From Laetmonice hystrix (lineage: Eukaryota), in contig OZ249453.1 in the NCBI GenBank assembly GCA_965235115.1, positions 7,192,001 through 7,256,000 of the forward strand: a stretch of DNA of 64,000 bases. The letters run 5' to 3'. The stretch's first letter is position 1, and each line of letters opens with the position of its first letter. The position numbers were made by a program, and so were the translations under genes. Below are positions 1 to 64,000 of this stretch, in pieces. The notes below the pieces were generated by a model that ran no database searches, was not told where the DNA came from, and saw only the letters and a program-made list of their open reading frames with translations.

Positions 1-90
1 TTACAGTCTTGGAGGTCTCAGGCCGTTATGGCTGGAGAGAGATGCCCTCTGGCGGGGAAATACCAACATTGGCCCTCTCGATGACGTCAG

Positions 91-228
91 AGGCCTGTCT
101 TACTGAGGTCTGGTTAACGATATCGTTAACTTTAATAGGATAGGATATGAGTCTCTGGTTAATAACGATACGATTAACATTTAAATTTAACGATATCGTT
201 AATAACCAGACCTTAGTAAAACAGACCC
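91..228. mobile_element. Short palindromic MITE, PIF/Harbinger-like (CWG TSD)
   Basis: Left end AGGCCTGTCTTACTGAGGTCTGGTT..AACGATATCGTTAA matches the reverse complement of the right end (GGGTCTGTTTTACTAAGGTCTGGTTATTAACGATATCGTTAA). CAG lies immediately on both sides (88-90, 229-231). Confidence 0.7.
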
Positions 229-780
229 CAGGGCAGGGCTCCTGACGCGTGGTATTTTCAGGACGACGCAGTGGTCTTAAATCAGGCTCGAGAATTGGAA
301 ACAAGGTTTATGGAGGCCTAGTTTTCCTCTTGGGACAGCAGGGCAAACGATAGATTATTCTCGTGTTCCCGGATCGGCAAAGGTTTTACTGGATGAAAAT
401 TTACTAGATGCCGTTTTACTGGTCCGAGGAGAGACGGTGTCACACAAAACACCGCCTGTGAACCAAACTAAAGCCTCTGTTGGTCTACCGGCAATTCATA
501 ATCAGTTTTCTCTTAAACTAAATAACATAACAGTGTTCCATAAAAAGTAGTCGTTCTTGATCTCAGTTTAAGTCCATACTATAATTTCTAGTAGAAAATT
601 TATGGCCTTGTAACCGTTCTGTCAATACGTTCTCGAGTTGTAACGGGTCTGTCAATACGTTCACGAGTTTGATGTACTGACACACCGTCGAATGTTGGTG
701 TACATTTACTCGGATTCACCGGAGTGTTTTGCCCTTTTCATTCTGCTCGGTTGCGTCCCCATGGTGATATACCATGAATT

Positions 781-1268
781 TATGGGCGTGGGAGCAAGGA
801 TGTGCATGGGGAGACTGAGATTATGGGCATGGGTTAGGAGCAGGGCTGGGCAGGGGGAGGCTGAGATTATGGGCATGGGTTAGCAGCAAGGCTGTGTATG
901 GGGAGACTGAGATTATGGGCATGGGTTAGGAGCAGGGTGTTTATGGGGAGACTGAGATTATGGGCATGGGTTAGGAGCAGGGTGTTTATGGGGAGACTGG
1001 GATTATGGGCATGGGTTAGCAGCAAGTCTGTGCATGGGGGGACCGAGATTATGGGCATGGGTTAGCAGCAGGGTTGTGTATGGGGAGACTGAGATTATGG
1101 GCATGGGTTAGCAGCAGGCCTGTGTATGGGGAGACTGAGATTATGGGCATGGGTTAGCAGCAGGCCTGTGTATGGGGAGACTGAGATTATGGGCATGGGT
1201 TAGCAGCAGGCCTGTGTATGGGGAGACTGAGATTATGGGTATGGTTTAGAAGCTGTAGGAAGACTGAG
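781..1268 (+). repeat. G-rich minisatellite, ~46-bp unit, ~10 copies
   Basis: Unit GAGACTGAGATTATGGGCATGGGTTAGCAGCAGGCCTGTGTATGGG; for example, copies start at 1085 and 1131. Confidence 0.95.
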
Positions 1269-3911
1269 ATGAAAATAGTGATAGGCCTAGTGCCTACATC
1301 TTTTATAGTTGTTATCACACAGCTACATGCTCACTTTAACTTGTAGAACTAATGTAGCATTCATCGACTCCCTGTGAAAACAGTTCCTGCAACAACAAAC
1401 GGCATAAAATAAATGGAGCATTTTATTAATCGTGACGTATGGCCTCATTTCAAAGCCCTTATACAATTAATATGGTAATTTGTAACGTGAACAATATACT
1501 TTTGTTTCGAGAAATCAACGAAGTGTACCATGGAGGAAAATATACGACCTATAAAAACAGCAGGATATAAATTTGGGGGCCACGTTTGGCAATCGGGCAT
1601 CCATGACGTTTCCAAGCCGATGGAAGATCAAATTTAAATATGTATTAATAATCCACCGCTGCTTCCATCCGAGTGTGAGCGATGATCAAATCTCGGCGAG
1701 ATATCGCGCGGTGGCTGCTGGGATACTAGCGTTGCCGTCAGTTGGATCGACGGAGGTTTAGTGTTGTCGTAAAGTGACTTCGAAAGTCTTGCATTTATTG
1801 GTTAACCAGTGGTGAAATCACTGAAAGCCACGAAAAATATCTCTATAATTATAATTGTGAACAAAAGTATTTTCTTCCCCTTACAGATTTACAACTTAAG
1901 ATGCACGGAAAATAATACTAGATTGTGTCGTATCTTTTTATTTTTCTAAGAAGCGCACAAGGGTTGGAATACTTCTTTGGAATGTAAAAGGAATCTGTCA
2001 GGCACTGAGTTGGAAATCAGCTAACATTTAAATTTTATATTAGCCTACGTATATCCCGACCGGATTATGCATACATGTATAAGGCTGCCTAACTCCTGTC
2101 GTATTGCTTGTCACTTCTGATTTCATGTTCTGGAGATTAATATGTAAACGTATATAACAGGATGACAATATAAGCCTTTTTAAAGAACGAATACTGGCAT
2201 GGTGTAACAAGATTTAGCATTGAGGGATTACGGTAAGCAACGTACTCGATAATTATCGAAAGAAACTAAAAGCTCGATTATTCACTGTATGCGGCATGAC
2301 CACTTTGCCGTGCCGGAAACTATTTCTAATTTCGTTTTCTACCGAGACCGTAGAACTTGGATTCTCTGAAAAAAGGGTAAGACATGTATACACTCAGAGT
2401 TGCCAACTCTGCATTATTAACTACATGCGTCCCTGGTGTTTGCATTTTTGTGAAACAGTCTTGTCATACACTCTGGCCGCAGGGGCTTGCTGGTGTAATC
2501 CGTATTTCCTGCTTAAGAGTACATGAAATGTGTGTGTAGTCATTCACGTTACGTCAATATCAGTGTAGGCTTCATAGGCGGGATTACAAGACAGCGAGCC
2601 GGGATGATCTTTGGGAACAAGGCTGCTGCTGGGGTATGCCTACATTTTCAATTTTTACATAAGAATTGGATTGGAAACGTACAAATATCCTCTTCCACAA
2701 GGTATTCAGTATTTTCAATGTTTCCAAGCATCAAAAGATGAACCCGTTCAAATATCACAGTCTCCAAACATTACAAGCACGTGACCGGAAGGGAAGTGTG
2801 ATCTGGCGTGACACGAGTACGGACGAACTCGCAATCATTACTAACGACATTTGAGAGTTGCGATCGCATCCTACCTTTGACCTTATTTAGAGTGAAAGAA
2901 AACAGTGCACGTGCTGTCAGTTCACGATCGAATATGGCTGATGAAGTATCACTCTAAACCTGATAATATCTTGTACGTTGTTAGCAACAAATAACACTGA
3001 GATTCAAGTAAGAAAGATCAAGATTAATGGATTGTACCTTTAAAAGCTCACGTTTGAAACTGGCCCAAAGTTATCCATCGTGATACTGCATCATTTATTC
3101 CAAATCTCGGTCTGCCCAGCTATATCAGTCGGCTCGGTCTGTATTTGTGTAGGCAGCCTGCATCCCTGATCTTACACTCTCTCAACCCCTGAGGTAATGA
3201 TCGTATAGGGACTAGTAGGTGACGGGTTCCGGGAATCGAACCAGCTAAGCTGTAAGCTCTAATCGATTCGAAGAAGATATCGTAAATCCTAGAGCGGAGA
3301 GCCCAGCATGAACAAAACTAACTTAGGAAGAACTGGAGAGGAACAGGCTGGACATATGCCAGACACATACCTCCCCTGGCGTATTTCTATCCACGGTGAG
3401 CATTTAAAAACTAACCAAAAAATATATAGTCATACAGTTAGTGTTAGCCAAATCATGGACCGTCGTACTTCGGTTCCTTGCGATACGTTCGCAATACTGA
3501 AACTGACAGTGCTGGCCCCCCCCCATAAATTTCATTGAACTGGAACACCGAAAGAAGCCATATCTACAGAAAGCAATTGAGAGACGAGACAGAAGATGAA
3601 TTCCGAGGAATTTACTTGACGGGGTATGGAAGAGGCAGGCCTGCTTACTATACCCACACAATGCACGTATAACGCGCGTGTTTAGCGTGTCGGCTGCCTC
3701 TTCCAAACGCAGCTGCCAAGGAGCAAACAAGGAGGGGGCTCGTCATAGACAGCTGATAGGACCTGCTGCTGGAACCGCTTTACTTTGCTGACAATCCCAT
3801 AAGGCAAGCAAAAAACACATTTTGTTAAACGTCTCAGTGCGTGACACTTCAGTCCAATCACTTCTCTTCTTCTTTTTCTATAACTGAGGCGGCAGATATC
3901 ACTTTGACACG

Positions 3912-4250
3912 TTTTGGGGGAGGTCTGGGGATTGGGTTAGGGATACGGTTTGGGGGGAGGTCTGGGGATTGGGTTAGGGATACGGTTTGGGGGGAGGTCT
4001 GGGGATTGGGTTAGGGATACGGTTTGGGGGAGGTCTGGGGCTAGGGTTAGGGATACGGTTTGGGGGAGGTCTGGGGATTGGGTTAGGGATACGGCTGGGG
4101 GAGGTCTGGGGCTTGGGTTAGGGATACGGTTTGGGGGAGGTTTGGGGGAGGTCTGGGCCTAGGGTTAGGGATACGGTTTGGGGCTCGAGTTAGGGGCAGG
4201 GCTAGAGATACGTTTTGGGGGAGGTCTGGTGATAGGGTTAGGGGCGGGGT
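3912..4250 (+). repeat. G-rich minisatellite, ~36-37-bp unit containing GGGTTAGGG
   Basis: Unit TTTGGGGGAGGTCTGGGGATTGGGTTAGGGATACGG, repeated about 8 times and decaying to the right. Confidence 0.9.
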
Positions 4251-5019
4251 TAAGGCTAGATATACGTTGTGATTATTGAGGGGGGGGGGTAGATTTGGGG
4301 TTAGGAAGATTGGAATATTTTAGGTCTTACCACTAATTTCATAGATAGGGTTTGTTTGAGATATGCCAAGTAAACAACCTTGTTAATGTTAACGTTTTGT
4401 AGATGGTAGATCTGTTATCAAAGTCGTTTTCTGAAGAGAGATTGCAGAATTAGGAAATCTAAAGACTACATGGAAGCAGACCGTAATTAAGGGTTCTTCT
4501 TTAACCGAAGCAGACGACATCAAATACGACTCTTGTCCCTTGGTGTTCGCATCATTCGTGAAGACCACATCGTATCGTCGCAGGACATCACACAATGCGT
4601 TGTTTTTGGTGGCCTAACTTTCATTGGCGACTCTTCTCGGAACGTGCCCGAGGTAAGCCGTGCAGCACGAGAGGGTTCGGATTCCGTCTGCACTCGGCTT
4701 TTAGAGTGCTACCCGGCCGAACATCTTCCACGGAAAGAAGGATAGATGTCCTTCCACGAACCAGACCTTGAGCACGCGCCTATTCGGCGAATTTCTTTAT
4801 ATGCCTTGACATTTTTCTCATAACACTCACGTAGCTAAAGAGGAATATGATACCCGGAAATTCCGGCGCCCTGACACACAGTTTGAGTTTCGAGATAGCT
4901 GGTAATAAATGGCGAATCACGTAACGGTAAACAATTATTTCGGGTACGTTGGTTATTGAAGAAATGAGTCATTTCAGCAGACGATCGTCAAGGAAACACC
5001 TTCTTGATAATAAAAGAAG

Positions 5020-5296
5020 GAGGAAGGAGAAGGAAAAGGCAAATGGAAAACTAATACATGACCAAAGGCCAGAGAGAAACCGTGAAGAAGAAAATAAACA
5101 GACGAAGAAAAAGAGGAAGAAGATGATGATAAAGAAGAAGAAGAAGAAGAAGAAGAAGAAGAAGAAGATGATGATGAAGAAGAGGAAGATCAAGAAGATA
5201 AAGAGGAAGAGGAAGAAGAAGGAAAAGACAAATAGAAAACCAATACATGACCAAAAGCCAGAGAAACCCCGAGAAGAAAATAAGCAGACGAAGCAG
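5020..5296 (+). repeat. (GAA)n-rich low-complexity tract with a duplicated ~70-bp motif, running into a gap
   Basis: GAAGAAGAA run at about 5130-5170. AAAT(G/A)GAAAAC..ATACATGACCAAA occurs at about 5041 and about 5231. Confidence 0.85.
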
Positions 5297-5498
5297 NNNN
5301 NNNNNNNNNNNNNNNNNNNNNNNNNNNNNNNNNNNNNNNNNNNNNNNNNNNNNNNNNNNNNNNNNNNNNNNNNNNNNNNNNNNNNNNNNNNNNNNNNNNN
5401 NNNNNNNNNNNNNNNNNNNNNNNNNNNNNNNNNNNNNNNNNNNNNNNNNNNNNNNNNNNNNNNNNNNNNNNNNNNNNNNNNNNNNNNNNNNNNNNNNN
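5297..5498. other. Assembly gap (N)
   Basis: Run of N. Confidence 1.
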
Positions 5499-8400
5499 CA
5501 TGTATTATTTGTGATTTAGTTGCATACAGGAAACTGACCATGATGCATTATTAGGTATATCACCCCAGCTTGCGAATCACGATCGAGAGTGTTTGCGGGA
5601 TGTCTCACCCGTATAGTGTTGTCGACTGGCCGAGTCGTCGATAGAACAGAATTGTCCCGTAGAAATCGTACGGTACGCCCGTCGTCTCTTGTGTATCTTG
5701 ATTTTTTAAAAGATTCGTTTTCGTTTCCTCTCCGTCGTTTTATTTTTACCCTGACAGTCTTACTGAAGTCAATATGTCCACTTTCACTGCCGAGATAGAT
5801 ATTCACTTAACCAGGCTCCGGCTGGTCGTCAATTCCCGTCCATCTCCCTCTCGGTGACATTTATGGGTGCCGTTTTTTCGTCGTTTAATGCATCATCTGA
5901 GAGCCTTCTAACACGAAACCATTTCTTCCACCTCCCGTCGTATGTCATGAATGTATATGCTCCATGTCAGACTCCTGCTAGGTTCTTTGAGTTCAGCTGA
6001 GATGACATCAGTGAATGTTGGTAATTTTTACGCCGTGTCGACAGCTAAGGCAATCTTCATGGCGAAAACATGTTGAACCTATAAAAGGGACTTATCCCGA
6101 GTCAGTAGGAGGCAGGCACATCGGATAGGTTGATGATATCGTTTGGGTTCTCACAGCATCAGGCGCAAGAAGAATGCGTTATAGACACATTATGGCGCTT
6201 GCTCCACTATACGCCAGCAAAATGAGTTCTTCAATATCTACTCTCAGCCAGGCCAGCCTCTCATCCTAACCAATGAATGTACTTGTAATGCCTTCCATTA
6301 AAATGGGGATTTCACGCGAAACACGGAATGGAAAGTCGGCTAAAATACATTGATCCAAAGCGTTGATGTGCTGCGGTGCCACATTGGCATTCCCTTTTAC
6401 AGGATATTCCTCGCGGAAGGCGAGGCACGAGAAGAGATTCAATACGAGTGGAGAGGGAAGGGGAGATATTATTTTTACGGTTTCTAATGTTGATACTTTT
6501 TTTAGACGTGTAAATTCCTACGTCTCCATAATTCGCCAACCCTCATCCCGTTCGTCGCCTTTTACAGAGATACCCAACGGGGAGAAGCTGGGGTCTATTC
6601 ATACATTTTACACATATATAAGGAGGTTCACTATAAATAAGTTCAACTGTCAGCAGAAATTCATGCGACGTAAAACGTAACAATCCGGAATGGGACTAAC
6701 TTGAATGTTACTTATTCACAAAGCGAAAAACAGCAGAATCGGTATAGAAAATAAATCACTCCAAGTTTGTGCATTCAAAACGTCATGATTGAAGCCCCTG
6801 GTCCAGAGACGGTGGCCAAACGAACTGACCTTGTGAAGGTCATGGTGTGCTGCCCTAACAGTCACCCTCGGGTGGTGAGGTGGAGTTGGCTGGCATGAAA
6901 CGGGGATTAATAGTTATTCCGGTGACTGCCCCTCTCCACCTGATGAAGTATTCATCCTGTATCCAGGTCGCAACGGTCAGGCGTGGCATACATACTGCGC
7001 ATGCGCGTCACTAGGATTGCTACGCATGCGCATGCTCTATGATATCATCCTTCCGGTGCGGACAGGCGATTGTCCTGTGGCTCATTGTCATGGCAGATCA
7101 AAACCAATGTTCACTAACCGAAAATAAATGATGAATCGAATTCAGTGGTAAATCATCAAGCCATCTGCTTCACCTCCCCAGCGAGGAAACCCACCCACCG
7201 ATTCAAATAATGACAGCTCCATTGGCATTATAAAGGCGGCCCTCAGTCGCCTCCTAGTATCCTCCCTTGGTCACCACAACTATTATACTCCCCATGGTAA
7301 AATCCCATAAAATTTGTGGTAAGGTTTGGGTGTGTGGGGCAGGGGTTGATATAGGGCAAATATTTGGAGGAGGACAAGGATTAGGGGTTGGGATTAAGTC
7401 GGGGATGGAAATATGGAAATAGTGACAAATGTGTACGTCTCTCCGCCATATTTCATGGAGTTAGTGTCATGAACGATGTACCCTAACAGCGCCCTCACTC
7501 GATCAATGAGCTTGTCCGATTCGCCTGCTTGGTGTTAACCTAGTTTTTTAAACCGCCTGTCACTATATCGTTAAAAAATCTGCGGAAAAAGGGACATTAT
7601 GTATACACGAAGTTGGTCGTGTGAGCCAACCAAAGAAGAAGGATTAGCAAGCACTTTCTAAAAGATCCGTGGGAATGCACAATTGAGATGGAAATGATGA
7701 ATTGTACTCTGCGGTGACGTCCATTGGCCTGTACCAAACAACTGCATGCGTGTGTAAGTACCATGCAAGATTTCAAGTTGTGTGACCATCAATGTTATTA
7801 CGAGATCATGTTATTATTCCGGAGATTGAGGCAAACTCTAGCCATAACCTCGCATGTGTAATTGGTTCCAGATCTTCATCATTATTCTGGCACTGTCCGC
7901 TGCCTTGATCTGTCGCCATCCGGCTTAGTGGGCTTACATTACCATTCCTGTCCGCCCTGCCCTCCAAAACGTTACATTTACACAGAGAATACCTAATACA
8001 TCGCTTTGATAAAAGCTTCATGAAATGAGAAAACAGCAATGATATTACACCGCCAGCCACTCGCCTTTATAAGAAGCTGATGTGCATCAAAACAATGCTT
8101 TCTTTTGTTCCTCAAACGTCGTAGGTAAAGACTTCGTTGCGAGTTCAAACCTTGAAGTAGCTATTTGAAGTGAGGAACAGGACGCTGTTCCGGACCACGT
8201 GTTATGACTCGATAATTCGTAAATCAAATCAAATCGTACCGCTATACAGGGTGAGTAAAAAAAACTATACACTCAAAAATAGGGTAAGGAATCAGAGATT
8301 TGGCAAAATCAGGACAATGTAGTAATTAGTACAGAAGGAGTTATTCTTGTGCTTCAATTTTGTGGTTGATTCCCTAAGATGCGACTAAAAATAAAGAAAA

Positions 8401-9588
8401 AAATGCAATTTTTCAAAAACCCCTAACATACCACTTGCGTCAAGTGAGATACAGTCTTTTCAATTCAAACAAAGCATGATGGAAGCAATGAAAAGCAATC
8501 AAATGGGTCATTGTCATGGCTGTGGTCATGGATGGCATAATCAATTTATTAATTAGTATACAAAATAAGAGTTCTGTAAGTGGTATATAAAATTAGAGTA
8601 GGAGCCATCTTGGAGCCATCCAAAATGGAAGCCAACTTGTAACAAACTTGCAGTGTTTATGCCTCAGAATTCCCAATTTATTAGACTACTTACAGAACTG
8701 CTACTACTATTGTAGTTGAGTCAATTCTGGTCTTGGCTGACGGATGTTCGTTGAAACGTGCATGCATTGTTAATGAACCACAAGTTCTCCATCTCACCTC
8801 ACCGACACCTTCTAGTCCTTGTGGTGGATCATTTCTTGTCTGGACAGTCCAAGGGGGCAGATCAAACAATTATTTTTATCTTCCTAATCTCCGGACAAAT
8901 CAATGAAAACGTATCCCTGATACGAAACATTACACAAAATAAAACAATCTGTCTTCGTGGTTTTAATCAATATGGTTCTATAAAAGACAAACTACCAATA
9001 CGAAAGAAAGAAGAGTTGGACATCTCACCATGTATGGTTAAGTTCCAATCAGAGCTACAGTCTCGACAGTGTCACAGGGGACACACGTGTCCTGGCCCTG
9101 TTACCCGCCAGTTAAGTCATCCCAGTGTTAAGGAAGACTGATGCTGTCCCTGTAGTTCTTGGATGGATCTCCATCCAACCTGACACGCAGTAAATTCAAG
9201 GCAATTCCAGAACCGCCCCTCTGTTACAAACCAGGATGTTCATCATCGCTAAATCGATTGAAGTTTATACTTTGACAGACCGGTAATGTAATGCAGACTA
9301 ACTGACCGACAGGCTGCCTCACCCACTGATGTCAAATGAGGTATAAGACCATAAGGACACAGACAGCCTAGGTCTATACATCAAACCGACAATAGATGAA
9401 AGATTGAATGGAGTCCACTACTAGAAATGTAATGTATAGTTCCTGTATCTATTCAGTTGCTATGGGTTGGAACGTCATCTCGACCGCTATAGGGATTCCC
9501 TTTTCTGCACTTGTTTAAAAATACCTCAAAGGTGAAAGAGAGGGGGAGTTAAAGGGGAGCTATCCACTTCAGATATGTGAAGTCTTTC

Positions 9589-10690
9589 CTGGTACCTTGT
9601 GGACCCTATTGGAGGAGTAGTCCCCTCCTGGTACCTTGTGGACCCCTATTGGAGTAGTCCCCTCCTGGTACCTTGTGGACCCTATTGGAGTAGTAGTCCC
9701 CTCCTGGTACCTTGTGGACCCCTATTGGAGGAGTAGTCCCCTCCTGGTACCTTGTGGACCCTATTGGAGTAGTCCCCTCCTGGTACCTTGTAGACCCTAT
9801 TGGAGTAGTCCCCTCCTGGTACCTTGTAGACCCTATTGGAGGAGTAGTCCCCTCCTGGTACCTTGTGGACCCCTATTGGAGGAGTAGTCCCCTCCTGGTA
9901 CCTTGTGGACCCTATTGGAGGAGGAGTCCCCTCCTGGTACCTTGTGGACCCTATTGGAGGAGGAGTCCCCTCCTGGTACCTTGTGGACCCTATTGGAGTA
10001 GTCCCCTCCTGGTACCTTGTGGACCCCTGGAGTAGTCCCCTCCTGGTACCTTGTGGACCCTATTGGAGGAGGAGTCCCCTCCTAGTACCTTGTGGACCCT
10101 ATTGGAGGAGTAGTCCCCTCCTGGTACCTTGTGGACCCTATTGGAGTAGGAGTCCCCTCCTGGTACCTTGTGGACCCTATTGGAGGAGGAGTCCCCTCCT
10201 GGTATCGTGTGGACCCCTATTGGAGTAGTCCCCTCCTGGTACCTTGTGGACCCTATTGGAGGAGGAGTCCCCTCCTGGTACCTTGTGGACCCTATTGGAG
10301 GAGGAGTCCCCTCCTGGTATCTTGTGGACCCCTATTGGAGTAGTCCCCTCCTGGTATCTTGTGAACACCTGTTGGAGTAGCCCCCTCCTGGGCCCGGTTT
10401 CAGAAAGGTTAGCATGATCTTAACTTAAGCTCTGCTTAGCCTTTTAGGACCCCTGATTGGCTGGTTGAAGCTAAGCAGCAGATGACCAGCCAATCAGGGG
10501 CCCTAAAAGGCTAAGCAGAGCTTAAGTTAAGATCATGCTAACCTTTATGAAACCGGGCCCGGGTATCTTGTGGACCCCTATTGGAGTCGTCCCCTCCTGG
10601 TATCTTGTATCCCCCTGGAGTAGCCTCCCGTATCGTGTGGACCCTATTGGAGTAGCCCCCTCCTGGTATCTTGTGGACCCTATTGGAGAG
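9589..10690 (+). repeat. Minisatellite, 36-40-bp unit, ~24 copies, interrupted by a MITE
   Basis: Unit CCTGGTACCTTGTGGACCCTATTGGAG(GAG)TAGTCCCCT. The array resumes after 10562 with more diverged copies. Confidence 0.95.
10391..10559. mobile_element. Palindromic MITE (169 bp), Harbinger-like termini GGCCCGGTTTC
   Basis: Inverted arms of about 74 bp with 2 mismatches. Flanks are CTG and CGG, read as a CTG TSD with one change. It is inserted at CCTCCTG^GTATC of the minisatellite. Confidence 0.8.
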
Positions 10691-11326
10691 TACCCCCTTG
10701 AGACAACAACGAGAGAGGAAGACAGATCAAGGTTTAGAGAACTAATAATTCCGCTATCCATATAATCAGTTTCAACTTATAGTTTGTTCTTCGACAGCCA
10801 CGAATGTCTGTAGTACTTTGTAGGATTAGCCGTGACAGAGAGACGGGTTATGAATATCTAGGGAAAAACAATCAACAATTGTATTCTCAGGGGGGCGTCA
10901 CATCTGCTGCATATTCGTACCTATCATATATACTTCATTAGTATAGAATTTTGGGGTTCGTTTAGTAATGACGGATTAATTAACGAATTCTATAAGAGAT
11001 GAACGTCCATATGTCATTTCTAATTTAGAAAGTGTTTTTTAAAGTGTTTTTTTGTTTTGAGTTTATATTATAATCTGCTTATTTTTGCTGATAGCTGTCT
11101 TGCGCCCTTAGTGCTACCATCTGTGCGTAGGAATGATGACAGTATAATTACTTCCTAGAATAACCGCCACACCTTTCCTGGTAGCTTAATAACCAGACTG
11201 TCATTGTGAAGCCTTTATCTTGTGAGATTGAATTCCATTTAATTAAAAAAAAACACTGTTTGCCTTTCCCCCTGGAATGAATCGCGTTATTTTGCGGGAC
11301 GTGTTAATTTGGTCGGCGTAGGAACA

Positions 11327-11455
11327 AAACACGCCAGAAGTGACAGCCTGTGGGTATCGTGCACATGTGTGTGCCACCCTCCCAGTGGTAACAAAACACA
11401 CCAGAAGTGACAGCCTGTGGGTATCGTGCACATGTGTGTGCCGCCCTCCCAGTGG
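11327..11455 (+). repeat. Tandem duplication, ~67 bp x2
   Basis: AAAACAC(G/A)CCAGAAGTGACAGCCTGTGGGTATCGTGCACATGTGTGTGCC.CCCTCCCAGTGG occurs twice. Confidence 0.85.
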
Positions 11456-11822
11456 ATAACCCATGGTAACATGAATGTTTGAAGGAAAGAAAAAAAAAAT
11501 CCAAGGTCTGAAAATAACTCTACATCCTCTGTGTAATCCTAAAACCTGCCAGAAAGCGTAGTCCTATCCCTAGTCCTACTCCTAACTCATACACTGCCGA
11601 AAGTTATAATGGAATGATTCCTATCTGGAACATAAATCCAGTGTAACTCGGGCATACCAGATAAGAGAAGTCAGGTATTTCACACCCTAATGCATTTTAA
11701 TACTGCGACATTGTGCATTTACAGAGCATAAATCAGGTGTCGCTCGGGTCATTGGAGAAGGGGTTTACACCCCATTGCATTCTTATAATGCGGCATTAAA
11801 CAGTTGCAGATAGTTCTGCATG

Positions 11823-12829
11823 TGAGAGCCGTAAAAGTGTCACTTATGTACCCTCTCGTATCGTTACCATTGCTTTCAGGGGGGGGGGGTGTACTGTATG
11901 GAAGAGCCGTAAAAGTGTCACTTATGTACCCTCTCGTATCGTTACCCTTGCTTTCAGGGGGGGTGTACTGTATGGAAGAGCCGTAAAAGTGTCACTTATG
12001 TACCCTAGACAATCGTATCGTTGCCATTGCTTTCAGGGGGAGGGTGTACTGTATGGAAGAGCCGTAAAAGTGTCACTTATGTACCCTAGACAATCGTATC
12101 GTTACCATTGCTTTCAGGGGGGGTGTACTGTATGGAAGAGCCGTAAAAGTGTCACTTATGTACCCTAGACATTCGTATCGTTGCCATTGCTTTCAGGGGT
12201 GTGTGTACTGTATGGAAGAGCCGTAAAAGTGTCACTCATGTACCCTAGACAATCGTATCGTTACCATTGCTTTCAGGGGGGATGTACTGTATGGAAGAGC
12301 CGTAAAAGTGTCGCTTATGTACCCCAGACAATCGTATCGTTACCATTGCTTTCATGGGGGGGGGGGGTGTACTGTATGGAAGAGCCATAAAAGTGTCACT
12401 TATGTACCCTATACAATCGTGTCGTTACCATTGCTTTCAGGGGGGTGTACTGTATGGAAGAGCCGTACAAGTGTCACTCATGTACCCTAGACAACCGTAT
12501 CGTTACCATTGCTTTCAGGGGGGGGGGGGTGTACTGTATGGAAGAGCCGTAAAAGTGTCACTTATGTACCCTCTCGTATCGTTACCATTGCTTTCAGGGG
12601 GGGTGTACTGTATGGAAGAGCCGTAAAAGTGTCACTTATGTACCCTAGACAATCGTATCGTTGCCATTGCTTTCAGGGGGAGGGTGTACTGTATGGAAGA
12701 GCCGTAAAAGTGTCACTTATGTACCCTAGACAATCGTATCGTTACCATTGCTTTCATGGGAGGGGGGGAGGGTACTGTATGGAAGAGCCGTAAAAGTGTC
12801 ACTTATGTACCCTAGACAATCGTGCTTTC
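11823..12829 (+). repeat. Minisatellite, ~75-84-bp unit, ~13 copies with a variable poly-G
   Basis: Unit GTGTACTGTATGGAAGAGCCGTAAAAGTGTCACTTATGTACCCTAGACAATCGTATCGTTACCATTGCTTTCA(G)n. Confidence 0.95.
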
Positions 12830-14446
12830 GGGCAGAAGGAGAAATAGATGCAGTCATACACCACACACCCACTTTCGGTAAGGGGCACCTACCAAAACCT
12901 ACAGATATCCCAGACATTCCAGTGATGAGCTACTCGTCGGCTATCAAAGAAATAAAAATCTGACGGACATAATAGTGTCCATCAAACTCAGGTAAATTAC
13001 GTTCATCGGAACATTTTCACAAGCGCATCCGGGTAAACCTGATGCCAGTACATTGGGGCGGATTAATTCTGTCCACCGAATATGAATCATACACTTAACC
13101 ATAGAAACAAAAAACAAGCAAAACAAACCGGGACCAGTTATAAATGATGCTATTATCTCCCCGAACAGTGAGATATCAAAGGACCTGTTCTTGGACACCA
13201 CTAGGGTCATATATATTTAGTATCTACGACGATACATCGATATAAATGTAGAGAAATATCGATACAAAACGATACACCCATGAGTTGTCATGGGCGTAGC
13301 TACCACAGGGCCCATGAACGTATCCCTACGCTTTTGTTGTTTTTTGGTTTTACATACTTCTTTCATATATCGAGTTTGGCTGTAGGAATGGACGCTGGCG
13401 AAGCATTAAAAAGAGTCACATTTATAAATCTCTGAAGCCAATATCTAAGAGTATCATGACCGCACAATGATACTGCGACAGCAGGAGAATGCACTCAGAA
13501 TGTAAAAAAATGCACAATTCTTTCATTTTTTTCTGGGTGGGGGAGCACGCCCTGGCTCGGAGGTTGGCAGCTCCTGTGCTTGCTGCTATTTCATGGGGAT
13601 CCATGCTTTCCTAAACGCTAGCCACGCCCTTGGTGGCTAAAACATAAATCCACAGGAGCCTGGTTAAAATTTCATACAGATAGTTCCCACTCCCATTTGT
13701 TCGTACGTCAGTAGGCAGTAAAACACAAAGTAGAACAGAACAGTGTCTAACAATAGTCTGGCCCTGCGACACCATAATTTGCATATCAAATAGCTCCCAG
13801 GATATGCGCACGTGACTGCAATGTAGAGACTGCTCTAAACTCGCAATTTTGCGATTTAAAAAATATGACTAATTAGAACAAATTTTACGGACGCAAAATG
13901 TGTATTAAAATTAGGCTTTATTCTTTACGTTAGGCATTCAGTACTTGAAGACTATTAATTTCGCTGGAAACTTTGTTTCTATCTGAGCTAACGCTGGATC
14001 ATTCGGAACACCGAGCCCTTTACGATGTAGAGAGACACACACTAGCGAAGCGACCGGAAGTTGGGCTGAGGTTTTCCGAATGACGCTGGACATGTGTACA
14101 CGCCCTCTCTGTGGTTCTCGACCTGGAGGCGGTTATACGGGGGGGGGGGGGTCGGATAAATGAATTATATCACCACTGTTGGCACGTAGGCTGTGAGGCA
14201 CCGGTCTCCACGTTCGGTTGTAGACTGGGAACCGACGCTGTTGTAGACCTGGCAGTAGGAGGAGTCACAAACTGAGACATAAAGCGAGAATAAACTTGGA
14301 GAGGTGAGGGTGTAACTCGAGGATAAGTGTGACACGACTGTTCTAAAGGGATGTAGCGATACAACCCGTACCCCGTCAGTGGGCTCAATCTGCGGTAAGG
14401 TTCCAAATCAGTTGGCTTTCGATGGGTTATCGTGTGTCCGTGAGAC

Positions 14447-14760
14447 GCCCGTGACCTTGACACTTCCCCCGGGAGATGCCCGTGACCTTGACACTTCCCC
14501 GAGGGCTGCCGTGACTTTGCCCGTAAGAGGCGAAGGATCAAGGTCACAGGCAGCCCTCGGGGAAGTGTCAAGGTCACGGGCAGCCCTCGGGGAAGTGTCA
14601 AGGTCACGGGCATCTCTCGGGGGGAAGGGTCAAGGTCACGGCCAGCCTTCGGGGGAAGGGTCAAGGTCAAGGCCAGGCCTCGGGGAAGGGTCAAGGTCAC
14701 GGGCATCCCTCGGGGGAAGTGTCAAGGTCACAGGCAGCCCTCGGGGGGAAGGGTCAGGTT
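14447..14760. repeat. Foldback array of ~30-bp units (2 inverted and 7 direct copies)
   Basis: The reverse complement of 14447-14510 matches 14579-14641. Unit GGCAGCCCTCGGGGAAGTGTCAAGGTCACG. Confidence 0.9.
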
Positions 14761-16874
14761 ACGGGGAGAAAGTATTAGATGGTCCGGGGACCAGGAGTGT
14801 GGCGTAGGATGAAGTTTGGTGCCAGGAATATTTATAGATTTCCTAACATCAAATTTCATGGAGGTTTACCATGGGATTTACTTGTTTCCCATCATTGCAT
14901 GTGGCGCCCCCTAGGGAGAGAACGGAGTGTGCTTCTGAGCTGAATACACAGAACAATCTTTTCTCCATCAGGCGACGGTAAGCAAGAGGCACTCATAACC
15001 TCTGATACACGGCCAGGAAACCTATTGCTTTCCGTTTCATTCTGGGTTCGAGGCTTAAAAAGATTCCGAAGTGTTAAGTAGGGAGTCCTCAGGGGCCACT
15101 AATGTAGAAGAAAATCTGAACACGTAACCCGGTTTGACTACGAATACAAATAGATAGTATTCTGCTGGAATTCTCTATATCGTTGCTAGCAGGGGGAAAT
15201 GTAGTCAAGGGATAACGCTGTCTTAAAGTTTGTAGTTTTTATTCTATGTCTTCGTGTGGCTGTGCACTGGTTGGTTAGTGTGCAAGCCTTGAGAGGAAAG
15301 AATGAAAATCGCACACAGAATAGCAATAATCATCTGGCTTTAGTCAAATGAAAAGGAAGAAGTTCTTAAACTATCAAATCAATACGAATTCATCCACATC
15401 GCGACGGAATTTGGTCTGATAAAGACAGGAAGTACGAGGAAATTCAAAGGCCTTTAAATGTGAACATTGAGTTGGTTCTTGCGCTACTTCAACAACTCTA
15501 TTCACGGGAGGAACTATTTCAGGACGTAAGGAGATTTTCTGTGTAACAATATTATGCTGCAATTCAGTCATAGTAAAGCGGTCATTCCAGCGCCAACATA
15601 TTGTGCCCACACATCGGGCTATGCTATATTTAATTCGCTGATATTTTATAATGAAATGTTTTTGTCGCTTTCCTGGATAGACAGTGATTAGTATTGAAGA
15701 CATACCCGTCCCATCCCCTGACAAAATGGTTCAAAGGATTATCTGAAGAAGATTTAACAAGTTACAATTCGTGGAAACATGAAGGTTTCTCAGTGATTTG
15801 TTCAGCATGGTGGTTGGTTAATTAAATTCATATTGTCTGCACACCATCATCACAAAGACCGTGAACATGGACTTGACACATTATGTGAGGTATGTGATAT
15901 AACATTTTCTATACATTGAACATTCAGTGGTGTGCGTATTCAAGGGGTGGGAGAGCTGTTACATTTGATAAAATTCCATGAAAAGATTTTGTCCCTGTGA
16001 AGATCGCTCCCAGACTAAAAAAACTGCGCTTTTATCTTTTATATTTGAATATTTTTTCAGAACTTCTCCCTCAGATTACCCCTGGGTCTTTACCAAATCT
16101 GTCTTTGTTTATTGAAACGCACTGGAGTCTCTGCGATTTATCATGCAAGTACTGCAGCTCAGGTGAACGGCTTGCGTGAAGCCTCTCCTTAGATACTTCT
16201 GAAAAACAGAACTCTTCTCTCCGCACGGATAGAACATGATCTTTTAAAACGAAGGACACTGCCAAACTCACAAACCATGATCTGCCTGCATTAGCTGCAG
16301 ATATCATGGCCGTTTACGCCCATCGTATCTGACATTAGTGTCTAGTAAACAAAGCAAATAACGTATGATGTTATCTGGTCACAGAAACGCCAGCGGTCTG
16401 GAAACCGGATGTTGGTTCCATTTTGATCGGAACCTAGCGGAGCAAACCAGCGCCATCTTGTGCCACATATTGTCATCCTCGGCCTGTGCGCACGCGCGGA
16501 AGGACACGTCCGGATGTCCTGGGTGTCCTCGGTCCTGCTCCACTGTCTGGGATGTATCGTCATAAAGAGTTAGGCAACCAAACCTTACTGACCATTTCAT
16601 CATGGACACACACTTACTCAGTGTTTCCTATCGCGTAGTATTTGCAGTCGTCTTTTTTCGTTGTGAAACATTTTTTCGTTATGAAATCTCCGTTACACGC
16701 CCAAACCGTTAACAACGTCTTGTACTCTCCGTGGAACCAGAACTTTCTGTGTCGTACGTCAATATGTCTGAGCTGTTCTGACAACAGTCGGTGCAGCTGT
16801 TTAAACGCATACCACCTTCACCGGCAGCGCATGGGGATAGGAAGGCAAAACATGATACCATTGGAGAAACACTT

Positions 16875-17150
16875 TTTATGCAGTCAAACTCGGAGAACGG
16901 GAATGCTTTGCTGTAGGTTACATTTTATTCACATACATAGTAACCCGTTGATCACCCCATGCAATGGGGGACTCTACAAACATTATAATATGGTAAATGA
17001 TAAATCTATATAAGGTGTAACTGATATATGTAACAACATAACAATACTATAGTAATATAATACATAACCGATAATACATTATATGGAAATACATAGTCCA
17101 AAATACATAGATATAGGTATAGTAATGCCTTATTAGGTGGAGACAATGCC
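16875..17150 (-). repeat. Split direct repeat B2 (3' terminal, 276 bp)
   Basis: Identical by eye to 17614-17889 (offset 739). Confidence 0.95.
16924..16929 (-). terminator. Candidate polyadenylation signal AATAAA in repeat B
   Basis: TTTATT on the + strand, about 50 bp inside the element 3' end. It is also present in B1 at 17663-17668. Confidence 0.45.
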
Positions 17151-17312
17151 CACAACATCCAGGAACCCAAATACATCCCTATCCAACCAAACTGAGAAAA
17201 GAACTCGGGCAGCCATGCTGACCCCAAGCCAAACCCAGTAGGTCTACATAAAAACATAATTTAAACCAGGCAAAGGCGTTGAAACATGGAGGAGTCGGGG
17301 CGGAGGTGGGCC

Positions 17313-17616
17313 GTCTGATTTCCACGAAGCTTCCAAAGGTAGAGAACTCGACTCTTCTGCTCGGTTGTATTTATACCCTCCGGATCGTCTCCCAAGTCGC
17401 CTTCGTCATTTCCGACCCAGACCGCGCGAGAGGCGAGAACCAAGATGGTGGTTAACGGGAGTACAGCTATTGTTTACATTACCTCGACAATACATACTGA
17501 GCACACGACATGGGTCCTAGATACATATGTGCGAGTACCTATACTAATATACCTACGCAAACCCCTCGTTTCTCCTCCATAAATGATCCCGGCTCTTTGG
17601 CGCCGAGCTCGGATTT
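17313..17616 (-). repeat. Split direct repeat A2 (internal, 304 bp)
   Basis: Identical by eye to 22837-23140 (offset 5524). Shares TTT (17614-17616) with B1. Confidence 0.95.
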
Positions 17617-17889
17617 ATGCAGTCAAACTCGGAGAACGGGAATGCTTTGCTGTAGGTTACATTTTATTCACATACATAGTAACCCGTTGATCACCCCATG
17701 CAATGGGGGACTCTACAAACATTATAATATGGTAAATGATAAATCTATATAAGGTGTAACTGATATATGTAACAACATAACAATACTATAGTAATATAAT
17801 ACATAACCGATAATACATTATATGGAAATACATAGTCCAAAATACATAGATATAGGTATAGTAATGCCTTATTAGGTGGAGACAATGCC
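17614..17889 (-). repeat. Split direct repeat B1 (internal, 276 bp)
   Basis: Identical by eye to 16875-17150. Confidence 0.95.
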
Positions 17890-18649
17890 ACTAAGCGGAA
17901 TCGAAGATGAAGCTGGAGCCACCAAAGAAGGCAGGAGAAAAGACTCCTAACGCGACCCGCTGACACCGCCCCAGGAGCCAAATCTACGCATCACCGTCAG
18001 ACACAACTTGGAAATTAGGCACAGATCATCTCCTGGCCTAAACGAACGGATAGCGGAACCCATCATCATCCAGTCCGATTAGGGGCATCTGGTGTACCTG
18101 CAACAAGCATATCAAGGCTTTGAATCATAAGACATACGGAAGAAGACCTTAGATCCTTGGAGTCAACATCATAACGTCAGGTTAACAAGTTATAACACCC
18201 AGCTGCTTGACCAAACAGGAAGCACCCACCATTAAACTCCATTACACCATACTTACTTATCCTGGGAAATTGTGATAGACTGAGAAACTGGTGGAAAAAC
18301 GTGACGGTATCCCATTCTACCACCTGGGACCATACTATAAATATTTAATAATAAATAACCGAACCGGGCAACAATCCAAACTTCCTCGTCACTGAACCGG
18401 GCGACAAAGCTGCCTCGTCACTGCACCGGACAACATTCCAATTAAAGCTTACTTCATCCACCTCCTTCAACGCGTCGTCTATCTAGCCGCCCCCGAGCAC
18501 TTACCTACCACTTTGTACGGTACCAAACTAGTACCCACCAGACAGCTACAGAGCCCAACACTTAATGATACACGGATCGTAACGTAAGCATAAGGTAACG
18601 TAAAAAGGGAAGACTACTGGAATAACAAATACTGGAGGTGAAGGACGCG

Positions 18650-19735
18650 CAAACGTAGCAGGAACCATGAAAGTCGTAGTCAAAAACCGTGGAATCGGTT
18701 CACGCTTGGGAGTCCAACATACATCCAACATCGGATCTCTTGGGCCCGGGAGGTTTCCCAAAACTTAAAAAGATAACTGATCTCCGTATATACACATACA
18801 CATAATAACCACATAACCACATCACATACACATAATAACCACAGGATCACATGAACAAGTTAAATGCCTTGATATCCGAGACCAACCACAAACATGGGTT
18901 AAGCCTATACGCGGCAAGTATTCCACATACCTACAAGAAATACATTCCATAGAGATGGTAGCTAAAGGAACATCTAAACCAAAACAACCTCTGAACCATA
19001 CCGAACCTTGAATAATATAATTCGACACTCAGCCCTTCGAACAACATCACAGGTTCAAAACACGGGGAATTGACTTACCCACATCAGTAAACCTCCAAAG
19101 TCAACCGAAGACACATACTCAGCCAAACGTATCAGGAACCATGAAAGTCGTAGTCAAAAACCGTGGAAACGCTTCACGCTTGGGAGTACATCCACAACGG
19201 ACCTCTTGGGCCCGGGAGGTTTCCCAAAACTTAAAAAGATAACTGATCTCCGTATATACACACACATAATAACCACATAACCACATCACATACACATAAT
19301 AACCACAGAATCATATGAACAAGTTAAAGGCCTTGAAATCCGAGACCAACCACAAACATGGGTTAAGCCTATACACATAATAACCACATGAACCAGTTAA
19401 AGGCCTTGATATCCGAGACCAACCACAAACATGGGTTAAGCCTATACACATAATAACCACATGAACAAGTTAAAGGCCTTGATATCCGAGACCAACCACA
19501 AACATGGGTTAAGCCTCTACGCGGCAAGTATTCCACATACCTACAAGAAACACATTCCATAGAGATGGTAGCTAAAGGAACCTCTAAACTAAAACAACCT
19601 CTGAACCATACCGAACCTTGAATAATATAAATCAACACTCAGCCTTCGAACAACATCACAGGTTCAAAACACGGGGAATTGACCTTACCCACATCAGTAA
19701 ACCTCCAAAGTCTACCAAAGACACATACTCAGCCT
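18650..19735. repeat. Tandem duplication of a ~480-bp block inside the element; the second copy has extra ~70-bp subrepeats
   Basis: CAGGAACCATGAAAGTCGTAGTCAAAAACCGTGGAA occurs at about 18659 and about 19133. GGCCTTGATATCCGAGACCAACCACAAACATGGGTTAAGCC-like sequence occurs once in copy 1 and three times in copy 2. Confidence 0.9.
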
Positions 19736-20560
19736 TCCATCAGCTCTTATCAGTACAAATGAATGTGTAAATATAGAATACGTCCCACGACCCATGCACC
19801 AAAGCCATATGCTCAGCCTGTCGTCCACCTAAAATGGAAAATAACAAAAGACCGAAGAAACATCTGGCAGAGGAATAATAGTTACTGCCCTATGACAAAT
19901 ACAATCAACTCAATATCAAAAAATTGCATAAATTCCGCTTATACATTATGACAAATCAAATTAATCATCCAAAAATACGATAATACTTATTACCTTTATA
20001 GTTAACATTGAAATTATATAGTTAGACGAAATTACGATAAATATATAATATAATTATAGCCCTCAACACAAAGTAAAAACTAAATAGGCAACATTTAACT
20101 AAGGTGACAACCCTGACTAACATTGTTAATAATTTTATCGAAGATACCTAATATTACCAAATTAACAAAATAGTACATTGAAAATTTGACAAGATAATTT
20201 ACAAAGTTAATGAACAAGATATTTAAGTGCAGACGGTCCCACCATATAGCCCGAAGGCGAGGCAGATCCAAAAAGCGTAAACACATAGTACACTTCTAAA
20301 TACAGTAGAAGTGACCTGACTTACTAACAACCTACCGACCTAAAATGACTTCTTAAACAACTTTAAAACAAGAAAATAAAGATTCAGCCCTAATCCTCGA
20401 AAAAGGCAGAGCGGAGGGGACATCCCCTCGCATCCATATACATAGGTACCCATCGATCACCCATCATGGGGACTAGAAGTACAATGCACCAAAGGATGTG
20501 GCAGCCTGCGGAAACCAGGCACATCTGCCGTAAAACAACTTGTAATATAACGGGGATGAC

Positions 20561-21277
20561 GGAACCGAAGGGACCACACCGTCGACCCCAAGGTAATCCT
20601 ATCAAGGGAGGACAGAACCCCACGGAACACGACACCACCCCCCAACCAAGTTAACACAACCACAAGGGAAGGCGGAACCGAAGGGACCACACACCGTCAA
20701 CCCCACGGAACACGGCCCCATCCCCCATCCAAGTTAACACAACCACAAGGGAAGGCGGAACCGAAGGGACCACACACCGTCAACCCCACGGAACACGGCC
20801 CCATCCCCCAACCAAGTTAACACAACCACAAGGGAAGGCGGAACCGAAGGGACCACACACCGTCAACCCCACGGAACACGGCCCCATCCCCCAACCAAGT
20901 TAACACAACCACAAGGGAAAGCGGAACCGAAGGGACCATACACCGTCAACCCCACGGAACACGGCCCCATCCCCCAACCAAGTTAACACAACCACAAGGG
21001 AAAGCGGAACCGAAGGGACCACACACCGTCAACCCCACGGAACACGGCCCCATCCCCCAACCAAGTTAACACAACCACAAGGGAAGGCGGAACCGAAGGG
21101 ACCACACACCGTCAACCCCACGGAACACGGCCCCATCCCCCAACCAAGTTAACACAACCACAAGGGAAAGCGGAACCGAAGGGACCACACACCGTCAACC
21201 CCACGGAACACGGCCCCAACCCCCAACCAAGTTAACACAACCACAAGGGAAAGCGGAACCGAAGGGACCACACACCG
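20561..21277. repeat. 83-bp tandem array inside the element (~8.5 copies)
   Basis: GGAACCGAAGGG starts at 20674, 20757, 20840, 20923, 21006, 21089, 21172 and 21255. A diverged first unit starts at 20561. Confidence 0.97.
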
Positions 21278-22836
21278 TATGTTACACCACATTAAGCCCA
21301 CATCAGCAGAGCCCCGTTATTCGTAAACACAACACCCCCCCCCCCCCACCTCCAACACACACACACACCTCACTAACACGAGGAAGGGTGGGGTGGGGTG
21401 GGTCTACAAACTATTGGCAAAATACTTAAACGACAAAAACTTTCAGATGAGGTGGTAGCTAAATCTACACGCCTATTAATCAGGGGCAATTAGATTAAAT
21501 GATGTAAATCCTGAAACAGAGGGACAGGTAGTCTGCCTAGTAAGGTTCAGGGGACAACTAAACTCAAAAATACAAAATCAAATACTTACAAATGGATAGA
21601 CTCAAAACAAAGCAACCACAAGGAGTGAATACCAAACTACTACATAGAAAATAACATTGACGAAATCCCCCTACCATGCGACTGCATCAATGAACCACAC
21701 TGAACAGTGAGGGGCACCTGTCCAGATCCAGATATAATATCAGGGATAAGCCACTCGTTGGCTACAAGAGAAAGAAAATTATCAGCGACACTAAATTAGA
21801 GTCCAACAAGTCAGGTAAAATTACATTCATCAAACCATCTCCAAAGCTTATCAGGTTAAAGCTGGTGCCAATACATCCAGATTAATCTGTCCACCGTAAA
21901 TAAATACTTCTACCCGAATAACAGCACCACATACCGCTCGAATACCAGCGCAGCATACCCACATCCAAAAAGCACCCCAAGCAAACGGCAAGAAGCATTG
22001 CCGCCAAGCGATAAACACTGTATTTAACATAATCTAGGGAGGGCACTTCGAAAACCATACCAACTGTTGCAATTAGGAGCAGCAGTAAACGCCTATATAA
22101 GACGGGACTAGATAAATTAAAGAACACCCGGCGTGTCAAGTTACAGCAGTTCACTGGTCAAGTCCCAAACCACCGAAGGACACAACATAACTTCTACCAA
22201 CCTTCAACCCCACATAGTGAGGACTAGCGAAAAACACCAACTCCACGACAATGTAGGCCTACCTCACACTTTTACGAGCCTACCCCCACCATGATACACC
22301 ACGTGGCAGGACAAACCGTTGTAGGCCTATAAGCTCAACCTTGGTACCGAACGCTATTACCCTACTCAACACGGAGTAAACCACGGTAAAACAAAACTGA
22401 AATTATCGTACCCCCACTACCATTCTGGGACAAATACGTACACAAAATTACACAACATAGCACCGCCGACGTCGTCAGTCGCCCTCAATGTGTGGTGAAC
22501 TAAAATAACTACAAACTCGTAACACAAATTGTCTACCAGGAGCTTCAAGTAGGCTAGCCGAGCCCGAACCACAAAGGTCAGGTCGACCACGTGGAAGCGA
22601 CTGTGCGTGCTGCAACACTGCATGTGACTATTTCAGACACACATAAATACTGGGTACCGGTCTATAATACAGCCTCGAAAGACGAATAACTGGAACTGTT
22701 TTAGACATAACACCTGCATATAGGTGTCAAACACAAGGCAAATATAAGAAACAGTCGACAAACCACGTTCCACCGTATACTTGAAACGAAGTCCCAACCA
22801 TAGAACGAACTCACCCGATGTGTGGGGAACGAATCA

Positions 22837-23140
22837 GTCTGATTTCCACGAAGCTTCCAAAGGTAGAGAACTCGACTCTTCTGCTCGGTTGTATTTATAC
22901 CCTCCGGATCGTCTCCCAAGTCGCCTTCGTCATTTCCGACCCAGACCGCGCGAGAGGCGAGAACCAAGATGGTGGTTAACGGGAGTACAGCTATTGTTTA
23001 CATTACCTCGACAATACATACTGAGCACACGACATGGGTCCTAGATACATATGTGCGAGTACCTATACTAATATACCTACGCAAACCCCTCGTTTCTCCT
23101 CCATAAATGATCCCGGCTCTTTGGCGCCGAGCTCGGATTT
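22837..23140 (-). repeat. Split direct repeat A1 (5' terminal, 304 bp)
   Basis: Identical by eye to 17313-17616. Confidence 0.95.
22894..22899 (-). promoter_or_regulatory. Candidate TATA box (TATAAA) in repeat A
   Basis: GGTATAAATAC on the minus strand about 60 bp before the inner end of A1. The same motif is at 17370-17375. Confidence 0.4.
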
Positions 23141-23661
23141 TTCATGTCCAGCAGAACTTTCTCCGGCAGGTAAATGCCTGTTGGCAGGCTTTGATCCCAT
23201 CTTTCATTACAAAGACTAAAAATTGCACGATGGATTAGATGTAGATCTATTGACGATGTATGTATCAGTCCAGCCGATGATATTAAGTCGGTCTGGTTGC
23301 ATGGGGAAAGCCACCTGCCTGCGCCAAGTTCACTGACAAACTTTCATACAAACGGTACGGAGAAGTAAAATATTACCTAGGCCTACTTGGGCCTATACCA
23401 AAGTAAGCTGCGCTGCTGTCTCTATGACACACGTTTCGATGTGTGTATGCCTCTATGCCTGCTATTGCTGAAACTGACCGAAATAACCGAAGTGTTCCTA
23501 ATATTAGGAAGTTGTTGCAATCACGAGTGAACCCGCTATACGTGTTTCTACCATTACCCGAGGCACCATAAATATATTCAGTGGCGGAGAGGCAAGAGAA
23601 CCGTCAGTGACCGTGACTCTATTCCATCAGTATATCTCCATATATGGCATGACATTAACTC

Positions 23662-23991
23662 GGATAGCAATCAGACCTAAGACAGTGTCAGACCACGTTC
23701 GGACCATTCTACCTTTGGATAGCAATCAGACCTCAGGCAGTGTCAGACCACGTTCGGACCATTCTACCTTTGGATAGGAATCAGACCTAAGGTAGTGTCA
23801 GACCACGTTCGGACCATTCTACCTTTGGATAGCAATCAGACCTCAGGCAGTGTCAGACCACGTTCGGACCATTCTACCTTTGGATAGGAATCAGACCTAA
23901 GGCAGTGTCAGACCACGTTCGGACCATTCTACCTTTGGATAGCAATCAGACCTAAGGCAGTGTCAGACCACGTTCGGACCATTCTACCTTT
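23662..23991 (+). repeat. 55-bp tandem array, 6 copies
   Basis: GGATAG(C/G)AATCAGACCT(A/C)AGGCAGTGTCAGACCACGTTCGGACCATTCTACCTTT starts at 23662, 23717, 23772, 23827, 23882 and 23937. Confidence 0.97.
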
Positions 23992-26867
23992 ACTTTCCCA
24001 GAGATTAGTGGTCCGGGGGAGAATCATTGATATTATTACATGGATGACATACTATCTAACTTTGTCCGATGTCTTTGAATCAGGTCCTCGACCCCTAGAC
24101 TTTCCTTTTTATTATTAGGGCGCTTTCATTCTTGTAACTTATAAAACAAGAACACCAACCTGTTGTACGTATTAAAGAATACATTTTATGTCTTAGTTGT
24201 CAAAACTGACAAAAATCTGGTGTATGTTTTGTGTGTTTTTTCATCCCATGTTAAACCAATGGGGAAATTGTGACGTAACAATCGTTTAGGGACCAAAGTG
24301 AGGCGTTTCGAGGCTATTTCTGCTCATTTACATATCTAGGACACGAGACTTGCACTTCCTATTTACACAGGTATTGACATTTGTACATGTACACCGGTAT
24401 TAATGACTTCGCTAATGCATGCCCGTTTATTATACGAGTTAGAGTTTCGATGCCCGTATCGCCCGACTAGTCGCTGACCGGCCATTCATATATTACTACG
24501 TCCGGTAACAGATTAGCTCTAGCGATTGGGACGCCGCCTATTGTTTAGACATTAATTCTTGTCATAGGTTTGCTGGAGATGTCGCGATACCTGTTTCCCA
24601 GCGTTCATTCTGTGCCCACAGCTAGCGGGGGGAGGGGCCCAACATTTTAAGTCCATACACGCCATGAAATAGCCTGAACTGGCCCTGAACGAATTTAAAG
24701 CAATCAGAGGCCCTCACTAAGTGGGCCCCCGACCTCTGATGTAGTCTTGATCATGGCAACCGTTGGGTCCTTAATGGGTTAGCACTGTTTAGGAGTTAAT
24801 ATCACGTTCGCCGAAATGACAAAAAGACCAGTGTTCTGAATCTGTTAGTCAGTGAGTCTGAAACGGGGCGGCACGGCCCCAGGGGGGCGTTTGGGGTCTC
24901 CAGAGGAACGCTGTGGCCCGTGTAGATTTGTAGAAATCTGGTTCCTGAATCGGGATTTGGACAGGAGGGCGGCGAGGCGATGGGGATGTTGTCAGGTTGT
25001 TAGCGTCCAAAGAAATGTCGAGAACCATTGGTGTAACTCGTTCATTCATTCATTTCGCCTGGCATCAAGCCTATACGGTTTTTATTTCTGTATGTGTAGC
25101 TGGCAGTCTTTCTAGCTTGTCTGAGGAGAGCCGTAGATTCACGGAAAGGGTTGCCCATGTTTTGTGACCTCACAGACCCGGAATATGTGGCATGCATCTT
25201 AAATGAAATATTCAATTGAAGCGAAAAGAGGCTGCGCTTATAAAATAACACGGTGTAATTGAAGCTCGCATTGTGCTACATGTATGCTCTGAGGACTCGC
25301 TCAGAAGCTGAGGTTGTCGTGTCTGAACAGAAAGCAATACAAATCGCTTCAATCCTTACAAGAGCACCTTCGTTAAAATTCTTGGCAGCTTTCTCCATCT
25401 CTTTGCAGACGATAAACAGCTGCAACACCCTTCGAGACACGAAGCTGCATGACGGCCACGGACAATTAACTGCGTCCGTTGTCGTATAGTATTTGGGAGC
25501 ATACTTAAAGGCATCCCCAAAATTGAAAAAGAAGTATAAAGAGCTTACTCCTCTCCTGAGGATTGGTCCTCAGACTGGAGGAAAACGCCCCCAATTGATG
25601 ACGGAGGTACCAAGGCAGGCAAGGACAGTTATCTTGAATTCCCGATATACATTTTACTTTTACTGGTTGGTGCGACATTTCAGATGTGTTTGCTATTGGG
25701 TCCTGGCGTTCTAATTAATGAGTCAGTGAGTCGGTAACTGTTGATTATATTATCTTTATAATATCCTAATCCTGGTTACAGCATACAGTGGTTCAATCTC
25801 CCCGTTCCCTTTGAAAGGATGACATGATGAATTAAGTGGCTTAACTTTCCAGCGGTACTGTTTTCTCCGGTTTGGGCGGGGGACCAAATTTATCTTGGTG
25901 AAACTGCAGGGGTTGAGGTCTTGCCGGAAATGTAGAGGTTGAACCCTCAGGGACAGGGAACTATGGGTTGGCTACCGGGAGGTCCTTTCTCTTCCTCCAT
26001 CATGAATCATTTAAAACCTACATAGTTGGCATTCACAACTTGTTGGATGGATTGGATGGACAAAGCTGAGGTCAAGGATGACATTGATGGGCACTTCATG
26101 ATTTTCTGATGCCACAGAACGCTGAAGTTGCTATCACCATTTTTTCCTGACGCGGAGTTGGAGGCGTTCATTTTTTTATATACATATAACGTGTTGATTT
26201 TGCATGTAGTGTTGGTCCTACATAATGTATCTAATAGTATCTACGATGTCCGAGCTTGTTAGTACATGCGGTAACGAGCTCGCTGTTATAGAAGATTTAT
26301 TGTACCAAACCTTGAATGTAGGGGGAGATATATAATGATAGATGGCCATGCCACCGGGACCTGGACAAGGTTGGCACGGCGGGGGCTGGGGGGGATACCC
26401 CCCGCTTAATTATCCAAATTCATCCCAGGGGTTAGTGCCACTGATGTACAAGGTAATGTATTGATAACATCTGATGGCATGCCCCAACCAGCAGGTGATA
26501 ACAATAGTGTATATCTAAATGACCTTGGGATATCTAAATGACCTACAGGGTAACTGGTCAATTTCCTTGCTCCCTGAAGCTAGCTAAACTTGGCCGGTAT
26601 ATGACCAGGCCATAAAACATGTCACTGTTCCCATTCTCCTATTTCTATAATGATAATGATGTTCACGTGCGTGAATTCGTAACTAAATTTCCATTTCACG
26701 CTCTTATTCCTAGGTCCTTGTCTCTTCATATTTTATGGATCTGAGCTGAACGATTTTGTTATGTCCTTAGGGTCAGGGGTCCGCCTATACAGAAAGACCA
26801 TTAATGTTTAAGAAAAACGCTATCAATAAATAAATAAAATAAATAAGTAAAGAGATAAAAGCTGGCA

Positions 26868-27000
26868 ATACGGGATTTTGGATTTAGATTGGGGGTTATG
26901 CCTTTGCTGTAACAGCCGGTCAGCTTTACCGGTGGAGCAAACCGGAATGTCCGGGAAAACCATCAACCTAAGCAGGCAATTGACTAACCTTCTCACGTCC
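26868..27000. mobile_element. Fragment of an interspersed repeat resembling a widespread lophotrochozoan SINE-like element
   Basis: GGTGGAGCAAACCGGAATGTCCGGGAAAACCATCAACC...GACTAACCTTCTCAC resembles, from memory, the common GGTGGAGGAAACCGGAGTACCCGGAGAAAACCACCGACC repeat. A weaker similar piece lies at about 23290-23350. Confidence 0.4.
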
Positions 27001-30000
27001 TGCATGCTCGCGCAATACTTTTAGTTATTACGTCCGAAAAAAAAACGTTTTCGGGAATATTTGTTTGCTTGGTCTGACTATGGACACCTCATTATAAGGA
27101 CTCTCATAACACAATGTCATCAGAGGGGTTACAATAGTTTACAATCATAACAAATGCTGATTCAGGAAAAAAAAACCATCGAGAGGTTATGGCTACAAGA
27201 TCCTGAATGCATCCATCACAAGAAAAATGTTTGGTCATGGCAGAACCCCAACCCGCCACCCGGCTCTAAATGTATTCATACTAAATGTAGTTCTCTCGGA
27301 GGGTCAAGTGTTTTAGACATGTTGTAGCGTACCTACTACTATCGTATACATGGGCTTGTCGTGGCTTATAGACAAACCGCTCTTTTTCCAGCTGGTCCAG
27401 AATGTGTCTGGCAGGATGAGGCTAAATTATGGCGACTGTTCACTTCATAACGGGAACACGGTACAATATGTTCTAGGCGTCCTGGGATGTGAAGGGCACA
27501 GGGTGCCACAGGGTGCCACAGACTGCTGGTAGTGGGCGCTGATCTACGAGTCTACCTACGCTAGAGTAATATTCCCCGAACTACTAAAACAGGCGACCTA
27601 CGCGAATATTTGAGCTATGGACAACAGCTTCCGGTTTTGATGAAACGTTTATGACGGTCGTAGTGCAGGTCTCTGTGACCCCCTGGGGTCCCGCATTCCG
27701 TTTTGGTTATATTTCGTCGGTAAAATGCGTGTGAGGGTCTAGATTCTATGTTATTTATATTTGATCTATTACTTTCACTCAAGGCGGCTCGAGACTTACC
27801 GGTCCGGGCCAGATCCGAGCAGAAATCCCTCCTCTATCGTGTGATATTTTCTGATAATCATCCTCAACACTTTGCGTCGGTTTTCCTTTTAATAGATTTT
27901 TCAGAGAAAGCGTTTAAACTTACCTGGGCGTTTGGCGCTGTCTCTGGTTCGGCTGAAGATCACTTTCACAGGTTTGACCACAGTATACAAAACATTCACT
28001 TCGACTTGTTCTTACGGAGAAAACCGCTTGGCCAGTAAAGTCTAAACAATATTCTGTCCCGTCATCTGGACAAGGCACGCTATAGAAAGCCACTATTGAA
28101 GGCCGCTATGGAAGGCCGTTGTTGCCGCAGTAAAGGTAGATTGGAAATGAACCGCTCCACGGTGCCGCCCTTGTGGCGACACGACGCGACGCATGCGCCG
28201 TGTGGGCAGCGTTCGGGGCTGGAACGCCGACTTCTTGTGACTGGGAATGTTTAGTTCCATACTCTACGCTGGGTGACGGATCTTTGTCGATTTGGCCCAT
28301 ACATTTTGGCTCCGGAGGCGCAAGTGTGTGACAAGCATGTAAAGGCAGTAAGAGAGTATCTTTGCTGTAATTACAATAGGGATCAGTAGCTATTGTGCAC
28401 ATGTGTGATGTGAAAAAACTGAGGATGACTTATCGTTGAGCCACAACCAGCAGGCCCTAATACCATAAGATAAACGTATAGGTAGACATTATCTTTGGAT
28501 TATTCAAATGTCTAAATTTCTGTTATGTGTCCAAGGTTGGAATGCAGTTCGATCTTTCACCTGCCTTCCAAAGAATGTCAAATGTGGTTACACATTTTAA
28601 GCGCGGTTGCAGGTATATAAAGCGCCCGGGGGTAGAATAGGTCCACTAGACGAACGGTCATCAGGAGAATAACCTAGATTTATACCCTCACCCATGTATA
28701 TTAAGGGCTTTCCGAACACCCTTCCTTTCAAATCATCCTTACCGTTTATCACGGATGCCCCGGGCCGGTGGGAGGGGGCGTCAAGAGGCCGTGTTTATAA
28801 CGCGCGGGACAATTTATACCCTGATTGTATTTTGGTCATGGCGAGGATGTGCGAGAAATAGCGTTGAATCACAGTGTATCATACCCAGCGTACGTCATTC
28901 ACTGACGCTATAGCCGACCTGTGTCTCATTCACACCGTACGTCATACACTGACGCTAGAAGACCTCCCAGTGCTGACTGACGCCAGGGTGACGCTTCCGT
29001 TGTCTTTACAACCTGGTGGAGGAGAAGAACGGGGCGGGGGTCAGTGTTTCTACTTGACGCTTGACGCTCGGCACTGCCCCAAGGTAGATCAAAAGGCCAC
29101 GCCACCGCAATGTAGAAGCGCCACCAATTACCCCTTAGAAGCGTCACCAATAACGACCATGGTATTAAATCCGTCAGAATCCTCTCCCGTGCGTGCTTGT
29201 ATCTATGAAAGGCCGTGTTAACATTAACACCCCAACTAACCTTCTCTTTCACCTTTGTTGGAGGCTGGCACCCTGCAGTTGCCACTTCACAGTGAGTTGG
29301 TATTCAATGGTATGAGTGTTCAAATAGGCTTTCCACCCCCACAGTGGCGAGTGCTGATTGCTGTGCCTCAGTCACCCGTAGGGTAAACTCACTGGCTTGG
29401 CAGAATTGGACGGTATGGGAGCTCTAAGAAAGGGTATGGAAGGGCGACCGTGTAGTAGCAGGCAGTGCTTTGCGACCCCAAGCCCAGGGGTGGTTTCCTA
29501 ACATTTTGAAAAGAGCAGGATTTAATTCATCGTTTAAACAAAAATCCCGTCCTCCCAGCCTGTCTTACGGTTCATTATAAGAAGTCGATGCTAACTGATG
29601 CAGTTCTGTATATAAAAATGGCATCTCTGATTGTCTCTGTTTTTTTTTCAACGACATTACGATCTGAGAGTGGGGAGAGCTATTTGTTAGCAAGTGTACA
29701 TGCGTGTCTGTAAGGGTACTTGCTAAGTATTCATGTGTCTGAACGAAACTTTTTTCTGAGGTAAATTTGCCAACGTAGCGCCACCTACCGAGAAGTTGTG
29801 TGAGCTTACCTTGGATGGATTTGGATCTTTCCAAATACCATGTCTTTCACTGGTTCTCCCCATTGCTCCGCCACTGGGTAATGCCTCATCCACTAAGGCG
29901 ATTTTAGTGTGATTTTGAGATTAAAGGATGGAACCCCCTGAAAAAGGGAAGGCCAGCAAGGAAAGATATCATAGAGAAATTCCAATAAATCAAAAATCGC

Positions 30001-30200
30001 ATAGCCGTCGCAAGGACGTGAGTCAGGCTTTTTAGGCTTTGGTATGTCCCACCGTGTCTGTGAGACGGGAAATATCAACGAACACTCCCTGTTTCTTTCT
30101 CACGTCATCCTAATAGGCCTACTATTCTTCCATGGGACTCGCTGGTACAATAGGTCCTATGGTTGAATAAGTTTAAAAGTCTTTCTCTTGAACAGAACAT

Positions 30201-30548
30201 NNNNNNNNNNNNNNNNNNNNNNNNNNNNNNNNNNNNNNNNNNNNNNNNNNNNNNNNNNNNNNNNNNNNNNNNNNNNNNNNNNNNNNNNNNNNNNNNNNNN
30301 NNNNNNNNNNNNNNNNNNNNNNNNNNNNNNNNNNNNNNNNNNNNNNNNNNNNNNNNNNNNNNNNNNNNNNNNNNNNNNNNNNNNNNNNNNNNNNNNNNNN
30401 NNNNNNNNNNNNNNNNNNNNNNNNNNNNNNNNNNNNNNNNNNNNNNNNNNNNNNNNNNNNNNNNNNNNNNNNNNNNNNNNNNNNNNNNNNNNNNNNNNNN
30501 NNNNNNNNNNNNNNNNNNNNNNNNNNNNNNNNNNNNNNNNNNNNNNNN
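30201..30548. other. Assembly gap (N)
   Basis: Run of N. Confidence 1.
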
Positions 30549-31720
30549 GTTCCTAAATATTCGTGAATGATGTTATTATCCCAGCGATTCTTCCTGATAA
30601 ACAATCTTTATCAATGATGTTTTTATCCCAGAGAATCTGATTGACTCCAGTTCACGGAGTTCAAAACCTCACCTTGAACACCCCCCAATCGTACCCCGTG
30701 TGCCATAAATCATCTCCTGCTATTATATTCACCCCATCCCCAGACACCAATCATCAACCCCTTTCCGTTAGCAACAGGGACAAAATCTCCTCTAATTGTG
30801 CACTAACGGCATAACAGTGGCTTCCAAAACCAAATTAATGCACATTGACTTTAGCAATTAGTCCTTAAGTAAACTGCATTGTTGTAGTCTCAATTAATCT
30901 GAATGTTTGTTTTATGTAAGGCACCTCCATGCCTGAGTTGTATCCCACAGCAAAATGTAGTCGAGTCTATGTGACAACTGTCAATATAAACCACATAACT
31001 CTTATAAAGTTGTGTTAAGAAGTGCTATATTTTATCTCTTTATTCGTATTTCCTTAACTGGATTGTATATTCTCTTTGCTCCATCACCGAGATAACTTGT
31101 ACTTCCACGGCAGGCTAGTTTTAAAAATCTCTACTTAACCTCCAGGGTACGGTATACCATCTGTACATTTAGTATAGTGCATCTAATCATGATCAAGACT
31201 TGATATGTAGATCTGTATTTTTCTTTTCCCCAGCCGAGAGTGGAGGCGGGTGTATTCAACTGTAATCTATAGCGGTTTAAGCACTAGATGGACGATTAAC
31301 TATTCTTGCTTGAAGTATGATTTCTACTTATCCTAAATTAAACATTACAAAAGGCTTCTAAGTTATTCCGCCGCCCAGTGCAGACCAATTTCAAATATGC
31401 TTCGTCTCCAATGTAACAGAGTCTGAAATCCATATTATAGTATGAATATACATGGGAATACGTTATATAAAAAAAGTTGAACGAAATGAATACGTAATTA
31501 GCATGGGCATGGAACCCCTTTTATTCAGACGGAGTCGATTTATTAAATTGAGCCTTTTGACTATTTATAAATGTTCTGAAATGGAATAAATAAATAAGTT
31601 CAAAATTTAGAAAAACCAAAACTTTGGACACATGCAATTGTGTAAAAATGTTCCACATTTAACCTCGCTAGAGCAATGTGAACCCACAAACAATCATTTT
31701 TGCATTTTAGAATACATTAA

Positions 31721-32066
31721 AGGGAATAGAAATGTTCCTCACTAACGTACCTTTGAACACCAGTAACACCATATAAAGTGTCTAAGGTCTCACCGATAAG
31801 TGGAACACTGTCAACGGCGACTTTTTAAAAATACCGCCCGGGTCATTCGCTATTTCCCACGCGAGACAGCTGGAGCTATATCTATTAATAGATTGAGATA
31901 AGGGCCAAATAGGGTAAACAAACGGACGAAGCCAGCGGAAGAATGTCTCTACATTTCGGTTGATTATTTCTTTATTAAAGATCAGATAATCACAAAATTG
32001 TAGGTAAGAACAAGCTTGTTGATGCTGAACACCCTTATATTGATAGTTTGAACTTTTCTATTCCCT
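31721..32066. mobile_element. Non-autonomous Kolobok-like DNA transposon (TTAA TSD)
   Basis: TTAA|AGGGAATAGAAATGTTC ... GAACTTTTCTATTCCCT|TTAA; 17-bp TIR with 1 mismatch. Confidence 0.75.
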
Positions 32067-33372
32067 TTAATGCCCTCCGCTTTAAATTAAATTACAAGTT
32101 AAATTACAATTCTGGTCTATATAATTTGAGAATATGGTCATGGACACCAAAACTATCAACTTTAGCCCCTATTGAAAAAAATTACCCATATGGAGTCGCT
32201 GTTTGATATTCCTTTGATATTCTTTGATATTCCTAAATACATGTGTGTAGTGAGCAGTTAATATCAGTATGGGCAGAATATTCCTTAAACAGGATAGGAC
32301 CTTGTACATTATGTTTTTTCGGGCAAAAGAGAGGTGTGTAAAAAGAACTTTAAATATGTTTGTTGCCCATGTTTGTCTTTCGTTAATTCTATTTCTCAAT
32401 TTAAATGAATCTGTAATTACTGGCGGCAGGTAACCTTTGTAACCTTTAAAAAGGACGTTTTTCAGGATTTTTTGGATAAAATTAGAATTGCGAATTAACG
32501 AAATTTATTTCGGACAACAAAAATGCAAGCTTTGATTCCTCATTGTTAATTCCACCCCGTCCTCCCGTGCTTTATAAATTAAAAACATTTCCAACCTCTT
32601 GGCTTTAAAGGACCACCTTCTTCAAAAGAAAGTTCAGTTGGTAGCTTATTTTGACATCGGAGTTCCATGCCCATGACTGCTGTCGTAGTCATTGATGTCT
32701 AAATTAATTATTTAGTGACGACGGATCCTGGGCTTATGTAAAAACGGGGGTAGTAAAAAACATCTAAAACAGAAACAATGCAAACAGACAAAACGTTACT
32801 GTGCGACTGGAAAAGTTCCGGCGGGTCATAGCAAAATCCCTTTGACAGTCAGTCGTAGGGCATGTCGGGCTGGCTTTGGCGCAGTTGGAGGGCAGCCAAC
32901 TCATGTCATCTTAGTTACATTGTTACAGTTACAGTTACAGCTGATTACAACCAATCGGAAGTCAACGTCGATATCACGTGACACGTGTTCACGTAGCCAT
33001 CAAAAGGTGAATGAATCTGTCAGGTTATAAAAACACCTTCCGTGTGGCGACATAAAATAAATGTCGCTAATGCAATCAGGCGGATCCAATTAACGACGCA
33101 ATGAGTTCGCAAGTCGTCATTAAGGGACGACCATGATGACGACCATGGCCACCATCGTATCTGGGTTGGGAAAAGGATAGAATTCGCAGTATGAGGGATC
33201 TTTAAAGGGTTATATAACTATCACCATCGCTTCAAGTACGGAAGGGTGAGGGAAATTGGTATGTTTTTTCATCCCTGACGTGACGTTTAAAACACCACCT
33301 CTGGGTGTGATACTGCGTCTCATTTCAACGTAGACCAACCCTTGCAACTGCCATTCGCCACATAGGAATTAA

Positions 33373-33806
33373 AGGGGCATGTTAGAATGTACCTGCATCG
33401 AATGGCAAATGGACCAACTGCTGGTCCACCCGAGCAAGCTAAGGTAGACAGGCCGGTCACTAAGCCCCTGTCCCTTCGCCTGCTCACTACACTAGTCTAC
33501 TACAGCCCGGGGAAGCGATGGGTATAGCGGCGGCCGCCATAACCGTTCTCGGAGCCGTTTCAGTCCAAAACAAACCTGACGCGCATGCGCATTCAGTCTA
33601 GGTATCACGTCAGTAAACACACGCTACGTGCCTTCAGTGCAGGCCCTCCCAGACCAGGAGCGGTGAAACATTCTCTGAATCTCGTGGAAATCGCTACTTA
33701 TACGTCTCTACGATAGTGCCAATAGTTTTTAATGTGTCTAAACTATCCAGAAAAAGGCAATACTCTGGAAGAGACACTTTTGTGGTTTTGGATCTAACAT
33801 GCCCCT
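33373..33806. mobile_element. Non-autonomous Kolobok-like DNA transposon (TTAA TSD)
   Basis: TTAA|AGGGGCATGTTAGA ... TCTAACATGCCCCT|TTAA; 14-bp perfect TIR. Confidence 0.8.
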
Positions 33807-34009
33807 TTAAGATCTTCTGTGCATTTGCCTGTACAGTTGCATTTCTGCCCTATTACGAAAAAGGACGAAAATGACCCGTGGCCAGGTTCTATTACGTCCC
33901 CGGTAGTTGTCCCGGAGATTGGATTGCAAGTGAAACAGATCTGGTTTGATAACAGTCTGCCCTCCGCCGCTTTCCCCTAACCTGGCACAGCCTGCACACC
34001 TCTGGCTCC

Positions 34010-34430
34010 CCCTACCCACCCACCTATCCACCCACGCCCCATCCACCCATCCATCCATCCGTCCATCCACCTATCCACCGACCCANNNNNNNNNNNNNNN
34101 NNNNNNNNNNNNNNNNNNNNNNNNNNNNNNNNNNNNNNNNNNNNNNNNNNNNNNNNNNNNNNNNNNNNNNNNNNNNNNNNNNNNNNNNNNNNNNNNNNNN
34201 NNNNNNNNNNNNNNNNNNNNNNNNNNNNNNNNNNNNNNNNNNNNNNNNNNNNNNNNNNNNNNNNNNNNNNNNNNNNNNNNNNNNNNNNNNNNNNNNNNNN
34301 NNNNNNNNNNNNCACGCCCCATCCACCCATCCATCCATCCGTCCGTCACCTATCCACCCACGCCCCATCCACCCATCCATCCATCCACCCATCCATCCAC
34401 CCATCCACCCACGCCCCATCCACCCACCAC
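34010..34430 (+). repeat. (CCAT/CCAC)n microsatellite spanning an assembly gap (N 34086-34312)
   Basis: CCATCCATCC/CCACCC repeats on both sides of the gap. Confidence 0.9.
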
Positions 34431-37400
34431 CTGCTCGTTCCTAACCACAGCTGGAGCCAGAATGTATTAGTCGGTTCTATATCCTTATAAGCAAACACCA
34501 AGGAAAATTAAAGATAGCACAATGAATATCTCTCGTCAGGAAACAAATTGAAAACGTCAAGTGTTCGAGACTGTGCAGCCTAAAAAAACCAAGACGGCTG
34601 TCTTCTCAATGATGCCAGTGGTGGTCTTCTATTTCTGGAGCAAGAGATGAACTATTGCAGGAGTCACTTTCCAGTTTTCACCGGATTCTGCACTCAGGTA
34701 CAAGTAGAGAATACGGTTAAAGGTGCTAGTTAGTGATGGCAAACACGTCAGCATCCAGTGTGAGAGTGTGAATTAGATGGGTTCTCGCCAGTATTGGATG
34801 GGTTCTCGACAGTATTTGATGGGTTCTTGACAGTATTTCAGCCATATTCAGGGCGATATAGGAACAATTTACGTCAGTCAAGGGTTGTCAGTTAAGTATC
34901 TTTGGGTTGAAGTTTCATGTGACCGTTAGGTCGATTAGCATCGTATAATGTATCATTTTCACAAAAGTAGCAGCATCACTTCCATGTGCTATGATCACGG
35001 ACATACGCCCCAAAAGGCAGAAATGTCTACTTTATGTTGACAAAATTACAAGCAAGTACAATTATTTGTACCTGTTTAAGAATTCGATAATCTCACAGCC
35101 GCTGGCTTGGATTTTGGCAGATTCTGATTGGGCTTATCCTCACCATGCATTCTCAGGAAGAAATGATTTCTTATGCTCGTCTTCAAAGTGAATTTACGCT
35201 TTCTCAAAGCGTATCTCAAATGGCGAAAAAAAGATAAGTCACATGTGGAAAAAAAAAGAAGAAGGGACAAAACAGACCCCCAGACCCCTTTCCAAAATCA
35301 TGGTCCCGCTTCTGTATAGTAAGAGCACCGCCATGGTCTTCACATCTCCAGGGATCTATCTACAGTCTCCGGTGTCCGAGGCCGCCGTGAGTCAGTGACC
35401 TTAAGTTAATGCTTGCCCCAATCGGTGGTAGATTGTATCGCTTCCTGTGGGTACTGGCATGTATACCAACGCTAGCCGGCCACTGGCCGAGCCCGCGAGT
35501 CCTTCAACTCCTTCCTTCACGGGGCTGTAGGTTCCTGATCCCAGGAAAGGTCACAGCGACCCGGCTGAGTACAGTACCTTGGGACGCCATCTGGAGCCTG
35601 GGGGTATGTGTATGTGTCCCGAAACCTGTCATAGATTGATTGATTAGGGAGGTAATGAAGACACCGGATGCACACCGACATGTAGGCCTAGAACCTCATC
35701 TGGTCTAAGACGGGACTTACAATACCACAATGCTCGATCGGCTTTTCCCTGGCGTTCCTATTGTCTTGTGGTCACAAGTCGATGGCAAAGCTAATAATAC
35801 GGCTGGATCTGGGGCCGACTGATAAGTCCAGGGCGGATAAACAGAGTTAGCGAAGGTTCCAGAGAAAGGCCGGTGTGATTGGGATGGGGTCAGCTTGTCA
35901 TGACCCGGAAGTATTACAAGATAATAAAGATAAACGGTGTGTAGACATTCTTTAAATTCACTTCTTTCTTGACGAGTTTATCACTGCTCAGAGCTATACC
36001 AATGTATTCAAAACAGGGCTATTTACATCCCGGACTTTCAGAGTTCATAAATGAACACAGACGCATAAGTAATGCTATGGGTGACAGCATCACACAAACA
36101 TACGAAAGCCCAGAAGGCTCATTCGAAATTCGAATTTCAAAATTTGAAATTCGAATTTATAAGGAACACGAGTATCATTAAAATATTCATCTCGGTCGCT
36201 TCTTTTAATTATCCGCACTAGACTATGCAACATATCTGGATTATCGTCATATTACCTATAGGCCCTCAAGCGTAGAATATAGTTCATAATTCATGATAAA
36301 CAAAGTTTGAATTATGCACAGCCAAGGAGCAAACACTAGAGTATCATCTAATTGTAGGCCACTACATCTTTATACCGATATTAAGATTTATATTAGTCTT
36401 GATTAAAGAAGTGAAACCCGGCCAGACAATTATCAATATCCGGAACAAACAATTCGCAATTGTTATTAATAAGGAGCTGGGACTGTACTGGGAAGAGGCT
36501 GTCAAAAACACTTGGAAGAAGAAGCCTATATTAATCCCACGTATTTTAGATGGAAAGTATTAGAACCAATGTTATGCTTTATGTCATTTAGACGATCTAT
36601 CGCTAATGCAGCCTCTTATATTATTCCGGGTTCCGTAAAGTGACTTCCTAATTTGCCCGTGTCAGGACTGAGATTGGAAGGAACTAACTATGCATGGCGT
36701 TCAGACCTGCGTTGAGCGCCCTCTGTCGGGGACTTCAAAACGCCGTCCAGCACTGTTCAATTTCCGGGAACTTCGTTCAATTGGTTCTTTAAAAAAATCG
36801 TAATTTCTCGCATGTCGACTCGTGTTAACTTTGAAACACTGAAAATCTGGGGTTTATATGCCGTGAGCACTAAACCCAACTTACAGTCAGTACGCCAGAT
36901 TGTGTTTTCATCAAGGGTGGGATCCAAGGAGGTTACAGACCAAAACATGCTGGATAGCTCGGAAAACATCTGTCGGATCAACGGGCTGCCGATCTCAATC
37001 TGCTGTTACGTTCAGAAGGGCACGCTCGTTAAAGCTAATATAAGGGGAAACACTGATCGGGGGAGTTCGCTGAAGTGTCTTGTTCCGTTGAGAAATACTT
37101 TCCGTGTGTGTTCCGATTATGGGATGTCTCTTCAATAGGCGCCTCAGTAAGTGTGGCAGTGACGGAGTGTGCAATGGCAGCTGCCGGGTCTGTCTCAATA
37201 ATTAATTCTAATCTCCTGAATTCATATTTACCCTAACGTTTCTTAGGTCATTTTACATTAAAGGGAATCACATATCCTTTGTCCCTACCATAACCCTTGT
37301 ATAGGGTGCATGATAGGTTTCTACGCATACCATTCATCCAAGGGAAAATGCGCGCACCAATGACATTTCGCATATAGTAAGACCTCTCCCAAGGACAAGG

Positions 37401-38194
37401 ACATCTACATATAAGGGATCTCAATCAACTCGGAGACTTTTGATAACTTATTACCACATCATCAGGGTTAACACTGATCCTCAACCTCTGGCTGTTCGTA
37501 GGAGGCGAGGAATGGGGCGAAGGCTGGTGTGACGAAGTGTTTGAATGTCGAGGTGCATAATGGTCTGTTCGGCACAGATGGATTTGGACCCTTCCAGTAC
37601 CAGTGCACCACTGTATTGACAGAGCTTTAGATACACATGGACACATGGGTTGGAGGCGGTACAGGCAACACGAGGCGAACCCGTTTGGGGCTGGCTGTGC
37701 CAACGTAACACAGCACCAACACAGCCACGGCCCTGGTACACTGAACCTCTACTTCCTCACACATCTCCCCGGTTGAGAACATTGTATCAGATTATATGTT
37801 TGTCCCCAAGATACACCTTTAGTGATCATATAATAATGTGATTGTCTACATAGAATGGCACAGGACACACTATTGCTGCCTTGGCCTCGAGCACGTATTC
37901 TCGGTCGCCATGGAGACCCACTGGCCTGACCTCCTGCCAGCAAAAAATGTCAGTCCCAATTTCGCCTGGTGTTTGAGTAATATATCTGTATTGTTAATCT
38001 CTACAAGTCTATAGCAAAAATATTGAGAAGGCTTTCATTGTACAGCTTTTGGGTGTGCGTGTCATTCTGACAAAGCTACTGCGATGTTATCGCGGAGATT
38101 TGTGGCCAATATATATTGATAGTGCCATGTGACGGTTCTCACGTATCAATGAAATATATATCGGATAAGGCATTGGAACTTAGTTATTCGTTCG

Positions 38195-38394
38195 NNNNNN
38201 NNNNNNNNNNNNNNNNNNNNNNNNNNNNNNNNNNNNNNNNNNNNNNNNNNNNNNNNNNNNNNNNNNNNNNNNNNNNNNNNNNNNNNNNNNNNNNNNNNNN
38301 NNNNNNNNNNNNNNNNNNNNNNNNNNNNNNNNNNNNNNNNNNNNNNNNNNNNNNNNNNNNNNNNNNNNNNNNNNNNNNNNNNNNNNNNNNNNNN
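38195..38394. other. Assembly gap (N)
   Basis: Run of N. Confidence 1.
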
Positions 38395-38923
38395 AGGTCT
38401 TAGTCGACTAGATACGTTCATCCTACCGTTCGAAGATCTGGCGTCTGAGACAACACGTGATAACCCAATGATAGCCGCCATACGGAACTATGCCACAGAT
38501 CGACCCACTGACGGGGAAGGGGTTGTATTGCTACAACCCTTTAGAAGAGTCATGTCGCACTTTTCTCAGCCTTGCACCCTCCCGGCTCCAAGTGGACACT
38601 GTGTGACTCACCATACTGTCAGTGTTTGAACCATCAGCACGTGTTGCCAAACTACGACCGAACGTGGATCCATGCAAGCTCCTTCCGGCCCATCAGCCAG
38701 TTCATGGGAGACAGACCCGAGTCTATCTAAGCGATACTTTCAGACGTGACCGTTCACTGTACATGTGACAAGTGGTTTCGTGGCTTTCTGGTGGTGTCAT
38801 ACGGTCGACAGATAAAACTGTTGACTGTAACTGACTGACGTATAGTTCTTTTATACAGTAATTCAATAAATTATGCCGTTTTTCTCTCAGTATACCCCAC
38901 CTGACTGTGGCGATTAGGATACC

Positions 38924-39353
38924 CCACCTGCCTGTATTTTTCTTTTGAAATGCACGGGCATCAGGGGTAACCCAATTACTTTGACAATGTCCCTAAAGAG
39001 AAAAGTTGTATAGTCCTCTACAGGAATCGAACCCCGGCCCCAAGATTACTGCACCCATTCGCATAGCATAAGGTGTCGACAAGTGATTAGGACCCCATAT
39101 ACGCCACCTGCCTGTAGTGATTAGGTTCCTATATACCCCATCTACCTGTAGTGACTAGGTCCCTATATACCCCACCCGCCTGTATTTTTCTTTTGAAATG
39201 CACGGGCATCAGGGGTAACCCAATTACTTTGACAATGTCCCTAAAGAGAAAAGTTGTCTAGTCCTCTACAGGAATCGAACCCAGGCCCTAAGATTACTGC
39301 ACCCATTCGCATAGCATAAGGTGTCGACATCCATGCCCACTAGGCCACCGGTG
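38924..39353 (-). mobile_element. tRNA-derived SINE, two tandem copies (39172-39353 with a full head; 38924-39079 lacking the A box)
   Basis: The minus strand has an A-box-like TGGCCTAGTGG and a B-box-like GGTTCGATTCC, followed by a ~100-bp body ending AAAGAAAAATACAGG. The body is duplicated almost identically. Confidence 0.75.
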
Positions 39354-41147
39354 ATTAGGAACCTATATATACAGTAGAATTTCCTTGCAAGAGCACCTGC
39401 AGAAACAACCTTTCTCAAGCCTCGCTCTGTTATAAGCAGCAATAGTCATGTCAGATTATGAATTTTGTTCAGTGTACGGGGGCGCAATAGGCCTGGTTGC
39501 CTGGTAGCAACGTTGAAATCATCCGGGGCTCTATAAAGGTCACGCGGACCGGAAATCAACTGTCTGATAACGCCACCTTGTGTTCGCCCTCTGCATTAGC
39601 TGCCAGGAAATCATTATGAGCTTCTGAAGTTTGTCATGAGCCATATCCCCCCTGCCAAATGCATCCGTATAAAGCTGCTATTTTAGTGTGTATTGTGATG
39701 TTCTATAGTTCTCAATTATTTGTCCATTTTTTGGTTCTAACCTTTCTCTTCACCACAACACAAGGGCTCTGAAGCAGTGATTATGGAAATCTTTTATGAC
39801 ACTGTTGCTTGAGAAAAGTAAAAAAAGAAATATAAATGATTCAATTTTCCACCTTGGTCGTCTAAAATGATTTTCATAAAGGATAATTAAAAAAACATGC
39901 AGCCTTCTGCCAAGTCACGTTCTTATCATTAATTTTATATCCTCCATGCCTTCTTGAACATCGAACTTTCCAGTTTCTTTCTTTTTTTCTCACATAGGCC
40001 TACAGGCGAGTGCATGGTGATTATAGCTATATAAGGGTAAAATGTATCGTCGTTATTGTGGTTTTAAATACGAGCAGGAATCATGGGCTTTCCTTCGGTA
40101 CCTTTGCCATGGGCCTGGAGTGAACCTAAAAGGTCAAATGAGTTAATGGGTATTCAGTTACTATCAAACATAGATAGGAAGTGGTATATGCCCTTATATT
40201 TGGCATTTGGCCTGGAGTGATTTTTCAGGTAAATTCAGGTCATTTATAGGCTACTTTTAGCACAATTTCAGGGTTATATATTGCATAGGATGTGACATAG
40301 ACCTATAGTTACTATTGAACATGAATAGGAAGACAAACGTGAATCTTCCATTTGCCTTCATTTCCATCGATTTTCGTTTCCAGGTCATATGAGCTCATGC
40401 GTCGTATTAACACATTTTCCGAGGCTATATCTTAAAAAAAGGGTGCGAGATAGGCCTACATTTCCTAATAAACATAGACCTAAATGAGAAGTCATAATAT
40501 ATTATCTTTCATTTGGCGCCCTTTCTCGTGACGTCGAGTGACGTTGAAAGGGAAATGGGATCGGGCTTGCCCTGCAACACCTTGCCTCTAGTTAATCATG
40601 TCATGTTCGTGAACTTACCCGATCACTCTCTCGACCACCAGATAATTGTCAATAGTTGGCCTCCTAAGATTATATATAGGACCTAGTCTGGCCTGGGCCG
40701 AGGGAATGATAAACACGTCCTCGGAGTTCAGCCCGCCCCATGATGATGAATTGGCATCTTTAGTTAAAGTCGCGTTGACACCATCAATCTCGCTTCGAAT
40801 CGCGCGGGCTGATCTGATTTCTCGCGAGAGCAGAGCGTCTTCATGCGAGGCGTCGCGGCAGCTGCTTGGTCTATCTTGCCATCACACCTAGACTTCTTGT
40901 TCCATTGATTATATTTGATAGATTTTGATTAATTTTCTAGTCCATTGTGTCTGCCTAACGTTGGTGAACATCTGCCCTCTCATAGCCAGGCTATAAACCT
41001 TGAAGTCGAATAGTGTGTCGGTGTAATATGTCCTTGGGGAATCGACGTTTTCTTTCGTTGAATGCAGTGGCTGCGAAGGTTTGACGTAGGGCCTACACGT
41101 TTCGTTCTATGAGCGTGATCTATTATACCCATCCTTGCCGAGGTAGT

Positions 41148-41256
41148 ACGTCTATGGCAAGCGGAATGGGTCAATCCCGATAAACAGTGTAAACAGTGTT
41201 TAGCGATCGATAAACACTGTTTATCGGGATTGACCCATTCCGCTTGCCATAGACGT
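41148..41256. repeat. Perfect 43-bp inverted repeat (hairpin/MITE-like)
   Basis: 41148-41190 ACGTCTATGGCAAGCGGAATGGGTCAATCCCGATAAACAGTGT is the exact reverse complement of 41214-41256. Confidence 0.9.
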
Positions 41257-41418
41257 CTGTGTAGTCGTGTTTGTTGTTGTTGGGAGCTGCACGAGAAAGC
41301 TTTGGGTCATAAAGTAGACGTGATACGAGGCGTGGTAGGAGACGCGGGCCAAAGTGGCACTTATTGGGAAGTTCTGAGGTTCTGCACTAGAGCAGAAATT
41401 CTCCCCCTCCTCAGACTA

Positions 41419-41828
41419 CGGTGGCCCATAAGGGATATGCATGTATTATTTGCTATATCCAGAGAAATAGGTTTTTCGGGGGTTCACTTATAAACATGAA
41501 CAATTTCGCATTTCTTTTACTGCGAATAGATGAGAAGAAGCTAGGAATAACAATTGAGAAGGCAGAAAAACTTGCGATGAGGATCAAATATTACCTGACG
41601 AAAGACGAAAAATTATAATGAATAATCCAAGAAACTCAAAGGAAAACGCAAGAAATATTTCCTCTGCTGTGGAAATATTTCTTCTCAATTGTTATTCCTA
41701 GCTCGTTCTCTTCTATTCGCCATAAAGGAAAGCAAAGTCGTCGATATTTAAAAGTGAAAAGCCGAAACCCCTATAGTGATTTCTTTGGAAATAGCAAATA
41801 ACACATGCATGTCCCTTATGGGCCACCG
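41419..41828. mobile_element. Tc1/mariner-type MITE (TA TSD), nearly fully palindromic, 410 bp
   Basis: TA|CGGTGGCCCATAAGGGA ... TCCCTTATGGGCCACCG|TA. Imperfect inverted similarity extends about 150 bp inward. Confidence 0.8.
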
Positions 41829-42164
41829 TATCCTTCCAATCACACCAGACGAGAAGCCGCAATAGCGGCTAGAAATGTTCGCTGGCAGGTGCTGGAGATT
41901 CGAATTGATTTCCGTTTTGACGTCACGTCGAGAACGCTTAAGTCTCTATTCGTACAGTTACGGTTTTCCTTTGCGTTTAATTATTTCCAGTTAACACTTC
42001 AGGTTCGAACAGAGTTTAGTTTGGAGGGGATTGGGAATGGAATCACACTTCCAGAACAGCCAGTCTCATATAGAGAGATCCTGATTACCTACCCTGACGG
42101 AAACTACCAGCCCGACAGCAGGTAACTGGCAAACCTTCTGTGGCGGTGAGAGGCCCAATGTTAA

Positions 42165-42500
42165 AGTGCTACAGACATCACATAGGCCTCTTAACTGATC
42201 CAGATAGATCACTGTGAGTTGTAGACGTGTCCGGGATAGGTTTTTCTGATAAATTCTCTCAGAAAGTAACATTTGTAAAAATATTGACAATTTCAATCAC
42301 GCGCCACATCGCAGTCTCGCTCCCGACTGCTCTTGACCGAAAACCGGAAGTGACGTGTGCACGGGAATTGGTCATTTTGATCACGGATTACAGACAGTTC
42401 ACGTTGTACAACAACCGTTCCGTTACAGAACAACGACAAATTACAAGTATTATCGGGATCTGGTACAAAATTTCATGTTAATTGTGATGTCTGTAGCACT
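42165..42500. mobile_element. Non-autonomous Kolobok-like DNA transposon (TTAA TSD)
   Basis: TTAA|AGTGCTACAGACATCACA ... TGTGATGTCTGTAGCACT|TTAA; 18-bp perfect TIR. Confidence 0.8.
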
Positions 42501-45258
42501 TTAACGAACCGGATCACTGGATCCTGCACCGCGGTGCCCTTGGTATTGTGTGAGAACTGTTCTACTGGCTGATCCTATAACCAGCCGCCTTCACTGGAAG
42601 TATAGCAGCCAATGTTCACCATTGGCTGCTATAATAACAATTGATACTTAAAGTTATTCCGTTACCCTAACATCACTGTAATTATCTTATCCTGAGAGAA
42701 CGTAGTGGTATTGTCAATGTTGGTCGCTTGATAGATCTATGTCCGCATCGAGCCTGAGCGAACCGAACGTTTTCTTTACATACATACGGATCCTATAAAC
42801 TGACAAAGAGGACAAAGGGAAGTTTTCTATCCTATGGTGTTTTGTATATAGCAACGCCTGTACACTCCAACTCCCTAACAACTAGAGCACAAAGGATGGC
42901 AACGTTCAGTAAATTAGCGTGTGCAATTTTGTCATCAATTGTTGATTAGTTTGGTTTGGGGGGAGATGGACAATTCTCGGTTGTGCCGCTTTAAATCACG
43001 AAGGAGCATGGTGAGAATGCGGCTGCTGCAGTCTGGGTCTAATGGCTGAGAACATTGCCCGGATGTTAGCGGTAATTCGTGACATTTTTCTTCACAATAG
43101 ATGGTTATGAGCCATATACCACAAATAAAACAAAATGCTTTGACTTGTTTTTCGTCCGTTGGAGTTGTTTCTTTTAATAGGGATGGCGCATCGTCTGGAG
43201 ACGGTAGAAACAACGTCACGACAGAGTAATAGTCATTGCAATTACATGATTCGTGACATTTAAAAAATTTACTGTTTCGTCTTTAATTGATTTCGCCTGG
43301 CGAGCGGGGATGAATAAGTAGGCAGTCAATAAAAACGTTACTCTTTTAAATGGATTAATGAGAACACAGTCAATAAAAAAAAACCTTTTTAAAACGACAC
43401 ACAGACGTCTGTGTGCGTTCTCATGAACCGACAGCCCGGTGTCCACTTAACACGACTTTAAAAACTAGTCCTTTAATTTCCATGTCATAAGCCTGGCACA
43501 CACGCTCCGATTCACACCGACTCGATCCAAATGTTTTTATACCTTAAATCCCCATATACTGAGAGTGTGTTTAATGGAGTCGGCAGTACGGGTGGGGCTA
43601 CCTTTACTTTGACCATGACAATATTGGTTCTTCAAATAAATCACCGAGTATAATTAACCAATGAATTTCATTGGCTGTCAAAGTCAATGCCAGGTCAACA
43701 ATGACGATCGCTTCATGGCAACAAGAGGCAACTGGAATGTTGAATTTCATTTCTCCATTTTTGTGGGTAAACATTTGATTTATGTAGTCTAAGGCCTAGC
43801 CCATGTCTGCATTTTGTAGTCATCAAAATGAGAGATACTCTGAGATTACTTTAAATAAAATGGTGTTGCAATCGAGCAGAAGAAGCTAAATCCTTGACTG
43901 GTTTCCGTCACTTATAGCTACCTGAATACAATTTGGCCTTCGTCTTTCATACTAAAACTTACATCCAGAGGGACTTGGGATGTTTTTCTGAATCCATTTA
44001 CTTCCAAGTGTAATTTCTGGCTCCTGGGTGGGTTGCAGTCCATTTGTACACTCTTCTGTGCTCCAACTGTGTATTTTATTATGACCTATCTGTTCACGAT
44101 CTTCATGATCTATTGTTATATTTCTTCGCATGATACGGGTTCATAATTATCCTGCTATTGTGGCACACTACAATCATTTAGAGCTGTGAAGGTGAATGAT
44201 TGGCATAGTTCGGGATATCCCCATGGTAGACCTAACACTGTGAATGATTGAGATAGTTTGGTATATCCCCCATGGTAAACTTAACAGGGTGAATGATTGG
44301 GATAGTTTGCGATATCCCCAATGGAAGACCAAAGAGGGTGAAGAACCATGGGCGATATCCCAAACTATTTCCATGTGTACGTTTCGTAGTCCGATTGTCC
44401 ATTAACGCTCCAATATGGGTTTAAACGTTTGGACCGGAAACGTAGGCCTATAACGGAAACAGATAACGAAAACGAATAACGGAAACGGATAACGGAAACG
44501 GAAACATGGAACCCCGGCTTTCTGCAACAGGAAGCACCGCCGCCCCCCCCCCCCCCACACACACACACACACACAGGATCGATGTTTGTAGTTGTGGGAT
44601 CTGTCCGCTAAGAGTGCATTATGCTTAAATAATGCAGTTTCTATCAGGGCATATTGTAACTTTTAGGGGCACCGGTGTGTGCTAAACTCATGCGATAGCT
44701 CACCTGCCCCGTCGCCGATAAATGTTAAACAGGCAGGTCCGGGACGAGAGCACACCAGTCACCCACTGACCAGTGATTGTTGTTATCCCAAGGCTAGAAC
44801 TAACGAGACCATCCTCCGACTATTCTCGACAGATATTGATTCGGAATCCAGCCTCCGGCCGAGGCATGCGGCAATGAGTCTTGACAGGTGCCCGCTGATG
44901 AACCGTTGGTGATAGGGCGTCTCGTCCCGTGATGCATCACTGCCACGTCGACGCGCCAAAAAAAATCTCGCGGAACGGGATGTAACGAGATTGTGTGTTC
45001 CGCAGCGGTGGGTCCCAAGCCAAAGGGCATTACAAAATGTACAAAGTCCTGGGACGCGGCCTCGCCTCAGTGACAGTCAGGGTTAAGGATGTTTGGCAAA
45101 CATTGTTCTTTGGGCTCTGAATTGTGAACCAGACTGGCCTTTGGGTCCATTTTTGTTGAACAAATTGCCCGGTTCCACTCCTTCATCGCGCAGGTCCATA
45201 GATTATCAATGGAACGATCGGTAACGCTTGCATGGCTGTCGACTGCGTGCCGCAAATA

Positions 45259-45429
45259 NNNNNNNNNNNNNNNNNNNNNNNNNNNNNNNNNNNNNNNNNN
45301 NNNNNNNNNNNNNNNNNNNNNNNNNNNNNNNNNNNNNNNNNNNNNNNNNNNNNNNNNNNNNNNNNNNNNNNNNNNNNNNNNNNNNNNNNNNNNNNNNNNN
45401 NNNNNNNNNNNNNNNNNNNNNNNNNNNNN
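45259..45429. other. Assembly gap (N)
   Basis: Run of N. Confidence 1.
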
Positions 45430-46845
45430 GAAGAACAAGAACAAGAAGACTTTCCTATGTATGGCCTCTTATTAGGGATACTTCCCCATATGTAGAAATG
45501 GTACTACATTCACAGTCATCTTCAGATAAAGTTGTTACGGATAACTCCTCACGTAGTCGATCTACAGGATGTATGTTCATGTTTCCGATACAAGTCATGT
45601 GTGTACTTATGGCATGTTCTTTCCTCTTCTGTTTGTTAAAGAGTCCATATACACGAATTATTGTTTCGGATAAAGCAACCAACGCCTGGCTACGTCTGGT
45701 CAGGCTGACGCCTTTGAAGTTTTACAGTGTGCGCCTTCTATTTCTACCCATACTTGTTTTGATGACAGTCAGCTTTCTATGTTTAAGTTTGATCATTATA
45801 GTTGTATTCTTCAGTGTAGGACTGTCTCGCATCAGCGCAAGGCAAGTCAGCGCGAACATCGTTACGTTTGCTTTACATATATGAACAATAAAAACGACCG
45901 CCTTTCTAAATCAATGTGCATATAGATTTTAAAAAGCGCTCGTCATGAGTTGGGCTGTTCATCACCTCTCCTAGTACCGTCGACATTTCAAAAGGAAACT
46001 TTCCTCTTAAAAAATATGTGACCATCTAACTGGAACAATGCCATCTGTTTCACTAAAATGCCGTTAATGTTCCGACGTGTGATCGCAAAACAAAATTTTC
46101 AGCGGCGGAGCATCTTCCGTTCCGTCTCCAGGCAGTAATTCATCTTTTGTTCGGCTTACAGAAGGAGAGAGAACAATCACACAATGTGATGTGTTGGACT
46201 TGTTCCGTCATAGGGCATTCGCATAGTTTCTTTGTTTCATATCTATGGTTACTATTAATTTGATTGTGCTCAAAATGTCCATATATAGATAGAGCGACCT
46301 TTTAAGCCGAATTTCCTTTTCAGTCGTATTTGTCGCTGGTAAAGTCCGATTTCGGCGGGGAACAATTTGTTACAGCAAGAGTCCGAGTTGAAACACATTC
46401 ACACCAGTTAATTAGGTCATTCCCAGCATTCTCATGCCAAACATCCGGTTCCGACTAAAACGAGGCTCCCCTCACCGATCATATTTGTTTCTTCGACGTT
46501 TTGTTTGCCTGAAATGCTATTTCGTTTCCGAAATTCTGTGTTAAATCTTTTTATCGACATTATTTCAGTTGAGAATGTAATTTACCGAAGCTTTGAACAC
46601 GGGAGGCAGTCTTCCTTACACAGCTGAAGACCTTGAATCACAAGGTGATTCATAGAGAGGTCAAAGCTATACGAGGCTGCAAACGAACATAATATGTTTG
46701 TAGATAAAATTAACAAAATAAAGGATATCTTTTCAGTATGCATTAGTCCTCCTCCTTTGGTGTTTCCATGAGATTAAGATATACATGTCGTTTATGGTTA
46801 GATAGGCCTCAATCTTATAGCATCATGGAAAAAGAGAAAGAGGAA

Positions 46846-46990
46846 AGAGAGAGACATACCGACAGACAGGCAGACAGACAGACAGACAGACATACAGGCA
46901 GACAGACAGACAGACAGACAGACAGGCAGACAGACAGGCAGACAGACAGATCGAGAAGGAGGCAGACAGAGTGGCAGAGAGGCAGGCATG
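46846..46990 (+). repeat. (CAGA)n microsatellite
   Basis: CAGA/CAGG tetranucleotide run. Confidence 0.95.
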
Positions 46991-48997
46991 CAGATAATGA
47001 GGCTCGCAAAATATTCACAGATTAATTTAATCAAACTATTCACACGTTACTGCCAATTCCACAATTCTCGTAACCACATTCCTCAATAGACTTTCACATT
47101 GGTTCATCAATATTCACACACCTGGTAAATTAAGCATTTTCATCAAGCAATCAATAGTGCGGGCCCTAGGTTGATGAACAGTTCGGTTGTTTTTTTTGTT
47201 GTTGTTGTTGTTTTTGTTTTTTTTGAAGATGGAGAAATTCTGTCGCTGAAGTCATCCTTACGGCACTCCGTTACATTGACAGTTCGACCGTGTCGCCGCT
47301 CAGGACACACGATTAGTGTCGGTAAAAATGATCTATTATCACACATTCTATCTTTGTAATGCTTCCACTAATTGTACGGTTTGAATGCTAATTAACATAC
47401 TTTTGACTGATCATAAACCTCCAAATGGAATTTAAACTTCCCAGTGTGGATTTGAAGTTTTTAGTCAGGGATTTGCATTCTCCTCCTCCTTCTCCCCCTT
47501 CTCGAGCTCCTCCTCCTTCTCTTCCTTCTCGAGCTCCTCCTCCTCTTCTTCCTCCTCCTACTCCCATCCGCGGGATTCCCCAGTTCAAGCACTCTCGAGA
47601 GTATAGACCTATGGAGCTTTACACCATAAAGCGAAATCTTGGCTAACATTACACGCTATTTCGATCGTTTGGTTGATGTCTGTTTGAACAAACCCTCTCA
47701 ATTGAGTTCCGGTACGGTTCAGCGATCCCAAACATCGGCGAGAACTCTGTTTGAACACACGGCTTGTCGGATCAGGCCCCCAGGGGGCGCTGGTCGCGTC
47801 ACCTCTCGTGAGTGGACAGAAAGATAAGTCACGTGACCGACCGCCCTGCCACCTAGTGTAGCCTACTACTCCGCCTGACTGTGGAGCTTGTGTCTGAATA
47901 CTATGGACAGAATAGCGGGTAGCGATAGCAGGGAACATGGGGCGGAACAGTGGTGCGGTCTGTTCTGTGCGAACACAGCTCGGAACCCAGTGTAATTGAT
48001 GTAATCCCCCGGTTAAAAACTCCCGGCTGCGGAGGTTCAACAGACGAACGGTAGATGGCGCGCAAGTGACTGTCCTTATATGAGCGCCACATCCTTGTAA
48101 TTACACTCCACGCCCGCTCTAAACGTCATCCCAATGGCATAAAAGAAGTTGTAAACATGTATCAACTCCTACATGTTGGAGAATATTGCTCTTTTACATA
48201 AGAGGTTCCCAGCAAATTTTGTGAACTTTCTCTATCATATGGCAGGCATAGTGAAGGCTTGCTCTATTACTATGAGACCGTGCAAGATTGGATGAGACGC
48301 TTCATAAATTGGGCTAATCAGGAAAGTAAATGAATAAATGTGAAATGACATAAGACGTGGTTGAACCATCTTCGTCTCTGTAAATATCAACCCCCCTTTT
48401 ACTTCCGGTCGTGGTCTGCCGTAATTCAGCCTTCGCTTTGATTTAACAAATGCTCTAACTAAAATCAAAGAAGCTGAAACAGTAATTATCCATTCAAATA
48501 AATCAAAGAATCTTCTACTAACTTCGCTAAAGTATCATAATTGAAAAAGGCATTTTCAATTCGTTTAAAAGGATATGGAATGATACATTACTTTTAATTT
48601 GAAAAACATATCGCCATTGAAAATGTGTAGAAAAAAAGACAGCATTAATTCCTTTCTCAAGGACTTGCGATCAAGCCAGTATGAGTAGGCTATTTTATGA
48701 AAGGTGTGCAAGAGAACGTAATCTGAACTAGCTGAATGTTTACAAGATGAATTAATCCTGACTAAAGTTCTTAAATAAAATGGGACATGGAAATGTACTG
48801 GAGCATACTGCATCGCTCCAAGCATACACGACATAATGAACTTTATTTGATGAGACCTAAGATACTTCAAAATAATGCCCCCGTCTATGTTTCTCATAGC
48901 AGTACAATCTGAAGAACACAAATGGGGAACTGATCCCGAGAGCTGGCGTTAGTGAGATGGCCAAGCTTTAGTATGGATGCTGTAGGCCTACATGCTT

Positions 48998-49520
48998 GGT
49001 CCATTGACAGTTGCGGCGAATGTTGCTTCAGTCTGGCTGCTGTTTGGCCCATTGACAGTTGCGGCGAATGTTGCTTCAGTCTGGCTGCTGTTTGGTCCAT
49101 TGACAGTTGCGGCGAATGTTGCTTCAGTCTGGCTGTGTTTGGTCCATCGACAGTTGCGGCGAATGTTGCTTCAGTCTGGCTGCTGTTTGGTCCATCGACA
49201 GTTGCGGCGAATGTTGCTTCAGTCTGGCTGCTGTTTGGTCCATTGACAGTTGCGGCGAATGTTGCTTCAGTCTGGCTGCTGTTTGGTCCATTGACAGTTG
49301 CGGCGAATGTTGCTTCAGTCTGGCTGTTGTTTGGTCCATTGACAGTTGCGGCGAATGTTGCTTCAGTCTGGCTGTGTTTGGTCCATTGACAGTTGCGGCG
49401 AATGTTGCTTCAGTCTGGCTGCTGTTTGGTCCATTGACAGTTGCGGCGAATGTTGCTTCAGTCTGGCTGCTGTTTGGTCCATTGACAGTTGCGGCGAATG
49501 TTGCTTCAGTATGGCTGCTG
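48998..49520 (+). repeat. Minisatellite, 48-bp unit (some 47), ~11 copies
   Basis: Unit GGTCCATTGACAGTTGCGGCGAATGTTGCTTCAGTCTGGCTGCTGTTT. Confidence 0.97.
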
Positions 49521-51872
49521 TTAGAGTGTCAAACGCGTTAATTAACGAAACACGCGTAAACCCGTTGCATAACGGGGGCGTTTTCTTACGAAATGTTGCT
49601 AATTGAAGCACTAAGTGCCCTTTTTAGCGCGGATAAAAGGTGCGGGTTAATTGTTGAGTAACTGATTTGTCCTTAATTAACGACGTAGTATCGTTATTAG
49701 CACATTAGTTACATTGAACACATCAACAAATATTGCGGCTAGGACAGTGCCATACGGGCGTAATGTACAATCCTGATTCTGTAATGCCGGGAGAAGATTT
49801 GGAAGGACGTCATGGAGGTAGTGGTAATGAAAGGCATCCGAAAGTGTGAATCCTTTTGACGGATACACCCCACGCAAATTCATTCAAGATATCGGTTGTT
49901 GTACAGAGGGCACTGGATGTAGGTGGTGGTTTCTCCCATAGAGAACGTGTATGTGTAGGCTATAATAATTATAATGTCATTTCATGCTCATTGTTCGCAA
50001 AACCATCTAGGTGTACAACGAATTTCGTTTACAATAATGCTATATGTTTCGCCCATCTTATAGTATACCTAATCTGTCGTTCCAAATTTTCCAGCGATAT
50101 GCTACACCATGATCATATTTTATTTTTTATGTTATCTATTATACGCTCACGGCGAAGCCCGAGGCGTATAACCTGGGGACATGAGGGGTGGCCGTGGTCT
50201 ATCTCACTTAGTCATTACGTTGGCAGTTGGAGAAATGAATGGCAAACACCCCTAAATGACGCTGGGTTCGTTGGTCCAGTTGAATATATTTGGATCTTGG
50301 ACTCATCCGAGTGGCCCCGACCGGCCATAGAAAGTCAAGTACCGTGACCGGTGTGTCCACCACCTTTTCATGGTGGTGCCAATGATCAACCTTGACCGTT
50401 TTCTGCTTTGAGTTGGAATAACTCGCCCCCCCCCCCCCCACTATGAAGCATACTCGCAGTGTTTAAAAGAATTCTATATATCTTGGTGATGCAATGGATT
50501 ATTTCTTGTAGTTGTGATGGAGATCTCTCCCTAAGCAACGCTTTGTTGAAGTGGAAGTGGAAGATAAAGTGGAACGTTAAGTTCCCTTTCCATACTATTT
50601 TACGACTGCCGCCGTTCGACTGCTGGCGCCACCTGTCGACCACCTTCTCATTTCTCACTATGGAACGCCATTACTAAAACTAAAAAGAAAGCCACACTTA
50701 ACGTACAATCTTAAGTTACATCATATAAAATATATATTAAGTCTTATTGCTGCCATGATTTGCTCGTGCATTCCTACCGATAACTTCCCTTGCCTCCATG
50801 GCCATCGGCACCACGCCCATTAATTCCAACCACTATCTGGGCCTACTTCAGTCAAAATGACATCCTCGCGTAAACAAGCGGGATAGAGCATTGATTCCAT
50901 CCACAGCAGAGGTATAAATCTGTCACTAGTCTAAATATGATGCTCTGTTCTATCGAAACAAGCCAATTCTATCTCTGATGAATACCTCCTTACAGTGTTA
51001 GCGAACATAATCAACGACAATAATTTTTATTTATAACATTTAAGAACGTTTTGTAATTTTTCCTTATTTCTATAAAGTTGTAATATTGTTCCTGAAGTAG
51101 AACTTTACATGCTTCTCAACCACCACATTTGTATTGAATGGTAATTGGGGAAGTCACTGTTTCGTATCGTAACAGAAAGCAATAATGTCTTTCCTTGAGG
51201 AGATCCTCTTACACTTCTGTAGTAATTAGACTATTGTCTTGAATTGCTACATTTGCTAATCCTGCTGGCAGTGCAGGTTGGTTGCAAGCTTCATTTAGTC
51301 ATACGAAATAATTTTACCAACTTGCCGAAAGGTTCCCCTATGAATACCACCTATAATATCACCTCATTTAAATATAAAATTGTCGATCATGATTTACGTA
51401 ATACAATAAAGGGGAATCAAATATTAAAAGTCGAAGTACAAACTGCCAAAAAAGGGTGGAATGCATAAAAAAAGAAAATACTGGTTCTTCAAATTTCAAG
51501 CAATGACTACCATCTATATGTATAAAAATGTAGTAAATACTTTTACTATGAAGTGTTTACTCCAGTAAAAGCACATACTTCTTTCGATATGAATAATAGA
51601 GAGCGACTGTTTGGTTATTCGGAGCAAGTGCCAAAAATTTCCAAGGTAGCTCCATATAGTTACCTTGACTTCTGAAGTGGTTGCACATGGTAATATTTGC
51701 TGGTGAAAGACCGCTGAAATGGCAGCTTCGTAAAAAAAAGTTCGTTGCTTGCATTATCACCGGTTTATCGTTATATCCAAATTGATAATATTGCTCAACG
51801 GCGAATTCCTATAATTGTAGTGGCTGTTTGGGGACGGCAAGAAACGAGAATCAATCAGTTCAGTTATGGTGC

Positions 51873-51873
<1 letters not shown>

Positions 51874-51920
<47 letters not shown>

Positions 51921-51997
51921 TCCTCTGTCTCTTTCCGTCCTCTCTCTCCTGCATGCTGTCTCTCTGTTCCTCTCTCACCCGCTCTCTCCCCCCTCCT

Positions 51998-52042
<45 letters not shown>

Positions 52043-52211
52043 TCCTCTTGCTCTCTCAGCTGCTCTCTCTGCCTCTCTCTACTATACTCTCGCTCTCTGT
52101 GCTTCTCCCCCTCTGCTACTCCCTCCTGCTTTCTCTCTGCCCTCTCTCTCCGTCCCTCTGTCTCTATGCTCTCCCCTCTCTATCTCTATCTCTGTCTGTC
52201 TGTCTGTCTCT
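51874..52211 (+). repeat. (CT)n / pyrimidine-rich microsatellite
   Basis: Long CT dinucleotide runs with interruptions. Confidence 0.95.
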
Positions 52212-55200
52212 CTCCAACATCCACATCGATCGCGCCGCGTTTCTCAAATCTAAGGTTACCGTCAGAGACGCGAGGTCGGCGATTGTAGGGGACAAACCGT
52301 TGCGCCATGTCTGGGCCCCTAAGCCGAGAGTGCGACTTTCGATTCCCTCCTTCCAAATAATCAATCCCATCCATATGATAGGGCCTACTGACACTCAAGT
52401 GTAGGAGACGGGATACTTAAGTGTAGGAGACGTGCTTCAATGAGTTTCATTTAGTTGCTTCTTATCCTAATCCCACAAACCGCTCTGGAAACTTTGGAAA
52501 TTCAACCGGAAACGGTTTAGCGTGACGGCAGCGAGATTCAGCGTCAATAACACCGGAAGTCAACTGTCACACGCAATGATCGGGATGGCAACTACAGCGG
52601 GAGGGGTCTCATTGGTCGGACCAGGTCAGTGAGAGGTCAAGGTTTGTGTCCCCCACCTATAGGAGAGATAGGACATGGAAAAAGATTCCTTTATTAATAT
52701 TACGGACTGTGTCATAACTAGATTTGAGACCTTCAAGGACATGACCCAACACCCCTGACTCCGACTCCAACGACCGTTTGTAGTTGTGGCTTGTGCATCT
52801 GCATGCAGGAAATAGATGGCTGGGGGGGGGGGATTCTGGCACATATCCTCTGAAGGGTTCTATATGTATCACTGTAAATAGCACTATAGTAACATTCAAC
52901 GGGTAAAACGTCCTGAGCGAGAATACTTAGGCCATCCCTTTAGCTCACACAGCATTGCAACAGGTACTTCTCTTCTGGTGCAAATAAACTCTACATGTGA
53001 TTTTAGATCTTAGATCTTTAGATCTTAAAGTTATGGTAAATTCCTGAATTTTCTCCAGTTCCCTCTGGTTCTGTCTTATCCAAACTGAAGAGAAACATGT
53101 ATTCTTACCAAATTTGTCCCAAAAGCCATCTATTTACTCGTGATTCTTGCGAAATTTGATGGGCAAACCTACACCCCTTGCAACACGCAATTAACAGAAG
53201 TATAGCCCAGATCTAACTCGTATTTTATATTACAAATACATATGTCGTATTCACATTATGTAGACAGGAGGGGGAGGGACGAGTGGGCCTCCAAGGTGGA
53301 TATTTTTTTGCTGTTGACAATCTAGCATGAGAGGGTTTCACCGGTTGCAATCTGCCTAGGCATGTACGCCCGGCCCCTCAGTTCAAATCCAATGGTGGTT
53401 GAATCATAGCACGTTTTTCTTTCGATTGATCGCGATTTTCGGTTGTACTGCAAGTAACACGCAGGTATTGTCCCTATTGGACATGGCAAATATTTGTACA
53501 CGTCTTTGGTAACATACAGGAAGTAATATTAGAAAATCGTTAAAATTTTCCGACATTCCACGCTATAATATGACTTTAAGTATTTATTATCAGTAATTGA
53601 AGTCTATCCTCCAACCGAGGATAACCTGCATTATTTATTTATAACTTGGCTCTATAACTGTCTGTCCCACTAGGGGACTTGGAGTTTTTCCACTCTAAAA
53701 GAATGCATTTGATTTATACCAGGCGCGGTTTTGTTCCCAAGTTCGACATTTGCTCTAGATCTAGCAAATCAGCCACACTTAAAGCCGTTCACGATTATCT
53801 GCAATGACTCCAAAAATCAGACATGGTCTGTTAGGTTAGATAAGGCCTTAGAACACATAAATCAATAAATGTTTACCCACAGAAATCTAATGAAATTCAA
53901 CATTACAGTTGCCTGTTGCCGCTATGAAGCGAACGTCTTATGGCTGTTGACAAAATCGTTGATCTGGCATTCACTTGAACAGCCAATGAAATTCATCGGA
54001 GGATGAACCAATAAATTTCATTGGCTGTTAAAGCGTATACTCGTAAAGCAGATATTGCTTCGATAATAAACTATACTGAATACGAAAGATTCATCAGGAA
54101 ATTCAAGGAGTCCTAGGTATATTCATACTGACGTGGAACCTTAGCCAGATGTTTTCCTAAGATAATTTACAGCGCAAACTCTTGACAGTGTAAATATACA
54201 GTGACATTAAGGGCGGGCACTCGGAATGTCAGCTAAATCAATAAAATAAATAACGGATTGTCATAGAGAACGAATGCGAACAAATATTACCACACATGAC
54301 GGATTTCTTTAGCTTGACGGCTTCAATATTTGTCAGGGCTCTATGAGACCAAGAATGCCGGGACATCGGCCCAACGGGCAGGCAATGAGAGCCACATCCC
54401 TATGGCAAAATCTACATGAGGTCCGGACCCCCCTCCCCCCCCCCCCCCCGCTAAGTTTGTTTATTTTGTTATTTTACGCCTACATTACACCACAAACTTC
54501 TTTTCATGACTCTCAGTGTATTCCTTTATTATTATTTTATTATTTTATTTTATTCCTTTTTTGCAATTTTACCGGGGTAAGGCCCCAGACTGTCACCTCA
54601 CCCAGCGGTTCGCATCTTCCGACCCCCCCCCCCCCCCGGAACAAATTCCTGTGGTCCCCAGACCCCTTAAACCTTTCCCTATTATCTATTATCTATTATC
54701 TATTATATCCAAGTCCTAACATATTATATCTAAATGTAAACTGCGGACTATTCTAGCTATATCACAAAAAAAACATGATTCCGAAGTTTGCAGATATGTA
54801 GAAGGAATGCCACTGATCTGGTTTTGCTGTATGGAAAAATATCAGCAGCATCTCTATATAATATATACTGTCTGTATAATAAAATATCAGCAGCATCTCT
54901 GTATGTTCTTCCTGACATACTGTGAAACAAGTTTGAACACCGACTGTGTTCTCTGAGTAACTCAGAGTACAAAAGTTGATGGAGTTCTGCCATGCGGCAA
55001 GAAATAGCTGATAGCATTCGGGAAGGGATGTTTCAGTCCAGAAAACCTGACAGGTTGTCAGTTACATCGCGGTCGCCTCCGCATCTGTTCTGGACAAAAA
55101 CAAAGCTGGAAGATTTTTGTTGTGCGAGGTACGATCACATTTATGACTAATATCCTTTCAATTAACGCCCAACTTTCCCGCTAATTGCACGCAACCAAAA

Positions 55201-55692
55201 TGTGTTACCAATGCACATTAACTCCGTTCTTCAATGTGTGTCGAATCGCATCCTCTATCAGTGTGTGTCGAATCGCATGAAGCATCCTCTAGAAACGTTA
55301 CTTTTACAGCGAATTATCTCGGCAATTGAAAGGGTTTTTTTCTGAAAGATACAAAAAGGGTTTATGCACCTACTAATGCTGTATTTACTTTGGTTAGCAG
55401 TGCACCCAAGTTACTGGTCTTACTCGGCTTTGATGTACATGGAATTATTCATTTGTGTTCTCTTGTTACAATAAAGGACAGCGAACAACTTGTGGGTCAT
55501 CCAGGTTGATTCCTTATGGTAACGCCTCGTCAAAATATGGTGGTCTCTAACCCCTTCCCCCTCAAATTTGGTGGTCCGAACAATATATTCCTAGCCCCTG
55601 ACCCCATTGGTCCTCAGATTTCCTATTATAAAGTATTTTTTATTTTTTACCCCTGCCCGTGACTTCCAATGTCGTGGGAATGTTACTGTGGC

Positions 55693-56044
55693 GAGGAACT
55701 AACGACAAGAATGAAATGACACAAAATTAGCAACATGAGGAACTAACGACAAGAATGAAATGACACAAAATTAGCAACATGAGGAACTAACGACAAGAAT
55801 GAAATGACACAAAATTAGCAACATGAGGAACTAACGACAAGAATGAAATGACACAAAATTAGCAACATGAGGAACTAACGACAAGAATGAAATGACACAA
55901 AATTAGCAACATGAGGAACTAACGACAAGAATGAAATGACACAAAATTAGCAACATGAGGAACTAACGACAAGAATGAAATGACACAAAATTAGCAACAT
56001 GAGGAACTAACGACAAGAATGAAATGACACAAAATTAGCAACAT
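55693..56044 (+). repeat. Perfect 44-bp tandem array, 8 copies
   Basis: GAGGAACTAACGACAAGAATGAAATGACACAAAATTAGCAACAT x8, with no variants seen. Confidence 0.97.
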
Positions 56045-56784
56045 CTGCCCAGTGCCATTGCTATAGGAAACTTCCGCCGGAAGTTGGGAGATTGGCAGGT
56101 AAAGCAATGACTGCACGACAAGCGCATGGAAAGGGTGTTAATTGTTATAATATCAGATGTCAGGAAAACGTTGCTCCCCCCCCCCCTAATCTTTTAAAGG
56201 AGCGTTCTGGATCAACAATCATGTTGGAGAAGAGTGACATCTAAGCATGACAAATATTGTTAGAAGTGACATTTATACATTTATAGGCCTACTTTGCAGA
56301 TGTTTCAGGCTAATACGTGTATATTGTTTCTGACAAAAAGCGCGTATATCAGTAAATATTGTACTTGCCTTGAAGTAATGTTTCATGTTAAAACTCAACC
56401 GAATACCTAATACAGTCAGAGGATTCCACAGCTGTCTATACTTTACTTTAATTATCGCATTTTCCTCGACAGTAGGGGAATGGGATTTTGAGACTGTAGC
56501 TGTTAGTGTACATTCTTCTATGCCTGTGAAATTGTGTATATACCATAGAACTGTACTGGGACAGTTCTATGTATATACTAAACATGTCACTATAGATCTA
56601 CGTCATATATTTCCTACCTCACTTTGGGACGCCATTCCCGCGGATTTTTTAACCACTCTCCCAGGTGTTAGAAAAACGCAGCTAGGGGCCTAAATAGCCT
56701 GAACTTGGTCTTACATGTCTTACATTGCTGAGGAGGACATCCAACTGGAGATGGCACTAGTACTAGGCTTACTGCATGCGGTAT

Positions 56785-57100
56785 CAGTGGGGGATCCAGG
56801 ATTTTGATAAGGGGGGGCCCACCTGAAAAAGAATTGTAGCCTCGCTACGCTCGGCATGATTTTATTGCACTTATAACCATGTTGGGCCCCTTTTGATCTA
56901 TTTCAAAAGGGTTATGTTGCTCCTGGATGACTGAGGAGGCCCCTTTGGGCCCGATGTTACTATCACGTTTAATATAGGAGGCTGTTTTAAAAGAATGTTG
57001 TTGGAATCCTGATTTCAGGGTCCCAATAATGCATCTTCTTAAAAAAAAGCGGGGAAAAGGAAAATTTAAGGGGGGTCCTGGGCCCCTGGATCCCCCAGTG
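56785..57100. mobile_element. hAT-like MITE (CAGTG-type TIR)
   Basis: CAGTGGGGGATCCAGG ... CCTGGATCCCCCAGTG (15/16). The 8-bp flanks TGCGGTAT and GACCGTAT match only 5/8. Confidence 0.55.
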
Positions 57101-57638
57101 GACCGTATGGTTGTGGGTTGACCCATTGCCGAGCAATGTGAATAGTGCACAAACACCGTCTACAGGAATGTTTCCGGTTATTGCCAGTAGATGGCGGTGG
57201 AGTAGTACTCCCGACGTCCGCTTGAGGGACGGCCGTGAGAGCAATAGGACACGCCATCTATCGGGTAAATATAGGAGTGAGGAAACCATAGGTCGACAGG
57301 TGGCGCTACAGTATGCGCGGTAATTCAGCGGTAATGCACTAAATCTGCCGGCCACCATTAGAGAGAGCTCTAAACTTATCAATGTCACAAATGACAAAGG
57401 ACGAGTAGCTGGATAAACACTAACGCAACTAGTTTGGCCAGCACCATGCATAGGCGGATCCAAAGGGGGGGGGGGGCAACAGGGGCACGTGCGCCCCCTT
57501 ATAGCATCCCTAATTCACCCATTTTAAAATAATTTTGTCATATTTAGATTAGACACATAATATCACATCATGAGTGGACAGAATGAAGCAAATGGTTGTA
57601 ACCTATGACACAGAAGTCCTATATACAACAAAACAGCA

Positions 57639-58263
57639 TGTAACAACTGTTTGAGTTGATATTTTATCATTATTATGTAACAACTGTTTGAGTTGACATT
57701 TTATCATTATTATGTAACAACTAGCTGTTTGAGTTGACATTATATAATTATTATGGAATGACTGTTTGAGTTGACATTATATAATTATTATGGAATGACT
57801 GTTTGAGTTGACATTTTATCATTATTATGTAACAACGGTTTGAGTTGACATTTTATCATTATTATGTAATAACTGAGTTGACATTATATCATTATTATGT
57901 AATGACTGTTTGAGTTGACATTATATCATTATTATGTAATAACTGTTTGAGTTGACATTTTATCATTATTATGTAACAACTAGCTGTTTGAGTTGACATT
58001 ATATAATTATTATGGAATGACTGTTTGAGTTGACATTATATCATTATTATGTAACAACTGTTTAAGTTGACGTTTTATCATTATTATGTACTAACTGAGT
58101 TGACATTATATCATTATTATGTAATAACTGTTTGAGTTGACATTATATCATTATTATGTAATGACTGTTTAAATTGACATTATATCATTATTATGTAATT
58201 ACTGTTTGAATTGACTTTATATCATTATTATGTAACAACAGTTACTGTATATCATTATTATGT
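57639..58263. repeat. AT-rich minisatellite, ~37-bp unit, ~17 copies
   Basis: Unit ATGTAACAACTGTTTGAGTTGACATTATATCATTATT. Confidence 0.93.
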
Positions 58264-58305
58264 AATATACTTGAACCCTGAGTCGTTATATTCCATGTAC
58301 ATGTA

Positions 58306-58311
58306 TTTATT
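58306..58311 (-). terminator. Candidate polyA signal of the C1GALT1-like gene
   Basis: AATAAA on the minus strand about 155 nt after the stop codon. Confidence 0.4.
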
Positions 58312-58463
58312 TTCGTTGCTCTGTAGAACATCCTGAATGAGCAGTATTAGATTTACTCATACCGCCTCTATCATACTGATAGCATATCACAGTCAAACAA
58401 GCAGTATCATGCTTAAAGATAATCGTTGGAAATCACTGGTTCCTTGCCTAGAAAATGCCTTAC

Positions 58464-58586
58464 TCATAGAGGCACGATTTCCTTGCCATGGGGCCGAGCC
58501 CGGTACAGGAAGTACTCGAGAACATACATCTCCTCTGGTTTGATGTAATGGAATGAAACTGGGTAATGACTGCAGCAGCTCCAACC
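58464..58586 (-). CDS. C1GALT1: C1GALT1-like coding exon 4 (terminal): GWSCCSHYPVSFHYIKPEEMYVLEYFLYRARPHGKEIVPL*
   Basis: Acceptor ACAG|GGT, phase 0. The CCS..xSFHY..P..MY.LEY.LY motif is typical of the C-terminus of core-1 synthases. Confidence 0.92.
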   Translation of the reverse strand, partial: GWSCCSHYPVSFHYIKPEEMYVLEYFLYRARPHGKEIVPL

Positions 58587-58843
58587 CTGTCCGATCAGGT
58601 CAAACAGAAAAAAAATATTGCTGTTTAAAAAAATCCAACAGAACATGACTTTCCTACCAATACCGTTATGTTTACAGTAAAGGATCATTAACTCTTACAA
58701 TTTTTAGTCAAGCAAAAGGAAACGTGGTGACTGTAAGGCAAAGCGTTAAGTACTCGTGAATATCGTGAATCAAAGACCTATAGTAGGACCTTTTTGTGGC
58801 CGCTTTTTGCAAGGAGTACAGTTCACAAAGAGTAAGGTCTTAC

Positions 58844-59010
58844 CTTCAGAGCGCCATCTGGATCTCGCTTGATGTACCACTCAGGGTATCGGCCCTTGAT
58901 ATGGGTGACTGGGTTAAACACCAGAAAACGTTCTCTCCCGCGACTGTCTCGCGTATCCACGGCAGAAGCACCAACTCTCGTGAGACAGTCAGCTGTCTTC
59001 CAGTCTTCAC
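58844..59010 (-). CDS. C1GALT1: C1GALT1-like coding exon 3: (G)EDWKTADCLTRVGASAVDTRDSRGRERFLVFNPVTHIKGRYPEWYIKRDPDGALK
   Basis: Acceptor CTAG|GT and donor AAG|GTAAGA. Contains the ED..xxxC..xG....D.RD..GRERF motif of GT31 C1GalT enzymes. Confidence 0.92.
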
Positions 59011-59267
59011 CTAGATACCGTGAAATAGAGTTTGTCATACCTTCATCTTTGTCTTGTTCCTTTATTTACTTTTCTCTTTTTTTTCTCTTTTTTTCTATTT
59101 TTTATTTCTGTATACTTAGATTTCCATGCATCTTTGCTTCTTCAACAAAATGTGCACTTAGTTTCAGATACCGGTTTCCGTTCATTTGATGGTTAAAGAA
59201 GAAAAAGAAGAGAGAGAGAAACAGAGAGAGACAGAGACAGAGAGACAAATAGAGAAGATTTGGTTAC

Positions 59268-59753
59268 CTTGTCCGTCTGGCATACAGTTGATAGGGAGAG
59301 AAAATGCCTTCTTCACCAAACGTCTCAAGGCTTCCTTACTGAGCACCACTCCCGAACCCCCACTCACGTATGAGTACCTCCATCCCGGCTGGTGAAAACG
59401 ATGTCCGTAATACTCCGGCTTCCATGGGTCTCGGTGCGACAAGTATTCACGGAGATTCTCTACGACCACGTAAGTGTCAGGGTCTGCCTTGACGAAAAAA
59501 TCAGCTTCATCGAAATAGTTTTCGTACACGTGTTTCCAAGCAGCTTTGGATTTAGCGGCAATGTGGTTTCGACCTGCGAGTACCGGCAGACCAATTGTAG
59601 GGAAGGTGTCATTCCGTGCGGAGCTCATGTAAAGGGTTACGTCACAGCGTCTTCCCCACGTGTTTTTCACGTGTTTAGTCCGTTTTTCGAGGTCATTAGG
59701 GTCTGTCATAATCCAACAGAGTATTCTAACGGGCTTTAGAGGGGCTGCTTTAT
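59268..59753 (-). CDS. C1GALT1: C1GALT1-like coding exon 2 (catalytic core): VRILCWIMT...TWGRRCD...KADPDTY...YVSGGSGVVLSKEALRRLV
   Basis: Acceptor CTTTCAG|AT and donor CAAG|GTAACC. Carries the hallmark GT31/T-synthase motifs including DxD. The four exons total 1158 nt, giving 385 aa plus stop, in phase. Confidence 0.95.
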
Positions 59754-60351
59754 CTGAAAGAACATGTGAATAAGCAAAGATATATACATTAGGCCCTATA
59801 TTGTATAAGAAATACCTGTGATAGGCCTATATAGACCTATATAGTAGGCCTATAGGCCAAATTAAACATTGTCAGAAAATTAGAAATAGGCCAAATGAAA
59901 TGATATCTATTCCAGTACCCTAAATAATTTTACAATCTTTTTCTGTTTTACAATAATTGTCGTAGGCCTATGGTTATTTCTTTCTGTGTCGTGCCTGTCC
60001 ATCGTCCTGGTGGCGAGCTACGAACTGATGCATGACAATCACGTCTGGTTCGCTGTCGGCAGTTCATTGGCGCCGTTTGGAGGGGAGGGTTGGTAAATTG
60101 AATGATCCTCCTATTTTTCTACTTTTGAGTGCAGTAATTAGGAAGCATTGACAACAATATCCATGATATCTTAACAAAGAAAATTGCAAAAAGAGTCTCC
60201 ATGGATATGATGTATCAACCATGCAGGATCGGCGATCCTTGCTAAGATCCACGATCGACTGATCCTTTTTGGTTTGATCCAGATCGCCTACCGCAAAATA
60301 ACCACACGTACTACTTCAAACCGGAAGTGCCTACTATAATCTATTGCATAC

Positions 60352-60733
60352 CTGACTTTTGAGCACTCTTCGTAGTGACAGACACGTATTCGAACATTTT
60401 GCGCCTTGCCCTGGAGCCGTCTGGTGTGTGTATATCCAATTCGATCCGAGTTGGTTTTTCTCCCGTCCTTTTCCCGCCTTTTCTCCGAATGTCGTCTGCC
60501 TGGAGTTCACTCTCATTCGCGAATGTCGCTGGAGCGCTGTCGATGGTCCTTACTGCGGTAACGCTCTGGAGGAGTTTCCCAGGAAGAGATGTGTGACTCC
60601 CGGCGACGGTTGATCGGAACGAACTCCAGCGTCCTCCAGGCACCGAGAGAACCAAGAGGACAAACAGGACGCCTAACACGAACGCTACCAGTTTGGCAAG
60701 TACTCGCTGGAACCGCACGCCCTGGCTCATCAT
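60352..60733 (-). CDS. C1GALT1: C1GALT1-like coding exon 1: short cytoplasmic tail, signal-anchor TM and stem
   Basis: MMSQGVRFQRVLAKLVAFVLGVLFVLLVLSV is a type II membrane anchor. The phase-1 donor TCAG|GTATGC matches exon 2. A pyrimidine tract plus AG directly upstream of the ATG suggests an upstream UTR exon. Confidence 0.85.
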
Positions 60734-61360
60734 CTCAGATTAAGACAGTTAAAGAAAAAAAAACTCCCCAAAATATACATAAACCAATGGTCACACTTGT
60801 GGATAGTTTGCGGACAGAATGAGCAAACAGAAAGGGCGGGTTAACAAAATAATCCTAGCCCTCCGTTGTGAGACTGTAATTACACCGAATCTAGAGTCTC
60901 CCCGGTGTAGCGATTCACTGGATTCTGATCGGACCAAACCGGTCTGCCTGTAACCTCAATCCTAAGATCACTGTCCTTTCGTGTCCGTCTGTCTGTCCCC
61001 TCCAGCCTTGACCCAGCCGCCACCACGGGCTGGCCTCCCGCCAAGCTGTGCAAGTCTCACAGCTGTCGACCACGAGGCCAAAGCGATGGCGATTGTTGAG
61101 CTACAAATACATCTGTCGCGATGCGACACGATGCGAAGTGACGTTAATAATATCGACCATGTCAATTATACACGGCCCCGACCCGACTGTCACATGCACG
61201 ACGCGATTCCCCATTGGTTGTCAAGGGAAAGTCGGGTCTGTTGCCCGTAATGGCGAGCAGATCTCTACGATTCCCCCTCTGCCCATCTAGGCTACATAGG
61301 CCTATAGATCTATCCCAAAGGGGATATGGGGATACTACCTCGGATAAAACAGGAGGCCAG

Positions 61361-61536
61361 GCCCCGGTTTTTAGTTTGCAAACCGAGTCTTAAGATTCAA
61401 ATCTTAAGACTGGACTCTTGTTTCAGAGCTTCTGATTGGTCCTTCAAATGAAGTCAGCCAATGAGGGACCATAACACAAGTCAGTCTTAAAATTCCAGTC
61501 TTAAGATTGGTAAAATGACGAACTAAAAACCGGGCC
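61361..61536. mobile_element. Harbinger-like MITE (CWG flanks)
   Basis: CAG|GCCCCGGTTTTTAGTT ... AACTAAAAACCGGGCC|CTG (15/16 TIR). Termini resemble the 10391-10559 element. Confidence 0.7.
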
Positions 61537-61793
61537 CTGGGCCCCCTGCCCCCATGGATCCCCTACTGATGTAGTGTAATGCTATACTTGCATTTACTCG
61601 TGTATATTCGTACTAGGCCTATATAGATACATAGGTAAATCTATAAACAGCAGTGCACCTAATACGAGTCATGTAGATCTATACCGATTCCTATACCTCC
61701 AAGCCCTCCGCGGTTTCCGCTAGGGGGCCAAGCGTCCGCTAGGGGGCGGCAGTGAACGTCATCAGCGTCACAGTGACTCATCATAGCCTGGAC

Positions 61794-62013
61794 GGTGTTT
61801 CAATAAGCGCGTCCGACCGTCCGACTGGCGATGGACAGTCTGTCGCTTCGTTATAGGGCCTGTAATTTTTTTATCCGTCGCCGGTCGGACGGTCGGACGC
61901 GCTATTTGAAATTGGCTGGAGACCTGCGCCCTCTGGTGGCAGTCTGGCCGCATCTGGTGCGGCGGTAGAGGGCAGCAGCAGAGGGCAGGTCTCCAGCCAA
62001 TATTTGAAACACC
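61794..62013. repeat. Nested inverted repeats (two hairpins inside an outer IR)
   Basis: Outer pair GGTGTTTCAA / TTGAAACACC. Hairpin 1 is 61798-61835 with 61874-61910; hairpin 2 is 61908-61927 with 61985-62005. Confidence 0.75.
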
Positions 62014-62241
62014 CCCCCTGGTTCCCCTGCCCGCCGCTACGCTCCTTGGCGCTGATGGTCGCTCGTAGCCTCGTAGCGGCCGGCAGGGGAACCAGGCAGA
62101 CGAGTTCCACATCTTTATAACAGGTGGCGCCACGGTAGGCCTTATACTCCAAGTTTATATACCTCAGTTAGACCACGGCCGGGTTGGGGGGGGGGGGGGG
62201 GGTAAATAAAGAGTTTTACATCTTCACCCTGAACCTTTATC

Positions 62242-62543
62242 CATGGTTCCCACGCTATCAACTTTCCTAAATTCATGGACTTTTCCCGGATTGGTATGAC
62301 TTTTTCCATGACCATGTTCAGGTCTCCTTCCATTTTTTCTTAGCATGGGATATTGACGAACGGTACTGTGATTCGGCCAGACTGTAAATCAGCCACCTAG
62401 AATTGGAGTCTATTGGTCAAATTCCCAGACTTTTCCCGGACTTGAGCAGATATTTATCAAATTCCTGGACTTTTCCCGGCCCGGGAGGCCCCAATATGAA
62501 AATTCCGGATTTTTCCCGGTTGCCCGGACCCGTGGGAACCATG
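62242..62543. mobile_element. hAT-like MITE with a 13-bp TIR and a 6-bp TSD
   Basis: TTTATC|CATGGTTCCCACG ... CGTGGGAACCATG|TTTATC. Four internal AAATTC....(C/T)TTTTCCCGG subterminal repeats. Confidence 0.75.
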
Positions 62544-62889
62544 TTTATCATAGCTTTTCCAAAATCTACTTGTAGAATTAACAAACTGTGACACGTTATA
62601 GTTTGTACATTCATTTATTCTTCAAACTTGGGGACGGTATAGAGAGCCAGTGGCGCCCCCTATAGCCAGTCCTGCTCTCCTCTCGCTGTCCCGGGGACAT
62701 GTTGTTTTCATGAGGGCGTAAAGCAAGTGGGAGGACATCTACCGGCATCCATATGGACTAACACCTGCGACATTCAACTGCACTCCATAGGAGCCTGAGG
62801 CAAAATTAGTTCTCACTTCTACAGGAATATGGGTCTCTCTTAATTTTACTTTTCCATGCTGAGTCAATTCCTCCAATTTTTTTTCTTCT

Positions 62890-62913
62890 TTATTGCACAG
62901 CTTCTTTTTCAAC
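62890..62913 (-). CDS. MICOS10: MICOS10 exon 4 (terminal): VEKEAVQ*
   Basis: Acceptor TTTTTTTTGCAG|GTT, phase 0, TAA stop. Confidence 0.85.
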   Translation of the reverse strand, partial: VEKEAVQ

Positions 62914-63101
62914 CTGCAAAAAAAAAGCATCCGTCTGATATGATAGCTTCACATGTCAATTGAATCATTGAATGAGCATAATTCTTACAATGACTGACAT
63001 AAAGACAATATTTATAAAGAATTTAAACTCAGGACTGTTAAACTAGCTGCTGCAAGTTAACTAGACCTAATTATCATCTCACAGGAGCCACCGATACATA
63101 C

Positions 63102-63211
63102 TTTTCTAATTTTGCCATGGATAACATTTCGATATGTGAAATCATTCTGGCAGTTAGCATAGGCCATCCCAAGACCCGCTCCTGCTCCAAATGCCACTGG
63201 CCAGGGACGCC
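63102..63211 (-). CDS. MICOS10: MICOS10 exon 3: (R)RPWPVAFGAGAGLGMAYANCQNDFTYRNVIHGKIRK
   Basis: Acceptor TTTTCACACAG|GG and donor AAA|GTATGT. Contains the WP..FG.G.GLGMAY.NCQ.DF signature of MIC10 (second TM GxGxGxG). Confidence 0.95.
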
Positions 63212-63428
63212 CTGTGTGAAAATAAAGAGATCATCCACGTAAGATAAATCGGAATATGTGTCAAAAGGGCACTTAAATCTCAGCTCTTTGAAGGAATGGA
63301 CAGTTGTTTTTATCATATCTTTAAAATTATTATTAATATAGTATGACATATATGGCTAAAATAGAAGTATATCTTTATGAATAACTGACAGTGATATAAT
63401 CATATCTTGTATATAATTAAATACTCAC

Positions 63429-63476
63429 GTCGGAAGAAAACAACTGAGAAGACGATTCCAAGACCAACTCCACTGA
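63429..63476 (-). CDS. MICOS10: MICOS10 exon 2: (V)SGVGLGIVFSVVFFR
   Basis: 48-nt exon with acceptor ATAG|TC and donor CGAC|GTGAGT. Encodes the first TM GxGxG motif. Confidence 0.93.
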
Positions 63477-63907
63477 CTATAATAAAATGAAAAATTAAAA
63501 AGTACAAGATTTACATTTTTATATTGGGTCTTGGCTTGGGCGATAAACCAGAAATATTCCTTAAATTTTAATAATTAATTCTTCTTTTGAATCTCATAAA
63601 TGTTATTTTAAATTGGCTTACCGACAAAAGATTATCCAGTAAAAATTAGTATTTACATTCAAACACTGCTACTAACGGGTACCAGGCAATAAAATGAAAC
63701 TTTGCCCTTGAATGTGTTGTAGGCCTACCTACACACACAGTGTAGTGTAGTTTGTTGTCGCCGCCTAACGAGATTTGAGAGCGACCTCTGGCTCTGCACA
63801 TGAGCGACTTCAGCTGAAGCCTACTGCCCACCCTAGGCTTGCTTACGTAAGATTCTCATAACTCAGGGTTACACTTTATTATGATATCGTGATTGTGAAA
63901 CCCTTAC

Positions 63908-63986
63908 CGAACTTAATGCCCGTGTCGGACAAGCAACGGTCCCATTTTCTCCCCAACTCGTCCTCTGATCGTGCCTTCTCCGCCAT
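63908..63986 (-). CDS. MICOS10: MICOS10 exon 1: MAEKARSEDELGRKWDRCLSDTGIKF
   Basis: ATG in a good context (AACATGG), the ELGRKWDRCL.D signature of MIC10, and donor TTCG|GTAAGG. The gene totals 261 nt, giving 86 aa. Confidence 0.95.
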
Positions 63987-64000
63987 GTTGTTGGCCGTCC

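What the first reader, a model, noticed from the sequence alone, without database searches (positions are those of the whole stretch)
16875..23140. Young, ORF-less split-direct-repeat retroelement (TOC1/PAT/Ngaro architecture) in an animal genome
Seen: the minus-strand order is A1 (304 bp) - 4.9 kb unique - B1 (276 bp) A2 (304 bp) - 162-bp spacer - B2 (276 bp). Both repeat pairs look identical, there are no TG..CA LTR ends, and no internal ORF exceeds about 90 aa. Established: the A...BA...B layout defines PAT/Ngaro-type tyrosine-recombinase retrotransposons. As I recall, Chlamydomonas TOC1 is a non-coding element with this same layout, a short spacer and an internal tandem array. Inference: this is a 6.3-kb non-autonomous parasite mobilised in trans by an RT/YR-encoding partner, and repeat identity implies recent transposition. 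Large non-coding elements of this class are poorly documented in animals.
Basis: partly seen in the sequence, partly recalled or inferred. Interest (0 to 1): 0.88.

Follow-up and report, generated by a model that had tools for sequence, protein, structure and literature searches.

The report
Protein-less Ngaro-type split-repeat retroelement family
This is a real, recently inserted copy of a jumping gene that encodes no protein and must borrow enzymes from related tyrosine-recombinase (Ngaro-type) retrotransposons in the same animal genome. The kind is already known (TOC1, SIRE), and the scan met it twice before in this genome.

Summary
On the minus strand the order is A1 (304 bp), 4,947 bp internal, B1 (276 bp), A2, a 162-bp spacer, then B2. 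Both repeat pairs are 100% identical, and no ORF exceeds 90 aa.

It is neither a local duplication nor a misassembly:
- The B1|A2 junction occurs 57 times across the 627-Mb genome.
- About 43 further loci are 742-bp "solo" A-spacer-B forms.
- All copies examined end at the same nucleotides.
- Copies are 97.4-100% identical to this one.

Sister non-coding families share a conserved junction core with a low-copy coding lineage (gag-like, RT/RNase H, tyrosine recombinase). That lineage's closest public relative is a canonical Ngaro element with the same A1...B1A2..B2 layout.

New details:
- A palindrome straddling the B|A junction shows compensatory changes.
- The crossover triplet is AAA/TTT.
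- Targets prefer AA 6-7 nt from the triplet.
- One spacer variant is carried almost only by solos.

No fully intact helper copy was shown, and no RNA data exist. The scan found the same kind twice before on other DNA of this genome. Verdict: new member of a known kind (TOC1-like non-autonomous DIRS-order element), of moderate interest.

The parts
22837..23140 (-). A1, the 5' terminal repeat (304 nt including the terminal AAA at 23140-23138 on the sense strand). It carries a TATAAATA box at 22899-22892, about 240 nt into A.
   Evidence: 100% identical to A2. TATA position. The TATA block is conserved in fam2.
17890..22836 (-). Non-coding internal region (4,947 bp). It holds the 83-bp x 8 array (20616-21278), the 73-bp array (19315-19520) and ~610-bp internal duplications (18650-19734).
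   Evidence: No ORF over 90 aa. No tblastn match to Ngaro gag, RT, RNase H, YR or GDSL proteins. No Rfam family or tRNA. Arrays.
17890..17995 (-). Last ~100 nt of the internal region before B1. It is homologous to the 3' end of the recombinase ORF and the 3' UTR of the coding relative L086.
   Evidence: L086 sense 1172-1580 matches element sense 5147-5593 at 68% identity, E 1e-40. The block is conserved in fam2.
17614..17889 (-). B1, the internal copy of the 3' repeat (276 nt), with AATAAA at 17668-17663.
   Evidence: 100% identical to B2. AATAAA position.
17578..17619 (-). Junction palindrome, sense CATAAAT-N27-ATTTATG plus an inner stem. It straddles the B1|A2 junction, and the crossover triplet AAA (17616-17614) lies in its left arm.
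   Evidence: Folds in three families with z -2.3 to -4.5. 17 pairs, 97% of cells paired against 27-43% when slid, and 4 pairs changed on both sides. The same geometry with different letters occurs in the public Ngaro locus L092.
17313..17616 (-). A2, the internal copy of the 5' repeat (304 nt, sharing 3 nt with B1).
17151..17312 (-). 162-bp spacer between A2 and B2. A 25-nt marker within it is present at 78 loci.
16875..17150 (-). B2, the 3' terminal repeat (276 nt), with the polyadenylation signal AATAAA at 16929-16924 and the terminal AAA at 16877-16875.
16867..16874 (.). Target-site motif in the flank (+ strand AAACACTT). A at -7 and -6 from the TTT core is typical of the family's insertion sites.
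   Evidence: A at -7 in 22 of 25 and at -6 in 21 of 25 independent left flanks.

Best explanation
The stretch is one young copy of a protein-less, non-autonomous retrotransposon family of the Ngaro-like branch of the DIRS order (tyrosine-recombinase retrotransposons). The sense strand is the window's minus strand.

Inferred cycle:
1. RNA polymerase II starts about 30 nt after the TATAAATA box near the 3' end of A1. Polyadenylation follows the AATAAA about 50 nt before the end of B2.
2. The RNA therefore lacks most of A1 and the tip of B2.
3. A reverse transcriptase supplied in trans copies the RNA. The missing ends are restored from the internal B1-A2 copy, which is what the split repeats are for.
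4. The product is a circle whose B2|A1 joint equals the internal B1|A2 junction.
5. A recombinase supplied in trans exchanges the junction's AAA/TTT triplet with a genomic AAA/TTT. The preferred target has AA 6-7 nt away. The insertion has no duplication other than the triplet.

The most likely enzyme source is the low-copy coding lineage that shares the junction core and repeat geometry (best copy about C5:27,733,081-27,737,362). Other Ngaro elements of this genome may contribute.

Shown here: the architecture, copy number, identical termini, triplet sharing, target preference, homology to coding elements, and conservation of the TATA, poly(A) and palindrome blocks.
Inferred: the RNA, the circle and the trans-mobilisation.
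For: Architecture and absence of coding capacity.

Copy number: 57 junction-bearing copies and 78 spacer-marker loci on most contigs.

Termini: identical ends at 25 left and 17 right sites, with TTT at both ends but only once at the internal junction.

Age: copies are 97.4-100% identical to this one, mostly over 99%.

Sister families: fam2, fam3, fam4 and the C18 variant share the core TCG-N-ATTTATG-N-AG-N-CAAA together with TATA, poly(A) and repeat-edge blocks. Overall identity in A/B is only ~70-80%.

Coding relatives:
- L086 has RNase H (weak RVT_3 match) and a recombinase (weak Phage_int_SAM_4 match; HSFRIGAAS and LGRWQSDAFRKYIR motifs). The ORF ends at the B1 edge, and 454 nt align to the element at 68%.
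- C5 copy: RT and RNase H lie in one 607-aa open frame, with a 325-aa YR frame. A junction-type motif lies ~280 bp after the YR and again 745 bp further on. In this element the B-B spacing is 739 bp.
- The C3 and C4 copies show the same order.

Public relative: the closest public YR (56% identity) sits in L092, a canonical Ngaro element ordered A1, GDSL, a 419-aa ORF, RT, YR, B1, A2, B2, with a 3-nt AAA overlap between B and A.

Model: reverse transcription of Ngaro/PAT elements requires A1=A2 and B1=B2 at insertion (PMC6681497).
Against: - No RNA run holds the element, so transcription, strand and RNA ends are untested.
- No copy of the closest coding lineage was shown fully intact. The C5 gag-like frame is split (332 + 96 aa). 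C3 has ~1.4 kb extra between gag and RT and a 511-aa RT frame. C4 has a 449-aa RT frame. The L086 YR is frameshifted.
- The sense strand is T/G-rich (36% T, 19.5% A), unlike the A-rich sense strands I recall for most retroelements (the comparison is from memory).
- No empty site was read directly.
Confidence: 0.85

Rival explanations
1. The family moves as DNA only, as a non-autonomous Crypton-like element. A tyrosine recombinase excises and reinserts a circle without any reverse transcription.
For: The genome carries many recombinase-only elements, for example the 2.5-kb family with a 401-aa ORF. Insertion at a short shared triplet without duplication fits any tyrosine recombinase. No RNA evidence exists.
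Against: The recombinase-only family shares nothing with A or B. The split-repeat layout, and the conserved TATA box in A and AATAAA in B, are what an RNA intermediate requires. The nearest coding relatives carry RT/RNase H in the same element. Fifty-seven near-identical copies need a replicative process.
Confidence: 0.06
2. It is a non-autonomous LTR-type element (LARD/TRIM-like) or a composite of two LTR-like units, A-internal-B and A-spacer-B, moved by an integrase.
For: The 742-bp A-spacer-B unit also occurs alone, like a solo LTR, at about 43 loci. The A repeat carries a promoter-like box and B a poly(A) signal.
Against: There are no TG..CA ends and no 4-6-bp target duplication. The only shared letters are the TTT that is also the internal junction. 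No tRNA-type match was found. The same layout in coding relatives holds a tyrosine recombinase, and no integrase was seen there.
Confidence: 0.04
3. It is a dead relic. The copies arose by segmental duplication or a past burst, and nothing mobilises them now.
For: No fully intact helper was demonstrated, and there are no RNA data.
Against: A1=A2 and B1=B2 are 100% identical here, and several copies are over 99.8% identical to this one. The flanks differ at every copy. Contigs of the other haplotype run past the insertion point without entering the element, which suggests the insertion is still heterozygous.
Confidence: 0.05

Closest known systems
Ngaro-like elements (DIRS order; Ngaro1 of zebrafish and relatives). 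Represented here by the public locus L092.
   Same: Split direct repeats A1...B1A2..B2. The recombinase ORF ends at the B1 edge in the coding relatives. B and A share a 3-nt AAA overlap. A palindrome straddles the junction. RNase H is followed directly by YR with no room for a methyltransferase domain in L086. L092 has a GDSL ORF.
   Different: This family encodes nothing. Its 4.9-kb interior is unrelated to Ngaro proteins and is full of tandem arrays.
TOC1 of Chlamydomonas reinhardtii
   Same: The library describes it as an 'active nonautonomous DIRS retrotransposon' (10.1101/2022.06.16.496473). Like this family it is a several-kb, protein-less, multi-copy element of the same order.
   Different: It is from a green alga and belongs to another branch of the order. 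The cited paper names TOC3, a methyltransferase-bearing DIRS element, among Chlamydomonas DIRS retrotransposons. I made no sequence comparison. Its repeat layout is recalled from memory only.
SIRE / VIPER of Trypanosoma cruzi
   Same: SIRE corresponds to the A2-B2 region of VIPER (PMC6681497). That is the same thing as the 742-bp A-spacer-B solos here. The open question is also the same: mobile mini-element or remnant.
   Different: It comes from a different branch (VIPER-like) and a different host. SIRE has an autonomous parent with the same repeats, whereas here the full-length parent is itself non-coding.
LARD/TRIM non-autonomous LTR retrotransposons
   Same: Large non-coding interior, terminal repeats carrying promoter and poly(A) signals, solo forms, mobilisation in trans.
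   Different: Those have whole direct LTRs, TG..CA ends, a target duplication and integrase-based insertion. None of these is present here.

Membership tests
Ngaro-like / PAT-like split-repeat YR retrotransposons (DIRS order) | Split direct repeats in the order A1 - internal - B1 A2 - (short) - B2 | tested here: met
   The same order is found in the coding relative L092.
Ngaro-like / PAT-like split-repeat YR retrotransposons (DIRS order) | A1=A2 and B1=B2 (near-)identical at insertion, as the reverse-transcription model requires (PMC6681497) | tested here: met
   Both pairs are 100% identical.
Ngaro-like / PAT-like split-repeat YR retrotransposons (DIRS order) | Insertion without a target-site duplication | tested here: inconclusive
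   Only the TTT that is also the internal junction is shared by both ends, with no further duplication in 25 left and 17 right flanks. No empty site was read. The other-haplotype contigs are only suggestive.
Ngaro-like / PAT-like split-repeat YR retrotransposons (DIRS order) | Encodes RT/RNase H and a tyrosine recombinase | tested here: not met
   No ORF over 90 aa and no protein similarity. None of the 57 junction copies lies near a YR or RNase H hit. The element can therefore be only a non-autonomous derivative, not an autonomous member.
Ngaro-like / PAT-like split-repeat YR retrotransposons (DIRS order) | Sequence homology of the cis parts to a coding element of the family | tested here: met
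   L086 aligns over 454 nt at 68%, covering the YR 3' end, B1 and the start of A2. Junction-type motifs lie 280-320 bp after the YR frames of the C3, C4 and C5 copies; the full 24-nt core was seen exactly only at C3, and a 16-nt part of it at C4 and C5.
Ngaro-like rather than DIRS1-like or PAT-like | No methyltransferase domain; order gag - RT/RNase H - YR; optional GDSL ORF | tested here: inconclusive
   In L086 the YR ORF overlaps the end of the RNase H ORF, leaving no room for a methyltransferase. L092 has a GDSL ORF, RVT_1 and YR. No phylogeny was made, and the definition is partly from memory.
Retrotransposon (RNA intermediate) | Sense transcript from A1 to B2 | not testable with these tools
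   No RNA run holds the sequence.
TOC1-type non-autonomous DIRS element | Protein-less, multi-copy, recently active, with an autonomous relative in the same genome | tested here: met
   This shows that it works like TOC1, not that the two are related by sequence.

The most novel reading that the evidence does not exclude
Two linked readings remain open.

1. The 742-bp A-spacer-B unit may hold everything needed in cis for tyrosine-recombinase retrotransposition and may move as its own lineage, like SIRE. Evidence: one spacer variant occurs in 14 solos but only 1 full-length copy.

2. The junction palindrome may be the site where the element's ends are brought together and recombined, acting as a miniature counterpart of the DIRS1 internal complementary region. 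Evidence: it has an AAA crossover in one arm, it is kept through compensatory changes, and it recurs with different letters in a distant Ngaro element.

If both hold, the family would define the recombination site and the minimal mobile unit of Ngaro-type elements.
Probability: 0.3. Interest if true: 0.6.

Novelty: new member of a known kind. Interest (0 to 1): 0.45.

Why it matters
Tyrosine-recombinase retrotransposons are the least understood order of retroelements. Their circle intermediate, recombination site and cis requirements have largely been inferred from sequence rather than shown by experiment.

A young, abundant, protein-less family is a natural deletion experiment, because what it keeps is what the enzymes need. 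Here that is the two repeats, a TATA block, a poly(A) block, ~100 nt before B1 and a junction palindrome.

Several sister families share the junction with a low-copy coding lineage, and earlier notes of this scan report RT-less and recombinase-less Ngaro elements in the same genome. Together these suggest a community of partial elements that complement one another.

In the paper library searched, the only 'nonautonomous DIRS' element named is TOC1 of a green alga. A documented animal case with defined ends and target motif would therefore be useful to annotators, although it is not a new principle.

Tried and rejected
From then on, the genome search gave coordinates only. I did not try to read letters by other routes.

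2. The top PF00589 hits (401-aa ORF family, L061-L078) are a 2.5-kb recombinase-only element with no similarity to A or B. I rejected them as helper.

3. The search for homologous proteins with the N-terminal half of the L086 recombinase found nothing. That is uninformative because of its length window.

4. Rfam and tRNA scans of the element were blank.

5. tblastn of Ngaro gag, RT, RNase H, YR and GDSL proteins against the element gave only chance-level matches.

6. Both RNA-run searches found only DNA runs of one sample.

7. Read laying could not span both flanks within 6,000 letters, so the empty allele is only suggested. The first attempt met a busy machine.

8. The intact Ngaro lineages at C20:9.37 Mb and C29:14.36 Mb do not carry the exact junction core. 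They cannot be excluded as enzyme donors.

9. A looser 14-nt pattern was as frequent as its reversed control. I used it only at coordinates predicted in advance.
Full report
OBSERVATION

On the + strand the parts are:
- B2, 16875-17150
- a 162-bp spacer, 17151-17312
- A2, 17313-17616
- B1, 17614-17889
- a 4,947-bp interior, 17890-22836
- A1, 22837-23140

Both repeat pairs are 100% identical. A2 and B1 overlap by the triplet TTT (17614-17616), and the same triplet stands at both outer ends.

Inside, the longest ORF with a start codon is 90 aa, and the longest stop-to-stop frame is 119 codons. The interior holds an 83-bp x 8 array, a 73-bp array and ~610-bp duplications.

No Rfam family and no tRNA is present.

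IT IS A DISPERSED, YOUNG FAMILY

The genome has 627 Mb in 35 contigs. The window is C30:7,192,001-7,256,000.
- A and B each give 40 scored matches at 99-100% identity on many contigs, out of 240 and 433 candidates. Paired A copies lie 5.05-5.62 kb apart.
- The 24-nt B1|A2 junction occurs 56 times exactly and once with one mismatch. The reversed control occurs 0 times.
- In the fetched loci, 25 distinct left ends and 17 distinct right ends show the same termini next to unrelated flanks: flank|TTTATGCAG... and ...CTCGGATTT|flank. One right end reads TTC, so the outer triplet is at least partly target-derived.
- Nothing beyond the triplet is duplicated.
- Copies are 97.4-100% identical to the window copy over 1.8-2.5 kb, mostly over 99%.

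Contigs from the sequenced sample add a hint. In two runs the flank contig carries ten differences from the assembly and runs on for 580 or 485 letters past position 16865 without matching the element. In the third run the contig identical to the assembly stops at 16865. This suggests an empty allele on the other haplotype. I could not read the letters that run on, so it is not proven.

ORIENTATION AND SIGNALS

The minus strand is the sense strand. In the coding relatives (below), the recombinase ORF lies on that strand and ends at the edge of B1.

On that strand:
- A carries TATAAATA at positions 241-248 of 304 (window 22899-22892 in A1).
- B carries AATAAA at positions 222-227 of 276 (window 16929-16924 in B2).
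- AATAAA occurs nowhere else in the element on that strand. About 0.6 occurrences would be expected by chance, so this carries little weight.

A transcript would therefore lack about 270 nt of A1 and 25-35 nt of B2. Those are exactly the parts the internal B1-A2 copy can restore. This is the published logic for Ngaro/PAT elements, as summarised in PMC6681497.

SISTER FAMILIES AND CODING RELATIVES

Pattern searches around the junction found further families with the core TCG-N-ATTTATG-N-AG-N-CAAA:
- fam2, 23 copies, including tandem dimers with a 5.2-kb period
- fam3, 3 copies
- fam4, 11 copies
- a C18 variant

Their A and B repeats are only ~70-80% identical to this family. The following blocks are conserved:
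- the TATA block
- the poly(A) block
- the 5' edge of B (sense TTGTCTCCACCTAATAAGGCA)
- a GC-rich block at the 3' end of A
- ~100 nt before B1
- the junction

Their interiors, as far as fetched, are also non-coding.

One locus with the fam4-type junction, L086 (C3:2,508,413-2,511,436), is coding:
- On the sense strand it has the C-terminal part of an RNase H (weak RVT_3 match).
- This is followed by a tyrosine recombinase in two frames: a weak Phage_int_SAM_4 match, then HSFRIGAAS and LGRWQSDAFRKYIR.
- The stop codon lies at the B1 edge.
- 454 nt of it align to this element at 68% identity (E 1e-40). The alignment covers the last ~70 nt of the recombinase ORF, all of B1 and the first ~70 nt of A2.

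So the stretch just upstream of B1 in the non-coding family descends from the end of a recombinase gene.

L086 itself is a decayed single copy. It has a frameshift, no B2, and an A2 cut short.

Its relatives at 70-72% protein identity form a small lineage, placed by coordinates only:
- **C5 copy.** A gag-like frame of 332 aa plus a 96-aa frame (27,733,081-27,733,822). RT and RNase H in one 607-aa open frame (27,733,902-27,735,458). A 325-aa recombinase frame (to 27,736,327). A junction-type motif at 27,736,602 and again at 27,737,347. That gives a B-to-B spacing of 745 bp, against 739 bp here.
- **C3 copy.** A 336-aa gag-like frame, a 511-aa RT frame with ~1.4 kb extra in between, and a 325-aa recombinase frame. 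The exact junction core lies ~300 bp after the recombinase.
- **C4 copy.** Frames of 337, 449 and 329 aa, and the motif 302 bp after the recombinase.

A recombinase at C21:20,871,167 also has the core 480 bp downstream, but no RT or RNase H hit lies near it. Other apparently intact Ngaro lineages (C20:9.37 Mb, C29:14.36 Mb) do not have the exact core.

None of the 57 junction copies of this family lies near any recombinase or RNase H hit.

WHICH BRANCH OF THE ORDER

The L086 recombinase has 6,856 relatives in the public representative library. The best full-length one (56% identity) sits on an ENA metagenome contig, L092, within a canonical element:
- A1 (362 bp)
- a GDSL-lipase ORF
- a 419-aa ORF
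- two RVT_1 ORFs
- the recombinase
- B1 (737 bp)
- A2
- a 36-bp spacer
- B2

B1 and A2 again overlap by AAA, and AAA stands at both ends. The GDSL ORF, and the absence of room for a methyltransferase between RNase H and the recombinase, point to the Ngaro-like branch. This rests partly on my memory of the family definitions. I made no tree.

JUNCTION PALINDROME

On the sense strand the junction reads ...GACTG CAT-AAA-T CC GA G CTCGGC ... GCCGGG A TC ATTTATG.... This is a 17-pair interrupted palindrome (window 17578-17619). Its left arm contains the crossover triplet.
- It folds better than shuffles in three families, z -2.3, -4.2 and -4.5.
- Across eight distinct sequences from six junction variants, 97% of cells pair, against 27-43% when the partner is slid.
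- Four pairs have changes on both sides: C-G to T-A, G-C to A-T twice, and T-A to A-T. No pair changes on one side only.
- L092 has the same geometry with different letters, CTCTGTGTGTAAA ... TTTACACTCAGAG.

Related sequences inflate such counts. An inverted repeat bound by a protein dimer would co-vary in the same way as a hairpin. I therefore claim only that the palindrome is under selection.

One reading is that the right arm acts as a splint. It would hold the 3' end of B2 and the 5' end of A1 together, like the internal complementary region of DIRS1 (described in PMC6681497). That reading is inference.

TARGET

In 25 independent left flanks (+ strand), A stands at -7 in 22 and at -6 in 21, and T at -2 in 16. 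On the sense strand the target is about AAA-WA-NN-W-TT, with insertion at the AAA. The single L092 insertion fits this motif at all but one position.

SOLO UNITS

Five of the fetched loci are B-spacer-A only, 742 bp with the usual ends.

Genome-wide, a 25-nt spacer marker is found at 78 loci. Of these, 35 lie beside a junction and 43 do not.

One spacer variant (CCCCATCC) is carried by 14 solos and 1 full copy. The commonest variant is carried by 23 solos and 30 full copies (Fisher p = 8e-4). Two readings fit:
- the solos move as their own lineage, like SIRE of VIPER, which is the A2-B2 region (PMC6681497); or
- this is an older subfamily that has had more time to recombine.

About 8 loci have the interior marker without a junction. 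These could be A-internal-B single forms or truncated copies.

WHAT IS KNOWN

The paper library calls TOC1 an 'active nonautonomous DIRS retrotransposon' (10.1101/2022.06.16.496473). It describes SIRE as a non-autonomous derivative of VIPER (PMC6681497). No paper in it uses 'non-autonomous Ngaro' or 'non-autonomous DIRS' for an animal. Curated repeat libraries, which I could not search, may well hold such entries.

The scan itself reported two other non-coding split-repeat elements in this genome (s1-342755, s1-323315), both without a helper. It also reported RT-less and recombinase-less Ngaro elements (s1-342770, s1-310947, s1-330510). These are unchecked notes.

The present work adds a candidate helper lineage, the shared junction, the palindrome, the target motif and the solo census.

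VERDICT

The element is a new member of a known kind. It is of moderate interest, mainly as a natural guide to the cis requirements of Ngaro-type elements.

Noticed in passing
L081/L082 (G000:C1:23,653,207 and 23,658,424); also C3:4,964,440 and 4,969,642: The sister non-coding family fam2 occurs as head-to-tail dimers. Two B|A junctions lie 5.2 kb apart on one strand, and the second is preceded by interior sequence, not by B2-spacer. This is as expected from multimeric circles or unequal crossing-over.
   Followed up: partly
L061-L078 (e.g. G000:C30:3,045,714; C1:25,716,272): A ~2.5-kb element family, 97-99.9% identical between copies, with a 401-aa tyrosine-recombinase ORF and a 92-96-bp inverted repeat. 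No RT was found in the 3.5 kb fetched. It looks like a young Crypton-type DNA transposon.
   Followed up: partly
G000:C5:36,673,264-36,711,727: Seven recombinase-domain hits (129-aa frames), mostly 6,238 bp apart with two gaps of 6,672 bp, on one strand. This looks like a tandem array of a recombinase-bearing unit.
   Followed up: no
L088 2223-2633 (G000:C3:4,004,823-4,007,846): A fam4 non-coding element lies directly next to a fragment of another Ngaro-type RT/RNase H in the opposite orientation. LINE-like RT text lies on its other flank. This is nesting of elements in a repeat-rich region of C3.
   Followed up: no
window 59182-59709 (-): A 175-aa open frame matches Pfam Fringe-like (E 1e-7). 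It is probably an exon of an animal glycosyltransferase gene, consistent with an animal genome.
   Followed up: no
window 23662-23991, 48945-49613, 55649-56132, 57618-58240, 11877-12835: Several other tandem arrays (periods 55, 48, 44, 37/70 and 79-81/159 bp) lie in the same window, outside the element. The 55-bp array starts only ~520 bp from the element's A1 end.
   Followed up: no
G000:C1:25,529,592/25,530,492; C2:38,258,408/38,259,305; C3:20,284,238/20,285,128; C5:2,602,153/2,603,049; C5:31,170,721/31,171,620: Pairs of the motif ATTTATGTAGTCAAAA lie ~897 bp apart on one strand. They may mark a further split-repeat family with a longer B-to-B spacing. No recombinase hit is nearby.
   Followed up: no
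window 16875-23140, sense (minus) strand: The sense strand is T- and G-rich (36% T, 27% G, 19.5% A). From memory, this is the opposite of the A-rich sense strands usual for retroelements. It is unexplained.
   Followed up: no
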